From a virus (Duplodnaviria > Caudoviricetes): DNA of 64,000 bases. The notes beneath the pieces are model-generated. The model was not told the DNA's origin and did no database searches. It worked only from the letters and a program-made list of their open reading frames with translations. Below are positions 1 through 64,000 of the stretch, piece by piece (within the stretch, counting starts at the first letter, position 1; each line of letters opens with the position of its first letter). Both the position numbers and the translations under genes were made by a program. Location: the IMG/VR virus record IMGVR_UViG_2595698222_000001, positions 1 to 64,000 of that record. One strand, written 5' to 3'.

Positions 1-1263
1 CTATAAAATCTTCTCTATTTCAGTTCTAAACCATTCAATATCCATGTGGGTATAAACTCTATCTGTTAAATCTTTTATGGAATGTCCCATGAATTTTTTC
101 CTGGCGTATTCATCGACTCCATATTCTTTTGCAAATGTTGAAAAAGTATGTCTGCCATCATGTAGAACATGACCTAAAATGCCAAGTTCGGATTCTTTCT
201 TCAACAGAGAGTTTCTGAATGAATTTTCAATATATCTATACGAACCGTGAAATTTTTGAGTTCTTCCAAATAACATAGGCCTACCAATATCAATGGCTTC
301 ATGGTAATACTTATGAATTATTGGTAACACCTTAGGATGAATGGGAACTGTTCTATTAATACCATTGATAGTTTTTACTCCACCTGTATATGTCCTGTTT
401 TCTAGATCAATGTTATTTACTGCAAGAGTAATGACCTCGCCTGGACGCCAGCCAGAGTAACATTGAACAATAGTCATGTCAATGAAAATGTCGCCGCTAT
501 TGTCCCAGAGAATTGCTAACTCATCTTTAGTGTATGGCCGGCCCTCTCTGGATTTTTGAACGTTCCCTTTGTTTGTGTTTATTGTAAACGTCCGAGCATA
601 GTTTTCGGTTACAATTCGTCGGAAGACAGCATAATCAAAAAGAAGATTATATAAAGCTTTAATATTGCCTTTTATTATATATGTGGCAGCAATCTTTCTA
701 CCAGCCTCGCTCCCTCTTTCGCCAATCTTGTACGCATTCTTAATATGTTCTTCGATAATAGGTGGTAAAAAGTCGACAACTTTGATGTTGTAAGCTGGTC
801 CGCAATACTTAAAAGCGGCATCATACGATTTACGCCTATTATCATCCAAGTTATTATCTGATATGTACTTTGGTAACCATGCATCATATAATTCTTTGAC
901 AGTTAAATCGTTTTTTAAATCATACGGATTCTCTTTATATCTCATGATTGCTTTATATGCATCTATTTTTTCGGAAAAAGATCCAAGGAAATCATAAATG
1001 TAATAGCTTTTCCCTGTATCCTCATTAAGCGTTAATTTAGGATTAACCATTGCAGCGAAAGGCTGGCGCCGATTTCCGGTGAGTGTTTTAATGGTACCAT
1101 ATCCATTTGGTAAACGCATTAATGATTGCTTATCTGATTTTTTAGGCCGGCCCCGTTTGCTTGTAGATTGTTTATGCGGTAAAAGAGGGTATCCGCAATG
1201 TGGACAAGCTGTTGCCTGTGTACTAATTTGCCCTTTGCATTCAGGACATTTCTTTAAAGACAT
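1..1263 (-). CDS. int: Phage tyrosine integrase with N-terminal zinc ribbon and AT-hook-like motif
   Basis: Catalytic motifs SGWRPGE, VK, HDGRHT, MGH and Y. N-terminus has CPEC...CPHC and KRGRPKK. Lies at the prophage edge. Confidence 0.95.
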   Translation of the reverse strand: MSLKKCPECKGQISTQATACPHCGYPLLPHKQSTSKRGRPKKSDKQSLMRLPNGYGTIKTLTGNRRQPFAAMVNPKLTLNEDTGKSYYIYDFLGSFSEKIDAYKAIMRYKENPYDLKNDLTVKELYDAWLPKYISDNNLDDNRRKSYDAAFKYCGPAYNIKVVDFLPPIIEEHIKNAYKIGERGSEAGRKIAATYIIKGNIKALYNLLFDYAVFRRIVTENYARTFTINTNKGNVQKSREGRPYTKDELAILWDNSGDIFIDMTIVQCYSGWRPGEVITLAVNNIDLENRTYTGGVKTINGINRTVPIHPKVLPIIHKYYHEAIDIGRPMLFGRTQKFHGSYRYIENSFRNSLLKKESELGILGHVLHDGRHTFSTFAKEYGVDEYARKKFMGHSIKDLTDRVYTHMDIEWFRTEIEKIL

Positions 1264-1707
1264 AATATCATCCTTTCTAAAAAAGAGTATAAAAATAGCA
1301 CTATACCGGTTTACAGTTTAGTGCCGGGATGGTACAATGTCTTTGTAAGAGAAGTGTATCGGCACAGCCGGTATAATCTTTGTGAAGCCGTTCGGTGTTG
1401 GTAGCGCCGGGCGGTTTTTTAAATTTTTTGTTCCCAGACTTTTCCGCATTTATTACACATGAATTTTTGCTTTCCAGCTGGTTTGTGATTAACAAGAGTA
1501 AAAGGTTTAAGTGGATTTAAATTCAAAGTAGTCTTTGTCTTCCCTCCAATCAATTGAACATCGGTGCTTCCACACCCCCATGCCGGGTGTGCCATTGAAG
1601 AACCTCCTTTTTATATACTCTTATAAAAGCCATAGGCTTTGATAAACATAGTATAAATCAGGTAAAGCTCCTTCACGGTAAACTGTCAATTATTGCTTAA
1701 TATATAC

Positions 1708-2361
1708 TTAGAAATTATGACCATGCAAATGATAATACTCAGCATGTTCAAAAACATATCCTTCACCCATAAGAAAAAGATGAGTACTAAAAAATTCGGA
1801 ATCATCTTTATTGTTCTCAGATTCCTGCTCTGTGTGCATGGGAATATAAGAATTTTTTTTCGGGAAAAACCATTCACATATACTTTTATGTAAATTTCTT
1901 TGCGTCCAATAACAAAATGATTGATAATCCTTTGCTATTCGATTAGCAGCCATGCATGATACATAAAATGTATTATAGATATCTTTTACTGACTCACAAT
2001 GTAAATATTGCATGATCGCCCTGGGAGCTAAGATATTGCTGGAGAAGAAGTCAGCTTCTTTTTCATTTTCTACGCATTCTCCAACATGATTAAGAACGAT
2101 ATGGGCAACTTCATGCATTAAAGTAAAACGTTGACGTTCTTTATGAGGAAACATATCATTATAAAATATTATACCTTGGAGTGTAAAAGCATCATTACTA
2201 ACTAATAGACATTTTTTAACTTTAGACTCGGGGAGCTCCGAATATTTATATACAGGAATCCCTAAACCTTTGATTACCTTAAAGCAATCAATAGGAAATT
2301 TTTTTATATCACATCTCTTATATACTTCTAATGTTTTTTCAATAATTCTATATTGCTCCAA
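1708..2361 (-). CDS. ImmA/IrrE-family metallopeptidase (antirepressor)
   Basis: RQRFTLMHEVAH (HExxH) and EKEADFF; directly downstream of the repressor gene. Confidence 0.88.
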   Translation of the reverse strand: MEQYRIIEKTLEVYKRCDIKKFPIDCFKVIKGLGIPVYKYSELPESKVKKCLLVSNDAFTLQGIIFYNDMFPHKERQRFTLMHEVAHIVLNHVGECVENEKEADFFSSNILAPRAIMQYLHCESVKDIYNTFYVSCMAANRIAKDYQSFCYWTQRNLHKSICEWFFPKKNSYIPMHTEQESENNKDDSEFFSTHLFLMGEGYVFEHAEYYHLHGHNF

Positions 2362-2372
2362 AAAATCACCCT

Positions 2373-2687
2373 TTACTCATCGGACAGAAGAGCCTTGATT
2401 ATGTCCTGTTTTTGTTCGAGCGTGAGTTTCTTTCCGTTTCTAGCTATGAGACTTTGAATATCATCATAAGTAGGTTCATATGTAGTTTTCAGGCTGCTAT
2501 CATCAAAATCATCCAAAGATAAGCCTAAAACACGAGCGATGGCTTTTAAGGTCTCAAGTTTAGGATCTCTTGTTACACCGCTTAATATTTTATTCAATGT
2601 TCCGATTGGAACGCCAGATCTTTCTGATAATTCTTCTGTGGTCAACCCTAATTTTTTTTTGTACTCATTAATCTTTTCTAATCCCAT
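2373..2687 (-). CDS. Xre-family phage repressor (CI/ImmR-like)
   Basis: HTH_3 pattern LTTEELSERSGVPIGTLNKILSG; divergent from cro. Confidence 0.9.
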   Translation of the reverse strand: MGLEKINEYKKKLGLTTEELSERSGVPIGTLNKILSGVTRDPKLETLKAIARVLGLSLDDFDDSSLKTTYEPTYDDIQSLIARNGKKLTLEQKQDIIKALLSDE

Positions 2688-2747
2688 TATCTTATCCTCC
2701 CGTTCGGTAATATTTTACCGCTAAACAGTGAAAATGTCAATAACAAT

Positions 2748-2836
2748 TTTCCATTAACGGTAAAAATTTCTAAAAAAACTGTTGACTTTTACCGTTGATG
2801 GATATATACTTGCATCATAAATAACCGTTAACGGTA
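2748..2836 (+). promoter_or_regulatory. Lysis/lysogeny switch: rightward promoter with three operator copies
   Basis: TTGACT (2782-2787), 17 bp, TATACT (2805-2810). Palindrome ACCGTTAACGGT at 2824-2835, with variants TCCATTAACGGT (2750-2761) and ACCGTTGATGGA (2791-2802). Confidence 0.8.
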
Positions 2837-2855
2837 AAACAAAGGAGGCGATTAA

Positions 2856-3065
2856 ATGTATTATCGACTGAGAAATGAAATTGACAGAAGAGGATATACA
2901 ATAGAAAAATTTGCAGCTTTAGCAAACATGTCTGAAAAAAGTCTCAGAAACAAGCTAAATGGTATAACAGATTTTTCTTGGTCGGAAGTTCTTCTGATTC
3001 GCAAATTACTTGATTCAAATTTATCTTTGGAAGAACTCTTTAAAAGGGAAGATAAAATAGCCTAA
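2856..3065 (+). CDS. Cro-like HTH regulator
   Basis: Short HTH protein, strong RBS, divergent from the repressor. Confidence 0.85.
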   Translation: MYYRLRNEIDRRGYTIEKFAALANMSEKSLRNKLNGITDFSWSEVLLIRKLLDSNLSLEELFKREDKIA

Positions 3066-3070
3066 CATAA

Positions 3071-3082
3071 GAACACACGTTC
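3071..3082. promoter_or_regulatory. SOS (LexA/Cheo) box
   Basis: GAACACACGTTC matches the Firmicute consensus GAAC-N4-GTTC. Confidence 0.65.
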
Positions 3083-3169
3083 GAATGGTTATAATATACC
3101 ACTTTCGTATGGACGTGTCAATGCAAAAGAGGAGATAAGTAATTTCAAATAAAGTGGAGGTGAGATACA

Positions 3170-3388
3170 TTGAAAAAGAATCGTGTTAAAACTGCCACGG
3201 CAGCTAAGATAGTCGGTGTAGATCGGGGCTTTTTCATTGAGAAGGTTCGTATTGGGAAGTATCCGGGTATCTATGAAAAAAATGGAAAGAGAGCGAATGT
3301 AGTGGTTCTTGCCACTGATTTAGCTCAATTCCTTGGGAGAAGTATGGAAGAAATAGATGCAGCAATTGTAGAAATAGAAGGGAGGTGA
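3170..3388 (+). CDS. Excisionase-like small HTH DNA-binding protein
   Basis: Basic 72-aa protein, TATAAKIVGVDR pattern, position after cro. Confidence 0.55.
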   Translation: MKKNRVKTATAAKIVGVDRGFFIEKVRIGKYPGIYEKNGKRANVVVLATDLAQFLGRSMEEIDAAIVEIEGR

Positions 3389-3662
3389 AACTTGTATGAA
3401 CAAATTTTTAGATGAAGAGCAGAGAGATAAAAATTCCGTATCAATTTCAGAACTAGACAAACAGATTATGTTAGGGAATTGGAGCCCGGTATGTATTAAT
3501 GATGGGCGAATTGTTGGAACTGAAGAAGAGGCTTGAAAGGAGGCATTCCTATGGAGGGCAAGCGAAAAGCAGAAACCCCGGGAGCTGCAACTCCCAGGGA
3601 TTCAAGGTAACTGAAAAAATATTTGTACCTCTATTATACAGAGGAGAACGGAGAAAATCAAG

Positions 3663-3938
3663 ATGGAAGAATTATTAAAAGCAATTTTATTATCTGCCGT
3701 GGCAGATAAGGCAAAGAAAGATATGGAACAACCCGTAATTCTGGCTTTTGAAAAAGGGCAAGGGGTGGTTGGTAAAGCCACAATTAAAATCAAGGGACCA
3801 AGTTCATGTGTAATGGCTGGTTGTACCACTTTACTTACAAGTGCAATAAACACAATACACCCTGAATGTAAGACAATGCAGAAGGAAACCCTAGCAATGA
3901 TTTACACACAGGTTGCAGAAAATTTGGAACTTAAATAG
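3663..3938 (+). CDS. Hypothetical phage protein
   Basis: ORF with RBS in the early operon. Confidence 0.5.
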   Translation: MEELLKAILLSAVADKAKKDMEQPVILAFEKGQGVVGKATIKIKGPSSCVMAGCTTLLTSAINTIHPECKTMQKETLAMIYTQVAENLELK

Positions 3939-3952
3939 GAGGATAAGGAGTT

Positions 3953-4582
3953 ATGAATACATTACAGAACAATTCAGTTACATTAATCGGGGAAGTAGAT
4001 TCTGGCTTTACTTTTAGCCATGAAGTAAGGGGCGAAGCATTTTACTTGGTAAATCTGGCTGTTAAGCGACTTAGTGAACAGGCGGACATTATTCCGCTGA
4101 CGATTTCGGAGAGATTGATTGATGTGACTGCTGATTGCATGGGGAGAACCTTAGAAGTTGCTGGTCAGTTTCGTTCTTTCAATCAGCAGGGGGAGAATAA
4201 AAAAAGATTGATACTTTCGGTCTTTGTAAGGGATGTTTTCTTTCTGGAAGAGGATTTTACAGATTGTACAAAGTCTAATTCCATTACCTTAAAGGGCTAT
4301 CTGTGTAAGTCTCCGGTTTACCGGAAAACTCCTTTAGGAAGAGAGATTGCGGATCTTCTTCTTGCAGTTAATCGTTCCTATAATAAATCAGATTATATTC
4401 CTTGCATTGCATGGGGGAGAAACGCAAAATATGCCTCAGGGCTTTTTGTCGGCACTAAGATGGAAATTTCTGGAAGAATTCAAAGCCGGGAATATACCAA
4501 GAAGCTCAGTGAAACGGACATTGTAACACACACTGCTTATGAAGTTTCAGTCTCGAATTTAGAGGTGTTTGAAAATGATTAA
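3953..4582 (+). CDS. Clostridial double-OB-fold ssDNA-binding protein
   Basis: RKTPLGREIADLLLAVNR...SDYIPCIAWGRNA...GRIQSREY. Confidence 0.85.
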   Translation: MNTLQNNSVTLIGEVDSGFTFSHEVRGEAFYLVNLAVKRLSEQADIIPLTISERLIDVTADCMGRTLEVAGQFRSFNQQGENKKRLILSVFVRDVFFLEEDFTDCTKSNSITLKGYLCKSPVYRKTPLGREIADLLLAVNRSYNKSDYIPCIAWGRNAKYASGLFVGTKMEISGRIQSREYTKKLSETDIVTHTAYEVSVSNLEVFEND

Positions 4583-5081
4583 GGAGAGGGCGAAAGAAGT
4601 ATTAATTAAAATGGGAATGCCAGCTTCGGTCAACGGTCTTGAATATATAGCTGAAGCTATGGGACTATTTGAATCAGGATCCCATGATATTAAAATCATG
4701 GCTTTATATGAAGAAATCGGAAAAAAACATAACACAGCTAATACCGGAGTTGAGAGAGCCATACGTCATGCGTTCGGAATAGTTATGACAAAGGGAAATC
4801 AATCTATGGTAAAGAAATACTTGTCATTCGACAATACTACCAATTCAAACATGTTAAAACTTCTGTATTACCGGTTGAAGCAGGAGGAACGTGAGACAGC
4901 CAATTCTAAACCTCTGGGAGCAGAAGAAGTTATCAATTCAGATCCGTATCAGGTATTGGAAGATGATATGGTCCTGGCAATTCAGAAGTTTGTGAAAAAT
5001 TTAAAGGAGGCAAATTCAAATGTATATTGTAAAACTGATCAGTGCACATTGCGAGAACTTCAAGGGCTTCAAGAGCTTTGA
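4569..5081 (+). CDS. Spo0A C-terminal (effector) domain protein lacking the receiver domain
   Basis: GMPASVNGLEYI...LYEEIGKKHNTANTGVERAIRHA...TNS resembles the Spo0A DNA-binding domain. Confidence 0.85.
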   Translation: MKMIKERAKEVLIKMGMPASVNGLEYIAEAMGLFESGSHDIKIMALYEEIGKKHNTANTGVERAIRHAFGIVMTKGNQSMVKKYLSFDNTTNSNMLKLLYYRLKQEERETANSKPLGAEEVINSDPYQVLEDDMVLAIQKFVKNLKEANSNVYCKTDQCTLRELQGLQEL

Positions 5082-7023
5082 TATGCAGTTCGGAGACAAG
5101 GTAACACATTTAAAAGGAGCTAATGGATTAGGTAAGTCAACTGTAGCCGAGCTCCTTATGTGGACGCTTCATGGAATAGGAAATGATCTGACTAATAATC
5201 CTAAGGTACGAAGAGAAGTCGATGGTATTCCAGTGGTAGACGTTCCGGTGGTCGGTGAAATCACCATGGAAGTAAACGGTAAAGAGGTGATAGCAAGGAA
5301 GGTACAGAAGCGAACCACCAAAAAAGACGGAAGCTATTCTGATGATAATACATATTCCATTAACGGCGTGGAGAAGAATCTGAAAGATTTCATTGGATAC
5401 TTTGACTTTAATTTCGATGATCTGCTCATGTGTATGAATATCGGAGCATTCCTAGCAAAGAAACCAAAGGAAATGAGAGAATTTCTTTTTAAGCTGCCGC
5501 AGGATATTTCGATTAAGGATATTGTGATTAAGTATCCGGAGTTTGCAGAGTTGGTTCCATTGTTGGAGAAGTACGATATTGACGAGATTTCTTCTATGAA
5601 TAAAGCCAGCATTACCAAACTGAACAAGGAAATTGCTGGCTATCCCGGTCGTATAGATGAAGTAAATCGCCAGATCGTAGAGGATATTGATACTGCAGAA
5701 CTGGAATTGCAGAAGAATGAATTGCAGCGACAAATTGCAGATATTGAGAAGCAGGAGGAAGATTCTCTTGCTCAGGCTAAACTGCATGATTCCAGGTCCA
5801 AGGATATCATGGATTTACAGTTCAAACGTTCGGAAATAGAACGGGTTGCCAATGGAAAATTAGTGGAGCAGAAGAAAGAGATCCAGAAGCGCATTGATGA
5901 TGCAGAATTACAGTTCCGTCAGGCTATGAATGATTCTTCTATGGCGGAGTTAGACGAACAAAGAATTAATGACGCTATTGAAAGGAAAAAAGAACAGAAA
6001 GCCAGCTTACTAAAAGAATACAATAAAATCTCTGAAAGCACATTTCCTCCTTATATAGCATTGCCAGAGTTGGGATCAGATGTTTTAATTTGCCCGACCT
6101 GTGGACAGGATTTGCCAGAATCAGTTAAGGCACAGAAAAGAGAACAATATGAGGAAAATAGCCGGGAGCACCTTCAGCAGTATGAAAGCAATAAGAAAAA
6201 ATGGGAGCTACATAATGCAGAACATCTAGCTTCTATTTCAGAAAAAGGCAGATTGTTAAAAGCAGAGATTGAGAATCTGGAAAGTGTAGAACTTTTAGAG
6301 GTTGCTAAACGTCTTAAATCAGCTAATGAGCAGAAGGTTGTTGCCAATAGTGTAAAAAACAAAGCTATGGAAGAATTGAATTCACTTCCCGTCAAGGTGG
6401 ATTTAACAGACAATCAGGAATATGAAGCAATCTGCATGGAGATTTTCAAAAAGGAAGAAGCTTTAAAGTATGTGAATACCGGTGCCGATTATCGGGCTAC
6501 ACTGCGTAATCAGAAAGCAGAGATTCAGGTTGAACTGGATTCCGTGAAAGAGAAGATTTCCAGATCAGCTAAAAATGTGAAACTGGAAGAACGGTTGTCT
6601 TTTCTGCGGAATGAGCAGCTGCAAAAAGAACAGTCTAAGGCTGACTGTGAAAAAATCCTTGAATTGCTGGACCAGCTTGACCAGAAAAAGAACGAACTTC
6701 TGGTTGATTCAATCAACAGCTACTTCGGCGGCAGGGTGACATGGGATTTATTTGCCTTTGCTAAGAACGGTGGCTATAAAAAGGATTACTGTGTGCCAAG
6801 GATTGATGGATATGAAATCCATGATAATACAGCAAATCATGGTAGGAAGATAGAAGCCATGATGATTATCGCCCTGACCATTCAGAAAATCGTGGGTATT
6901 CAGTGTCCGGTCATACTTGATGATGGCGAAAGTCTTGACCCGTGGCGGCTTCCGATATGTGATAGTCAGTTAATTGTCATGAGCCGGGCAGATAACAGAG
7001 ATTTAACGGTTGAGGTTGCGTAA
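5020..7023 (+). CDS. SMC/Rad50-like AAA ATPase with coiled coil and CxxC hook
   Basis: ENFKG, Walker A GANGLGKST, CPTC in the coiled coil, Walker B VILDDGESLD. Confidence 0.88.
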   Translation: MYIVKLISAHCENFKGFKSFDMQFGDKVTHLKGANGLGKSTVAELLMWTLHGIGNDLTNNPKVRREVDGIPVVDVPVVGEITMEVNGKEVIARKVQKRTTKKDGSYSDDNTYSINGVEKNLKDFIGYFDFNFDDLLMCMNIGAFLAKKPKEMREFLFKLPQDISIKDIVIKYPEFAELVPLLEKYDIDEISSMNKASITKLNKEIAGYPGRIDEVNRQIVEDIDTAELELQKNELQRQIADIEKQEEDSLAQAKLHDSRSKDIMDLQFKRSEIERVANGKLVEQKKEIQKRIDDAELQFRQAMNDSSMAELDEQRINDAIERKKEQKASLLKEYNKISESTFPPYIALPELGSDVLICPTCGQDLPESVKAQKREQYEENSREHLQQYESNKKKWELHNAEHLASISEKGRLLKAEIENLESVELLEVAKRLKSANEQKVVANSVKNKAMEELNSLPVKVDLTDNQEYEAICMEIFKKEEALKYVNTGADYRATLRNQKAEIQVELDSVKEKISRSAKNVKLEERLSFLRNEQLQKEQSKADCEKILELLDQLDQKKNELLVDSINSYFGGRVTWDLFAFAKNGGYKKDYCVPRIDGYEIHDNTANHGRKIEAMMIIALTIQKIVGIQCPVILDDGESLDPWRLPICDSQLIVMSRADNRDLTVEVA

Positions 7024-7166
7024 TGGACGCTGAGAGCTTGATTCGCATAACAGAGTTTCTGCATGCATTAAAGATATTGCTTGCGGCAACCAAACGTCTG
7101 AAAGTTAAAGATTGGGAGCATCTAAAAAAGATAGCTGAACTATTGGAAAAATGGGGGAAGATCTAA

Positions 7167-7622
7167 ATGCAGATTATAAAAGTGCAGTTTTTAAAGGGAG
7201 AAATCCCCAACGGCAAAGCTTATACATATTTTTCAGAGGAAACGGTTTCTACCGGAGATTTGGTACAGATTAATTCTTCTGCGAAGGGCATTGTTACCGA
7301 AGTTGATGTACCAGAAAGTGAGATTGAAGCGTTCCGGGATAAGGTGAAAACAATTGTTGGGAAAATTGTTGCAGAATCAAAGGAAGAACCCAGTGAGCAT
7401 TTCAATGTTTCTAATTCCATGGTGGCACAGGAACGCTATTGTGAAGAAAAGAGCTATCCTCATTTCGCTCCTAAAAGTGGTATCTGTTGGAAATGCAATC
7501 AGCAGATTTACGCTGAAGGTAAAAATCGTATGGGGAACCTGTCCAAGGGAATATCGGTAGAAGAGGCTGGGAGCGAGTTAATTACTGCTTGTCCCCATTG
7601 TAACTGGTCATATTGCGAATGA
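7167..7622 (+). CDS. Hypothetical protein with C-terminal zinc-finger cysteines
   Basis: CWKC...CPHC. Confidence 0.55.
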   Translation: MQIIKVQFLKGEIPNGKAYTYFSEETVSTGDLVQINSSAKGIVTEVDVPESEIEAFRDKVKTIVGKIVAESKEEPSEHFNVSNSMVAQERYCEEKSYPHFAPKSGICWKCNQQIYAEGKNRMGNLSKGISVEEAGSELITACPHCNWSYCE

Positions 7623-7640
7623 TGGTCATAAGGAGGACAT

Positions 7641-7961
7641 ATGAAACAGAATCCTTGTAGATATTGTTCATCGGCAATGGAGTATAAAGGTAAGCATTTT
7701 CCTACCCATAAAATGGAATGTCACGACTGTGAGTATATTAAGTCTCACAGAGAATACTTGAAATCCCAAAGGAAGTTTGAAATAGGTCAATATATATCGG
7801 ATTTCAACGAGCTTATGGCACAGGAATATGTGTTTGTCGGTATGGCAGAGACTCCAAAGCATATTGAGGTTATCAAAAGTTGGCAAGTAAGAAGTGTATT
7901 AGGAATTTTGGATAATAAACATTTCTATAAAGCCATCAGGAAAGAAAACGAGGACAAATAA
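7641..7961 (+). CDS. Hypothetical protein (CxxC pairs)
   Basis: RBS AGGAGG; lies within the operon. Confidence 0.55.
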   Translation: MKQNPCRYCSSAMEYKGKHFPTHKMECHDCEYIKSHREYLKSQRKFEIGQYISDFNELMAQEYVFVGMAETPKHIEVIKSWQVRSVLGILDNKHFYKAIRKENEDK

Positions 7962-7963
7962 AA

Positions 7964-8152
7964 ATGGCAGGAGCATTAAAACATAAACAGAGAAGTCGCC
8001 GGAGTTTTTATCAGAATCGCAAGGTTCTGGGAAGTGTGGCTACTGCAGCAGCGTATCGTAGTAATTCATTGAACATGGCCCGACAAGCAGCAGGGGTGAA
8101 CTGGTTGGAAAGATTCAAGCAGATGTTCAGAAAACAGAAAGGGGATAAATAA
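7964..8152 (+). CDS. Small basic hypothetical protein
   Basis: Tightly packed between its neighbours. Confidence 0.5.
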   Translation: MAGALKHKQRSRRSFYQNRKVLGSVATAAAYRSNSLNMARQAAGVNWLERFKQMFRKQKGDK

Positions 8153-8154
8153 TC

Positions 8155-9078
8155 ATGGCAAAACAGGAAGTAGTGGCAACCGGAACACAGCAAGCGGCCT
8201 TGGTAGTAAATAATGCTTTCATTGATGGCTTAAATGCGCAGTTGAAACAGAAGCAGGAATATGGGCTCACATTTCCGGCAGATTATAATCCCACGAATGC
8301 TTTAATGGGAGCATATCTCATATTAAAAGAAACCAAGGACAGGAACGGAAAATATGTTTTGGAAACCTGTTCACAGGCCAGTATCGCCAATTCGCTTATG
8401 GACATGGTGACGATGGGTCTGTCAATGCAGAAGCGGCAGTGTTATCCAATAGCCTACGGCGGTAAGCTGCAGTGTCAGGTATCCTATCATGGACATAAAG
8501 CAATGGCACATAGATACGGAGCAAAGGATATTAATGCAGAGGTTATTTATGAAGGGGATATATTCAAATATCATATTGAAAATGGTCGGAAGATACTTGA
8601 TGAACATACACAGGATTTTGAGAACATCGACTTGACCAAAATCAAAGGAGCCTATTGCATAGTTATCCTCTCAGATGGCAGTACATACATGGAAGTGATG
8701 AATATTCATCAGATTAAAACCGCCTGGAAGAAAGGCTATGGCTATAAAGAGAATAGCGGCACTCATGCGGAATTTACTGACATGATGGCAAAAAAGACAG
8801 TGACATCCAGAGCCTGCAAGCAGATTGTTCAGCAGTATGGTGATGTGTATGCTATCGAAGCAGTCGACAAGGCAGAAGATATTGATTCGGTAGATGTTGT
8901 TGCAGAGGACGTAGCCTACGATGTTCAGAGTTATGCCAATGCACAGGAATTTCCAATGCCAAAGGAATCTGAACCGGTTGAACAGGATGAAGTACCTGCA
9001 GGTGAAGTGGAGGTTCAAGAACAACAGGCTGAATCCGAACCGTCATCACCACAGCCGCAGAAACCTGATTGGGCATAA
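8155..9078 (+). CDS. recT: RecT-family single-strand annealing recombinase
   Basis: QCYPIAYG, AEVIYEGDIF, IKGAYC, MMAKKTV motifs; acidic tail. Confidence 0.9.
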   Translation: MAKQEVVATGTQQAALVVNNAFIDGLNAQLKQKQEYGLTFPADYNPTNALMGAYLILKETKDRNGKYVLETCSQASIANSLMDMVTMGLSMQKRQCYPIAYGGKLQCQVSYHGHKAMAHRYGAKDINAEVIYEGDIFKYHIENGRKILDEHTQDFENIDLTKIKGAYCIVILSDGSTYMEVMNIHQIKTAWKKGYGYKENSGTHAEFTDMMAKKTVTSRACKQIVQQYGDVYAIEAVDKAEDIDSVDVVAEDVAYDVQSYANAQEFPMPKESEPVEQDEVPAGEVEVQEQQAESEPSSPQPQKPDWA

Positions 9079-9097
9079 AGGAGCTTGAGACGCTTGC

Positions 9098-9829
9098 ATG
9101 AAATTAAAAGTTATAGGCAGTTCCAGCAAAGGAAATGGATATGCCCTCATAGCAGAAAATGAAATCTTACTACTTGAATGTGGCTGCCCATTTAAAGAAG
9201 TCAAAAAAGCCATCGATTGGCAAATTCTAAAGATAAAAGGTTGCTTGGTTTCCCATGGACACCAGGACCATCTAAAATACGTCAGGAGTTTTCTAACAGC
9301 CGGAATCCCGGTGTACACCAATGAAGAGACAAAACAAGCTATTGAGCTTATCGCAGGTTCACAATTCTATAGCATGACAGAATTTAAAGTGGTTCAGATA
9401 GGAGGCTTCAAGGTTATTCCTTTCTATGTCCCACATAATGAAACGCCGAACTTTGGGTATCTAATTGAGCATGATGAAATGGGAAGATTGCTGTTCGTTA
9501 CCGACTACGAGTACATACCATACAATTTCCAAAAGCAACAGATTCAGCATTTCCTGATTGAAGCAAATTACCAGGAGCAGTTCATCGACAAGGACCTCCC
9601 GAACTATGAGCATAAGCTCCTTGGCCATGCCTCTCTGGAAACTTGTATCGGGGCCATTAAGGCAAACGATACACCTAACCTTAGGAACGTCGTAATGTGC
9701 CATCTTGGGGGCGGTTCAAGCTTGGAAGAGTATTTTATCAGTGAAATGCAGAAAGTGACGGGAAAGAGCGTTAATGTAGCCTGCGCGCTACCGGGGCTTG
9801 TTCTTGAATTGAACAGCGAGCCTTTTTAA
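9098..9829 (+). CDS. Metallo-beta-lactamase-fold nuclease (RecT partner)
   Basis: GSSSKGN, SHGHQDH, VPH, TD, IEANY, HL motifs. Confidence 0.9.
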   Translation: MKLKVIGSSSKGNGYALIAENEILLLECGCPFKEVKKAIDWQILKIKGCLVSHGHQDHLKYVRSFLTAGIPVYTNEETKQAIELIAGSQFYSMTEFKVVQIGGFKVIPFYVPHNETPNFGYLIEHDEMGRLLFVTDYEYIPYNFQKQQIQHFLIEANYQEQFIDKDLPNYEHKLLGHASLETCIGAIKANDTPNLRNVVMCHLGGGSSLEEYFISEMQKVTGKSVNVACALPGLVLELNSEPF

Positions 9830-9837
9830 CAAAGGAG

Positions 9838-10464
9838 TTGATTGATACGATTTGCATTGAAAATAATGGCATTCCAGTGTTTAAAGAAAATGAAAATGAT
9901 ATTGAAGTACTCCGTTCTATGAATCCGAATGAGCGGAGAGAAAGCTTAATCACAAACAATATAAGGTTGGCCATTTCAGTGGCACAGAAGTTTAGTTACG
10001 AAGAAGACTATGAATCTGTGGCCATGATTGGCTTAGTAAAGGCAGCTGATACTTTTGACTTAGGTAAGGAAATAAAATTTGCCACCTATGCCACCAGAGT
10101 GATAAGTAATGAAATTCTAATGTACATAAGAAAAAGCAAAAAGGATTTATATACCATATCTTTTGAAACAATTATTCCAGGAACTGATGAGAGACCATTG
10201 ACCATTGGTAATACGTTGAGCTACGAAGATAAAGAACTAGATAAATTTGAAAAAGCAGAAGGAATTATAGAGCTTCATGAGGCTATCCATTCTCTTCCGG
10301 ATAGAGAATGTAGAATAATCTGCTTGCTTTATGGGATTGGCGAGTGTCGATCATATAAACAAAAGGAAGTTGCAGAAAAAATTGGGCTTTCGCAATCCTA
10401 TATCAGTCGTTTAGAGAAAAGTATACTTAAAAAGATGAAAATAAAAATGAAAAATTACAGATAG
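9838..10464 (+). CDS. Sporulation-type (SigE/SigK-like) sigma-70 factor
   Basis: IGLVKAADTFD...KFATYATRVISNEILMYIRK and KQKEVAEKIGLSQSYISRLEK. Confidence 0.9.
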   Translation: MIDTICIENNGIPVFKENENDIEVLRSMNPNERRESLITNNIRLAISVAQKFSYEEDYESVAMIGLVKAADTFDLGKEIKFATYATRVISNEILMYIRKSKKDLYTISFETIIPGTDERPLTIGNTLSYEDKELDKFEKAEGIIELHEAIHSLPDRECRIICLLYGIGECRSYKQKEVAEKIGLSQSYISRLEKSILKKMKIKMKNYR

Positions 10465-10555
10465 ATAGGACCGAAAAGTCCCTAAACTATAAGACTTTTT
10501 AACCCGGGTTGAAATAGATATAACACATTAATCATGCCTTTGGAGGAAAAATATC

Positions 10556-10990
10556 ATGGCAAAAGTGAATTTGGAAGAGTTTGCGGGCGGTGCCCTACAG
10601 GAGAAGTTTGATATGGCTATGGGAAAGGTTCTGGAAAATATGCAGGATCCTAATACCCCATGGAAAAATAAGCGATCTATCACTGTGAAGATAACATTCC
10701 AGCAAAATGAGGACCGGGACGATGCGCAGGTTGATGTATCTGTGGAACCAAAGACAGCTCCGGTTGCGCCTATCGCTACCAGAATGGCAATTGGTAAGGA
10801 TCTTAAGACCGGAGAAACATTCGCACAGGAATACGGTAAACAGCTTCGAGGTCAAATGTCCCTGGAAAATTATCAAACTCCACAAGGTGATTTCAAAGTT
10901 GATGGCAAAACTGTTGATCCAGAGACAGGAGAAATCAAAGAAGAATCAGATGGTAAAGTTGTAGATTTAAGAGTAGCCAAACAGGCATAA
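10556..10990 (+). CDS. Conserved phage early protein
   Basis: GALQEKFD...DPNT motif, RBS; typically paired with the next gene. Confidence 0.6.
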   Translation: MAKVNLEEFAGGALQEKFDMAMGKVLENMQDPNTPWKNKRSITVKITFQQNEDRDDAQVDVSVEPKTAPVAPIATRMAIGKDLKTGETFAQEYGKQLRGQMSLENYQTPQGDFKVDGKTVDPETGEIKEESDGKVVDLRVAKQA

Positions 10991-11004
10991 GGAGGATTTT
11001 AATT

Positions 11005-11727
11005 ATGGATATGACAAGGGAAGCATTACAGTATGTGGTTGGATTAAGTGAAGCAAATATCCTGGAAATCAACGGAGATACATATACCGATAAGCAGGTC
11101 CACAGAATTGATAATAGTCTGCATGCAGCAGCAATTGAGATGAACACGCTATCAAGTCTGGTGGACTATGCCAAGGCATTTGCTGATGAGATGTCAGATC
11201 AGATGTTGGTGCAGGTAGTTTCTCCAACGGAAGTCAAACTGATTTCATGCCTTGATGCGGATCGGAAACGTGAATGTCTGGTAAATGTATCGGCTATGAT
11301 TCCAGATTTTAACTATGGTAGGTACATGGACCATGAAAGTTTCATCATTGCTTTACAGTCAAAATTCATTGACAACAAAGACCGGGAGTTACTGTTAAGA
11401 TTCGCTGGCACCGTGAAAGATGAGTCTATTGCTCAGTACGGTGATGATGGCGTGACTCAGAAAGCTACCATAAAGACTGGGATTACTTCCGTTGGTGAGG
11501 CAATCGTTCCAAATCCGGTTCACCTGTGCCCATTCCGAACATTCGTTGAAGTGGAGCAGCCAGAAAGTGCTTTTGTATTCCGTATGAAGCAGAGTGAAGG
11601 GCGCGGCGTAGAATGTGCCATCTTTGAAGCTGATGGTGGGGCCTGGAAGAATGCAGCTATGAGAAATATTAAGGGATACCTTCAGTCTGAGTTATCTGAG
11701 TTGCCACAGTTTACAGTGATTTCTTAA
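11005..11727 (+). CDS. Conserved phage early protein
   Basis: DDGVTQ, PFRTFVEVEQPES, EADGGAW motifs; strong RBS. Confidence 0.6.
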   Translation: MDMTREALQYVVGLSEANILEINGDTYTDKQVHRIDNSLHAAAIEMNTLSSLVDYAKAFADEMSDQMLVQVVSPTEVKLISCLDADRKRECLVNVSAMIPDFNYGRYMDHESFIIALQSKFIDNKDRELLLRFAGTVKDESIAQYGDDGVTQKATIKTGITSVGEAIVPNPVHLCPFRTFVEVEQPESAFVFRMKQSEGRGVECAIFEADGGAWKNAAMRNIKGYLQSELSELPQFTVIS

Positions 11728-11780
11728 CAACGTTATCGCCGGCTCAGTCAATGGGCCGGCGAAGAAAGAAGGACTAGAGC

Positions 11781-12224
11781 ATGAATCGTGTAATTTTAAT
11801 GGGACGCCTGACCCGTGATCCAGAAGTGAGATATTCCCAAGGAGAGCGTACTATGGCAGTGGCAAAGTATACTCTTGCAGTAGACCGCAGAGGAAGACGA
11901 CAAGAAGGCCAGCAGTCAGCAGATTTTATTAATTGTGTAGCGTTCGATAAGGCGGGAGAATTCGCAGAAAAATATTTCCGACAGGGTATGAGAATATTGG
12001 TATCCGGAAGAATTCAGACCGGTAGTTATACAAATAAAGATGGTATTAAGGTCTACACCACCGATATCATGGTTGAAGATCAGGAATTTGCAGATAGCAA
12101 GAATGCTTCTTCCGGTGGAGGAAGCCAACCTACGAACACACCGGGAATTTCTGGTTCAATAGTAGGCGATGGTTTTATGAATATTCCAGATGGCGTAGAA
12201 GATGAAGGCCTTCCCTTTAACTAA
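11781..12224 (+). CDS. ssb: Single-stranded DNA-binding protein
   Basis: MNRVILMGRLTRDPEVRY...ADFINCVAF; C-terminal LPFN. Confidence 0.95.
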   Translation: MNRVILMGRLTRDPEVRYSQGERTMAVAKYTLAVDRRGRRQEGQQSADFINCVAFDKAGEFAEKYFRQGMRILVSGRIQTGSYTNKDGIKVYTTDIMVEDQEFADSKNASSGGGSQPTNTPGISGSIVGDGFMNIPDGVEDEGLPFN

Positions 12225-12230
12225 TGGGAG

Positions 12231-12629
12231 GTGCTGCATGTGAATAAGAAAAATCAACCAAAGCCTTCCGAGGTTATAAAAAATTTTCTTGATTATCTGG
12301 TAAATAGCCAGAAGGAATATCAGGCGGCCTGCACAGAAATGTTTGCTGAAGATAAAAAGGTTCAGGATTTTCTCCATGCTATTGAGTTTGAAAAAGATAG
12401 TAAGGTCCGTAGTAAAATAAGCACTAAATTTCATATTAGCAGAAATTTCCGGAGAGCTGCAAAGGACAGATCACTTCAACTTGAGCGAGTTGCAAAATTC
12501 TATTCAGATAAGGCTAATAAGCCATTTATTGATAAATTGCGCAGCATGGTTCAGGATCAGAAGAAAGAAGAGGAGTGGCTTGAAAGTGAGCGTGTTTATT
12601 ATCCCAGAGGAGGTGATCCCGATTGCTGA
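12231..12629 (+). CDS. Hypothetical phage protein
   Basis: ORF coupled within the operon. Confidence 0.55.
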   Translation: MLHVNKKNQPKPSEVIKNFLDYLVNSQKEYQAACTEMFAEDKKVQDFLHAIEFEKDSKVRSKISTKFHISRNFRRAAKDRSLQLERVAKFYSDKANKPFIDKLRSMVQDQKKEEEWLESERVYYPRGGDPDC

Positions 12630-13369
12630 TTTTGGAGGATACCAGACAGCAAGAGAAAAAACATGATGTTAAGCATGAGTATTTCCGGCGTGTTGGAGTT
12701 CATTATAATCGAACTGCATTATATTGTGGGGATTATACTCTCCCTGCGAATCAGAGTGTTTGTATAGATACAAAAAAAGATATTCATGAGCTTATCGGCG
12801 ATATTCAAGTTAAGCAAATGCCTAAAAAAGAAGTAAAAGATAAAGTTTACGAAATCTGTAAAAATGAGCGAATTTCATTTGATCTTGCTGATGAAATATA
12901 TCATGCGATATGTGATGATGATGCAGATCGGTTTGCAGAAAAAGATATTAATGAAGTTTGCTATAAATATGCTTTATCTGAAAGCGTAATAGCCTCGTTT
13001 CAGGCACTTTATGTTAAAAGACACGGGTTCTTCCATCGAGGACTTAAAAGGGCGCAGAATAGCAAAATAGGGCTATTTATATTGATTGAGAATGAGGACG
13101 GGGTAACTTCTATAGATGATTTGTTCTATTGGCATAATCCTCGGCTTGATATACTGGTTAATAGTAATCAAATGATTGGTTTCTGCAAAAGTGGTAAGCC
13201 CAGATATAAGAAGGTAAGGAAATATCCTTATGCGGCTACTGGGGAATGGCTGGCAAAGGCCTGCCTAACTATGGAATTAAAGTATAGCTGTAAGTTTCTT
13301 TTTTGCAGCCCGGGGGAATCCGGATCAAAGATTTTAGAACTTTTGGGAATTTCCCAGATTAATTATTGA
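12623..13369 (+). CDS. ERCC4-domain nuclease (putative resolvase)
   Basis: EDTRQQ, L-x-x-GDY, IDTKK, LFILIE. Confidence 0.7.
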   Translation: MLILEDTRQQEKKHDVKHEYFRRVGVHYNRTALYCGDYTLPANQSVCIDTKKDIHELIGDIQVKQMPKKEVKDKVYEICKNERISFDLADEIYHAICDDDADRFAEKDINEVCYKYALSESVIASFQALYVKRHGFFHRGLKRAQNSKIGLFILIENEDGVTSIDDLFYWHNPRLDILVNSNQMIGFCKSGKPRYKKVRKYPYAATGEWLAKACLTMELKYSCKFLFCSPGESGSKILELLGISQINY

Positions 13370-13430
13370 ATTGACTGACCGGAGCTTTTGGTTCCGGTCA
13401 GAGAGCTAAATTGACGGGTGGTGTTTTAAT

Positions 13431-13868
13431 ATGGGATGTCCTATTATTCCAACGATACAATGCCAGCTAAATTGTCCGTATCGTGAATGCAAGAAGCAAA
13501 TTACAGCTGATGAAATGCGGTTGTCAGAGCGGATTGATATTGAAATAAAGCTTGATCCTCTTCCCGATGACTATAGATCTAGGTGGGCCAGGAATAACTC
13601 AGAACGAAATAAGGCTAATAAGCGTAGGCATTACATAGAAAATTATGATTCTTATAAGGCAAGAAGAATGGCCTATTATCAAGGCCATAAAGAAGAGATA
13701 TTGTCGAAGCAGCATGAATATTACCAGAGGAATAAGGAGCTTATAAATGCACGAGATCGTGACAGAAAGCGTGACAGATGGGCTGAAAATCCGGAGTACT
13801 ACAGGCAAAAGCAGAGAGAATATCGAGCGAAAAGGAAAGCAGAGAAATCATTGTCATTGAATACATAA
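13431..13868 (+). CDS. Basic helical-repeat hypothetical protein
   Basis: Repeated YY-x-x-N/H-KE motifs. Confidence 0.5.
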   Translation: MGCPIIPTIQCQLNCPYRECKKQITADEMRLSERIDIEIKLDPLPDDYRSRWARNNSERNKANKRRHYIENYDSYKARRMAYYQGHKEEILSKQHEYYQRNKELINARDRDRKRDRWAENPEYYRQKQREYRAKRKAEKSLSLNT

Positions 13869-13981
13869 GGCAATCTTCAGTAAAAAGAGGAAATTGGATT
13901 ATAAGATATTTAAGGTGAATAAAAAATTCATTTAACTAAAAAGCTGAAAACTTTTGAAATTGATTATGGGAGGTTGCGTTA

Positions 13982-14827
13982 ATGACACATAGTTTTGATT
14001 CCGAGATAGCAGAGAAATATGGAATACTGGAAGCTATACTTCTAAATAATATTTATTATTGGATTGAAAAAAATCGAGCAAATGAGCTAAACTTTTTTGA
14101 TGGAACTTATTGGACATATAACAGCGCAAAGGCATTTAGTCAATTGTTTTCATACGCCTCTGAAAGACAGATTAATTATGCCTTGAAACATCTGCGTGAA
14201 GAAGAAATTCTTCTTGTTGGAAATTATAACGAGAAAACATATGATAGAACTTTATGGTATTCCATAAGTGAGTGTGGTCTAGCCATTATAGAGAAAAGAG
14301 AAATCAAAAATACGGAAATGTCAAATGGAGATAGCAAAAATGTAGAATCCATTTTACAAAATTGTCAAATGGAAATAACAAATTTGTCAGATGGATTTGA
14401 CACTAATGTAGAACCTATACCAGATATAAAACCAGATAATAAACCAAATATAAAACCAAATGATAATACAGTATCTAACGATACTGTTCGCAGCACTGAC
14501 GTGCAACGTGTCATTGATGCCTGGAATTCTTTGCCTGGATTAAGCCGCATTACAAAAATTGTTTCCGGTACTCAACGTTACGATTGGTTAAAAGTACGGA
14601 TTAGGGATTATGGTATTGAAGAAGTGTTAAGAGCAATTGAAAATGTTCGGAGTAGTCCATTTCTTCTCGGGAGAAGTAAAAGCGGTTGGACCATTGATTT
14701 TGATTGGTTTGTAAGGCCGAATAATTTCCCCAAAGTACTTGATGGTAATTATCTAGATGATAAATCAGCAAGCCAAGAGCCCAATAATCCAGAGTCTCAT
14801 AATGATGGTGGAGAAACATGGCAGTAG
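13982..14827 (+). CDS. Phage replication initiator / replisome organiser
   Basis: N-terminal wHTH (WTYNS...DRTLWY) and C-terminal FDWFVRPNNFPKVLDGNY. Confidence 0.82.
   Translation: MTHSFDSEIAEKYGILEAILLNNIYYWIEKNRANELNFFDGTYWTYNSAKAFSQLFSYASERQINYALKHLREEEILLVGNYNEKTYDRTLWYSISECGLAIIEKREIKNTEMSNGDSKNVESILQNCQMEITNLSDGFDTNVEPIPDIKPDNKPNIKPNDNTVSNDTVRSTDVQRVIDAWNSLPGLSRITKIVSGTQRYDWLKVRIRDYGIEEVLRAIENVRSSPFLLGRSKSGWTIDFDWFVRPNNFPKVLDGNYLDDKSASQEPNNPESHNDGGETWQ
14319..14487. repeat. Putative replication origin iterons inside the initiator gene
   Basis: TGTCA(A/G)ATGGA at 14319, 14363 and 14385. Four 12-bp ACCA(G/A)AT.. repeats at about 14419-14466. Dyad ACAGTATC-TAAC-GATACTGT at 14468-14487. 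Confidence 0.6.
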
Positions 14828-16857
14828 GACAGAAGTTGTTTGACCCTGATGAAATCCGAAAAACAATCAATACGATAAAACCTGATGGAGAATTGTTTGA
14901 GGTACGGTGTCTTGAAGCAAATGGGCGAAAAGTTTACAGCGGATATTTTAAATCACCTGAAACCTTAATTGACCAGCTTTGTAGGCTTAATTCTACAGAC
15001 AGTAATATTTACATAACTCTGGGGTGTGTGAAAGAAGACTGTTATTCACGGGAGCAACGGGAAAAGTTCGTCATGAACGCAAAGAATACGACTAATGACA
15101 ATGATATTGTGGGGTATAAATGGCTTTTCATAGATGTGGATCCGCAACGGCCGGCCGGAGTTTCCAGTTCTGAAGAACAGTTGCGGAAAGCAAAGGAACG
15201 TGGCAATCAGATTTATGTATTCATGAAGAATCTTGGATTTAATGATCCGGTAACGGCTTTGAGTGGTAACGGGATTCATCTGCTATATCGGATTCAGATC
15301 GCCAATAACGAGGATAACAAGGCACTGATCAAAAAGTCTCTAGCGGCACTGGATATGTTCTTCAGTGATGACGAACTGAAAATAGATACAACTAACTTTA
15401 ATCCCTCCCGTATTTGTAAACTGTATGGGACCATGGCCAGAAAAGGCAGCAATACAAAGGAGAACCCTCACAGGCTTAGTCATCTGCTTTCTGAGGGGAA
15501 CCCAGTGCCAACAGATAAGATTTATCTGGAAAAGCTAACGGCCATGATTCCGGATAAGCAGGAAAAGCCACAGAGGTATAACAATTATAATCCCAAAGAT
15601 TTTGATTTAGAAGAGTGGCTACAACGGTATAATATCCAATATAAAAAGGCTGGCTACAGTGATGGAACTAAATTCATTCTGGACGAATGTCCGTTTGATA
15701 GCAACCATAAAGGTAAAGATGCTTGTATCTTTCAGTCTCGGTCCGGCGGTATTGGATTCCATTGCTTTCACAATTCATGTTCGGATAAGACCTGGCAGGA
15801 TGTGAGAAAGCTTTTTGAGCCAGACGCTTATGAAAAGCGGCAGCAGGAATATGAGCGCAAGATTTATTCACGGTTACCGGTACAGCAACGCCCAGTACAG
15901 AGCATTGTGCCGGTCCAAGGGAATCCGGTGTTTTTCACGGCAAGAAATATTTTAGACCTGCAGGTACCGGAAGAAAGATTCGTGAAAAGTGGAATAGTTG
16001 ATATTGACAAGAAACTGAGAGGATTAAAAAAAGGATATGTAACTGTTATGTCTGGCTTAAGAGCCTCTGGAAAATCCAGTGTCATATCTGAAATGGTTTT
16101 GGACGCAGTGGAAACTGGAAATAATGCTGCGGTATTCTCTGGGGAGTTAGCACCAAAGAATTTCATGAGGTGGATGGACCTGCAGGCTGCCGGAAGAGGA
16201 TATACGGAGCCTACGCAATTTGAAGGATATTACAATGTTCCCAGAAAGTATAAGGAGCAGATTGCAGAATGGTTGGGTCAGCATTTCTTCTTGTACAACA
16301 ACGATTACGGTAATGATTACCGGGCGGTGGCAGAACAGTTTGAAAAGGCCATTGAGGAAAAGAAGCTGGATTTGCTGATTCTGGATAACCTGATGGCTTT
16401 CAATATCCTTTGCCTATCAGATAACAAATTCGAAGCGCAGACAGCATTTATTCTTGATATGCAGCGGATTGCAAAGAAACACAATGTCCATGTGCTATTT
16501 GTAGCACACCCGAGAAAGGCAATGGGATTCCTCCGGCTTGATGATATATCCGGTACTGCGGACCTGGGAAATGCAGTTGACAATGCCCTGATAGTGCACA
16601 GGGTTAATAATGACTTTAAAAGGCTTGGTAAGCAGATGTTTGGCTGGAATGACAATAACCCGATATTTGAATCCACCAATGTGATTGAAATTGCAAAAGA
16701 TCGAGACGGCGGCACAATGGATTATTTCGTTCCGCTACACTACGAAATAGAAACTAAGCGATTGAAAAATTCGCCTGCTGAAAACAAAATCTATGGCTGG
16801 AATAAATCTGATGATGGATTCCTGAATGTGGAGCAGGGCGAGATACCTTTTGATTGA
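14818..16857 (+). CDS. Primase-helicase (AEP primase, Zn finger, DnaB/Twinkle-like helicase)
   Basis: FIDVD, SGNGIH, RICKLYGT; CPF...CFHNSC; SGLRASGKSS, LILDNL, VAHPRK, IAKDR. Confidence 0.88.
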   Translation: MAVGQKLFDPDEIRKTINTIKPDGELFEVRCLEANGRKVYSGYFKSPETLIDQLCRLNSTDSNIYITLGCVKEDCYSREQREKFVMNAKNTTNDNDIVGYKWLFIDVDPQRPAGVSSSEEQLRKAKERGNQIYVFMKNLGFNDPVTALSGNGIHLLYRIQIANNEDNKALIKKSLAALDMFFSDDELKIDTTNFNPSRICKLYGTMARKGSNTKENPHRLSHLLSEGNPVPTDKIYLEKLTAMIPDKQEKPQRYNNYNPKDFDLEEWLQRYNIQYKKAGYSDGTKFILDECPFDSNHKGKDACIFQSRSGGIGFHCFHNSCSDKTWQDVRKLFEPDAYEKRQQEYERKIYSRLPVQQRPVQSIVPVQGNPVFFTARNILDLQVPEERFVKSGIVDIDKKLRGLKKGYVTVMSGLRASGKSSVISEMVLDAVETGNNAAVFSGELAPKNFMRWMDLQAAGRGYTEPTQFEGYYNVPRKYKEQIAEWLGQHFFLYNNDYGNDYRAVAEQFEKAIEEKKLDLLILDNLMAFNILCLSDNKFEAQTAFILDMQRIAKKHNVHVLFVAHPRKAMGFLRLDDISGTADLGNAVDNALIVHRVNNDFKRLGKQMFGWNDNNPIFESTNVIEIAKDRDGGTMDYFVPLHYEIETKRLKNSPAENKIYGWNKSDDGFLNVEQGEIPFD

Positions 16858-16873
16858 GAGGAGGTAATGTATC

Positions 16874-17194
16874 GTGACATTAAGCACTCAAAAGCCAACA
16901 CGGGAAGAACGTGCGGCTATGACCAAAGATGAATTGCTTAGAGCAGTGTGGCTTCTTGATGATGTACTTGAATCTTTAAGGTGGATTCCGATTAAGGAAA
17001 GGCAGCCTAAATATGACGGGGAGTATGAAACAACTGTAAGGACATTACCTGGATTTAAGGGTGTTTCGCCTGGTGTTGTACAGAATGTCCGAATGGTTTA
17101 TGTGTCCGGGAAATGGAAAAGCCAATGGTTTCAGGAAATTCCCTACTATGAGGTATTGGCGTGGCGTGAAGTTGCAGAGCCGTTTAAAGGTTGA
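16874..17194 (+). CDS. Hypothetical phage protein (DUF551-like tail)
   Basis: WIPIKERQP...VLAWREVAEPF. Confidence 0.55.
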   Translation: MTLSTQKPTREERAAMTKDELLRAVWLLDDVLESLRWIPIKERQPKYDGEYETTVRTLPGFKGVSPGVVQNVRMVYVSGKWKSQWFQEIPYYEVLAWREVAEPFKG

Positions 17195-17224
17195 TACATA
17201 ACCTGCTTAGGCAGAAAGGACAAT

Positions 17225-17650
17225 ATGAATACATATGTGATTACTTTATCAGGATATGATAGGCAGGCAACTGCTTACGGTGAAACGTCGGGAAAGGCTA
17301 AGTATAATTCCTACTTAGAAATGGGAGATTTATTTGATAGCTTTGCTGAATTTTTGCGATTTGTAAAAAGCATAAAGCTGATCCATAAATTCAGACCGTG
17401 TGATTTGTTTGGTGATATTGAACAGTTCGAGCGAATGAAAGAATGTCGTAATATCCCATTCGCTTTTATGGGAATGAAGGTGATTTTAAAATCCAGAAGC
17501 AGAGGAAATATTAAAGGAGCCATTGTCGGTTCAAATGACAGCATGAACTTGGATATCTGCTTTGATGGAACCTGCCATAAAGAGAATTGTCACCCACATT
17601 ATGAATTGATCTATCTGGATAATAGTGGGAACATCGTAGCCGAATTTTAA
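17225..17650 (+). CDS. Hypothetical phage protein
   Basis: ORF with RBS. Confidence 0.55.
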   Translation: MNTYVITLSGYDRQATAYGETSGKAKYNSYLEMGDLFDSFAEFLRFVKSIKLIHKFRPCDLFGDIEQFERMKECRNIPFAFMGMKVILKSRSRGNIKGAIVGSNDSMNLDICFDGTCHKENCHPHYELIYLDNSGNIVAEF

Positions 17651-17986
17651 TTGGGATTTAAAGAAATCAGGACAGAGAGGAGAAAAGGCATGACAGAATA
17701 TTTAGCAGAAAGTACCCTTGCAAACATGAGATTTGGTTTGTCCATAACAAGACCGGGAATAAATGCAGTAAACGAAAAAATGGCTCTTGAAATAGCTATA
17801 AGTGCATTGGAAAAACAAATTCCAGTTAAGCCCATAGAAGATGGTTCATTTGGGAAATGCCCGGCTTGTGGATATGAATTTAATTCGGAGCTTCTGAGTG
17901 AGTACAATTTGAAATACTGCTTAAATTGTGGGAAGAAGATTCAACTCGCTAAGCAAGGTTTGGAGGTAGACAATGAAAATCATTAA
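17651..17986 (+). CDS. Zinc-ribbon phage protein (true start probably ATG 17689-17691 region)
   Basis: ALEKQIPVKP...CPAC...YCLNCG. Confidence 0.6.
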   Translation: MGFKEIRTERRKGMTEYLAESTLANMRFGLSITRPGINAVNEKMALEIAISALEKQIPVKPIEDGSFGKCPACGYEFNSELLSEYNLKYCLNCGKKIQLAKQGLEVDNENH

Positions 17987-18185
17987 GCAAGACGGCAATG
18001 TAGTTAAGGGGCACAGTATTGAAATGCAAGGTTGTGTTATCTACTGTACTCCAGATGATCAGCCAGGTAAATGTGTAGAGTGTGGTAGGTATAGAGATAT
18101 GCTGCGGACAACAGAAGTGTTTTCAGAAATGACCATTGCAGGTTGGAGCTTTAAAAATCCCGAATATGCTATGCCACAAAATTAG
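17973..18185 (+). CDS. Hypothetical phage protein
   Basis: RBS GGAGG; overlaps the upstream stop. Confidence 0.5.
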   Translation: MKIIKQDGNVVKGHSIEMQGCVIYCTPDDQPGKCVECGRYRDMLRTTEVFSEMTIAGWSFKNPEYAMPQN

Positions 18186-18213
18186 AATTTAATGAATTAA
18201 CGTACATTGAAAA

Positions 18214-18900
18214 CTTAATATTGATAGTTAGTAAGGGTAGTGGTATTCTATTCATGAAGATTATTTATATAATAGGAGGGTGAAGCGATTGGAGCAAATT
18301 AAATTACAACTTCCTAAAACATACCATAAAGAAGCCGCAGAAGATTATAAGAATGAATTCTTCAAATATAATGAATACGTTATTAACGGAAGTGCATTAT
18401 TTGACCAAATGAAATATGACCAATGGCTTGTTAACACCACAAATAACAGCAAAGAAAGTACAGTAAGGGCAGATTGGGTGGTAGCAAGTACATTTTTTGC
18501 AGTCAGACAGTGCGATAATAAAATTATTGGAATGATAGATATACGCCATACTTTAAATAACGATTTTTTAATGCAATATGGTGGCCATATAGGTTATTCA
18601 GTGAGACCAAGTGAAAGAAAAAAGGGCTATGCAACAGCAATGGTTCGGCTGGGGCTTAATTATGCAAAAACACTTGGCCTTAATAAAGTGATGTTGGGGT
18701 GTTATGCAGATAACGTTCCCTCAATACAAACCATTAAAAAGTGTGGCGGTATATTGACTGAAATAAAACCATATTTGGATGGAAAAACAATTCATATATA
18801 TTGGATTTATTTACAGTAATTCTACTAAATGATTACAATATGATTGAATTAAATATGTTAAGAAAACTACTAACTATCAGTATTAAGCTGGTAGTTTTTT
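18214..18900 (+). mobile_element. Framed moron cassette 1 (promoter plus inverted repeat, gene, inverted repeat plus terminator)
   Basis: CTTAATATTGATAGTTAGTA (18214-18233) against TACTAACTATCAGTATTAAG (18868-18887), 19/20 inverted match. TTGATA-17-TATTCT promoter. Hairpin plus T-tract at 18872-18900. Confidence 0.75.
18280..18819 (+). CDS. GNAT-family acetyltransferase (moron)
   Basis: GGHIGYSVRPSERKKGYAT...DNVPSIQTIKKCGG. Confidence 0.92.
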   Translation: MKRLEQIKLQLPKTYHKEAAEDYKNEFFKYNEYVINGSALFDQMKYDQWLVNTTNNSKESTVRADWVVASTFFAVRQCDNKIIGMIDIRHTLNNDFLMQYGGHIGYSVRPSERKKGYATAMVRLGLNYAKTLGLNKVMLGCYADNVPSIQTIKKCGGILTEIKPYLDGKTIHIYWIYLQ

Positions 18901-18945
18901 AGTGCAGAAATTTAATTAAGCAAACTGAAATTTAATGGAGGCTAT

Positions 18946-19464
18946 ATGTTAGATAACAGGTTAAAAGTTTTTGTTGCAGTGTGCGAAACCCGCGGATATC
19001 AAAAGGCTGCTGATAAATTATTTATCTCACAGCCTGCGGTATCACATCACATACGAAACTTAGAGCAGGAAATGGGAACAAAACTCATTGTATTTAGAAA
19101 AGGGCAGCTTAAGTTAATGCAACTCACGAAACACGGAGAAATATTATTTAAGTATTGCAAGCAGGTAGTTAAACAAGATAAGCAATTACAAGAGGAATTA
19201 GCTCAGAACAAGAATTATGTTCCCCCATTTGAGCCATATAAAATTATGACAAAATTATATGAGGATCCTGACTACATAATGGGGAAAAGGCTAAGTGAGT
19301 TGGTATCATCTATTGCCGAAACTAGATCCGAAAGGGATCGTCTATATAATGCTTTACGTGATGATCCAGATGTAAGGAAGAAAGTATTTGATAGCGGTCA
19401 GCGTAGATTTTATTATTATCACACAGACGATGTTAAAAAGTATATTGAAGATATGCGAATCTGA
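18946..19464 (+). CDS. LysR-type HTH fused to a non-LysR C-terminus
   Basis: AADKLFISQPAVSHHIRNLEQEMG; no substrate-binding domain. Confidence 0.8.
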   Translation: MLDNRLKVFVAVCETRGYQKAADKLFISQPAVSHHIRNLEQEMGTKLIVFRKGQLKLMQLTKHGEILFKYCKQVVKQDKQLQEELAQNKNYVPPFEPYKIMTKLYEDPDYIMGKRLSELVSSIAETRSERDRLYNALRDDPDVRKKVFDSGQRRFYYYHTDDVKKYIEDMRI

Positions 19465-19487
19465 TATTTTGCATAGTTGAAAATCAT

Positions 19488-19540
19488 TGAAAGGAGACCG
19501 GAGCGGTGGCCACCGTGACAGGATATCCTGGCTTCTTTCA
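19488..19540 (+). promoter_or_regulatory. SD-sequestering leader motif, copy A
   Basis: TGAAAGGAG...CGGTGGCCACCG...CAGGATATCCTG-G-CTTCTTTCA, then ATG at 19547. Confidence 0.65.
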
Positions 19541-19546
19541 CAAATA

Positions 19547-22054
19547 ATGGATTATTTAGAGTTTTTGAAAACAAAGATTGAAATTGCAACGGATACAGGA
19601 TTCGCAGTAGAACGGAGCACTATCAATAAGGCATTGAAATTTCATCAGGGTGACGCTGTCGCATGGGCTTTGAAAGGTGGTTGCCGAGCGTTATTTGAAA
19701 GCTTTGGCCTTGGAAAGACAGTTCAGGAAATAGAATTCTGCTATCAGGTAATTAGGAAGTTTGGAGGAAAAGCTCTCATAGTTTGTCCATTGGGTGTTAA
19801 ACAGGAATTCATAAGGGACGCGCAGAGTATTCTCGGTTATGAAAAGCCCATATATGTTAGAAACATGGAAGAGGTTAAGGCTGCAGAAGCTGGTATCCTC
19901 ATTACCAACTACGAACGAGTACGTGATGGAGATATAGACCCCAGTTATTTCACGGCAACTTCTCTTGATGAAGCCAGTGTTCTTAGGAGTTTTGGAAGCA
20001 AGACTTATCAAACCTTCCTGGATAAATTCAAAGAGGTTCCTTACAAACTTGTGGCTACAGCCACGCCAAGTCCGAACAAATATAAAGAGCTGATTCACTA
20101 CGCCGGATATTTGGGAGTTATGGATACCGGCCAGGCATTGACGAGATTCTTTCAGCGAGATTCTACAAAAGCCAATAATTTAACTTTATATTCGAACATG
20201 GAAGATGAGTTCTGGCTTTGGGTAAGCAGCTGGGCGCTATTCATTACAAAGCCTTCAGATATAAACCTGGATTATTCAGATGATGGATATATTCTTCCGC
20301 CTTTAGATGTAAGGTGGCATGAACTTCCGGTAAATTACGGCGATACTGCAGATAGAGATGGCCAGTTTCAGTTATTTAATGAAGCAGCTGACGGCCTGAA
20401 AGAAGCAGCACAGGTGAAACGAGAAAGTATTGACCTAAGAACAGCAAAGATGAAAGAGATCCTTGAGTCTGACCCGGAGGATCATTTTATTATATGGCAT
20501 GACCTGGAAGCAGAGAGACTGGCAATTAAGAAAGCAGTGCCGGGTGTCGTGGATATTTACGGTTCCCAGGATTATGAAATTCGGGAACAAAGGGTTATTG
20601 ACTTTTCAGAGGGTTGTTGTCAGTATTTTGCAACAAAAAAAGAGTTATCAGGATCTGGCTGCAATTTTCAAAAGCATTGTCATAGGGAAATATTCCTGGG
20701 GATTGATTACGAATTTAATGATTTTATTCAGGCCATACATAGGTGCTATCGCTTCCTGCAAAAGGAGCCAGTTATCATTGATATTATCTACATGGAAAAT
20801 GAGAGAGAAATCAAAGATGTGTTACTGGAAAAGTGGAAGAATCATAATCACATGGTAGAAAAAATGATTGAGATTGTTAGAAAGTACGGATTGTCGGCGG
20901 CTGGGAAAGAAAAACGCTTAGAGCGGAAGATGGGAGTTGAAACAGTGAAGGTCAAGGGAAGTAAGTATACAGCAGTTAATGATGATTGCGTAGAAGAAAC
21001 AAGGCGTATGGAAAGTGATAGCGTTGGCCTGATTCATACATCAATACCTTTTGGAAACCATTATGAATATTCGGCCAATTATAATGACTTTGGGCATAAT
21101 CAGGATACGGAAAGATTCTTTGAGCAGATGGACTTCCTTACACCTGAACTTCTTAGGATCCTGCAGCCGGGAAGAGTGGCGGCAATACATGTTAAGGATC
21201 GTATCCTTTTCGGAAACGCTACAGGAACAGGAATGCCCACGGTAGAACCTTTTCATTCAGATTGTATTAGTCATTATATTAAACATGGATTTCAGTATTT
21301 TGGCATGATTACTATTGTTACTGATGTGGTAAGGGAAAATAATCAGACCTATCGGCTGGGCTGGACGGAGCAATGCAAAGATGGAAGCAAAATGGGAGTG
21401 GGTTGTCCAGAATATATTTTACTCTTTAGAAAACTACCTACTGACAGATCAACGGCTTATGCAGACGTACCTGTGAAAAAGACCAAAGAAGATTATACCA
21501 GGGCTCAATGGCAGATAGACGCTCACGGATTCTGGAGATCTTCGGGTAATCGCCTTATTAGAAAAGAAGAGTTAGAAAATGTTTCGGTAAAGAATCTTCA
21601 GGCTGTTTACCGGAAATATAGCAGGGATCATGTTTATGACTATAAAGAGCATGTAGAGCTGGCCAAGAAACTTGATACGGAAGATAAGCTCCCAGCTACA
21701 TTTATGGTGGTTGCGCCGGGAAGCTGGACATGGGAAGTATGGGACGATATCAACCGCATGAGAACTTTGAATACCAGTCAGAGCCGGAGAAGAGCGCAAC
21801 TCCATGTATGTCCTTTACAGCTGGATATAGTGGAACGAATTATCAACAGATATTCCAACGAAGGTGACCTTGTAGCAGATCCATTTGCCGGGCTTATGAC
21901 GATCCCTATGACAGCCGTTAAGATGGGTAGGCTCGGATATGGAATAGAATTGAATCCGGATTATTTCAGAGATGGCGTTGGGTACCTGCAGGCGGCAGAA
22001 GAAGATGTGGATTCCCCGACACTATTTGATTTTATGCCAGAGATAATAGCATAA
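19547..22054 (+). CDS. SNF2-like helicase fused to an N4/N6 DNA methyltransferase
   Basis: GLGKT, LDEAS, TATP; TSIPF and ADPFAG motifs. Confidence 0.88.
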   Translation: MDYLEFLKTKIEIATDTGFAVERSTINKALKFHQGDAVAWALKGGCRALFESFGLGKTVQEIEFCYQVIRKFGGKALIVCPLGVKQEFIRDAQSILGYEKPIYVRNMEEVKAAEAGILITNYERVRDGDIDPSYFTATSLDEASVLRSFGSKTYQTFLDKFKEVPYKLVATATPSPNKYKELIHYAGYLGVMDTGQALTRFFQRDSTKANNLTLYSNMEDEFWLWVSSWALFITKPSDINLDYSDDGYILPPLDVRWHELPVNYGDTADRDGQFQLFNEAADGLKEAAQVKRESIDLRTAKMKEILESDPEDHFIIWHDLEAERLAIKKAVPGVVDIYGSQDYEIREQRVIDFSEGCCQYFATKKELSGSGCNFQKHCHREIFLGIDYEFNDFIQAIHRCYRFLQKEPVIIDIIYMENEREIKDVLLEKWKNHNHMVEKMIEIVRKYGLSAAGKEKRLERKMGVETVKVKGSKYTAVNDDCVEETRRMESDSVGLIHTSIPFGNHYEYSANYNDFGHNQDTERFFEQMDFLTPELLRILQPGRVAAIHVKDRILFGNATGTGMPTVEPFHSDCISHYIKHGFQYFGMITIVTDVVRENNQTYRLGWTEQCKDGSKMGVGCPEYILLFRKLPTDRSTAYADVPVKKTKEDYTRAQWQIDAHGFWRSSGNRLIRKEELENVSVKNLQAVYRKYSRDHVYDYKEHVELAKKLDTEDKLPATFMVVAPGSWTWEVWDDINRMRTLNTSQSRRRAQLHVCPLQLDIVERIINRYSNEGDLVADPFAGLMTIPMTAVKMGRLGYGIELNPDYFRDGVGYLQAAEEDVDSPTLFDFMPEIIA

Positions 22055-22370
22055 GGCAAAGCAAGAGAAGAAAGGAGATAAAAATTTGAAGAATTGGGTT
22101 AAATGGGTGAGTGTAGCCGTGGTCGTATTGTTCGGAATTGGTTTTACAGAATCTCCAATGTGTTTGTGGGCGTTTTTCATTCCGTTTTTAAGTGATTGCT
22201 TTTCATAGACAGGAACGGAGGCAAAGTCTTGAAATATGAATTACATATGCTTTTACGAAAGATAATAATGAGGTGATACGGAAAAGATTGCAATTCGTGT
22301 AAGCATTATGATGGAAGCTTTGGTGACGAGAGCTGCTTTCCCTGTGAACGAAGCATAAAGGCGGTGGGAT

Positions 22371-22745
22371 ATGAACGAAAGTAGAAAATATACGATTTAC
22401 GCCGTAGATTTTGACGGCACACTTGTAGAAAGCGTCTGGCCGGGAATCGGTGAGCCGAATCAGGCATTGATTAATCATTTGATTAAAAGACGTAGAGGGG
22501 GAAACAAAGTAATTCTTTGGACATGCCGCTGTGGCAGCCGCTTGGAAGAAGCTGTTTCATGGTGCAGGAATTATGACCTGGAATTTGACGCTGTGAACGA
22601 GAACTTATCTGAAATGGTAAAGTTGTTCGGAAACGATTCACGAAAGATATTCGCTGATGTTTACATAGACGATAAGGCCAAGGTTAAGGCCAAGTATCGC
22701 ATTCCTTATCAAGGTGGTGAAGATGATGGAAGAACGCGATCTTAG
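22371..22745 (+). CDS. HAD-superfamily hydrolase
   Basis: AVDFDGTL, LWTCR, K...YIDDK. Confidence 0.85.
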   Translation: MNESRKYTIYAVDFDGTLVESVWPGIGEPNQALINHLIKRRRGGNKVILWTCRCGSRLEEAVSWCRNYDLEFDAVNENLSEMVKLFGNDSRKIFADVYIDDKAKVKAKYRIPYQGGEDDGRTRS

Positions 22746-23133
22746 AAAGTACTGGTCCGCCTATACGGACGCATGGAAACTAATGAAAAATCGTCAGATG
22801 GTCAAGCAGGAGCATGTGGCACAGATGATAAAGAAGCATGGGAATCCTGTCATGAGCCGGCTGTTTTGCCTGGTTGTCTGGCAGGAGATTAAGCGGATTA
22901 ATTCCGGGGGGGCTCCTCTTCAGGACAAGCAGTATGAAGAATGTCTTACCGGAGCATGGAAGCTGTTTAAGCAGTACAGCGATCCGAATGATACAGAAGA
23001 ATACTGGAATGGCCTGGTTGATATGATAGGAGCCATGTCCAAAGAATATGGTAATTGCAGCTTTATAAGTAATGTCCTGATCCATGTAACGCTAGAAGAA
23101 CTTGAGCGGATTTGGAGATCTAAAAAGCAATAA
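22714..23133 (+). CDS. Hypothetical protein with an internal duplication
   Basis: TDAWKLMK and TGAWKLFK repeats. Confidence 0.55.
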   Translation: MVKMMEERDLRKYWSAYTDAWKLMKNRQMVKQEHVAQMIKKHGNPVMSRLFCLVVWQEIKRINSGGAPLQDKQYEECLTGAWKLFKQYSDPNDTEEYWNGLVDMIGAMSKEYGNCSFISNVLIHVTLEELERIWRSKKQ

Positions 23134-23137
23134 AAAG

Positions 23138-23186
23138 TGAAAGGAGCCGACCTCCTGCAGGGGTAACGCTATAGCGGGTCCTTTTG
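23138..23186 (+). promoter_or_regulatory. SD-sequestering leader motif, copy B
   Basis: TGAAAGGAGCC...CCTGCAGG...CGCTATAGCG-GGTCCTTTTG, then ATG at 23192. Confidence 0.6.
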
Positions 23187-23191
23187 AGAAT

Positions 23192-24934
23192 ATGAGAGAT
23201 TTATTAATAGATTGCTTTGCCGGAGGCGGTGGGGCAAGCGTTGGGATGGAAATGGCTTTGGGCCGTCCGGTTGATATTGCTATCAATCATAATCCACAAG
23301 CTATCAGGATGCACAGAACGAATCACCCTGATACGCTTCATTTGACAGAGGATATCTTCAAGGTAGACCTGCAGAAATATGTAAAAGGCCGTCATGTAGC
23401 TTTAATGTGGGCCAGCCCAGACTGTACCAGTCATAGCAAGGCAAAAGGCGGTAAGCCGCGAGAGAAAGGGCTTAGAATTCTTCCATGGGCAGTATATAAA
23501 CATGCGAAAGCAATTCTGCCTGATGTGATCCTGATGGAGAATGTTGAAGAGATCCAGCAGTGGGGACCCTTGGATAATGAGGGTTATCCAATAAAGGAGC
23601 GTAAGGGAGAGGATTATCAAAGGTTTATTACAGCCATGAAGTCACTGGGTTACATATTTGATAGTCGGGAACTGATAGCAGCCGATTACGGAGCTCCCAC
23701 CACAAGAAAAAGATGGTATGCAGTATTTCGGAGAGATGGAAAGCCGATTGTCTGGCCGGAACCGACTCATAACAAAAATGGTACTGATGGGTTAAAGAGA
23801 TGGGAACCTATATGGAAATATCTTGAATTAACGGATTTAGGAAAATCTATATTTGGCAGAAAGAAGCCACTGGCAGATAAGACGATGAACCGGATCGCCA
23901 GGGGATTGGATAAATTTGTTTTTAATTGCCCGGAACCGTTTATTGTTCAGGTGAATCATGGGGGAGATAACTTCCGGGGACAGAGCATACATGAGCCTAT
24001 GCCTACCATAACGCAGAAGCATGGCTTTGGAACTGTGACACCGTACATTATGCAGATAGGGCAGACTGGATTTTGTACAGAACGCAATCGTTCAGTTGAA
24101 GATCCATTGAGTACAGTAGTTACAAACAACGAACATTGCCTGATATCGCCAGTTATCACACCCTTCATAGAGAAGTCTTATGGAGGTAATTACAAAGGAG
24201 CGGGCAGTGGCATGGATGAGCCAGTACATACTATCACTACGGTTGATCATAACCATGTTGTTGCACCACTTTTGATTCAGTATCATTCCGAAACATCAAA
24301 ATCTGATGTGAGAGGGCAGTCAGTTGACGTACCGATAATGACACTGGATACCAGTAACCGTTATGGCTTGGTGGCGGCTTTCCTTACAAAATTCTATAAA
24401 ACGGGAATAGGTCAGCCTTTATGGGAACCGATACATACAATCACAACCAGTCCTGGGCATTTTGGACAAGTCAGTATTCTTGCAATCAGCAAGGAAGAAC
24501 TGTTGAAGAATGGTGTTGATGAAGAAACAGCACAGAAATGCACTTGGGTAAGCCAGTTTATCATTAAGTACTACGGTGGTGATGTGTCTGGTGTAAGTTT
24601 GGAAGAACCACTTCATACTATTGTGACAAAAGACAGATTTGCTTTGGTTACGGTCCTTGGTAGTGAATATGTGATTCTGGATATCTTTCTACGTATGTTG
24701 AAGGCCGAACCAGAATTGAAATTGGGACAGGGATTCCCAGAGGATTATATTATTGACCATGATTACGAAGGGAAAAAGTACCCAGTATCTGAACAGGTGG
24801 CCCGTATTGGAAACAGCGTTGTTCCCATCGTGGCTAAAGCGTTGGTTGTGGCGAATTGCTCATATCTGAAAATCGGAGAGCGAATGCCAAACATGAGGAT
24901 TGATGATAGCCAGGAGCAGCTTAGATTTGCCTGA
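23192..24934 (+). CDS. C5-cytosine DNA methyltransferase with a long repeated variable region
   Basis: FAGGGG, SPDC, ENV, R-R, GNSV; repeated EP(M/V/I/L)HTITT units. Confidence 0.92.
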   Translation: MRDLLIDCFAGGGGASVGMEMALGRPVDIAINHNPQAIRMHRTNHPDTLHLTEDIFKVDLQKYVKGRHVALMWASPDCTSHSKAKGGKPREKGLRILPWAVYKHAKAILPDVILMENVEEIQQWGPLDNEGYPIKERKGEDYQRFITAMKSLGYIFDSRELIAADYGAPTTRKRWYAVFRRDGKPIVWPEPTHNKNGTDGLKRWEPIWKYLELTDLGKSIFGRKKPLADKTMNRIARGLDKFVFNCPEPFIVQVNHGGDNFRGQSIHEPMPTITQKHGFGTVTPYIMQIGQTGFCTERNRSVEDPLSTVVTNNEHCLISPVITPFIEKSYGGNYKGAGSGMDEPVHTITTVDHNHVVAPLLIQYHSETSKSDVRGQSVDVPIMTLDTSNRYGLVAAFLTKFYKTGIGQPLWEPIHTITTSPGHFGQVSILAISKEELLKNGVDEETAQKCTWVSQFIIKYYGGDVSGVSLEEPLHTIVTKDRFALVTVLGSEYVILDIFLRMLKAEPELKLGQGFPEDYIIDHDYEGKKYPVSEQVARIGNSVVPIVAKALVVANCSYLKIGERMPNMRIDDSQEQLRFA

Positions 24935-24971
24935 TATAACGTAGAATTAAAGATTTATTGTTCCTTGATAA

Positions 24972-25574
24972 TTGAATATTGATAGTTGGAATGGTATAAT
25001 TCCTTTATCACTAAAGATGGGGGGAGTATTATGGATTGGAATATATTTTGGGCGGCATTTGGTGCAATAGGGACTACTTTAGGTTCTTTGATAACAGCAA
25101 GTGCTGTAGTTATTGCAGTTAAACAGTATAAGCAACCTTTGATGAAGATTGTAAAAGTAGTGGTGACTTCGGCTGCTATAGTTGATAATTCAGGAAATTA
25201 TTTAATGTTTTATTGTATAAGCATAAAGAATAGAGGTATAAGAACAGTACAAATTAACTCTATAAATATCAAGGGGAATAAGAAAGTGTTGTGGTTAAAT
25301 AGTACTCAATTTGAATCAGATACTAAAATAAATCTTCCGGTAAAAATCGAGCCAGAAGAAATCATAGACTTTTTGATTGAAGTGGAAAAATTTAGATTGG
25401 AGATAAAAAAAGCTGTTACAAATAAGGTAATCAGGAAGAGGGGTAAATTAGTGGTTTTTGTAACAGATTCTCTTGGCGATAAGTATTATTGTAAAACAAA
25501 TATTAAAATTGCAAGCTTAATAAATTCTCTTTAATGTTTGTAACCAACTATCAATATTCGGTAGTTGGTTTTTT
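24972..25574 (+). mobile_element. Framed moron cassette 2
   Basis: GAATATTGATAGTTGG (24974-24989) against CCAACTATCAATATTC (25544-25559), perfect inverted match. TTGAAT-17-TATAAT promoter. Terminator at 25542-25574. Confidence 0.78.
25031..25534 (+). CDS. Membrane-anchored hypothetical protein (moron)
   Basis: N-terminal hydrophobic helix, low GC, own promoter and terminator. Confidence 0.7.
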   Translation: MDWNIFWAAFGAIGTTLGSLITASAVVIAVKQYKQPLMKIVKVVVTSAAIVDNSGNYLMFYCISIKNRGIRTVQINSINIKGNKKVLWLNSTQFESDTKINLPVKIEPEEIIDFLIEVEKFRLEIKKAVTNKVIRKRGKLVVFVTDSLGDKYYCKTNIKIASLINSL

Positions 25575-25585
25575 GTTGCAAAAAA

Positions 25586-25635
25586 TGAAAGGAGGCTGGA
25601 GCTCCTGCAGGGCAAAGTCATGACGGCTCCTTTCA
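25586..25635 (+). promoter_or_regulatory. SD-sequestering leader motif, copy C
   Basis: TGAAAGGAG...CCTGCAGG...GTCATGAC-GG-CTCCTTTCA, then ATG at 25639. Confidence 0.65.
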
Positions 25636-25638
25636 AAA

Positions 25639-26692
25639 ATGTTTATAAAAGAAGATGATTTGAAACTTAATGAGTGGCAATTTTCACAGCGAAAATATTT
25701 GCCATGGGAAACAAAATTGCAACTGACGAAGACCAGAATACAGGAGTGGTATGATAACTGGGGTGGTCAAGTATATCTCAGTTATTCCGGTGGATTGGAT
25801 AGTACTGTATTGCTTCATCTGATCCGCAAGACTATAGGTGATGATATGCCGGCAGTGTTCTCAAATACAGGCTTGGAGTTCCCCGAAATTGTTCGATTTG
25901 CAAGGAAGGCACCTGGAACTTTTAAGGAGATAGAACCACGTAATAAAGATGGTAAACGCATCACATACAGGGACGTTATTTTGAGCGAAGGATATCCTCT
26001 TGTAAGCAAAGAAACTGCTATGAAAATCAGGAAGTTACGGCACGGGAATTTATCAGATAGATACCGGAATTACTTGCTGAATGGTGATGAAAGGGGCTCT
26101 TTTGGAGTTCTTCCGAAAAAATGGAGATGCCTCCTGAACGCACCTTTTGATACCTCTGAAAAATGTTGTGATGTGATGAAAAAGAAACCATTCATTAAGT
26201 ATACAAAAGAAACTGGCCGGGTTCCGTTCATTGGAACAACGCAAGACGAGGGATTTGTGAGAGCGCGTCTTTATTCACATACAGGTTGTAATGTGTATGA
26301 TGGTAAGACAATCAAACCAGCCTATGGGGTTTTGGACAAAGCAAGACGTATTACGGTATGTCGTTGAGAATGATTTGGAAATATGCTCCGTATACGGTGA
26401 CATTAAGCAATCTCCCCGTGGCAAATATTATCTCACTGGGGAGCAACGGACTGGCTGCATGTTCTGCGCATTTGGAGCCCATTTAGAACCAGAACCTAAC
26501 CGCTTTCAGCGAATGTCAATTACGCACCCAGGATATTATCGTTTATGTTTTAAGCCATTGGAGAGCGGCGGACTAGGAATGAGCGTACCGTTGGACTACC
26601 TTGGAATCCCGTATGAAACCTGGGAATCAGTGGGACAGATGAATTTGGCTGACTACCTGAATGAAGAAAGGAATGGACTATGTGGAAAATAA
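25639..26692 (+). pseudogene. PAPS-reductase-family protein, frameshifted near 26316
   Basis: SYSGGLDS and KCC in ORF 25639-26367. PMGFWTKQD and RTGCMFC continue in another frame (26291-26692). Confidence 0.82.
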
Positions 26693-26892
26693 AAATTGTT
26701 TACAGTGATAAAAGTAAATGCACGTTAACAGGGAAACACAAGGAAATTCCATTAGAACTGGCACGCCATTACTATAACCAGTATGCGGCAGGGAAGAAGT
26801 GTAAAGTTACATACCAGCAATATCCTAAAAAGGATTTTGCAGAAACGGACTTGTATGAGAAGATTGTGGAACTGGAATCCAGTGAGGAATAG
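26680..26892 (+). CDS. Hypothetical phage protein
   Basis: ORF coupled to the upstream gene. Confidence 0.5.
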   Translation: MWKIKIVYSDKSKCTLTGKHKEIPLELARHYYNQYAAGKKCKVTYQQYPKKDFAETDLYEKIVELESSEE

Positions 26893-27236
26893 CTGAAAGT
26901 GCTTGGGGGGACCGGCAAGGTTTCCCCTGCCGGTATGAGTATGAAAAAGCTATGCATCTAAAAATCCAACATTCTTAGGAGCACGTTTGTATTATAGCAG
27001 ATATGAATCAGTTTAGCAGATGTAAAATTTTACCATTTTCAATTAAAGACAAGAAATAGCCGGGGCATAGACCCCGGTAAAAAAACAACTCTAAAAGAAC
27101 ATACATTCGAATGGTGGATAATAAACAAGCGGCAGAGTCACCGACCAAAGTTTTTCTACCGCTTCACGCTTAAGGATATTATAAATCAAACTGTCTCCTT
27201 AAGCAACTAATTTTTTAGTAAAGGAGATTACATATT

Positions 27237-28274
27237 GTGAATGGACAAACTGTTAAAGCACAGGTTATTAATAATATCATTGTTGCCATGGCAGGGCATG
27301 TGGCGAAAGAAGTTTTAGACATTCTTCATCAGGTGGTCATAAAGGAATTTGTTAATGTCAATATGGAGGAGATTACAACTCTTCCGGTAGAATATCAGAA
27401 TGATATGGATCAAAAAAACAAATACATTATTCAGCTTTTCATTGTTAAGAAGAAAATCAAAGATAATACAAAGGAAGCTTACCTTGGTGCGGTAAAACGA
27501 CTAATTACCCTGATTGATAAGCCATTGGATAAAATTGAGGAATCAGATATCAGTTTTTATCTTTCCTGGTATGAGAAGCGAAATGTTAATGTAGGCGGGA
27601 AAAAGAATCAAGCAGTGACAGTGAATAATGAAAGACGGTTCTTATCTGCTTTCTTCACTTGGATGCGGAAGGAAAAGTTAATAGGTGAAAACCCGGTGGA
27701 AGCTACTGATCCGCTGAAAACGGTTCGGAAACCGATTGATTATTTCAAGCCAGAAGAGATGGCGAAGATGAGAGATGCTTGTAAGAAACCAAGGGAGCGC
27801 GCCTTAATAGAAGTGCTACGGAGCACCGGTGCCAGAGTCGGAGAGCTGGTCGAAATTACTATTGATCAGATAGATTGGAGGACTGGAGATATTGTAATTC
27901 TGGGAGAGAAGAATGACAAGTATCAGCCCATCTTCTTAGATGACGAAGCTCGATATTATTACCGGCAGTATCTTGACTCCAGGAGTGATGATAGTCCGTT
28001 TATGTTTCCTCACTGTAGGGAACCTTATGAAAAGCTGTCAACTTCCGGTATCCGGAGCATCTTAAAAACCATTGGTAACCGGGCCAAATTGAAATGCCGG
28101 GTATACCCTCATAAAATGCGTAAGACACTGGGAATGAGTCTTAAAAATAAGGGTGTGGACATTGGTACTATTCAGGAGATTTTGAGGCATTCCAGTCCGT
28201 CGGTGACAGCTATTTATTATGCTCAGTCAACACCGGATACATTAAGAAACGTGAGGGAGAGATGTTCAGCATGA
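27237..28274 (+). CDS. Second tyrosine recombinase (XerC/D-like)
   Basis: STGARVGEL, GEK, YPHKMRKT, LRH, TAIYY. Confidence 0.93.
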   Translation: MNGQTVKAQVINNIIVAMAGHVAKEVLDILHQVVIKEFVNVNMEEITTLPVEYQNDMDQKNKYIIQLFIVKKKIKDNTKEAYLGAVKRLITLIDKPLDKIEESDISFYLSWYEKRNVNVGGKKNQAVTVNNERRFLSAFFTWMRKEKLIGENPVEATDPLKTVRKPIDYFKPEEMAKMRDACKKPRERALIEVLRSTGARVGELVEITIDQIDWRTGDIVILGEKNDKYQPIFLDDEARYYYRQYLDSRSDDSPFMFPHCREPYEKLSTSGIRSILKTIGNRAKLKCRVYPHKMRKTLGMSLKNKGVDIGTIQEILRHSSPSVTAIYYAQSTPDTLRNVRERCSA

Positions 28275-28633
28275 TGAAAAAAACGGTCAAGGAACAATTA
28301 AAGAGTTTGGTAGCGCTTAATGCTGCAATCTCTGAGGCTGGAGAAGAAATACAAGCTATTCAAAAGGAAATTAATACATATGGGTATGATGAAAAATATT
28401 CCTCTGCTTTAAATGATCTGAAGCAGAAAACCATCTACCACCGATATCTAAAAGTAAAAAATTATATAAATTTATATGATAAAATAGAAGCTCTGGAAGA
28501 CGAGCAGGAAAAACGCTTGTTGAGATACCGGTATTTACGAGGCTGGCGTTGGGAGGCTATTGCTGATAAAATGGGATATTCACTTAGGCAAACTTTTAAT
28601 ATACATAAGAAAGCTCTCCAAAACATTGAATAG
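28262..28633 (+). CDS. ArpU/RinA-like transcriptional activator
   Basis: LLRYRYLRGWRWEAIADKMGYSLRQTFNIHKKAL. Followed by GTGCA-N5-GTGCA and TG-n-TATGCT at 28639-28673. Confidence 0.8.
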   Translation: MFSMMKKTVKEQLKSLVALNAAISEAGEEIQAIQKEINTYGYDEKYSSALNDLKQKTIYHRYLKVKNYINLYDKIEALEDEQEKRLLRYRYLRGWRWEAIADKMGYSLRQTFNIHKKALQNIE

Positions 28634-28691
28634 TATTTGTGCATAGAAGTGCAGTTATAATTTATGATATGCTGACCTTAGAAATTAAAAG

Positions 28692-28737
28692 GAAAGGAGG
28701 CGAAGTTTTCCGGATAAAAGCTGCAGCGACTTCTTTC
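28692..28737 (+). promoter_or_regulatory. SD-sequestering leader motif, copy D
   Basis: GAAAGGAG...TCCGGA...GCTGCAGC-GA-CTTCTTTC, then ATG at 28742. Confidence 0.62.
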
Positions 28738-28741
28738 TACA

Positions 28742-29764
28742 ATGAGTTTAACTTTTTTGGACTTTTTTGCGGGCATTGGAGGATTTCGTAGAGGTATGGA
28801 ATTGGCAGGTCATAAATGTATTGGTTTCTGTGAATGGGATAAGTTCGCAGTCATGAGCTACACTTCAATGCATTTGATTACAGAAGATCAAAGGCAGCTC
28901 CTTCTTCAACTTCCAATAAAACATAGGCAAAAAGAAATTTTAAAGGAGGAATATCGGAATGGAGAATGGTATGCAAATGACATCAGAACAGTTAATGTCA
29001 GAGACCTGCCAAAAGCAGATGTATGGTGTTTTGGATTTCCCTGCCAAGACATATCTATCGCCGGGAAAAGACTCGGATTCGCTGGAAAGCGTTCAAGTCT
29101 GTTTTTCACAGTTACAGGACTTATTAAAGACCTTGAAGAAAAAGATAAACCCTCAATGTTATTTATTGAGAACGTTAAAAACTTACTTAGTGTTAATCGA
29201 GGACTTGACTTTGCCAAACTTCTCATTGAGTTGGATGAAATCGGCTACGATGTCGAATGGCAAGTTCTCAATACAAAAGACTTCGGAATTCCACAAAGCC
29301 GAGAAAGAGTGTTCATTATTGGATTTCTTAGAGGAAGAAGCAGAAGAGAAGTATTACCTGTCAGAGGATCAGGTTGCAAAAATAATTTTCCATTATTAAA
29401 GCCTAAGAAGTATGGGGACGGCATATTAATACGGGATGTAAATAAAAAAGGTTATTCTTTAGCCGAAGTGGGAGATAGTATAAGTCTTGCTTTTCTTAAC
29501 AGTAAAACAAAGCGTGGCAGGGTAGGAAAGGGAAAGGTCCATACATTAACAACTGCATGTAATCAGGCAGTTGTATGTGAAAAGGATAGGACCCCAAAGA
29601 TTCGAAAACTAACCCCTCGTGAATGTTTTCGCCTACAAGGTTGGACAGATTATTATTTCGATAAAGCAGCGATAGTTAATAGTGATAACCAACTGTACAA
29701 ACAGGCTGGTAATGGAGTGACAGTGAAGGTAATACAGAACATAGCTACTAAATTTCATCATTAA
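28742..29764 (+). CDS. C5-cytosine DNA methyltransferase (alpha-type polypeptide)
   Basis: FAGIGG, GFPCQDIS, ENV, QSRERVF, RKLTPRECFRLQG, GNGV. Confidence 0.93.
   Translation: MSLTFLDFFAGIGGFRRGMELAGHKCIGFCEWDKFAVMSYTSMHLITEDQRQLLLQLPIKHRQKEILKEEYRNGEWYANDIRTVNVRDLPKADVWCFGFPCQDISIAGKRLGFAGKRSSLFFTVTGLIKDLEEKDKPSMLFIENVKNLLSVNRGLDFAKLLIELDEIGYDVEWQVLNTKDFGIPQSRERVFIIGFLRGRSRREVLPVRGSGCKNNFPLLKPKKYGDGILIRDVNKKGYSLAEVGDSISLAFLNSKTKRGRVGKGKVHTLTTACNQAVVCEKDRTPKIRKLTPRECFRLQGWTDYYFDKAAIVNSDNQLYKQAGNGVTVKVIQNIATKFHH
28959..29399 (+). CDS. Nested +1-frame ORF, probable M.EcoHK31I-beta-like methyltransferase subunit
   Basis: 146 open codons inside the methyltransferase gene, ending WMKSATMSNGKF...ECSLLDFLEEEAEEKYYLSEDQV. 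Confidence 0.6.
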   Translation: MENGMQMTSEQLMSETCQKQMYGVLDFPAKTYLSPGKDSDSLESVQVCFSQLQDLLKTLKKKINPQCYLLRTLKTYLVLIEDLTLPNFSLSWMKSATMSNGKFSIQKTSEFHKAEKECSLLDFLEEEAEEKYYLSEDQVAKIIFHY

Positions 29765-29815
29765 TAGTATTTCTAAAAATTGTTCTATTGAGATTCTCCA
29801 AAACAAGAGGAGGTT

Positions 29816-30577
29816 TTGTATATGAATAGTTTTATTAGCTGGATAGGTGGAAAAAAGTTATTAAGAAAGCAGATTTTAGAGCAGTTTCCGGATCAGACTT
29901 CCTATGGACGTTATATTGAAGTTTTTGGAGGAGCTGGTTGGGTATTATTTTCAAGAGATAAACATGCTCCGTTGGAAGTCTTCAACGATTTGAACGGAGA
30001 ATTGATCAATTTATACCGGGTGGTAAAATATCACCCGGAACCGCTGCAGAAGGAATTGGAATGGCTGCTTATGTCCCGGGAACAGTTCTTTGATGAGTTG
30101 AACCGTAATATCAGAGGTATGACCGACATACAACGAGCCGCCCGGTTCTTCTGCCTGATCAGGGAGAGTTTTGGTACAGATTGTAAATCTTTTAGAGTAA
30201 GTCCGAGAGATATGCAGAAAGCAGTTGATTATCTAAAGGAAGTTTCTGGACGATTAAATCGAGTGGTAATTGAGAACCAGGACTTTGAACGGCTGATTAA
30301 AACGTATGATAGGCCAGACGCATTATTCTATCTGGACCCTCCATATTACGAAGCAGAGAAGTATTATCCGGACCGGTTCAATCCGGAGGATCATGAAAGG
30401 CTGTGTAAATGCCTGAGCAATTTAAAGGGAAGATTCGTTTTATCTTATAACGATTGCCAGCAGATACGTGATTTGTATGAGGGATATACAAGCATTGAAG
30501 TTGACAGAATGGACAATTTAGCGAACAAGGATAGGAGTAGGAGATACAAGGAGTTAATCATAAAGAATTTCGAATAA
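29816..30577 (+). CDS. Dam-family (D12 class) DNA adenine methyltransferase
   Basis: WIGGKK, EVFGGAG, NDLN, YLDPPY, SYND. Confidence 0.93.
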   Translation: MYMNSFISWIGGKKLLRKQILEQFPDQTSYGRYIEVFGGAGWVLFSRDKHAPLEVFNDLNGELINLYRVVKYHPEPLQKELEWLLMSREQFFDELNRNIRGMTDIQRAARFFCLIRESFGTDCKSFRVSPRDMQKAVDYLKEVSGRLNRVVIENQDFERLIKTYDRPDALFYLDPPYYEAEKYYPDRFNPEDHERLCKCLSNLKGRFVLSYNDCQQIRDLYEGYTSIEVDRMDNLANKDRSRRYKELIIKNFE

Positions 30578-31651
30578 GGTAAATGATTTTGATCCCCCCG
30601 GGTATGCAGAAGTAAATCTGGTATTTTGAAAATGGAATTCGTAAAATTATTGCTGAAAATCCGAATCAGATTTGAGAGAGATTCCAACTTAGGAGGCCCA
30701 GGTGTTTGAAAAACAATCCCCCCGGGTGGGCGTATTGTAATCTAAGAAATCCGTTTTGAGATTGTGAAATTTTCTATTGAAAGTTCACCTTAAGGTTGTA
30801 AAGATTTCCGTTTGAAATCCGCTTCAGATAATTGCTTTATTTTTAAAGATTTCAGATTAACCCTGTAAGCGTTTACTGCATGACTTAATCCCAAGCCAAG
30901 GCTATATATTTCCACCGTAGACGGCATTAAAGCAACACATAGCCAACTAACCGCATTGAGAGGGGCAAGCCCATATAAAGGCTATTTGTTGCCATGATAG
31001 CATATGCCGGCAGAGACTTCAATGGAAAAATCAGAAAGCCGCCAGAACCACCAGAGCGGCGGCCCGCGTTGCGTAGCTCTATCTAACATAAGCTTGTACC
31101 TCCTCACTTTGATTTTTGCATACCTCAAGCCGCGCCCGTCCACGTCCTGCCCCGTGGCTTTGTAGGGCGTAGCCTGATCATATGCGGGGTGCTATCGTGC
31201 AACCGTTTAAACGCCGGATTACGTCACCGAGGCGGTGGGTGGTTAATGAGTTACCGGCTTGCGGCAGACTGTAAGCAGGTACATGTCTTTAGCAAGTGCT
31301 TTGCGGCCTGATTTCGGGTGGCCGGTCCGTTGCCCTGTCATTGTAATATGTCCAGGCTTGACACAGCGCAAGCACAATTATAACGGCATTGCTTGTCTTG
31401 AGCCGGGGGCGCTTCGTTGCCACCTGAAACTCTTTTTGTCCCGTTTGCTGCAGCTGGGCACGGCTTAAATGTAACAGCAACCCGATAATGGATTTTGGAC
31501 GGATCCTGCGAACCGGTAAAGCACTTGCAAGGCCTTATACATGGGTGGAAGCCTTGAAAGGTTTTAATCCCATATATGGGAAGATTCCGCTTGTAGGTCG
31601 TAAGCCTGCCGCCGATCAGAGCCGGGAAGCGGAAAGGAAGTTTAACATTGT

Positions 31652-32002
31652 CTATGCTATATGGTCTAAATAATATTTTTCACATTCTTCAAAAGTGATT
31701 TCATGGCGAATACGCTTTAAAAACATATCAAGTGGCAGGGAATCAAGTACTGTCTCCATCTTAGCGGTGGAGTTTCTTTTTTGCCAATCTTCGATAAAAT
31801 TTGCTCGCATTGTATCAGATTCATGTTCAATTCTTAAAAGGGCTTGTCCTGGTATGCTCTCTGGCTTAACATACCATGTAATATTGCCGCCGTTGGAAAT
31901 GTGTGCTATATGTTTATTGTCTCCATTGACCTCCTTTGCGCTGTTCGCTACTGTCAGGCCATTTCCAAGGTATCCCATCCATAAAGTGAAATTACTCTTC
32001 AA
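31652..32002 (-). CDS. Hypothetical protein
   Basis: ORF in the leftward accessory operon. Confidence 0.55.
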   Translation of the reverse strand: MKSNFTLWMGYLGNGLTVANSAKEVNGDNKHIAHISNGGNITWYVKPESIPGQALLRIEHESDTMRANFIEDWQKRNSTAKMETVLDSLPLDMFLKRIRHEITFEECEKYYLDHIA

Positions 32003-32109
32003 TTTGTTGCCTTTCTCTCCTTGTCCCTGGAGGTAGGGAAATAAAAGAACGGCGGCGGACTGAACCGCCCACGGCTAAACCGTAACCGCCTGAATTGGAT
32101 TTACTGGAA

Positions 32110-32544
32110 TCACTGAACCATGCTTTTAATAAAATCATCTATGCTGTGGATCGTGGTGAAATAATTTGCTGGGAAGTGCTGATCTACTAACTTTTTCAGT
32201 GCTGATATTGCGCCTTTCAAGGTCTTGTATGGTTTGTATAAAGTCCAATAGTCTTGATAATCATTTAATACCTCGGAAAAGTAAAAATCCTTTTGCATTA
32301 TCACATATTGTCCGTCTTGGGATTTTACCATGTAACTATTCTTTATTTCCTCTTCTCTTTCTTTAAGCATAGTCCGATCGCTTTCCTCTTCAACAATTTC
32401 AACAGAATTGCATCTCTGGAGGTTGTCAGACACAACTCCGATGTTAAAGATCTCCCCTACATAGTAGGCGGTGGCTTCCTGAATGGTCCCGTTAAAGCGT
32501 GTTGTTATGCTGTCCCCGTTTTCATAATTTACTTTTACTGTCAT
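32110..32544 (-). CDS. Hypothetical protein
   Basis: RBS AGGAGG, leftward operon. Confidence 0.6.
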   Translation of the reverse strand: MTVKVNYENGDSITTRFNGTIQEATAYYVGEIFNIGVVSDNLQRCNSVEIVEEESDRTMLKEREEEIKNSYMVKSQDGQYVIMQKDFYFSEVLNDYQDYWTLYKPYKTLKGAISALKKLVDQHFPANYFTTIHSIDDFIKSMVQ

Positions 32545-32615
32545 GATGTTATCCTCCTAAAACTTGATAATCCGGCGGTTGCTTTGACGCTACGGCTTGA
32601 CCGCCGCCGGCTTAA

Positions 32616-32822
32616 TTAGATAATCGCAATTCGCCTGTCTCCGTTGTCAAGTACTTTCTGAAGCTTGTCAGACGTGCTGGTTAAGTTCTCCGCTTTGAGA
32701 TTTAAGAGCTCCTTTTCAAAGGCGCTTGCTTCAGGTGACGCTGCAGCATTTGCATTGATTGCCGCATTTCTATCAAGCTCTCCAATGATCCATGCAATTT
32801 CCGTTGTAGTTAATTTAATCAT
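32616..32822 (-). CDS. Hypothetical protein (start MIKLTT)
   Basis: RBS GGAGGT upstream of the ATG at 32822, directly after the twister ribozyme. Confidence 0.55.
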   Translation of the reverse strand: MIKLTTTEIAWIIGELDRNAAINANAAASPEASAFEKELLNLKAENLTSTSDKLQKVLDNGDRRIAII

Positions 32823-32848
32823 TTTGTTACCTCCATTTTGGCAATTTT

Positions 32849-32908
32849 CCTCCACTCTGCATTTACCAGGGCTTGTGACCTGCGGAACTTGTCCGGCTGC
32901 ATTAGAGG
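32849..32908 (-). ncRNA. Twister self-cleaving ribozyme (type P1)
   Basis: Minus strand reads CCUC UAA UGCA GC CGGA-caagu-UCCG CAGG UCACAAGC CCUG guaaa UGCA GA GUG GAGG. All of P1-P4 pair, and both pseudoknots (CAC/GUG and GC/GC) are present. Confidence 0.9.
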
Positions 32909-33115
32909 GGCGGCGGTGGCCGCCTAATAAGCGAATTTAGAATTAAAGATGATTGACATGTAATGAGATTTTGAAACTCTTACCAGACGAAAGTTCAGGC
33001 AACCCACTTGCTGACCTATATAGTAGTGATTGCATTTTGAGATTTTGCAGATCCAGATTTTATTTTGATTCCAGTTGTCTACCCTGTGTTCTGTTTTCAT
33101 GTGGAGCTCCTTTCC

Positions 33116-33451
33116 TTAAGCGAATATGAAATTGTAAATCTGACATTTCATGGTAGCTGGCATTAAAAAGGCGTAACTGGTGTGAACTCTCCATCGACAA
33201 ACTGCACGAGTAGCAATGTAGAGTCGTTTCCGTTGCTCACTATCAAGTTGTAAGACCTCCATAATCGCCTGAACTGCGCTTTGTGCTCTATCGTGTGACT
33301 GATTGGCATATGACAGGTGCTCCTTGCGTATTTTCAAACCATCAAAATTTCCGTTGTAAAGTGTCTTCCCAGAATAGCAATAATCGTTGTAACTGCTGTT
33401 TTCTTCCTCGACTAAATCAATCAGTCTTTCAATGTCAATATTCATTTTCAT
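33116..33451 (-). CDS. Hypothetical protein
   Basis: ORF in the leftward operon. Confidence 0.55.
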   Translation of the reverse strand: MKMNIDIERLIDLVEEENSSYNDYCYSGKTLYNGNFDGLKIRKEHLSYANQSHDRAQSAVQAIMEVLQLDSEQRKRLYIATRAVCRWRVHTSYAFLMPATMKCQIYNFIFA

Positions 33452-33491
33452 AATTTCTACCGCCTTTATATTTGTTTTGTAATTGTTTTAT

Positions 33492-33773
33492 TTATTTCCA
33501 TTTGATACCATTGCTTGAATATTCCAATGTGTGCAATTCTCCACTTACGAGAAAAGTGATTTCGGAGAGATTTCTATCTATCTTGTAAATGCCGCCTGTT
33601 TTCGTTCTGTCGCACCAATTGCAGTATGGAATGCCATTGACTAATACTTTGTTAATTCTCTGTGTTTCTTCCATATCTAAGATATTTATAAGTTCCTGAA
33701 TGTCAGTTAACTTTACATTCTCCTTCAGTTCAATAAATGTTGTAACTCTCTCGTGACCTTTGATTTTTTTCAT
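33492..33773 (-). CDS. Hypothetical protein, first gene of the leftward operon
   Basis: RBS AAGGAGG; divergent from the HTH gene. Confidence 0.55.
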   Translation of the reverse strand: MKKIKGHERVTTFIELKENVKLTDIQELINILDMEETQRINKVLVNGIPYCNWCDRTKTGGIYKIDRNLSEITFLVSGELHTLEYSSNGIKWK

Positions 33774-33912
33774 GTTGTTCGTTCCTCCTTATGTGTCAAT
33801 AATATCACTAAAAATAGTGAAAGTCAATACATAAATCACTAATAATAGAGAATTATTTTTTGTTGACATTCTACCTAGATTTGATATAGTGTAAATAGAA
33901 TACTATATTGAG

Positions 33913-34170
33913 GTGATGCCAATGCTGGAATATAAGATAGATGTAATTCAAAAACTGAAAGAAGTCGGTATTAATACCACAAAAGCTAAAGAAAGTGGTG
34001 TTTTTGGTCAGGCCACAATGAAGAAATTTAAAGATAAAGATACAAGTATCTCACTCGACAACCTTAATCGTCTTTGTTGCATTCTGGAAATGCAACCAAG
34101 AGACATTATAAAATACGTAGAAACGGAAGAAGATAAAGAAAAAATAATCTCTAAAATCAGGGATAAATAA
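33913..34170 (+). CDS. Cro/C1-type HTH regulator
   Basis: ISLDNLNRLCCILEMQPRDII. Nearby TCACTA-N-TAGTGA-like operators at about 33805, 33836 and 34180. TTGACA-17-TATAGT promoter. Confidence 0.8.
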   Translation: MMPMLEYKIDVIQKLKEVGINTTKAKESGVFGQATMKKFKDKDTSISLDNLNRLCCILEMQPRDIIKYVETEEDKEKIISKIRDK

Positions 34171-34229
34171 GTTGACTATTCACTAATATATGTGATAAAA
34201 TAAGGTATCGAACGAAAGGAGATACCGGA

Positions 34230-34469
34230 ATGCAGATAGAGTACAGTAGGCCGGCCGTAAAGTACATTAATTCACAAGATAAGCCGACAAAGAAACGATT
34301 AAAAGAAGCTATTGAAAAAATACCCCAGGGCGATATAAAGAAACTCAAAGGATTAGAAAATGAATATCGCTTAAGGGTTGGTGATTTAAGGGTTTTGTTT
34401 ACCATTGAAGGAAACATGATAATTATCTATGATATCTTACCCAGAGGGCAGGCATATAAGAGAATATAG
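34230..34469 (+). CDS. RelE/ParE-family toxin
   Basis: GDIKKLKG...YRLRVGDLRVLF...ILPRGQAYK. Confidence 0.9.
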   Translation: MQIEYSRPAVKYINSQDKPTKKRLKEAIEKIPQGDIKKLKGLENEYRLRVGDLRVLFTIEGNMIIIYDILPRGQAYKRI

Positions 34470-34480
34470 GAGGTGCCAGA

Positions 34481-34672
34481 ATGAGCAGAGAAGCATTAAA
34501 GAATCTCATTGAATTAGTACCGGAACAGGATATAGAAACCCTTTTCCGTGTGATTGTAAAATTTGTTCCTGGGGATATAGCAGATCAGGACGAGATAGAA
34601 GCAATAGTTGCGGCGAAAAGAGATATTGAAGAAAATGGGACAGTTTCACATAAAGACATTAACTGGGATTGA
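34481..34672 (+). CDS. Putative cognate antitoxin (downstream of the toxin)
   Basis: Small acidic protein with DEIEAI...DIEENGTVSH. Confidence 0.7.
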   Translation: MSREALKNLIELVPEQDIETLFRVIVKFVPGDIADQDEIEAIVAAKRDIEENGTVSHKDINWD

Positions 34673-35128
34673 TTTAAGGGCCGGCGGTTGCTGGCTCTTT
34701 TTTGTGTTCCATGTACGGAGATAAAGAAAAGCCCTGCATTATCTGCAGGGCTGGACCTCTCCGGCAACCGATTGGGGCAGCCTGCCGGTGGCTGTTATAA
34801 TACAAATAGCACAAAGAAAAATTCCTGTCAAGGGTTGATTTCAAAATTCTTTTGTGCTAATCTGAAAAAGCCGAGGGGGCTCTACAAGAAATACTCAAGG
34901 GCATATCTTCCGGACATTGAGAATTTATCATGATGATTTTATCAGGCAGGCCAAAGAGTTGAAAACACTTTGAAGCCTGCTTTTTGTATGCGAAAATCCG
35001 TATATTTTGGCCCAATATATTATAAAATACATATAGACATAAATGTTTATTTATTATATACTCTTAGGCTTTCTGTATCCCCTGAGGTATGTAACTGTAT
35101 GGGATATATATAGATAAAATAAAGGTTA

Positions 35129-35304
35129 TTGACAGATATTTTATATTGTGGTATTATCTGGAAAACGATATAAATAAAGCGTGCATGTGCTAGCCTGGTT
35201 GGCCTTGACCATATGCAATGTCCCCGTAATAGGCGGGAAAGAACCAATGACTTTGAGTCCTTGTGTTGTACGGTATTCACTCCGTATGGCGCGAGGACTT
35301 TTTT
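35129..35304 (+). ncRNA. Candidate stand-alone sRNA of about 140 nt, with its promoter
   Basis: TTGACA (35129), 17 bp, TATTAT (35152) with extended TG. No ORF in the transcript. Internal stems, then a long hairpin 35256-35299 and a T-tract. Confidence 0.55.
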
Positions 35305-35411
35305 ATTTGGTCCATAAATCGATTTAAAAAGTGCAGGCAAGAAAACCTCCACGGAACATAGCGGAAACGCTTTAAAGGGTATTAACGAACGTAAAAACGG
35401 CATTTAATTCC

Positions 35412-35624
35412 ATGGGTTATAGAACAAATATAACTTTGTTAAAGAAATTAGGATTGCGAAGTGATCAGATGCAGGGAATTAGTGATAAATGCAACCGGGA
35501 TAGTTGCAGGCTCTGTAAGGATGAAAAATGTACGGATCAGGAGCAGCGGAACGAATGTCTAGATCTGTTGAGCCAAATCATACCAAGTCCAGGTGATCTG
35601 GTAGCATTTGCCCTGTCAGATTAG
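35412..35624 (+). CDS. Small Cys-rich hypothetical protein
   Basis: ORF only. Confidence 0.35.
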   Translation: MGYRTNITLLKKLGLRSDQMQGISDKCNRDSCRLCKDEKCTDQEQRNECLDLLSQIIPSPGDLVAFALSD

Positions 35625-35762
35625 GATTCCAAAGTTATGTTATATTAGCTTCTGGGGCTTCAAGAGTATTTACCCAGGCATTAAATATATAAAGCTCTTA
35701 TATGTGTCTGTATGATGATTATATGATACCTGTATAAGAGACAGAAAGGAGATATGTAAGTT

Positions 35763-36389
35763 ATGGCTAAGACAGATGATTATACAGTAGATGGCTTTGA
35801 TATAGAGCTTAATACAGATGATAGAGATACAGATGATAGAGATTATATTAATAATATTACAGCTATCATTATGGAGATATCTAATGAGTTTATAAAGAGA
35901 CATAGTAATATTAATCTATGTTCTTCTCAGGGATTATCTGAGTTATTAAAAGATATAGGACGTAAGTATAAAGCAGATATTAATAATATAAAAGAATTAG
36001 ATATACTATGGGATATCTATACAGTTATCTGTTGTACTTGCAGGATTAAGCCTACATTACTTAGATTCGGTATGATGATAAGTGTAAACAAAGATACGTT
36101 TAATAGCTGGTTAAAAGGGGAATATGATGGTCGGGTCGCTTCTGGTCACTCCGTAACGGCACAAAAATGGAAATCAGAATGCGAATCAAGCTTGTATGAT
36201 GAGGTAATCCAGACCGGCAACATCGGCTGCATGTTCGCCCTAAAAGCCAACTATGGGTACCGTGATAACGTCCAGATCATAGCTTACGATGACAAGGCAG
36301 GGAAGCCTGAATATAGCCGGGCAGAGATAGAAGAGCGTGCCAAGACGGTGAACCTGCTGCCTGAATCAACTGACGAACTACCAGATTAA
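35763..36389 (+). CDS. Putative terminase small subunit
   Basis: KPTLLRF...DTFNSW...GCMFALKANYGYRD pattern; lies upstream of TerL. Confidence 0.7.
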   Translation: MAKTDDYTVDGFDIELNTDDRDTDDRDYINNITAIIMEISNEFIKRHSNINLCSSQGLSELLKDIGRKYKADINNIKELDILWDIYTVICCTCRIKPTLLRFGMMISVNKDTFNSWLKGEYDGRVASGHSVTAQKWKSECESSLYDEVIQTGNIGCMFALKANYGYRDNVQIIAYDDKAGKPEYSRAEIEERAKTVNLLPESTDELPD

Positions 36390-36837
36390 CACTTCAAATA
36401 TTCTGACAACATCTAAAACCTTCCACACAAAAGATAAAATTCAATAGCATCCATGCAATGTGCACAGTGTTTCTAGGCGATTTTGTGCAGTATTCATGCC
36501 CAACAATACGTTAAACAGTTATTTAACGAATAGTTGAAAGGGCAATAGCAAAGAAAAAGACCTAACTTGTGCAATGTGCTTTAAAACATGAAAATAATTT
36601 GTGCAATAATACAAGTGATATGGACAAGCAGAGATTTGCAAGAGATAAGAGGGGCCGGAGGGGGTCTATGGAGAAGCAGTTTAGGGGCCAGTTAGCCGTC
36701 CAAGTTCCGATAAAAAACAAAAAGGCTTTCACCCACTTAAAGCAAAGTGTTTCGGAGATTTGAGAAAAGGAAATATATTCGCCTGATTCTCAAAAATTTT
36801 AAAAAATATAAAAAGGCTTTTCCAGGAGGATATATAA

Positions 36838-37287
36838 ATGTTCAATTGTAAATTACTGTTTGCCAAAAGATATAGAGGAACTTTCATGTTTGCCTTTGTA
36901 AATTTCAAGACCCAGGAATGCTATGAATGGTTTTTTCAATTCTCGTTAAAGGATCCATGGTGGATTCCTAAATATGATTCGTATTACCTGAATGATGGTA
37001 AGTGGCCGTTAGCCGGCTGGTTGTTTTTCTATTTTGGCAGACACACTAGAGGGGCAGTAATCCCATGTGAGCAAAGTGAAATCAGTGAGGGCAAAAAGCC
37101 ATTGGTTGATAAAGCCGGGAATCTGTATGTGATTTATAACCTGCCTGAAGAAGAACTGGCCAGGAAATTCCGGCGGACAATTCTCCGATATAACTGTGAA
37201 GTTGGGATTGAGAAAGATGGCGATAACGTGACAATAATTAATACAGTCCGGTCCAAAAGATGGATTTCAATTTTTCTCAAAAAATAA
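36838..37287 (+). CDS. Hypothetical protein
   Basis: Strong RBS. Confidence 0.55.
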   Translation: MFNCKLLFAKRYRGTFMFAFVNFKTQECYEWFFQFSLKDPWWIPKYDSYYLNDGKWPLAGWLFFYFGRHTRGAVIPCEQSEISEGKKPLVDKAGNLYVIYNLPEEELARKFRRTILRYNCEVGIEKDGDNVTIINTVRSKRWISIFLKK

Positions 37288-37303
37288 AAAGGCGTTATTT
37301 GCT

Positions 37304-37498
37304 GTGAAGAAAAAGTTATATATGGCGGTTGAAACAGATAAATATGAGTTGCCGCTTTATGTGGCTGATACATCAAGGGAACTGGCCGACTGGTCCGGCT
37401 TCAGCATTAACTACGTGCTAAGTGCTATATCGCATGATTATGCTGGAAAGAAATCCGGAATGAAGTTTCTGCGGATTGAATTTGATCAGGAAGAATGA
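37304..37498 (+). CDS. Small conserved phage protein
   Basis: YMAVETDKYELPLYVADTSRELA. Confidence 0.6.
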   Translation: MKKKLYMAVETDKYELPLYVADTSRELADWSGFSINYVLSAISHDYAGKKSGMKFLRIEFDQEE

Positions 37499-37507
37499 TG
37501 CTTGGCT

Positions 37508-37807
37508 TTAAATAGCAATTTAACAAAGTATAACTTAGGGTATCACGCACGCAAAGTAATTGATGTTAGCACAATATTAAATAATGTTGCTGATTTAATG
37601 GAGGCTGGTTATTATGGTGGCGATCTGGTGTTACAAGGGTATGCGCCTCCTGACACCTACAATAGTAATTCCTGGGGACTTATACGGTGGGTAGCTGGAT
37701 CTTCTGGTATAGCTTATTTGCAATTTGTACAAGATCGCAGTGCTGCCATTATTACCAGGTCTATTAGTAGGACGGGTAATACGGATACAGGCTGGATATT
37801 ACATTAA
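37508..37807 (+). CDS. Alternative fibre C-terminus 1A (LNSNLTKYNLG...TDTGWILH), no clear RBS
   Basis: Starts with the LNSNL junction also found in the fibre gene; beta-rich with terminal W. Confidence 0.8.
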   Translation, partial: LNSNLTKYNLGYHARKVIDVSTILNNVADLMEAGYYGGDLVLQGYAPPDTYNSNSWGLIRWVAGSSGIAYLQFVQDRSAAIITRSISRTGNTDTGWILH

Positions 37808-37816
37808 AATGATCAT

Positions 37817-38122
37817 TTAATCCAGTAGCACGAATCGAACATAGTAACCAGCATAAATTGCGGCACTTGATTTAATTACGTTAACCTGTAAGGTATTGCA
37901 GTCTATCCTCGTTATTCCGTCCATGGTCCGCAGATCTGACCATGTGCCAGTAGATAACTGTATTTGTGCGGCCAATAGGTATGTATTACCAGATGAACTT
38001 CCACTGATGTTAAATAGTTGGTTGGTAGACGTATCATTAAATACCCCGGCGGCAGTGCGGATGCGACTTGTGTCAAATTTGTTGTTCAGATTATTACTTA
38101 CTCCCGCTAAATTGCTATTTAA
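37817..38122 (-). CDS. Alternative fibre C-terminus 1B (LNSNLAGVSNNLNNKFDTSR...YVRFVLLD), start-less and absent from the ORF track
   Basis: 101 open codons from the site to TAA at 37817. Confidence 0.8.
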   Translation of the reverse strand, partial: LNSNLAGVSNNLNNKFDTSRIRTAAGVFNDTSTNQLFNISGSSSGNTYLLAAQIQLSTGTWSDLRTMDGITRIDCNTLQVNVIKSSAAIYAGYYVRFVLLD

Positions 38123-38134
38123 GGAGATCCATAA

Positions 38135-38560
38135 ATGAAAGATTATAAGATTTTTATAAACATAACAAAAGAGGTTTTAGATTCCGTGAAACCAGGTGAT
38201 TTAGTAAAAGTCAACGATTGGAAAAAACCGTTGAAGGTAATTGCTGTCTCTGATAATTATTTTGTGATGGCAAGGAAATTGTTTGGAGAATGGGAGTATT
38301 CGGTTTGTGAAAAGAAACCTTGGGGTGGAATAAGATATAACGCAATGATTGGCGGCAAATTTCATATTGGTACAGATGGTTGGGTATTTGGTTCTCCGAC
38401 ATGGATTGATTTTGATTGCGAGGGATATGACTTTGATAATTTGGAAGCGTCCCAAGCTTACATAAACTCATTTGAGTTATCAGAGGATAACAGGGATCAT
38501 TCTTTTATTTCTCCACGCAATGCCGTGCCGATAGCCAGTATTTATATTAAGTCAAACTAA
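38135..38560 (+). CDS. Hypothetical protein
   Basis: RBS AAGGAG abuts the right end of unit 1. Confidence 0.6.
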   Translation: MKDYKIFINITKEVLDSVKPGDLVKVNDWKKPLKVIAVSDNYFVMARKLFGEWEYSVCEKKPWGGIRYNAMIGGKFHIGTDGWVFGSPTWIDFDCEGYDFDNLEASQAYINSFELSEDNRDHSFISPRNAVPIASIYIKSN

Positions 38561-38666
38561 ACCACGGGTTCCGGCGTGCATGGGAAGCCGGATTAAATGC
38601 GGTCAATCAGGTGGTGGCATCTGGGCGTAAAGCAGCCCGTAACTGAATTTGTGGAGGTAAGTAGAA

Positions 38667-38996
38667 ATGAAAAATTCTAAGGTCATAGCAGCCGATGAAG
38701 AAATAATGAAAACTGCTTCAGATACTTTTTTCAGACAGTTAGTTGAGTGGATGAACAGTGAAAGTATTGAAAACACTGATAGTCTCCAAGATGCTGCTGA
38801 GATTGTCCGGAAAGAATTTCTACAGAAAGGTGACTGGTACAATGCTCTGGTAGATTCCATTGCCCAGTATTTGAGAACCATTCCAGCCAATAAAGGGTTA
38901 TACAACGTTGCAGAGGAGCTTGCTGATCGTATTATCGGAATAGAAAATTTGGAAGGAGATATCCATGGACAAGAAAGAATTGGCAAGGCTCATTGA
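38667..38996 (+). CDS. Hypothetical protein
   Basis: RBS GGAGGT. Confidence 0.55.
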   Translation: MKNSKVIAADEEIMKTASDTFFRQLVEWMNSESIENTDSLQDAAEIVRKEFLQKGDWYNALVDSIAQYLRTIPANKGLYNVAEELADRIIGIENLEGDIHGQERIGKAH

Positions 38997-39357
38997 TGGC
39001 CGGGAATATGGCTATGAACCATTCCGGGACGTTCGGCAGGCAGCGAAAGAATCTGGTCTGGTTATCGTCAGTGGTGCGTCTGATGACTTGATGGAAATTG
39101 ACGGCGCTATTTATGATGAGCAGGGTTGTTTTGAAGGTGGCGTGATATATTTTGACCGTCAAGGTGCATTTGGTAGTGATGGTTATGCTACAAATAAGAT
39201 TGTAGCCCTCTGGTGCGATAGGTCCGCATTAGACGAAAACGGAAAAGTTATTACCTGGACGTATAAAACGGATATTCCCCATGAAACTTTTATGATTTAT
39301 GAGGACGTGGCGCCTTACTGCCGGGGTATAGTATTTAATTTGGCAGATGTGAAATAG
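38965..39357 (+). CDS. Conserved phage protein
   Basis: GLVIVSGASDDLME...WTYKTDIPHETF...YCRGIVF. Confidence 0.65.
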   Translation: MDKKELARLIDGREYGYEPFRDVRQAAKESGLVIVSGASDDLMEIDGAIYDEQGCFEGGVIYFDRQGAFGSDGYATNKIVALWCDRSALDENGKVITWTYKTDIPHETFMIYEDVAPYCRGIVFNLADVK

Positions 39358-39523
39358 AGGTGAGGGATTTGGTATTTCTGAAATGGATTATTACGGTTTG
39401 GCATATATCTATGGCACTATTTATTTGCTCGACTTCTAGAGGGTTGACTTGGGAAAGGAATAAAGCTGCCGTTATTGGGTTTAGTATTATGGCTATTATG
39501 TATGTTCTGGCATTGGTGCCGAT

Positions 39524-39844
39524 TTGGAGGTGATAGATATGATGTGTTTCACAGAGCAGCAGAAACAGGAAATTGTACATACAGGAATGCTTGTTGTTGA
39601 GTTCAAGAGGTCAGTTGTTAAGGCCAGCGAAGCCGTGAAAGAGGTATTTGAGTTTGTGAAGGATGTATTGCTGCAGCTGGCAGATAGAACCACTAAAAGG
39701 CTACAGGTAATTCATCGGGGATATCAGAAATTACCTCTAAAAGAAAAATATAAAGCGGTCCGCAGGCTAGACAAGTGCGGATTCACTGAAAAAGAAATTA
39801 ACCTGATGGTAGGGGGAACATACCACTGCCGGAATAATTGTTAG
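39524..39844 (+). CDS. Hypothetical protein
   Basis: RBS GGAGGTGA before MMCFTE. Confidence 0.5.
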   Translation: MEVIDMMCFTEQQKQEIVHTGMLVVEFKRSVVKASEAVKEVFEFVKDVLLQLADRTTKRLQVIHRGYQKLPLKEKYKAVRRLDKCGFTEKEINLMVGGTYHCRNNC

Positions 39845-39858
39845 GGAGGAGTTAGAAG

Positions 39859-40113
39859 ATGAAAAACGTAATTGCTATTGTGGTAGCTGGTATTAGCTTT
39901 TTATTGTGATTCTACGTTGGTGGCTGGCTCCTGTTTATACAGCCGATTATATCTGCCGGTCATGCTTTTGACGCCGGTACATTAACTGCAACGATTATTG
40001 GCTTGACCATTATCAAGTGTATGCTTGCAGCTGCTGTGGGTTCAATTATCATTTGGCTTGGATGTACAATAGCTGGGTTCATTCAGCTGATTGGAGGGCG
40101 TAAGAGAAAGTGA
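39859..40113 (+). pseudogene. Small membrane protein with an in-frame TGA at 39907
   Basis: MKNVIAIVVAGISFLL*FYVGGWLLF...; the hydrophobic frame continues to a stop at 40113. Confidence 0.6.
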
Positions 40114-40397
40114 TTTTTACATATTTCGGAATTGTCCTGTTCTTTATCACTGAATGGGCGCAATTCAAAAAGGAACGGCCGACATCAGCTTTCAAGGGCC
40201 ATGCGTTGTCCTTTGAGGCTGACAGGTCGAGGCACCCAGTATAGCTGGTGCTAAGCGAAAGATGTGTAACTATAAAATATCTTTGAAATTTTAAATCACT
40301 AAGTGCCAAACTTAAAAATTCTTTCGCAGGCCAATGGCAACGAAGCAATGATGGTAAGTTGCTGAAAAGTCCATCAGAGTGATCAAAATGTACTAAC

Positions 40398-40530
40398 TCC
40401 CCATAGCTGAATGCTTGTCAGGGGCCGTCACTGGCCCGTGGGGATTTGCCCGGAAACGGGCATTGACGTTTTACTATCCTTTCACCTCATAGCTGTTTGC
40501 TGTTAAGGCGGAGCAAATCCGCCGTGAGGT
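40398..40530 (+). ncRNA. Tandem tRNA-like mini-elements separated by a GAAA hairpin
   Basis: Two copies of 7-bp stem, AGCUG-nnu-GCU linker, 5-bp hairpin and closing strand, at 40398-40444 and 40484-40530. Confidence 0.5.
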
Positions 40531-40657
40531 TTTGGAACAGTAAGTCCATGCAGTATGCGTATTGATTCCCATTTTGGAGTGGTCGGTACGCAGCTGGCAG
40601 ACGTGTCACCTGCAAGGCAGTTCCTAAGTGAAGTCAAGGCATTTTGCACATTGGAAA

Positions 40658-41762
40658 TTGAATATTGCTGGTTGGTGAGTTATAATATATTCAACACGAA
40701 TGATTAGGGGGTTTTTATGGACAAGCGATATCAGATATTTATAAGTTCAACATTTACTGATTTGAAAGATGAAAGAAAGGCGATTATTGAAGGACTTTTA
40801 AATGCAAAGTACATACCTTCAGGCATGGAGATGTTTGCAGCTTCTAATGATGAACAATTTAAGTATATAAAGAAAATCATAGATACTTGTGATTATTACG
40901 TACTGATTGTAGGGGCAAGATATGGTTCGATTAATCCTTCCACAGGTAAAAGTTTTACTGAGCAAGAATATGATTATGCTGTTGAAAAGGGCATTCCTGT
41001 ATTAGCTTTTCTTCATGATGATCCATACAATCTTCCAGCTGAAAAACGAGAAGATGAAAAACGAGAATTATTAGACAAATTTAGAGCTAAAGTATCTAGT
41101 GGTCGCTTATGTAAGATGTGGCATACATCGTCAGAACTGATATCGTCAGTAATTATTAGTCTGGGTGAGGAGGTTGCCGACAACCCGCAAATTGGGTGGA
41201 CGAGAGGTAATGTTGAAGATAGTACTATACTATTGTCTCAACTTAATACTCTTAGGCTGGAGAAAGAGAAAGTTGATAAATCGTTTAAAGAACTAAGAAT
41301 AAAATATGATGAATTGACAAGAGATAGGGAAGATTTAGCTTCCGGAAGTGAACATTATGTTATTCTAGGAACAGAAACGATTTACGAATCAGGTGCATAC
41401 GGAAACCGGAGGAGTAGATCAATATCAAGAAGTAAATCCTTGTCATGGGATGAAATATTTTCAGCTGTTGGGCCACACTTATTAGCTCCAAAGACCTTAC
41501 ATGGTTTTAAGTCTGATTTAATGTCATCTATAAACGCTGCATATGATGCTGGGTTTTCGTTTTTGAATGATGACTGTGTTCAAACAATTAAGATACAGTT
41601 ATATGCCCTGGGGCTTATTACTGTTTATCAAGCAAAGCAAACTAGTGGGAGCGTTGTAGAGGGCATTGTTATAACTGAAAAGGGAAAGAAATATTTGACG
41701 GAATTAAAAACAATAAAAAAGTAGAAATTCACCAACCATCAATATTCGGTGGTTGGTTTTTT
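40658..41762 (+). mobile_element. Framed moron cassette 3
   Basis: GAATATTGCTGGTTGGTGA (40660-40678) against TCACCAACCATCAATATTC (41729-41747), 18/19 inverted match. TTGAAT-17-TATAAT promoter. Terminator at 41731-41762. Confidence 0.78.
40717..41724 (+). CDS. DUF4062-domain protein (TIR-like fold, candidate defence effector)
   Basis: YQIFISSTFTDLKDER...GME...CDYYVLIVGARYGS...SFTEQEYDYA. Confidence 0.88.
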   Translation: MDKRYQIFISSTFTDLKDERKAIIEGLLNAKYIPSGMEMFAASNDEQFKYIKKIIDTCDYYVLIVGARYGSINPSTGKSFTEQEYDYAVEKGIPVLAFLHDDPYNLPAEKREDEKRELLDKFRAKVSSGRLCKMWHTSSELISSVIISLGEEVADNPQIGWTRGNVEDSTILLSQLNTLRLEKEKVDKSFKELRIKYDELTRDREDLASGSEHYVILGTETIYESGAYGNRRSRSISRSKSLSWDEIFSAVGPHLLAPKTLHGFKSDLMSSINAAYDAGFSFLNDDCVQTIKIQLYALGLITVYQAKQTSGSVVEGIVITEKGKKYLTELKTIKK

Positions 41763-41995
41763 ATTGCGAAAATGAGGAGGTTGGAATGAATATGGAAAAG
41801 AGTCAACCAGTTGTAATATATCGTTGCCGCCAGTGTGGAATTGAATTTGAAAGAGAAGGGATCCATACCGGAAATTGCAGAGTAAATGGTGTTGATGTTC
41901 CGGTTGGGCCAGTTAATGTATATCACTGTTGTGGTGATGGCATATTTGGCCTGGGCGATTTGATCGGAGGATATGAGGTGAAAAATGAGCATTAG
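41753..41995 (+). CDS. Small Cys-containing protein (true start near 41786)
   Basis: YRCRQCG. Confidence 0.5.
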   Translation: MVFYCENEEVGMNMEKSQPVVIYRCRQCGIEFEREGIHTGNCRVNGVDVPVGPVNVYHCCGDGIFGLGDLIGGYEVKNEH

Positions 41996-42227
41996 CAGAG
42001 TAATTGAATCAATAGAGCGTGATGCATTCAGCCGCTCCATGAATCTTCCGGAAAATGGATTTGACGGACAGGCGGATGTAAAAGTGTTCCCAGATGGTAG
42101 TCGTTGGGCAACGTGCCCATGGTGTGATAAGAAAGCGATAAAAATACTACCAGAAACTAAAATTCATATGATGCCATATAAATGTAAGAATAGTAAATGC
42201 GAAAAAGAGTTTATAATTAATCTCTAA
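41985..42227 (+). CDS. Zinc-ribbon protein
   Basis: CPWC...CKNSKC. Confidence 0.6.
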   Translation: MSISRVIESIERDAFSRSMNLPENGFDGQADVKVFPDGSRWATCPWCDKKAIKILPETKIHMMPYKCKNSKCEKEFIINL

Positions 42228-42356
42228 TGAAATTATTGACAGAACGCATCTATTTATGATAGTCTGAAAGAAGAAAAAGTATAAAGTCTGATTTAAACCA
42301 GAGCCTAGTGAGCCTTCGGACCTTTGTTAATAAACAGAGGAAGGAGGCTCTTTTTA

Positions 42357-44024
42357 ATGGATTTTCATGAACACAAAGAAATAATCAAAAAGTTAAAGCG
42401 GCAGATTGAAACGCCGCCTTCTTACGACATTCTGAACATTCTGTTATCAGAACTCCAATATACAATGCAAGATAATCCGGATTTGCCAGTTGAGGACCGG
42501 GACTTTATCATGGCCTATTCCGGGTTTATCAAGAAATGGGCGGTTACAAGGTTTGTCCAGACCATGGAAATTCGCTGGGACGATTTGTACTGGAAAACAT
42601 TGCATTTTGAAGCTCCTTTTTTGTTTGAATCTTATCTGATTTACCTGGAGAAGAACCGGGAAGCAAAAGACCGCTTTTATTTACCGAAACGCAAGCAGCT
42701 GAATAAGCATGGCTTGATTCAGGCAATGCAGGATCTGGAAGATGATAGGTTAGATATCTTAAGTATATCTATGCCGCCAGGGACGCAGAAGACAACCTTG
42801 GAGAAGTTCTTTGCATCGTGGGTAATAGGAAAGCATCCTGATGATTTTAGTTTGTTTTATTCTCACAGTGGGGATATTACGAGAATGTTCTATGACGGCA
42901 TATATGATATCACTACAAATTCAGATGAATACACTTGGAGCGAGATATTCCCAGATGTGAAACTTGAAAGCACAAATGCCAAGACAGAGACAATTAATTT
43001 TAATAAATATAAGCCTTTCCCCAATATTCAGTGTACCTCCATTGGTTCAAAAAATGCCGGTAAGGTTAGGTGTAACCGGTACTTGTATTGTGATGATCTT
43101 ATTGGCGGCATTGAAGAGGCTCTGAATAAGATCAGATTAGACAAACTCTGGTCTTTGTATAGTGTTGATGGTAAACAGAGAAAGATGGACGGCTGTAAAG
43201 AAATTCATATTGCTACAAGATGGTCCGTCCATGATGTGATTGGAAGAATAAAGAATTTATATCACAATAGTGACCGGGTGAGATTCATTAAAGTTCCCGA
43301 TATCGATCCGATTACTGAAGAATCAAACTTTGACTATGAATATAATGGTTTTTCAGTTGCTTTCTTCAATGATCAGGCACTGGCCATGGATGATATTTCT
43401 TATAAGTGTCTATATAAAAGCCAGCCAATTGAACGTGAAGGCTTGCTATATCATGAAGATGAATTAAGGCGATACTTTAAACTTCCAGAAAGAGAGCCTG
43501 ATGCTCTTCTTGGTATTTGTGATACGAAGGACAAGGGGGCAGATTATATGTTCCTACCTTGCGTGGCCCAGTATGGAAGCGATTATTACTGCTTAGATTG
43601 CGTTTGTGATGATAATTCCGACTATGGTGTTCAGTATGAAAGGTGTTCTCAGATAATAGTGAATAATAAGCTGCAGCAGTGCCAGTTTGAAAGCAATAAT
43701 GGCGGTAGCCGTGTTGGGTACGAAGTAAATAAACTGGTAGAGCAGAAAAACGGCCGTTGCAATATTACCACTAAATTCACTGATAGCAACAAGGAAACGA
43801 AGATTATCGTAAATGCGGACTGGGTGAAAAAGCATGTTTTGTTTAAAGATTCTTCACTCTATAAAGCCAAAAGCGATTATGGTATAATGATGAGTTTTCT
43901 GCTTAGCTATTCTGTAAAAGGCAAAAATCCGCATGATGATGTACCTGATGGTTGGGCGCAGTTTGCATTGTTCACACAGAATATGGGTGGCGCTAAAGTC
44001 ACAGCTTTTCGAAGACCGTGTTAA
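42357..44024 (+). CDS. terL: Terminase large subunit
   Basis: ISMPPGTQKT Walker A, YCDD Walker B, TRWSVHDVIG, FESNNGG, HDDVPD. Confidence 0.92.
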   Translation: MDFHEHKEIIKKLKRQIETPPSYDILNILLSELQYTMQDNPDLPVEDRDFIMAYSGFIKKWAVTRFVQTMEIRWDDLYWKTLHFEAPFLFESYLIYLEKNREAKDRFYLPKRKQLNKHGLIQAMQDLEDDRLDILSISMPPGTQKTTLEKFFASWVIGKHPDDFSLFYSHSGDITRMFYDGIYDITTNSDEYTWSEIFPDVKLESTNAKTETINFNKYKPFPNIQCTSIGSKNAGKVRCNRYLYCDDLIGGIEEALNKIRLDKLWSLYSVDGKQRKMDGCKEIHIATRWSVHDVIGRIKNLYHNSDRVRFIKVPDIDPITEESNFDYEYNGFSVAFFNDQALAMDDISYKCLYKSQPIEREGLLYHEDELRRYFKLPEREPDALLGICDTKDKGADYMFLPCVAQYGSDYYCLDCVCDDNSDYGVQYERCSQIIVNNKLQQCQFESNNGGSRVGYEVNKLVEQKNGRCNITTKFTDSNKETKIIVNADWVKKHVLFKDSSLYKAKSDYGIMMSFLLSYSVKGKNPHDDVPDGWAQFALFTQNMGGAKVTAFRRPC

Positions 44025-44030
44025 GGAGGA

Positions 44031-44474
44031 TTGATTATGAAATTGACGAGGGAATATTTAGCGACTTATACATATCTAGAATCCGAAATTAAGCGTCTCA
44101 GGCGCAGGATAAAATACTATGAGAGTAATCCGTTGACTTCTGAATATGGGATTGTGAAAGGATCCCTGCAGCAATTTCCATATACGGAATGCCATTTCGT
44201 AGTTTCAGGGGCAAATGTGAAATCAAATGAGGAAAGAGAAAAGGCGGTACGTCAGCTCCTAATTGATTTGAAAGGCAATGAACAACTTTTTGAAGATATG
44301 AAACTGGAGATAGAGTGTTTTCTTGAAAAGCTGGGACCGGAACAGCTGGAGATGAAGCAAATTCTGTATTTTCGATATGTTGAACGATGGTCTTATGATG
44401 AGATTGCAAGAGAATTAAATTACGATAGAACTACTGTTCAAAAGAAAATTGATAGGTTATTAGACTTAATGTAA
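44031..44474 (+). CDS. RinA/ArpU-like late transcription activator
   Basis: ILYFRYVERWSYDEIARELNYDRTTVQKKIDR. Confidence 0.75.
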   Translation: MIMKLTREYLATYTYLESEIKRLRRRIKYYESNPLTSEYGIVKGSLQQFPYTECHFVVSGANVKSNEEREKAVRQLLIDLKGNEQLFEDMKLEIECFLEKLGPEQLEMKQILYFRYVERWSYDEIARELNYDRTTVQKKIDRLLDLM

Positions 44475-44590
44475 TATTATAATTGCATACACATAGTTAC
44501 CTGAAATGTATTCTATGTATTTTAATATTATTGGTATTTTATTTATTGGTAATTTGTGATAAAATTAAGCATTATGGGGGGTGCGAACTA

Positions 44591-46051
44591 ATGAAATTAA
44601 TGGATTATGAATTTGGTTTCGCTGATGCGACAAAGGAGTATATAAGGAAACCAGAAATATTTGAAAATGCTTTTTGTGATACAAGAAACATCGTAGAAAA
44701 ATTGATTGATGGATATGAATTTTTATTGATTGGAAGGAAAGGAGTTGGGAAGTCTGCGTATAGTAGCAAGATTCAATCAATAGCTAAACTTTCCAATACT
44801 GAATTAATAGCAAAATTAATGAATTTAAATGACTTTGAATTTAGCACATTCGCGAAGACGGGAATTGACAACGATGTTTCAGGAACCCAAAAATATAAGA
44901 GTTCATGGGATTTTATATTATTGTTTGCAATATATAAAGTATTATTTAATGATTTACAAATGACAGAATCTAGTGCCATAAATGATGTAGTGTTTATGCT
45001 TGATCAAGCTGGATTCTCTTTGGATAATGAATATAAAACTGATATAGTTCGATTAACAAAAATAAAAATGGGTGTTGGAGTAGTTAATTTTGATGCGGAA
45101 TTCGAAAAGAAATATAACTCATCTCCAAGTAATTATTTAGAAAGAATTTCAGTTATAACAGAAAAAATGCTGTATGGAATTTCAGATGCATACTTAAATG
45201 AAAGAAAAGTTGTAATTATTATAGATGGCTTAGATGATGTTTTAAGATATAAAAAAAATAAAGCTGAAATAATATCTAGCCTGATTAGAAGTGTAGACTT
45301 TTTAAATGACAAGTGTGCTCAATTTCATAAAAAAATAAAAATAGTATTACTTATTAGAGAAGATATTATTGCCATGTTAAATGATCCTGATCTAAATAAA
45401 ATAATACAAGATGGTGCTATTATTTTAAATTGGAGCAATCGATTAGAGGAATTAAAGAAAATTGTAGACTTACGATTTCAATTATCAGGTATGTCAGAAT
45501 CGAATGCTCTGAAGTGTTGGGATAAGATTTTTCCTCCAAAGATTAGGGGCAAAAGCACATGGTTACATGTCCTAGATCATACACTATATAAACCAAGAGA
45601 TATTTTGCAATTTCTAAAATATTGCCAAATGGAATATCCAAATAATGAAACATTATCACTTTCGGATACACAAAATTCTCTCAAGGTATATTCAAATAAA
45701 TATTTTATCGAGGAAATGAAAAATGAATTGTCGGGATTTATTGATGAAGAATTGATATATCTAATACCTACTGTATTTAGAAGATTGGGCGGAAGAGCAT
45801 TTGATTTAAAAGAGATAGTACGTTTATTTGACGAACAATGCAATAAATGTGTTACCGAAGATTCAATTAAAACTTTGTTGCTATATTTATTTGATGCTGG
45901 TTACATTGGACAGCTTGTATCAAATGGAAATAAGAATGGGACAAAGAGATCAGTGATTTTCAAATATCGTAATCCAACGGCAAGAATTGACTATTATCAA
46001 AAATTTATAACACATCAAGGTTTGCATAGTGGTTTAGGTGTAAGATTGTAA
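44591..46051 (+). CDS. P-loop ATPase moron (candidate anti-phage)
   Basis: GRKGVGKS, IIIDGLDD, LLIREDI, KPRDILQF. Very low GC. Hairpin at about 46053-46088. Confidence 0.8.
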   Translation: MKLMDYEFGFADATKEYIRKPEIFENAFCDTRNIVEKLIDGYEFLLIGRKGVGKSAYSSKIQSIAKLSNTELIAKLMNLNDFEFSTFAKTGIDNDVSGTQKYKSSWDFILLFAIYKVLFNDLQMTESSAINDVVFMLDQAGFSLDNEYKTDIVRLTKIKMGVGVVNFDAEFEKKYNSSPSNYLERISVITEKMLYGISDAYLNERKVVIIIDGLDDVLRYKKNKAEIISSLIRSVDFLNDKCAQFHKKIKIVLLIREDIIAMLNDPDLNKIIQDGAIILNWSNRLEELKKIVDLRFQLSGMSESNALKCWDKIFPPKIRGKSTWLHVLDHTLYKPRDILQFLKYCQMEYPNNETLSLSDTQNSLKVYSNKYFIEEMKNELSGFIDEELIYLIPTVFRRLGGRAFDLKEIVRLFDEQCNKCVTEDSIKTLLLYLFDAGYIGQLVSNGNKNGTKRSVIFKYRNPTARIDYYQKFITHQGLHSGLGVRL

Positions 46052-46194
46052 AAAGGGATTCCCCGGACATGCCGGACGGGAATCCCTAAAAGTAGCTACT
46101 CTTTCATAGTATATCTTGAATATATATGATTTATTCAAAGATTGCAAGTCCTTTTTTTAAAAAGTGATATTTTTTGATTTAGAATTGGTGAAAC

Positions 46195-46234
46195 ATTCCC
46201 ACAATTCCCATTTCTAATATGATAAAATGATATC
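46195..46234 (+). promoter_or_regulatory. Late promoter copy 1 (tail tip-lysis operon)
   Basis: ATTCCCACAATTCCCATTTCTAATATGATAAAATGATATC; 35/40 identical to 62033-62072. Confidence 0.72.
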
Positions 46235-46269
46235 GTGGTATATAATAAAAAGAAAGCGTTGTCGCAGAG

Positions 46270-46701
46270 ATGACGCTTTTTGTTATGTCTGGAGGTGGGA
46301 ATTTGACGTTTGAAGGCTGGCTGCTTAAGATAAACGAAAAAGTGTTTCCAAATGAATTGATAGCTCTGGAATCATATAAGTGCACGCCGGACCAGATAAT
46401 GGACCTGGATCCCTACCGAGATGGAAGTGGAGAACTACATCGAAACGTATTACCGCATACAGCTACGTCCATCGAATTTTCCACCACACATCTACGATTG
46501 AGAGATGCTGACAAGTTGAACGGGTTTGTTCCTCATGGCGTCCGTGTTAAATGTGAAATTGAATATTGGAATCCCAATACGTCCTCGTATAAAGCGGGGG
46601 CGTTTTATATTTCCGATATTCCGTATGAGATTGTAAATGTTGATGAGAAAAGAAAGGATATACTCTACAAACCGATTAAGATAACTTTAACCGAATATTA
46701 A
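46270..46701 (+). CDS. Distal tail-type protein (start probably TTG near 46302)
   Basis: RDGSGELHRNV...EYWNP...FY...ITLTEY; precedes the large tail protein. Confidence 0.6.
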   Translation: MTLFVMSGGGNLTFEGWLLKINEKVFPNELIALESYKCTPDQIMDLDPYRDGSGELHRNVLPHTATSIEFSTTHLRLRDADKLNGFVPHGVRVKCEIEYWNPNTSSYKAGAFYISDIPYEIVNVDEKRKDILYKPIKITLTEY

Positions 46702-46714
46702 GGAGGTCGGTTCT

Positions 46715-48706
46715 TTGCTGAATATTCCAGAAGAAATTAAAGCCTTGTACCGAGCAGATAATTTAAGTACTGCCACACAAAGGCATCTGAAGCTTCGGTT
46801 CTATGATGGGAAGATTAATCTCCCGGAAGATGTTCTTTTTCATAAAGAATCATTACCGGTTGACCAGGAGCCAATATATGTTATTGATAATAGCCAGATA
46901 ATATCCGAATCCCTTACGATAGAAGAAAATTTATGTGCAAGCCCGGACTTGAAATTTGGAGAATGTAATTCAACACAGTTTGATATAGTGGTGGCTGATG
47001 TACTACTAGATCTGACCGGGAAAGAATTTATACTTACGGTTGAGGTTGGTGGCTATGAAATGGCTATGGGGGTTTACAAAGTAGATAGCTTTGTTCGGGA
47101 ACAAGCTGATAGGCGGCGTAAGAAAATTGTTGCCTATGATCGAATGTTGAAATTTGACGTTGACGTGGCGGAATGGTATCAAGGTCTGTCCTTTCCCATG
47201 ACCTTGAAACAGTTCCGGGATTCACTGTGCGCGTATGTCGGCGTTACTCAGATCTCCGTGATATTGCCTCTTGACGATATGCAGATTACAAAAACCATTG
47301 ATCCGGAGCAGTTGGATGGCCGTAAGGTTTTAATTGCCATCTGTGAAATAAATGGTTGCTTCGGAAACTTTGATAAGATCGGCCGGCTTACATATAAATT
47401 TCTGGGTTTTTCAGGTTTGTTTCCGTCAGAGACTTTATATCCGTCTGATGATTTGTTTCCATCAGAAATGACCAACGCAGAAAATTTGTCACGGTACAAA
47501 CAGTCTGAAACCTATTATGAGGATTTTGTAACAAGACCATTTAACAAAGTGCAGATTCGGCAGGAGGAAGGTGATGTAGGGGTTTCTTACGGGTCGGGAA
47601 AAAACTGCTATATTATTCAGGGGAATTATTTGGTTTATGGTAAGTCAGCAGAAGAACTTCCATCAATTGCGGCAACGGTATATGAGCAGATATCCAGGAG
47701 GATATATAAACCAAGTCATATTGTAGGCCCGGCACTGCCATGGGTGGAGGTTGGCGATGGCATTATTTGCTATACCACCGATGATGTTATTGAAACTTAC
47801 TGTCTTAAGCGTACTATGAAAGGTATTCAGGGCATGATGGATACCTATGAATCTCAAGGAAGTAGTGAGCGGGAACAGAGTTTCGGACTTGGTGACCAAA
47901 TTATTCAACTTGAGGGTAAGGCGGCTGTTATTAAAAAGTCTGTGGAAGAAGTATCCGTAAGGGTAACTGACCTGAAAGCAGAAACCGAAGCAAAGTTCGC
48001 TATTACCGCTGAACAGATCCTTGCAGAAGTCACCAGGGCAAAGCAGGCAGAGGCTTCTTTGAGCATCAGGGCGGATCAGATTGCTTTATCCGTGACAAAC
48101 CTTACCAATGATACTAATTCACGGTTTATGCAGACAGCCGAACAGATCGCCCTTAAGGTGAGCAAAGGGCAGGTATCTTCACAACTTTCAGTAGAGAGTG
48201 ATAAGGTTACGATATCCAGCAACCGGCTCATTGTAAACAGTACAAATTTTCAACTTGATGGCAATGGAAACGCCACATTTAGCGGAAAGGTTCAAGGTGC
48301 GCAGGTTGTAGGTTCTTCAATAAGCGGTGGTTCAATCAATATAGGTGGCGGTACTTTCTGGGTGGATTCCGGAGGAAATGCAGCTATTAACGCAGGACAA
48401 ATAAATCTTGGAAGTGTAAATATAAATCCTAATTATTCTGATCTGGGGGCGTTTAGGGTTACTAGTCAAAGGTATGGAGCAATCTATAGTGCGAACGGTG
48501 AAATAGAACTCGTGACAAGTCAAAATGACGGAACCGGTCCGGCATTAATATTGAAAAGAGGTGGAAATGTATCAACCAGGGTTGGATATGGAAGTATAGT
48601 AACTGGAGATATTTGGTTAACTAATCGAAGTGATTTTTGGGGAGGTTGGACAATAACTGATGAAATAATATTATTACATAATAGGGTTTTTGGAACGAGT
48701 TATTAA
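46715..48706 (+). CDS. Baseplate hub / tail spike protein
   Basis: Hub-like N-terminus, coiled-coil (TAEQI repeats), Gly-rich beta-helix C-terminus. Confidence 0.75.
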   Translation: MLNIPEEIKALYRADNLSTATQRHLKLRFYDGKINLPEDVLFHKESLPVDQEPIYVIDNSQIISESLTIEENLCASPDLKFGECNSTQFDIVVADVLLDLTGKEFILTVEVGGYEMAMGVYKVDSFVREQADRRRKKIVAYDRMLKFDVDVAEWYQGLSFPMTLKQFRDSLCAYVGVTQISVILPLDDMQITKTIDPEQLDGRKVLIAICEINGCFGNFDKIGRLTYKFLGFSGLFPSETLYPSDDLFPSEMTNAENLSRYKQSETYYEDFVTRPFNKVQIRQEEGDVGVSYGSGKNCYIIQGNYLVYGKSAEELPSIAATVYEQISRRIYKPSHIVGPALPWVEVGDGIICYTTDDVIETYCLKRTMKGIQGMMDTYESQGSSEREQSFGLGDQIIQLEGKAAVIKKSVEEVSVRVTDLKAETEAKFAITAEQILAEVTRAKQAEASLSIRADQIALSVTNLTNDTNSRFMQTAEQIALKVSKGQVSSQLSVESDKVTISSNRLIVNSTNFQLDGNGNATFSGKVQGAQVVGSSISGGSINIGGGTFWVDSGGNAAINAGQINLGSVNINPNYSDLGAFRVTSQRYGAIYSANGEIELVTSQNDGTGPALILKRGGNVSTRVGYGSIVTGDIWLTNRSDFWGGWTITDEIILLHNRVFGTSY

Positions 48707-48769
48707 AATTTGAAGAGAGGTTGAAATTAAAAGAAAAACTGGATATAATAAGGTTAAGGAGGGGTTAAA

Positions 48770-49327
48770 ATGAAAAATATCATTAGGCTACCACTAATAA
48801 CAATATTATTAATAACAATATTTTCTTTTAATGCATTCGCCATGAATAATGAATACATTGCACCTGAACGGCAAACACCATTAAACGAAAAAAGGAATGA
48901 AGATCGTTCACTTGATTTTAGATGGACCTGGATAAGTGATGATTCATGTGTTCGATTTAGAACAAATGAAAACGTAAATAAAGCTAGAATTGATAAAATG
49001 TATGAATTAGGAGCATTGCCACAGTGGGCAGAAGACGGAAAAGATGGTTATGGAGTTGTTAAAAAACGATATACCTATTCTGGAAAGTGGGTACAAGCTG
49101 CAGATGGTATCTGGTCTTTTTTGTTTGATGATTACACAATTCCAGTAGGTGTAACACTAATTGATGGCGTACTGTATGCATTTAACACCTATGGAGAACT
49201 GAAAGCTGATTATGAGTACTATGATGGTTTAAAAACTAAGGCAGACGGCTTGGTAAAAGCGGACAGTGCAGAATTTACCCAATGGCTCACAACTCAGTAT
49301 CTTCCAGAATGTACAAGCCACGAATAA
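48770..49327 (+). CDS. Exported protein with cell-wall-binding-like repeat (moron)
   Basis: Signal peptide ending AFA; GKWVQ...WSF...IDGVLYAFNTYGEL. Own promoter-like region and terminator at about 49340-49370. Confidence 0.7.
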   Translation: MKNIIRLPLITILLITIFSFNAFAMNNEYIAPERQTPLNEKRNEDRSLDFRWTWISDDSCVRFRTNENVNKARIDKMYELGALPQWAEDGKDGYGVVKKRYTYSGKWVQAADGIWSFLFDDYTIPVGVTLIDGVLYAFNTYGELKADYEYYDGLKTKADGLVKADSAEFTQWLTTQYLPECTSHE

Positions 49328-50151
49328 GAGGTTGCAAGCAAGGAGCAGTAGATTTTCCCCTGCTCCTTTCCTATGTCAAGAAATGAACAGTGGTTTTTAG
49401 AGTGAGAGGATTATAATTTGATTAAGTCCTCGCCTATTCATTATTTGCCATAAATTTAGGGAGATTGATTGAACTGGTTATGAAATCAGAAGGAGCATGT
49501 TAATTGCTACGGTCCTAAAACCTGTTTTTCAACAGACCAGATACAGGATTGTTTTATTAAGGTTCCTATTTACGAACAGTTAACTATGTTCAGTGAAATC
49601 ATTACAAGATATTAAGGAGGACATACATAAGTATGAATACATATGTAAAGCTGGAAGTGAAGCAACTATTGACACATCTGTGTTTTGCAAGGACTTTAAA
49701 GAAAAAAACATGAAAATATTTCTGTGGCCCCGAATTGTATCTGTATGCGTTCCATATATCCCAGCGGCTTTATTTTGGAAGTGAAAGAGCATGCAGAAAG
49801 GGTTATTATAAGGACTAACCGTGAGTTGATTGATAACGATAATGGGGGCTTTTTGTGTTTCTGAAGAGTGATTCAGATAAAAATACAAATGGAGAGCGAG
49901 GATTGATTCCTCGCTCCTTTTGTATGCCTTTTGTATTGCAAAACGTCAAAATACTATTAAATTTAAATTTCAAAAGGCCTTTTGAGTAAAAACTATTTGA
50001 AAAACGTATGTTCTTATAGTATGGTCATATTGTAAGAATAAATGAAAAAGCTACATTCTAAGTGGCAAGTGGGGTTTGTTAGCGATACTAAATAAACTCA
50101 AAAAGCTTTTACACTTACAGAAAATAAAAACGCAAAGGAGAAGATATTACA

Positions 50152-50364
50152 ATGATTGATAATGTGAAAAACGTGGAAGAGGCTGTTAAACTGGCAAAAC
50201 GGACAACTTGCAATGATCTTTTATTTGTTGCAGGCATGGCAAGGTTTTATAATTGCAAGCCATTGAATATGGAGAGGGACGATTTTCTTCTCTTTTTAAG
50301 TACACTTTACCATTATGGAAAGATTCAGGGAATACGACAGGAACGAGCAAAGAGAAGAAATTGA
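50152..50364 (+). CDS. Small hypothetical protein, possibly SOS-regulated
   Basis: YHYGKIQGIRQERA. AAACGTATGTTC at 50002-50013 lies between TTGAAA and TATAGT. Confidence 0.55.
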   Translation: MIDNVKNVEEAVKLAKRTTCNDLLFVAGMARFYNCKPLNMERDDFLLFLSTLYHYGKIQGIRQERAKRRN

Positions 50365-50702
50365 ATGACAACATTTTAGTGGTTGTCGATTATTTAGCAA
50401 AATTAGCTGACAACAATTTTGTGGTGTGTGGTTATTCCTTTGACTGACCAGAAAACTCTAAGGAATAGTGAAGTGAAGGACATTTTCCCGTCACCGTATT
50501 TACTGAAGCGAAAATTCGCCTTAGTAAGCTCACATCAAAAAGATAGTGGTTAATAATGATAAATATACGGATTTTTAACGATGGACAAATGTCCGTGGTT
50601 GATTATTTTAATGGTGAAAGCTAAAGAGTACTGGCTTGGAAATGGGTTATGAGGTCAAAAAGATATTTGATGCCAATTACGGTGAGGTAAATACATATCA
50701 TC

Positions 50703-51074
50703 GTGAAGTTTGGGAAGCGGTTTATCCCGAATATGAAATTTAATAAAGTAATGAGTTTAGAAAGAGCGTCCTTAACCGGACGTTCTTTTTCTACGCCGAA
50801 AGGAGGAAATAACTTGAAAAGGGTAATCACATTTACTGAGGAACAGGTAATGCAGATACAGTACATGTTAAATGCCGTCACCGTAACCGGTATCCAGAAT
50901 GCCAAGCAGGTGGCAGCCATTGCGCAAATGTTGGAGTTGGGAATGCCGGAGGAAATTAATGAGTCCGCAGAGAGCGAAAAATTTAAAGACGTGTATTCGC
51001 CGGTCGATTGGGAAAACCCGCCTGAAAGAAAGACCACAATCAGTAACGAAAAAAAGAAAGAGGGTGCCAGTTAA
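50703..51074 (+). CDS. Small tail-associated protein (start probably TTG near 50814)
   Basis: RBS AGGAGG; coupled to the next gene. Confidence 0.5.
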
Positions 51075-52003
51075 TGGCTTATGGACCATATTACTACATA
51101 ACTGACTGGAAAAATGAACCTTCGCAGGAAACACCCATAAACCGTACAAATCTCCTTAAAATTGAGAATGGCATTAAAGAGGCAGATAACCGGATTGTTC
51201 AGCTTGATGCCAAGAAGGCAGAGCAGGCCCTTGTAAACACCCTTGTAAAAGAAATTACCCTGGATACGGATACAGGTATCCTGACCGTGACCCAACAGAA
51301 TGGAACAGTAACTACTTATGACCTGGCCATTGAAAAGGTTGTAGCAAACTTTGACATTAATGATGATAATGAGCTGGTTCTCACCTTGGCAGACGGCACA
51401 CAGAAGGTAATTGACCTTACCCGGTTTGTCTATTCCGTGGACAGTACATCTACGATTGCAATGAAAATCCTTAACCGGACTATTACCGCAGAGATCGTTG
51501 ACGGTTCTGTGACCATGGCTAAATTGGACGCTTCCATACAGATGGAACTTAGGCAGTACATGCTTGATGCTCAGGCAGCCAGGGATATGTCCCTCCAATA
51601 TCAGAATAATGCCAAGATCTTCCGGGATCAGACGGAGGTAATTGCAAACGAGGCCGTAACAGACATAGCTGCAGCCGGGGGCCGTGTAGATGAAACCTTG
51701 ACAGAGTTTAATTCCCTGCTTATGAACGGGTATTTCAATGGACCGATGGGGCCGCAGGGGCTACAAGGAAATCAGGGGGCCACGGGGGCCACAGGAGGAC
51801 AGGGGCCACAGGGGATTCAGGGGATCCAAGGTCCTCGTGGGCCACAAGGGGAACGAGGATCTGATGCTGTAGTGACGCAGACTAATGGTAATTATATTTT
51901 CCAGATACGAGATGGACACTTATATGTGATTTACCCAGACTCTTCTTCTGAGCCGCCGCCAGTGCATATTAATGAAGCAGGACATTTTATAGTGACTTTT
52001 TAA
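51074..52003 (+). CDS. Tail fibre/baseplate protein with collagen-like repeat
   Basis: [21 protein letters not shown]; G-x-y repeats. Confidence 0.8.
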
Positions 52004-52015
52004 AGGAGGTCAGAT

Positions 52016-53068
<1,053 letters not shown>

Positions 53069-53072
53069 TCAC

Positions 53073-53330
53073 TTATACGATTGTGGTTGTTCCTGTACTG
53101 ACGTCATTAAACGATCCGTCCGGATTGACCGTAAATGTGAAATTGCTCAAATATAGGTGGTTATCCCTTATGCCAAGTCTTGTAGCGGTACCTGTGGCAA
53201 AATTACGTGATGTAATATATGTTCCGGTAGCATCGTTATAGATAGTCGATCTTAATGTATTTTCGCTATTAATTAAACTCATAGACTTCTGTACACCACT
53301 ACCAAACAGTCCAACTAAATTGCTATTTAG
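53073..53330 (-). CDS. Alternative fibre C-terminus 2B (LNSNLVGLFGSG...GTTTIV)
   Basis: Would be in frame with the fibre N-terminus if unit 2 inverts. Confidence 0.85.
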   Translation of the reverse strand, partial: LNSNLVGLFGSGVQKSMSLINSENTLRSTIYNDATGTYITSRNFATGTATRLGIRDNHLYLSNFTFTVNPDGSFNDVSTGTTTIV

Positions 53331-53406
53331 TAGAAAAGAGAAACTTAAAAACTGGTCCCTCATAGGGGCTTATTTTATTGCCTGAATACGGGCGGAAAGG
53401 AATCTT

Positions 53407-53835
53407 ATGAGTATTGAAAAAATCAAATTCGGTGATCAGGTATTCGACCTGGTGCCCGCAGGTGTAGATCTTGTAGATGGTGGAGGAACCATCAAATTTC
53501 TGATGGGAGAAAAGCGCTTTGAGGAGATCGAAACCATCCTGCAGGCCAATAGTACCATCAAGCAGATTGCCCGATCAGGCGATACAGACTGGTCGCGATC
53601 TGATCTGGTTTATGGTGATTTTGTATCAAGAGATGCCAACTATGTAATAGGTACGGCGGATGATGGTGTAACCGTCATTACGGCCGCTGTAATGATTGCC
53701 ACGTTCCGTACACCAGATTTACGCGAAAGGGTAACAGCACTGGAAAAAGAAAATGAGAATATCAAAAAGGAAAATGCAGCAATGAAAGAAAGTTTAGGAA
53801 CTCTGATTTTAAATAACTTAGAGGAGGTTAAATAA
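53407..53835 (+). CDS. Tail fibre-associated protein (chaperone-like position)
   Basis: C-terminal coiled coil; lies between the fibre and the XkdX-like gene. Confidence 0.55.
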   Translation: MSIEKIKFGDQVFDLVPAGVDLVDGGGTIKFLMGEKRFEEIETILQANSTIKQIARSGDTDWSRSDLVYGDFVSRDANYVIGTADDGVTVITAAVMIATFRTPDLRERVTALEKENENIKKENAAMKESLGTLILNNLEEVK

Positions 53836-53972
53836 TGTTTGATATGCTGAAGTGGTTATACGATGGTGGAAAAGGAAAGTTGACTATCAATGGCCTGGTA
53901 AATGCTGTCATAAAGGGCTGGATTACCGAAGCACAGAAACAGGAGATCATTGGAACAATAGACAGCCAGTAA
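53835..53972 (+). CDS. XkdX-like small protein
   Basis: MFDMLKWLY...AVIKGWITEAQKQEIIG; RBS GGAGGT. Confidence 0.7.
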   Translation: MFDMLKWLYDGGKGKLTINGLVNAVIKGWITEAQKQEIIGTIDSQ

Positions 53973-53988
53973 AACAGGGAGGGGAGAT

Positions 53989-54654
53989 ATGATACTTGAC
54001 TTCCAAGTCAACAAGCAAAATTTAATTAGAGCAGACACCGAACAGCCGGCGGCCCAGAGTATGCAGTATCTTATGTGTCGGTTTACCTTCCAGTCTGATG
54101 ATTGGGACAGCATGGAAAAGCACGCTGTCTTTCGGAAATATCTAAGTGATAGCATTGATGCCTATACGCTCCCGTTGAATAGCGAAGGAGTCGCTATGGT
54201 TCCGTCAGAAGTTATCACAGCTAGAGGCTTTGAGGCATCTGTATACGGTTATAATGATGGGCAGCGGATTACCACGAACAAGATATACATTTCGATTCAG
54301 GAAACTGGATATGAGCAGGGAAAAGTACCAAGCGTCCCTGCTCATGATTTATATGAGCAACTCCTTGATGCCATGAAAAAGCAGGTAAATGGTTTGTCTT
54401 ATGAATCAGGATACATGCAACTCATGGCAGGGGGGATGTCAATAGGCGAAAGGGTCCGTGTATCAGGAACAAATGAAACCCGGGAAATAGAATTTACTAA
54501 TGATGGGACCTATATAAAGTGGCGGTATACAGATAGCAATGATTGGCAGCAACTGGTAAGCCTTCAGGCAATTACCGGTCCGCAGGGTCCACCGGGGGCA
54601 ACGCCAGAATTTGAAGTGAGATCGGGGCGCCTAATCGCAAAGTATAATGAATAA
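53989..54654 (+). CDS. BppU-like baseplate/fibre adaptor
   Basis: F-FQSDDW...K-AVF...VPSEV...TTN; short collagen tail. Confidence 0.65.
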   Translation: MILDFQVNKQNLIRADTEQPAAQSMQYLMCRFTFQSDDWDSMEKHAVFRKYLSDSIDAYTLPLNSEGVAMVPSEVITARGFEASVYGYNDGQRITTNKIYISIQETGYEQGKVPSVPAHDLYEQLLDAMKKQVNGLSYESGYMQLMAGGMSIGERVRVSGTNETREIEFTNDGTYIKWRYTDSNDWQQLVSLQAITGPQGPPGATPEFEVRSGRLIAKYNE

Positions 54655-55294
54655 GGAAGTGAAAGAAATGGCGGTAAGAGAAGAAGATTTAGGAAGTGTC
54701 ATCGGCCCTCAGGGCCCTCAAGGAATACAGGGGGAAGTCGGCCCGACTGGTGCAAAAGGTGATAAGGGCGAAGATGGAGCAAAATGGCTCACAGGTACCT
54801 CTGCTCCATCAACTCAAGGTACGAACGGGGATTATTATTTAAATACCAGCAACTGGGATGTATATCAGAAAGCATCGGGCACTTGGTCTAAAACAGGAAA
54901 TATCAAAGGTGCTACAGGTGCCAAGGGTGATAAAGGCGATCCGGGTGCGACCGGAGCCCAAGGACCAAAGGGGGATCCTTTTGCTATTGCCAAGACCTAT
55001 ACAAGCGTAGCTGCAATGAATTCAGGATATTCCACGGACGGTGTTGGTGTTGGACAGTTCGTAGTGATTGATACCGGAAATGTTGAAGATGTTGACAATG
55101 CGAAGTTGTATTTAAAAGGGGTTACTGCCTATACCTACATTACGGATATGTCCGGGTCGACCGGCTTAACAGGTCCTCAGGGGCCAAAGGGCGCAACGGG
55201 TGCGACAGGCCCTAAAGGCGATAAGGGTGATCAAGGGGTATCTCCCATGTTTGAACTTAGAAGCGGGCATTTATTTGCTATCTATCCGGAATAG
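54647..55294 (+). CDS. Collagen-like fibre protein
   Basis: DLGSVIGPQGP start shared with the 52016 gene; G-x-y repeats. Confidence 0.75.
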   Translation: MNKEVKEMAVREEDLGSVIGPQGPQGIQGEVGPTGAKGDKGEDGAKWLTGTSAPSTQGTNGDYYLNTSNWDVYQKASGTWSKTGNIKGATGAKGDKGDPGATGAQGPKGDPFAIAKTYTSVAAMNSGYSTDGVGVGQFVVIDTGNVEDVDNAKLYLKGVTAYTYITDMSGSTGLTGPQGPKGATGATGPKGDKGDQGVSPMFELRSGHLFAIYPE

Positions 55295-55334
55295 CAGAGG
55301 TTGTGACAATTTATAGAAAGCATGAGGTAATTAT

Positions 55335-55556
55335 ATGCCTACAGAAATAATGGTGGCACTTATTAGTTTGGCCGGCAGTGGGGTGGGGGCTTTTATAGGA
55401 ATCCTGGCATCTGCAAAGCTTACTAATTATCGCCTAGAGCAGTTGGAAAAGAAGGTTGACAAACATAATACTGTAATTGAACGCACTTTTAGGCTTGAGG
55501 AACAAATGAAAGTTGCAAATCACCGCATAGCGGATTTAGAGGAAAAAGGAGATTGA
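55335..55556 (+). CDS. Small membrane protein (holin-associated)
   Basis: One TM helix followed by YRLEQLEKKVDKHN coiled coil. Confidence 0.7.
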   Translation: MPTEIMVALISLAGSGVGAFIGILASAKLTNYRLEQLEKKVDKHNTVIERTFRLEEQMKVANHRIADLEEKGD

Positions 55557-55560
55557 TTAT

Positions 55561-55854
55561 ATGGAACAGATCATGAATTACGTAAAACCGGAACTTATTA
55601 TTGTAGCGGTGGTGCTGTACTTTCTGGGAATGGGCCTTAAGCAGAGCCAGACGGTCAAGGACAAGTACATTCCGCTGGTAAATGGTGCTGTAGGAATCGT
55701 TCTGTGCGGCGTATATGTCTTAGCTACCAGTGCCTGCCAGACTGGGCAGGAAATTGCTATGGCGATATTTACGGCCATTACGCAGGGTGTTCTGGTTGCA
55801 GGATTGAGTACATATGTAGATCAGATTATTAAGCAGTCTAGAAAAACTGAATAA
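55561..55854 (+). CDS. Phage holin
   Basis: Three hydrophobic segments, KDKYIPL, AITQGVLVAG; precedes the endolysin. Confidence 0.88.
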   Translation: MEQIMNYVKPELIIVAVVLYFLGMGLKQSQTVKDKYIPLVNGAVGIVLCGVYVLATSACQTGQEIAMAIFTAITQGVLVAGLSTYVDQIIKQSRKTE

Positions 55855-55926
55855 TTGTTGTGATATCACAACTTTTGGGCCTGGGATTATCCTGGGCCTT
55901 TTCTATTTGAAAGGAAGGGTAGATTT

Positions 55927-56829
55927 ATGAAAATCTGTTTAGATGCTGGTCATTATGGAAAATACAATAAAAGCCCTGCTGATGGGCGATATTACGAATC
56001 AGACATGGTATGGAAACTTCACTTGATGCTTAAAAGATATTTAGAGGAGTACGGCATGCAGGTAATTACTACCCGTGTAGATCAGGCAACAGATCGGGCA
56101 CTCTATGATAGAGGGACAGCATCAGCCGGGTGTAATCTATTCATTTCTTTGCACAGTAATGCCACAGGCTCCGGATTGAATAATAACGTTGACTATCCGG
56201 TATCTTATTGTGCTATCAACGGCAGAGCGGACGATATTGGCCTTGCTTTGGCAAAAGCGGTACAAGTTACCATGCAGACCAAACAGGCCGCCAGAATCGA
56301 ACACAGGGCGGGTAACAACGGGGATTACTATGGGGTTCTGCGTGGTGCTTCCGCAGTAGGCACTCCTGCACTTATCCTGGAGCATTCCTTTCACACAAAC
56401 GCTTCGGTAACTGCCTGGCTCTTAAATAACGAAAACCTTGTACGCTTAGCAAAAGCAGAAGCAGACGTTATAGCAGCGCATTTTGGCATTCAGAAGGAAA
56501 AGAAATCCGGGTGGAAACAGGAGGACGGCGGTTGGCGTTTCTACAATGGCGATAACGGGGAATACGTGCGGAATAACTGGCACCATGATATAGAAAAGGA
56601 CCTTTGGTACTGGTTTGATGGCGCTGGTATGATGGTCACAAACACATGGTATCAGTATAAAGGCGGCTGGTATTATCTCAACGCAGATGGTGTTATGCTA
56701 AAAGGTACTCTGATCGCAGAATCCGAAAAGGTTTATTGCCTGGATAGCGAGGGCAAAATGGTTGTGGAACCGGTCATGCTCACGCCGGGACAGGATGGGG
56801 CGCTGCAGTACCCGGGGTTGGCAGAGTAA
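55927..56829 (+). CDS. Endolysin (Amidase_3 plus cell-wall-binding repeats)
   Basis: LDAGH, E, ISLHSNA, ILEHSFHTN; WYWFD and WYYLN repeats. Confidence 0.93.
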   Translation: MKICLDAGHYGKYNKSPADGRYYESDMVWKLHLMLKRYLEEYGMQVITTRVDQATDRALYDRGTASAGCNLFISLHSNATGSGLNNNVDYPVSYCAINGRADDIGLALAKAVQVTMQTKQAARIEHRAGNNGDYYGVLRGASAVGTPALILEHSFHTNASVTAWLLNNENLVRLAKAEADVIAAHFGIQKEKKSGWKQEDGGWRFYNGDNGEYVRNNWHHDIEKDLWYWFDGAGMMVTNTWYQYKGGWYYLNADGVMLKGTLIAESEKVYCLDSEGKMVVEPVMLTPGQDGALQYPGLAE

Positions 56830-57121
56830 ATAAAAAGAGCAAAAGCCTACTGGGATAGACTTTTGCTCTAAGATGCAGAGGCCGCTGCACCTATGTACGA
56901 TGTGTACACATCTAATAATATGGCTTTATTAATAATAATATGCTAGGACCAATTAAAAAATTGCTACATATAATATATTGTACGAAGACATTGTACGATC
57001 ATTTATATAAATCTCCTTTATTTGTAGACTTCTGTAAGGCGGGTATCCGGAAATTCCGAGCCCGCCTATAAAAGATACTTTGCAATCTGCCAATAACACA
57101 GGTGTTTTAATCCTTCAAGCA

Positions 57122-58423
57122 TTAAAAGGACAACTTCTGGATGTAATATTGAGTATTAATAATAAACCACATTTGGGTATCAAATCTCATAATAGTCCAG
57201 AGAGATAAACCTTGAAGATCATATTCTGCTACCAGCCCGGCTCTTGCCTCAAAACTTCTCGCATCATTAAACCACACTAAGTGAAGAATCCCGTCACTAT
57301 CCATATAATAGAAAAAAGGTGACTGTGCTGCTTCGTTAAATTGTATTGGTATATTGTTATCTGCTGCAATCTGTATTGCATTATTGTTTGCTATAGCAGT
57401 TGCTTCTGTTGCACCCGGAACATAGGGTAGTGTCCAATCATAACCGAGTGTAGTGATTCCTAAGAATAATAATTCGAGTGGAATAATACTGGTTACGTAG
57501 TCTAATAGTTCTCTTAAAACATTAACCGGAAAAATTGAACTTGGGTAACTATAAAATCTAGCCCAATCATAAGAAGCAAATAGAATCCCATCTACATATC
57601 CAGATAATCGTGAATAATCCAACTTTTCAAAGCTGACAATAGGCCCCTGAATATTCATAATTGGCGTTGTGGTTATTAGTACTCTATAACCTTCAGAACG
57701 AAATATAGCTGAAGCCTTTTTAATGTATTCTACAATACTGTTTATGTTATCCGGTGTAATATCTTCGATATACATATTCACTCCATAATAACCCTTTGTT
57801 TTTACCATTTGAAGAATATTATCAATAAGACGATCTTGCACAGAAGAGTTATTTAAAATATTCTGAGTTACTTCACGAATAATAGTTCCTTCTTCCGTAA
57901 TCGTAGAAACAAACATCATGGGCGCAACACCATAAGTTTTAGCCAACTGAATTACATCAGAATCGTCAGCAATAGTAATAATTTCTCCTTCACTTGTAGC
58001 CCTATAATTGAATATAGTCAAATATGTTAAAAAAGGGAGCGTTTTTATTAAAACAGATTTATCTATATATGAAAAAGTATAACCACTAGTGGCAATTGTT
58101 CTTGTTTTGTTAGTTTGATAGCTTAAGACTATCGTTTCACCGGCATACAAAAATTCTCTGTCAGAAAGATAGGGATTATTTCTTAATAAAGCCATTGGCG
58201 TAGTACCATGCTGCTCTGCAATACTCTCCAAAGTATCGCCGGGTTGGACAACATAGAGTGTTTCTGGCTGTACAATCACGATAGTTTGACCAATTGCTAA
58301 ATTGCCAGGGTTTGTAATTCCGTTTTCCAATATTAAACTGTCAACTGGGATTTTATAATAATCTGATATTGATTTTATGGTTTCACCGGGTTGGACAACA
58401 TGTATGATCATGGAATCCCTCAA
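57122..58423 (-). CDS. LysM-LysM-GH18 spore germination protein (YaaH/SleL/YdhD-like); start probably ATG 58411
   Basis: Two LysM domains, GH18-like barrel, YDW, AQSPFFYY, LQGLSLW. Sporulation-type -10 CATATAAT upstream. Confidence 0.88.
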   Translation of the reverse strand: MRDSMIIHVVQPGETIKSISDYYKIPVDSLILENGITNPGNLAIGQTIVIVQPETLYVVQPGDTLESIAEQHGTTPMALLRNNPYLSDREFLYAGETIVLSYQTNKTRTIATSGYTFSYIDKSVLIKTLPFLTYLTIFNYRATSEGEIITIADDSDVIQLAKTYGVAPMMFVSTITEEGTIIREVTQNILNNSSVQDRLIDNILQMVKTKGYYGVNMYIEDITPDNINSIVEYIKKASAIFRSEGYRVLITTTPIMNIQGPIVSFEKLDYSRLSGYVDGILFASYDWARFYSYPSSIFPVNVLRELLDYVTSIIPLELLFLGITTLGYDWTLPYVPGATEATAIANNNAIQIAADNNIPIQFNEAAQSPFFYYMDSDGILHLVWFNDARSFEARAGLVAEYDLQGLSLWTIMRFDTQMWFIINTQYYIQKLSF

Positions 58424-58584
58424 ATGATCTTATTAATACTATTATATGCTAATCTTACATGTTCATAACATCATAATGTAGATATAATACTAGCGGCCTG
58501 GGCGGGCAGCCAGGAGCATACCAAGCCATCCACTATTGATTTTTCGAACGTTCGTGCCGATTCCAAATACTCCCATATGTTTTC

Positions 58585-59415
58585 CTATCTATTGTAATAC
58601 TGCTCAAACCATCGTGGTTTTCTCATATATTCAGCTTTTTCTTTCGTTTCCTTACCAGACTCCCTAAAAAATCCGCAGCTTGTATGATCGGCTCCGCAAC
58701 CTTCTTTATCTCTAATGTAATGGGGGCAATGGTTAATGTCCTCCGCGAGCCCACAATTTCCTAACATGCTAACACCTCGATTGTCTGTTCTGTTAATGGT
58801 GGAAATAAAAGGAGGGAAGCACTGTGGCTTCCCAATTCTTGTTAATGAATGCCTACTCTGAATAATCCAATTGTCCATTGAATCGTTTTCTGGTTGCAGG
58901 CGGTAATGACTCTTTTCTTTAAAAAACCGTTTTACTGTAGCCGAGTCATCGACCAGTGCATCAACAATATCCCCATTATGCGCAGTTGCTCGGTATTCTA
59001 CGATAATCTGATCGCCTTCAAGAATACCTGCGTTGACCATACTGTTTCCTTTAACTTTTAATATAAAGGTCTCTGCATTTGGAAGTAATTCAGCTGATAT
59101 GGGATAATAGTTCTCAATGTTTTCCTCTGCATAAAGAGGCAGTCCGGCCGCTACGGTTCCGAGGAGCGGAACGTTCACAACCTCCCGGCGTGTCAGCTGG
59201 AAACAATCGTCTATGATTTCAATGGATCTTGGCTTAGTTGGGTCTCTTCTTATGTATCCCTTTTCCTCGAGAATCGACAAATGAGAATGGACGGAAGAAG
59301 TTGATTTTAAATTAACTGCTTCACATATTTCTCGGACCGATGGGGGATAGCCATTCTTTAAGATTGATTTTTTTATATACTCTAAAATTTCCTTTTGGCG
59401 TTCTGAAATGTCCAC
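58585..59415 (-). CDS. lexA: LexA homologue with its normal C-terminus replaced and read through into a small Cys-rich ORF
   Basis: GYPPSVREIC, VAAG, GNSM, ATVKR, LQPEND, then divergent sequence. Internal RBS and ATG at 58767. Confidence 0.85.
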   Translation of the reverse strand: MDISERQKEILEYIKKSILKNGYPPSVREICEAVNLKSTSSVHSHLSILEEKGYIRRDPTKPRSIEIIDDCFQLTRREVVNVPLLGTVAAGLPLYAEENIENYYPISAELLPNAETFILKVKGNSMVNAGILEGDQIIVEYRATAHNGDIVDALVDDSATVKRFFKEKSHYRLQPENDSMDNWIIQSRHSLTRIGKPQCFPPFISTINRTDNRGVSMLGNCGLAEDINHCPHYIRDKEGCGADHTSCGFFRESGKETKEKAEYMRKPRWFEQYYNR

Positions 59416-59472
59416 ATTTAACCCGTCCTTTATTTTGTTTTACTGATAATAGCATACTTAGATGCAAAAAGC

Positions 59473-59484
59473 AAACGTTTGTTC
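59473..59484. promoter_or_regulatory. SOS box between lexA and the divergent ORF
   Basis: AAACGTTTGTTC (reverse complement GAAC-AAAC-GTTT). Confidence 0.65.
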
Positions 59485-59536
59485 GAAAAAGACTATACAC
59501 GTAAAGTAATTTGTAGTATCATTATAGAAAAGGTAG

Positions 59537-59854
59537 GTGATTAAGATGATGGATACTATATCCAAGGATTTATATAGTAAAGTTATGAAGGCCCAATATC
59601 AGATGATTGAAGCTTTTTTAGATTATGTGAACTATGAAGATGAAATAGCAGACGGTTTGACAGGAATGTCATATATATTATTTTGTGAAAACATTCCATT
59701 TTCTTTTGATGGGCAATGCATAGCGGTACCTGATTTTGGATTAAAAATATCTTCTGGAGAAAAAGAGAAATTATATGTTGAATTTGAAAATGTAAAGAAA
59801 TCCGAATGTTATCCTGCAGAGGTCTATAATAAATATTTAGAAAAGAGAAAATAG
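59537..59854 (+). CDS. Hypothetical protein; its stop codon lies inside the left end of unit 3
   Basis: RBS AGGTAGGTG; TAG at 59852-59854 falls within AAATAGCAATTT. Confidence 0.6.
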   Translation: MIKMMDTISKDLYSKVMKAQYQMIEAFLDYVNYEDEIADGLTGMSYILFCENIPFSFDGQCIAVPDFGLKISSGEKEKLYVEFENVKKSECYPAEVYNKYLEKRK

Positions 59855-60011
59855 CAATTTGAATAATACGAAATCGGCCCTAACAACTACTCAGGCAAAC
59901 ATCGATACCCGTATTCCGTCTCGAATCGCTTTCCGATGGAATGATGGAGGAGCCCTACAGCTCTACATAGATGGTGTCTATTATGCATCGATAGAATTTA
60001 TTGATAAATGA
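59850..60011 (+). CDS. Alternative fibre C-terminus 3A (NSNLNNTKSAL...GALQLYIDGVYYASIEFIDK), start-less
   Basis: 53 open codons from the site to the TGA in the central palindrome. Confidence 0.75.
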   Translation, partial: NSNLNNTKSALTTTQANIDTRIPSRIAFRWNDGGALQLYIDGVYYASIEFIDK

Positions 60012-60015
60012 TCAT

Positions 60016-60333
60016 TTACTGTAGTGTAATAGGTGATCTGAGTATGCACCAGAATACTTTTAAACTTTCGGAGGCGAAACTTGGGCTTGTGTTATAGGCC
60101 ATCAATCTAAATCCAGCTGGGGTTAAAGAGACGGCACTTATCTCTACGTCTGCCCACCCAGCCCCCATACCCCCTTTACTTAAAAGTATGGCGTAATTAT
60201 CATCTGATAGGGGCGTGCCAAACGGGATGTCATAAATTGCGCTGCCAAGTGGTTGTAATGCGCTTACAGTGTAAGACCAGTGCTGTGCATTTTTTGCCAA
60301 ATTATTACTTAGGTTATTTAAATTGCTATTTAA
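60016..60333 (-). CDS. Alternative fibre C-terminus 3B (LNSNLNNLSNNLAKNAQ...KVFWCILRSPITLQ)
   Basis: ORF 60016-60300 extends in frame to LNSNL at the site; beta-sandwich-like pattern. Confidence 0.82.
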   Translation of the reverse strand, partial: LNSNLNNLSNNLAKNAQHWSYTVSALQPLGSAIYDIPFGTPLSDDNYAILLSKGGMGAGWADVEISAVSLTPAGFRLMAYNTSPSFASESLKVFWCILRSPITLQ

Positions 60334-60400
60334 TTAATTATGAAGGTAGTAGACAAAATAAAAAAAGACCACTTATAAGCAGTCTTTCTTATCACTTGGT

Positions 60401-60601
60401 TTATGCAATTTGAACATTAACAGCCTGTAATCCACGATTACCTTCTGTTACATCAAATGTTACAGACTGACCATCGTCTAAAGACTTATAGCCGTCCATA
60501 GCAAGACCTGAGAAATGAACGAAAATTTCGTTACCCTGCTCGTCAGCGATAAAACCAAATCCCTTTTGTGCATTAAACCATTTTACTGTACCTTTATTCA
60601 T
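60401..60601 (-). CDS. cspA: Cold-shock protein
   Basis: [18 protein letters not shown]...IFVHFS; RBS AAGGAGG. Confidence 0.95.
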
Positions 60602-61105
60602 GAAAGATACCTCCTTAAATATTAATATTGTATTTTTGCTAAAACTAAAAATCGCATATATATGTAAATCATCAATAGAATAATGACTTACGTATATATG
60701 CGAAATCAAGACCTTATTTAAATACCTATCTATCTTAACACAATGGTTTAAATAAGTCAAGAAAAACTTGCAAAGAAGGCCACATTGAAAAAATCATCAA
60801 AAAAAGCACAACGCAAAGCGGGAAAGGTGTTCCAGGCTTAGAATATTGGGAGATTAGTTTATAAGGTAATCAAGTGATTAGTTAAGTCTCGACTAACCAC
60901 CAGATACCTTGGGAGATCCACCTTACTGGTGATTATTTCTATTTTTTATATTTTACTATAAATTCACGTTGGCTTTGCATTAAAACAGATCTTATCTGTG
61001 GGGAAAATAATGATGGAAATATTGGTTAATATAGTTGAAATGGTTTTGACATGCTGATAAGGGATGATAATGAATTGCATTTGATAAATGTAAAATGGTT
61101 TAGGA

Positions 61106-61600
61106 TCATTGTTCATAGATAAATGGGATAACTTCTTCACGCTTAATGTTCAATACATAAGCGAACTCCTCACAAAGTGTTTTTTCAGCATCTTTGAGAA
61201 AGCATTCGTCAGAATCCTGTAGTTTCTTGTCTTTATTTGTGCTTTTTAGCTCTTGTTTACGACTACGCAAAGTTTTTATCATTTCTATAAGTTCGGAACG
61301 GTTACCATCTGCAAGAACCTGGCCGTATAATTCTTTGCGCTTTCGATTATCCTTTATCCAATTGTGGTCTTTACTCGACAATTTCTTGACTAGAAAGAAA
61401 ATTTCATCGGCAGAAAGAATGTGGCGAATTTCAGTTTTTCTTCTGTCACTTATAGCTGAGACGTATAATGTCGAGGCAGTATGGTAAACAGGCTTGAGCA
61501 CGTAATATGGGCGGATTTTTTCATCCATGCACATATCCTGTAATCCGGTAACCCTACAAACACCATGACTTCCGTATATGATGACATCACCTATGTTCAT
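61106..61600 (-). CDS. CarD-family transcriptional regulator
   Basis: IGDVIIYGSHGVCRVTG...YYVLKP...AEKTLCEEFAYVL. Confidence 0.88.
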   Translation of the reverse strand: MNIGDVIIYGSHGVCRVTGLQDMCMDEKIRPYYVLKPVYHTASTLYVSAISDRRKTEIRHILSADEIFFLVKKLSSKDHNWIKDNRKRKELYGQVLADGNRSELIEMIKTLRSRKQELKSTNKDKKLQDSDECFLKDAEKTLCEEFAYVLNIKREEVIPFIYEQ

Positions 61601-61805
61601 AATATTTCACCTCTTTCTAATAAAATAAAAAGTGCGGTTCACTAAAACTGGACTTACGTCCCTGTAAAGCAAACCACACGTTCGATATTTATATTATAGC
61701 ACAATTGTAGATGAAATGTATACGGTAATTTACTCCAAAGTTCACGACTATATCATGGGCTTATCTATTTAGTATTTTCCGGAGTGCCGGGAGAAAGGTG
61801 GAATT

Positions 61806-62006
61806 ATGAAAGTGTGGAATAGAAAATATGATAATGATCACAAAGAACTAGAAGAGAAGATAATGGTAAAAGACCAATATAACAGAATGATGATGATAAG
61901 AGTTGCGAAGAAATACAATCTGGACGATCAGATCAATACAAGAATTGAATTAGAATATCACAGTAGTAAAAATTATGAAGTTTCTATATCGGATCTACTA
62001 AATTAA
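61806..62006 (+). CDS. Small hypothetical protein; its stop lies inside an orphan recombination site
   Basis: RBS AAGGTGG; TAA at 62004-62006. Confidence 0.5.
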   Translation: MKVWNRKYDNDHKELEEKIMVKDQYNRMMMIRVAKKYNLDDQINTRIELEYHSSKNYEVSISDLLN

Positions 62007-62018
62007 ATTGCTATTTTA
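62003..62018 (-). repeat. Orphan copy of the LNSNL site
   Basis: TTAAATTGCTATTTTA, followed on the minus strand by an immediate stop (NSNLI*). Confidence 0.65.
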
Positions 62019-62032
62019 GAATAGACCTCAAG

Positions 62033-62072
62033 ATTCCCACATTTCCCATTCATAATATGATAATATGGTATC
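62033..62072 (+). promoter_or_regulatory. Late promoter copy 2 (portal-head operon)
   Basis: ATTCCCACATTTCCCATTCATAATATGATAATATGGTATC. Confidence 0.72.
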
Positions 62073-62261
62073 AGTGAAAAGTATATCAACATGCGCTTGG
62101 CTTCGGCTAGGCGCATTTTTCGTGGGTGAAATTATGGAAAAAAGATTTGAAAAGCCAAAGCAAAATAAAAAAGAATCTATCTGGAGAGATAAAAGTGCCA
62201 AACACCCAGAAGGCAAATCTTCCAGTGGGATGACTTTTAGGGTTAAGAAGGTGATAAGTGG

Positions 62262-63713
62262 ATGAACAAACTCAGTTACATTGATATTTGCAAAGGTGCA
62301 TTCGGGCGCAAGGTAGCATATACCAGTGTTTCGACCATTACTTCCGAAAATATTTTGAAAGTAGTTGGTAGGGCGGTTAGTATCCTGAATTATAATAGGC
62401 CGTTCATTCGTTATCTTCATGATTACTATATGGGGGATCAGCCAATTTTGTACAGGGAAAAGGCAGTGCGCCCAGAAATTAATAATAAGACAGTGGAAAA
62501 TCATGCTTTGGAAATAGTGCGTTTTAAGGCAGGTCAGACATACGGTGAGCCTATCCAATACGTGAGCCGAAAAAAAGATGAGAACATTAATAAAGCTGTT
62601 GATGCACTTAATGATTACATGAGGGACGCTCATAAGCAGGCAAGAGATATTGAACTTGGAACATGGCAAAGTTCGGTAGGTACTGCATATAAGGCCACCT
62701 TAAAAGCAGGCAAAAACAATCCGGTTCCCTTCTGGATACACATTCCCACGCCGTTAAATACAATTGTTGTATATTCGCAGGTAGATGGCCGGGATATGCT
62801 TTCAATTCAGCAGTTAAAAGACGAAAACGAGCAACAGTACTATCTTTGTTTTTCCGAAGATAAATACTTCATTATTAAGAATGGCCGGATTACCGATAAC
62901 AATATTAATGGATTTGGAGGAATTCCTATAATAGAATATCCTAATAATCCGGATCGGTTATCTGACATTGAAATCGTAATTACAGCTTTGGATCAGATGA
63001 ACAAAATGCAGTCTGATCGAATGAATGGCATTGAGCAGTTTGTTCAGGCATTTATGCTTTTTAAAAACTGTGAGATTTCAAAAGATGAATTTATAGAAAT
63101 GAGCCAGTTGGGTGCAATACAGGTTAAAGATTCGGGCCAAGCCAATAAGTCAGATGTGAAGCTTATGACTGCTGAACTTAATCAAGAGCAAACTCAGGTA
63201 TCCAAAGACGATGTATATCGTCAAGTGCTTGTGGTTGAGGGAATGCCAGATCGTCAGCAAAATACCGGCGGTGATACCGGCCAAGCGGTTTATCTTAGAA
63301 ATGGTTGGGATTTTGCAGAACAGAGGGCAAAACTCGATGAACCATTCATTATTGAGGCAGAAAAGAAACATTGTCAAATCGTGCTTAATATCATCAAGCA
63401 GACAACCAATGATGTTCCTTTGACAGTAAGAGATTTTGATGTTAAAATCACTCGAAACTCAACTGACAATATGCTTGTTAAGGCACAGGCATTGGATTAT
63501 TTATTGAAAAACAAAGTTAACCCATTAATTGCTTTAACCACTTGCGGTCTGTTTGGAGACCCTGAAAAGGTATGGTTAATGAGTAAACCCTATATGGATA
63601 CAATATTTAAAACGCAAGAACAATTAGATGTTGAAGTAGAAAAAGGAAGAGCATATGAATTGCTAAAGAATCAATCGAATAATGCAGTAGCTAAAACAGG
63701 AGAAGCCGAATAG
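62262..63713 (+). CDS. Portal protein (SPP1 gp6-like)
   Basis: YYMGDQPIL, NNKTVENHA, YGEPIQY, GGIPIIEYPNN, SDRMNGIEQF. Confidence 0.92.
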   Translation: MNKLSYIDICKGAFGRKVAYTSVSTITSENILKVVGRAVSILNYNRPFIRYLHDYYMGDQPILYREKAVRPEINNKTVENHALEIVRFKAGQTYGEPIQYVSRKKDENINKAVDALNDYMRDAHKQARDIELGTWQSSVGTAYKATLKAGKNNPVPFWIHIPTPLNTIVVYSQVDGRDMLSIQQLKDENEQQYYLCFSEDKYFIIKNGRITDNNINGFGGIPIIEYPNNPDRLSDIEIVITALDQMNKMQSDRMNGIEQFVQAFMLFKNCEISKDEFIEMSQLGAIQVKDSGQANKSDVKLMTAELNQEQTQVSKDDVYRQVLVVEGMPDRQQNTGGDTGQAVYLRNGWDFAEQRAKLDEPFIIEAEKKHCQIVLNIIKQTTNDVPLTVRDFDVKITRNSTDNMLVKAQALDYLLKNKVNPLIALTTCGLFGDPEKVWLMSKPYMDTIFKTQEQLDVEVEKGRAYELLKNQSNNAVAKTGEAE

Positions 63714-63808
63714 CTTTTCTTTTTTATTTTGGAGCTATCCGTCAAATAGCACAATCCGGCAGGTGCGACCTGCGTTACCAAAAGCGTGGATAGAAGGAGG
63801 AAATTATT

Positions 63809-64000
63809 ATGACCAGAGAACAGGCTAAGAAGAATTTGATAGCATTAGGCGTTGCTGAACCGACCGATGAGCAGATTACGGGTTATCTTAATCAGCACAA
63901 TGGGGAAGTAAAAAAGGTTCAGGAAGACGCTGATAAATGGAAGAAAGAGGCTGAAAAGGCCGAAGAGTTACAGGCAAAACTTGACGGGATTGAACAGCAG
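63809..64000 (+). CDS. Head scaffolding protein (partial, runs off the window)
   Basis: RBS AAGGAGG; MTREQAKKNLIALGVAEPTDEQIT followed by coiled coil. Confidence 0.75.
   Translation, partial: MTREQAKKNLIALGVAEPTDEQITGYLNQHNGEVKKVQEDADKWKKEAEKAEELQAKLDGIEQQ

Follow-up and report, generated by a model that had tools for sequence, protein, structure and literature searches.

Single-tip cassettes between two classes of short site in a Clostridium prophage: a putative dispersed tail-fibre shufflon

Phage host range is set by fibre tips, and systems such as Gin, Cin, Min and Rin flip or shuffle neighbouring segments. Gin, Cin, Pin and Min are serine invertases that work with an enhancer on contiguous segments, which also carry assembly genes; we know of no central site class in any of them. 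The R64 shufflon, of which the target is a pilus adhesin, uses the tyrosine recombinase Rci and holds two convergent C-terminal pieces per segment between inverted short sites, of which only a short part is conserved. Its contiguous segments share sites and, as to our knowledge there is no site between the convergent pieces, the pairs stay together. In phase-variable type I hsdS loci one tyrosine recombinase acts on several inverted-repeat classes and the specificity halves are shuffled independently; these repeats consist of conserved coding sequence at the 5' end and mid-gene, and the genes that carry them are neighbours. In engineered recombinase-mediated cassette exchange (RMCE), a cassette is placed between heterospecific lox or FRT sites, which have identical arms but different spacers, and is replaced by a double crossover with no net rearrangement.

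Names of hsdS-type recombinases, such as PsrA, occur in the tables excerpted from PMC9881135. For the Gin, Cin, Pin and Min coliphage systems, the excerpt of PMC6109161 describes inversion by which a tail fibre keeps its constant N-terminal part and receives another C-terminal part, with Min shuffling several segments. The same excerpt covers the Rin shufflon of Bifidobacterium prophages, in which the recombinase is XerD-like, phage-encoded and without an arm-binding domain. The system described here is in our view a new variant of the phage shufflons.

The window, i.e. the whole 64,000-nt stretch of viral DNA that was analysed, is part of one prophage of about 76 kb in a Hungatella-like Clostridium (genome 5.27 Mb), where the prophage spans 1302877-1378300. 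The prophage has one tail-fibre gene, which is collagen-like, and four tip units (A, B, C and E) of 483-618 bp, each consisting of two convergent C-terminal tips. Every unit has inverted (T/A)AAATAGCAATTTA sites on both sides, here called outer sites, and the palindrome AAATGATCATTT between its tips. The units start at 37.5, 52.7, 59.8 and 74.8 kb and do not form one contiguous locus; together with a lone site D they all lie inside 38 kb. Only unit B is fused to the fibre gene, giving alternative fibre C-termini between inverted repeats at 52710-53329, while units A, C and E, isolated in intergenic DNA, are silent. The features are:

37509-37522, + strand: outer site A-L of silent unit A, exact TAAATAGCAATTTA, with an in-frame TGA four codons upstream
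37511-37807, + strand: silent tip A-left, 98 aa, stop TAA at 37805-37807
37806-37819: central palindrome of unit A, AAAATGATCATTTA
37817-38119, - strand: silent tip A-right, 100 aa, family 1
38108-38121, - strand: outer site A-R, motif match
52016-53068, + strand: the sole expressed tail-fibre gene, collagen-like constant part to 52709, then tip B-left (118 aa, family 0)
52710-52723, + strand: outer site B-L within the fibre gene, junction point of the recombinant contigs of run X1
53062-53075: central site of unit B, AGAATGATCACTTA, a degenerate palindrome
53073-53327, - strand: silent tip B-right, 84 aa, family 2
53316-53329, - strand: outer site B-R, motif match
59848-59861, + strand: outer site C-L of silent unit C, AAAATAGCAATTTG, with an in-frame TAG three codons upstream
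59850-60011, + strand: silent tip C-left, 53 aa, family 3
60005-60018: central palindrome of unit C, TAAATGATCATTTA, a perfect 14-mer
60016-60330, - strand: silent tip C-right, 104 aa
60319-60332, - strand: outer site C-R, motif match
62004-62017, - strand: lone outer site D, which has no tip attached and is oriented as C-R
74822 and 75304 (window-equivalent), + / - pair: sites of unit E, just beyond the window end

The likeness to Gin, Cin, Pin and Min lies in the C-terminal swap between inverted repeats behind a constant N-terminal part. With Rin, as described in the excerpt of PMC6109161, the locus shares one constant N-terminal gene, variants visible in sequencing data and a short repeat before each variable C-terminal receptor-binding cassette (11 bp in Rin, 13 bp here). 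However, the Rin cassettes are contiguous and flanked by the rin gene, whereas here the units are spread over 38 kb and the recombinase gene is distant; and the second, palindromic class of site at the cassette 3' ends has no counterpart in that description of Rin (PMC6109161).

The fibre gene matches PF01391 (Collagen, 3e-13) and the tail-fibre PHROGs 5073 and 10972 (E about 1e-22). All eight tips start with AAT AGC AAT TTA, and a long open frame precedes B-L only: 236 open codons lie upstream of this site, compared to 0-19 at all others. Read in frame, the outer site encodes N-S-N-L, or L-N-S-N-L at B-L. When five isolated tips were searched against PHROGs, four had no match and C-right had only a weak tail-fibre match (phrog_3484, E 0.0061). 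AlphaFold predicted a beta-sandwich for the B-left tip (pLDDT 60.8), and a Foldseek search of the PDB with this model gave no match at E <= 0.001 and supports no named fold.

The outer site TAAATAGCAATTTA had 12 matches in the window with up to two mismatches, compared to 2.14 expected, and none of 100 shuffles reached 12. Exact copies of AAATAGCAATTTA number nine in the whole 5.27-Mb genome, eight of them within 38 kb, as + / - pairs, while the exact outer 13-mer gave scattered single matches and no pairs in 300 other genera of the family. A second outer class, AAATACTGATTTA in locus L042, keeps the arms and has a changed core (ACTG). In the relative G303 the counterpart of site D in the alignment is the right-hand site of a complete unit, and csp and carD-like genes are flanked by C-R and D. 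A reading of the prophage as scrambled, with the portal-to-tape-measure block from 62262 onward displaced by inversions, was rejected: the arrangement recurs in G303 and each of the two late blocks follows a 43-nt promoter-like repeat, so that this order is native. The phage collection had no megablast match to 50000-62100.

Recombination between outer sites occurs, also at a distance of 22.6 kb, and places a silent tip on the fibre gene. Run X1, with 0 differences from the window, contained the reference junction in record 2 together with the two reciprocal junctions between B-L and E-R, i.e. a 22.6-kb inversion in contigs of the same strain. The longest exact stretch common to B-L and E-R is 18 nt, shorter than the 31-mers used by the assembler, and the junction contigs therefore need real reads. 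B-L and E-R are the sites with the longest flanking likeness (35 nt, 3 mismatches), and homologous recombination may therefore account for this junction. No central-site junction was present among the X1 matches listed, and contigs drop rare forms; the sole junction caught in culture joins outer sites, not palindromes.

The first-pass annotation had proposed two classes of site with the same arms and different 6-bp spacers. Both motifs exist where it placed them and the arms are indeed the same, but a better reading of the sites is TAAAT and ATTTA with a core of 4 bp between them, AGCA for the outer and GATC for the central class. In this form, TAAAT-NNNN-ATTTA, the arms are common to both outer classes and the central class, with the cores AGCA, ACTG and GATC. 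Conservation covers 13 nt at outer and 10-14 nt at central sites, with no longer arms around either in the unit alignments; the core sites of known tyrosine recombinases are about 28-34 bp. The same annotation had the stop codons of both cassettes in or directly next to the central site. The right tips of A, B and C end 1 nt after TGATCA and E-right 28 nt away; the right-hand stop in A, B and C is TAA (TTA on the + strand) and not TCA, and the left tip of A stops at a TAA before TGATCA.

At up to three mismatches the central 14-mer is not enriched in the window (13 matches, 11.7 expected), and the copy at 53062, with three mismatches, is thus weak by itself. The 12-mer AAATGATCATTT has four copies genome-wide, three of them exactly between the tips of A, C and E. 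Among 34 units from 22 records, found through outer sites or tip homology and not through the palindrome, 30 have it, 23 with exact TGATCA and 7 with one mismatch. Two site pairs without two convergent tips (L077 and G366) and two redundant entries from tandem sites in G355c1 had been dropped before this count; G358, considered as a lone cassette ending in the palindrome, is a disrupted unit and was left out. A scan of viral contigs for the exact 14-mer palindrome gave 120 stretches and no further site class for arm co-variation; inverted repeats of at least 12 nt flank three of them (L072, L111 and L240), all of the known outer class. One of the six possible outer/central hybrid 12-mers, AAATAATCATTT, occurs at five places in other loci, as the unit centre at L110, L148, G333c42 and G320c30 and at the end of the first tip of the disrupted unit at G358. 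One G-to-A change in the palindrome would give the same 12-mer just as well, and the reciprocal hybrid was found once, away from any unit.

Comparison among relatives shows that single cassettes have changed partner, locus and phage, the breaks lying at the two sites. Partners are not co-inherited: all 14 tip families with at least two members have different partner families, unlike the R64 shufflon, of which the layout is otherwise shared and where the target is not a phage fibre. Family 0 has five partners for six members, the pairings 0-2, 0-6 and 2-6 were all found, and one pairing alone recurs, that of unit B, in the near-identical L040. Identity is 92.3-98.4 % within five cassette pairs, among them A-right and a G333 cassette with another partner (92.3 %), and falls to background, 47-62 %, in the 60 nt outside each boundary. 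Homology stops at TGATCA, where the first-pass annotation proposed to look for breakpoints, and on the opposite side at the outer site. The flank base moves with the cassette, family 0 always having GAA before TGATCA, as expected if crossovers fall within TGATCA. Whole units are also exchanged: L040, which follows another constant region, matches unit B at 99 % identity, and in run X3 the entire unit was swapped between 52726 and 53315. In the metagenome run X5 one contig departs from the reference right after 53071, the centre of unit B, and in a contig with the C-right tip the match begins at 60007, in the palindrome of unit C; in record 27 of this run C-right adjoins the gene that follows unit B. 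A local joint of B-L with B-R is absent from the run comparison, and neither this nor the uncovered parts of the sequence in runs X3 to X5 carries weight in either direction. A scan of metagenome contigs with the B-left tip gave 218 candidates, none of them confirmed. The position of a breakpoint alone is weak evidence, because the tips abut and whole-tip reassortment must break in the short gap.

Two recombinase genes, and no others, were found inside the prophage:

27237-28274, + strand: Xer-like tyrosine recombinase, 345 aa, PF00589 (2.8e-29) and SAM-like N-terminal domains
1-1263, - strand: integrase, separate from the 27237 gene

Unlike the Gin, Cin, Pin and Min systems, the prophage has no serine recombinase, all five PF00239 matches of the genome lying outside 1302877-1378300. 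A phage-encoded, Xer-like tyrosine recombinase without an arm-binding domain is a feature shared with Rin as the excerpt of PMC6109161 describes it. The best NCBIfam matches of the 27237 product were XerA, XerD and XerC, all below cut-off, and its PDB matches were XerC-like 4a8e and XerA 5hxy. Homologues (43-97 % identity) occur in 10 unit-bearing records and are kept in syntenic relatives. Intact units without a homologue above 27-29 % identity were found in all five same-genus genomes examined and in one 99%-complete provirus. The gene does not flank a cassette block and lies about 9.2-47 kb from the units (9.2 kb from A, the nearest, and 24.4 kb from the expressed B). We regard it as a candidate invertase in cis. 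The second gene after the recombinase gene encodes a Dam-family methyltransferase, and the core of the palindrome is GATC. The prophage also encodes a RecT-like annealing protein (8155-9078) and an SbcC-like protein.

On balance it seems probable, by a modest degree, that the prophage holds a dispersed tail-fibre shufflon of single-tip cassettes exchanged by a recombinase at two site classes. Each cassette would have an outer site, AAATAGCAATTTA, at its 5' end and a palindromic site, AAATGATCATTT, at its 3' end, and two cassettes would lie tail to tail with one common palindrome, which must look the same from both sides because they share it. A simple Xer-like tyrosine recombinase, in this prophage most likely the 27237-28274 product, would bind the TAAAT/ATTTA arms of both classes. 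Since the 4-bp cores differ (AGCA and GATC), outer sites would pair with outer sites only and central with central only. One outer and one central crossover would then swap a single tip and restore the orientation of the DNA between them, i.e. natural RMCE. A symmetric core would also permit deletions between two central sites.

The full form of natural RMCE is put forward tentatively, as a serious possibility. One Xer-like recombinase, using an asymmetric 5' and a symmetric 3' site, could bring any silent tip, or a tip of a relative, to the expressed gene; the outer cores AGCA and ACTG would define separate exchange groups and the central site would be universal. The donor could be any silent unit of the prophage, or a relative that is co-resident or infecting, and two conservative crossovers would leave the rest of the genome unchanged. 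As in RMCE, two site classes, TAAAT-AGCA-ATTTA and TAAAT-GATC-ATTTA, bracket each cassette, and the same cassette is found with other partners and other flanks, with breaks at both sites. Unlike the laboratory method, the case here is made from the sequence pattern and natural exchange products, and one class is fully symmetric, as a site shared by tail-to-tail cassettes has to be. It also differs from the hsdS loci, in that the second class is a non-coding or stop-overlapping palindrome at 3' ends and the donors are kilobases away. Of the natural RMCE suggested in the first-pass annotation, the predicted pattern of exchange products with breaks at both sites is thus present, while cleavage of the palindrome is putative. 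None of the three refuting outcomes that this annotation names was found.

It is rather unlikely that the palindrome is bound by the recombinase or an accessory protein and never cut, with an architectural or regulatory role (e.g. bringing together the outer sites of a unit, or sensing GATC methylation), and that reassortment reflects rare illegitimate events and selection for intact tips. The arms common to the outer site would agree with such a role, as would the GATC core with a Dam-family methyltransferase gene near the recombinase gene and the lack of a central-site junction among the same-strain matches listed; with abutting tips, selection alone would put viable breakpoints there. However, illegitimate joins would not retain the same 10-14 nt, which 30 of the 34 units have, and partner change in 14 of 14 families, in some at 95-98 % cassette identity, implies frequent precise exchange. 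The flank base that travels with the cassette (GAA in family 0) also argues against an uncut palindrome.

Exchange may instead be real but driven by homology, host RecA or the prophage RecT-like protein using the short boundary sequences as anchors with no cleavage of the palindrome. This would leave unexplained both the central dyad with outer-site arms and the second outer class, in which the arms are the same and only the core is changed, and identity of 12-14 nt is far below what RecA or RecT use efficiently. We consider it improbable, even though the prophage encodes RecT-like and SbcC-like proteins, the X1 junction sites share 35 nt with 3 mismatches, and units persist in genomes without the Xer-like recombinase. 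That TGATCA and its A/T flanks are a by-product of convergent TGA/TAA stops in A+T-rich DNA, or a two-way terminator, was ruled out by stop offsets and RNA folds and retains hardly any probability: 14 exact or one-mismatch palindromes (16 units) do supply the stop for most tips (TAA at -4 or TGA at 0 for left tips, the mirror-image positions for right tips), but the stops fall at several offsets (-40 to 0 left, +5 to +33 right; 3-25 nt from the palindrome in family-3 tips), some outside the motif, and the palindrome is kept all the same, the TGA of unit A is out of frame for its left tip, three of the four 12-mer copies in 5.27 Mb are unit centres, and 80-nt RNA folds at four centres gave no hairpin (z = 0.62, 0.35, -1.24 and 0.0 relative to shuffles).

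In the shufflon proposed here the unit of exchange would be a single tip with its own pair of boundary sites and with silent donors kilobases away, and near-identical tips recur with new partners in different phages within a single genus. Should crossover truly take place at the palindrome as well, the system would be nature's equivalent of a genome-engineering method in wide use, and would supply a small recombinase along with two compact heterospecific sites of 13-14 bp. It would then also explain how prophages of gut Clostridia trade receptor-binding modules at a high rate while their genomes remain unscrambled.

The prophage carries four units, A, B, C and E, in each of which two open frames, convergent and 53-118 codons long, encode alternative C-terminal tips of a tail fibre between inverted outer sites. 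The analysis shows these sites and the cassette boundaries, long-range recombination between outer sites, and natural exchange of both single cassettes and whole units. The outer dyad and three central motifs described in the first-pass annotation were found at their places. The outer 14-mer TAAATAGCAATTTA has 12 matches with at most two mismatches in the window, compared with 2.14 expected, and none of 100 shuffles reached 12. Eight of the nine exact copies of AAATAGCAATTTA in the 5.27-Mb genome fall within 38 kb, as plus and minus pairs, and the 12-mer site is enriched genus-wide relative to its reversed control.

Outer sites of the prophage
37509 (+) and 38108 (-), unit A
52710 (+) and 53316 (-), unit B
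59848 (+), with one or two mismatches, and 60319 (-), unit C
62004 (-), lone outer site D
74822 (+) and 75304 (-), unit E (locus L010, 10822-11316), in window-equivalent positions, 10.8 kb beyond the window end

An outer site lies at the start of every tip and is translated in one frame, as N-S-N-L. Only the left site of unit B (B-L) follows a long open frame, 236 open codons of the collagen-like fibre gene 52016-53068; at all other sites a stop lies 0-19 codons upstream. Unit B is therefore where expression takes place, and the other three are silent stores. Conservation over 31 outer sites is limited to (T)AAATAGCAATTTA and does not extend farther out; it is partly by construction, as one of the sites served to find each locus. 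Tandem outer sites with 21-nt spacing occur in L205 (G355 C1, 1505-1558), G315 C7 (944981/945002) and G359 C35 (1093/1114), so that in some fibres N-S-N-L belongs to a repeat of seven residues. The same-genus genome G319 has inverted outer-site pairs 1.6-2.9 kb apart (C22 33606/36539 and C34 181554/183181), which may mark larger invertible segments. The right site of unit C and lone site D are in direct orientation and flank 60333-62003, which holds genes of cold-shock (60401-60760, -) and CarD-like (61106-61600, -) type and resembles a cargo segment, one that might leave or enter as a DNA circle. In the relative G303 the counterpart of D in the alignment is the right-hand site of a complete unit.

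Of the four genomic copies of the perfect 12-nt palindrome AAATGATCATTT, three lie in units A, C and E, precisely where the two tips meet; the centre of unit B reads GAATGATCACTT. Units for comparison were gathered by outer sites or tip homology, never by the palindrome. After removal of exact duplicates there were 38 site pairs, of which four were dropped (L077 and G366, without two convergent tips, and two redundant tandem-site entries in G355c1), leaving 34 units in 22 records. The junction was exactly TGATCA in 23 units and had one mismatch of AATGATCATT in seven (TGCTCA; TAATCA twice; TGATTA twice; AGATCA; TGACCA); the other four fell in neither class (L093; G325b_3855; G359c20, with TGATCC; and G334, with halves 17 nt apart). 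In this last unit (L207, 4737-5430) a 17-nt insert separates AAATGAT from ATCATTT, which looks as if each cassette retained its own half-site. In a set of 16 centres, the 13 with exact TGATCA keep AATGATCATT almost unchanged, commonly with A or T at the next two positions.

The stop codons of the tips differ between units in their position at the central site. Its TGA ends the left tips of B, C and E; the left tip of A has a TAA before TGATCA, with the TGA in another frame. On the right, the tips of A, B and C stop at TAA one base after TGATCA, not at TCA, and the right-tip stop of E is 28 nt off. Relative to the T of TGATCA, left stops range from -40 to 0 and right ends from +5 to +33. The motif as a by-product of stop codons is ruled out by these variable offsets, as the palindrome is kept, exactly or with one mismatch, in 30 of 34 units. 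No RNA fold beyond shuffles was found around four centres (80 nt each; z = 0.62, 0.35, -1.24 and 0.0).

When aligned in register, the outer site (class 1, TAAAT-AGCA-ATTTA) and the central site (TAAAT-GATC-ATTTA) do have the same arms around different spacers, as had been proposed. A second outer class, (T/A)AAATACTGATTTA, absent from the first-pass annotation, occurs on both sides of the L042 unit (3030-3624; also L179), which keeps the usual central GAATGATCATTT. With this addition there are three site classes with common 5-bp inverted arms and a different 4-bp core. The outer site is nearly palindromic, with the symmetry broken at positions 6 and 9 only.

Exchange of single cassettes predicts that the same tip is found with different partners. 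Clustering of the 68 tips by blastp, at thresholds of 40 % identity and 60 % coverage of the shorter tip, gave 14 multi-member families and 32 singletons, and members had different partner families in all 14. Family 0 (B-left type) has six members with five partners, family 1 (A-right type) four with four, and family 3 three with three; the pairings 0-2, 0-6 and 2-6 all occur, and the sole repeated pairing is that of unit B and L040. The breakpoints were also where they had been predicted: in five cassette pairs high DNA identity runs from the outer site through TGATCA and ends there, falling to background past both ends. The base before TGATCA moves with the cassette, and family 0 always has GAA.

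DNA identity of cassette pairs within the cassette, in the 60 nt upstream and in the 60 nt downstream
G325b_R and window B-left: 97.5 %, 50 %, 53 %
G325b_R and L040_L: 97.8 %, 52 %, 53 %
G301u2_R and G333c20_R: 98.4 %, 50 %, 48 %
G359c35_L and L133_R: 95.5 %, 48 %, 47 %
G333c42_R and window A-right: 92.3 %, 52 %, 62 %

Whole units also move, as L040 is 99 % identical to unit B and lies behind a different constant region. L040, L041 and L042 are on three contigs of one MAG, and prophages with tips of this type thus co-reside in one genome.

Recombination was seen in sequencing runs stored as contigs; four of the 24 runs were compared with window 50500-63500. Run X1 had no differences from the window in the pieces listed, and its record 2 (52672-53615) is the reference junction. 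One further X1 contig matches from 52711 on, preceded by the reverse complement of the unit E right flank, and another matches to 52745, followed by the E-right tip; their loose ends fall at 75317(-) and 75252(-) in window-equivalent positions. These contigs carry the two reciprocal junctions of B-L with the right site of unit E (E-R), as produced by inversion of 22.6 kb, through which a silent tip becomes joined to the fibre gene. Real reads must carry these joins, because the longest exact stretch common to the two sites, 18 nt, is shorter than the 31-letter assembly words. Other loose ends of X1 were rejected as recombination since they map to paralogous regions elsewhere, and none among those listed lies at a central site. 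In the metagenome run X5 one contig tracks the B-left tip as far as 53071, where TGATCA ends, and then passes into unknown sequence. Its record 27 begins to match at 60007, inside the palindrome of unit C, runs through the C-right tip and its outer site, and after 75 letters resumes at 53406, in the gene after unit B. Run X3 has the constant region to 52726 and resumes at 53315, with other tips between.

The proposal of natural recombinase-mediated cassette exchange (RMCE) is partly supported, its predicted evolutionary footprint, partner change with breakpoints at both sites, being clear. One recombinase would bind the arms common to both classes, and equal cores would be required for pairing. 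Crossover between inverted outer sites would flip one unit or all DNA between two units, and two successive inversions at outer sites alone would swap whole units only. To split a tip pair a crossover between the tips would be needed, where the palindrome is the sole conserved sequence. An outer followed by a central crossover would swap the left tip of one unit with the right tip of another and restore the intervening DNA. A site common to two tail-to-tail cassettes would have to be symmetric, core included, which would explain the perfect central dyad. Against site-specific exchange, the conserved sites are very short, symmetric sites risk deletions, and B-L and E-R, the single pair seen recombining, have extended likeness, as homology-driven exchange would use; moreover, abutting tips force viable breakpoints into the gap between them. 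The prophage encodes SbcC-like (5020-7023) and RecT-like annealing (8155-9078) proteins, relevant to the homology-driven alternative.

Family searches show a single prophage of about 76 kb. A scrambled gene order was ruled out, as the relative G303 has the identical order, which is therefore native.

Gene blocks of the prophage
1-1263 (-), integrase, with replication and recombination genes after it
27237-28274, Xer-like tyrosine recombinase, the second beside the integrase, then a sigma-like regulator and two DNA methyltransferases
42324, terminase
One block: tail genes, two collagen-like fibre genes and amidase
Variable stretch: LysM/GH18, LexA-like, cold-shock and CarD-like genes
Further late block: portal, major head, major tail and a 1455-aa tape-measure protein

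A 43-nt direct repeat (46192-46234 and 62030-62072, copies 86 % identical) precedes both late blocks, that of tail, fibre and lysis genes and that from portal to tape measure. The two blocks probably share it as a late promoter, which the two sigma-like regulators (28262-28633 and 44031-44474) may serve. Between the terminase region and this repeat is a P-loop ATPase of the Sll1717 family (44483-46051; NF047389, 1.7e-80), the slot of which is occupied by a silent tip unit in the relative G301. The stretch from the lysis genes to unit C holds the LysM/GH18 gene and the LexA-like repressor with an S24 peptidase domain (57122-59415); at this place G303 carries another insert, of 6.8 kb.

The gene at 27237 encodes a tyrosine recombinase of the simple, Xer-like type, and no serine recombinase was found in the prophage. 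Homologues of the 27237 product occur in the unit-bearing records G301 (97 %) and G303 (89 %), both syntenic with the window, G310 (64 %) and G305 (44 %), and in seven of 24 same-genus genomes (97-35 %). Among the 13 units flanked on both sides by fewer than 30 open codons, 12 are in homologue-bearing records or duplicate units of such records (the window's own, G301, G303, G329, G325, G334 and G333). The thirteenth, L133, is on G309, a 17 %-complete fragment without a homologue match. Intact sites and palindromes also occur in G315, G320, G330, G355 and G359, where the best matches are 27 % identical and far from the units. In the provirus G307 (99 % complete, outer class 2), which carries the L042 unit, no tyrosine recombinase was found, only a large serine recombinase (482-aa frame) at the contig end; such enzymes are the nearest recombinases to several units in genomes without a close homologue. 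The 27237 enzyme is thus the best cis candidate in the window prophage, but because of these unit-bearing records it cannot be required everywhere, and a host Xer-like enzyme is a possible actor, the host having two conserved Xer-like proteins. Two genes after the 27237 gene lies a Dam-family adenine methyltransferase gene (29816-30577; TIGR00571, 2.1e-30, just under the cut-off). The central palindrome has GATC as its core, so methylation could gate binding or cutting.

Systems for comparison are Gin/Cin/Min, Rci, the hsdS shufflons, integrons and engineered RMCE. No paper listed by the full-text literature searches describes a palindromic site between the tips, silent tip units scattered over a prophage, or natural exchange of cassettes in phage fibres. 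Tail fibres are among the programmed-inversion targets in the available part of PMC9881135, which has no match to 'palindrom' or 'collagen'. The tip-cassette system is a variant of the known phage shufflon kind, and the closest description found is that of the Rin shufflon, which in the available part of PMC6109161 has 11-bp sites and contiguous cassettes beside rin, whereas the units of the window prophage are dispersed.
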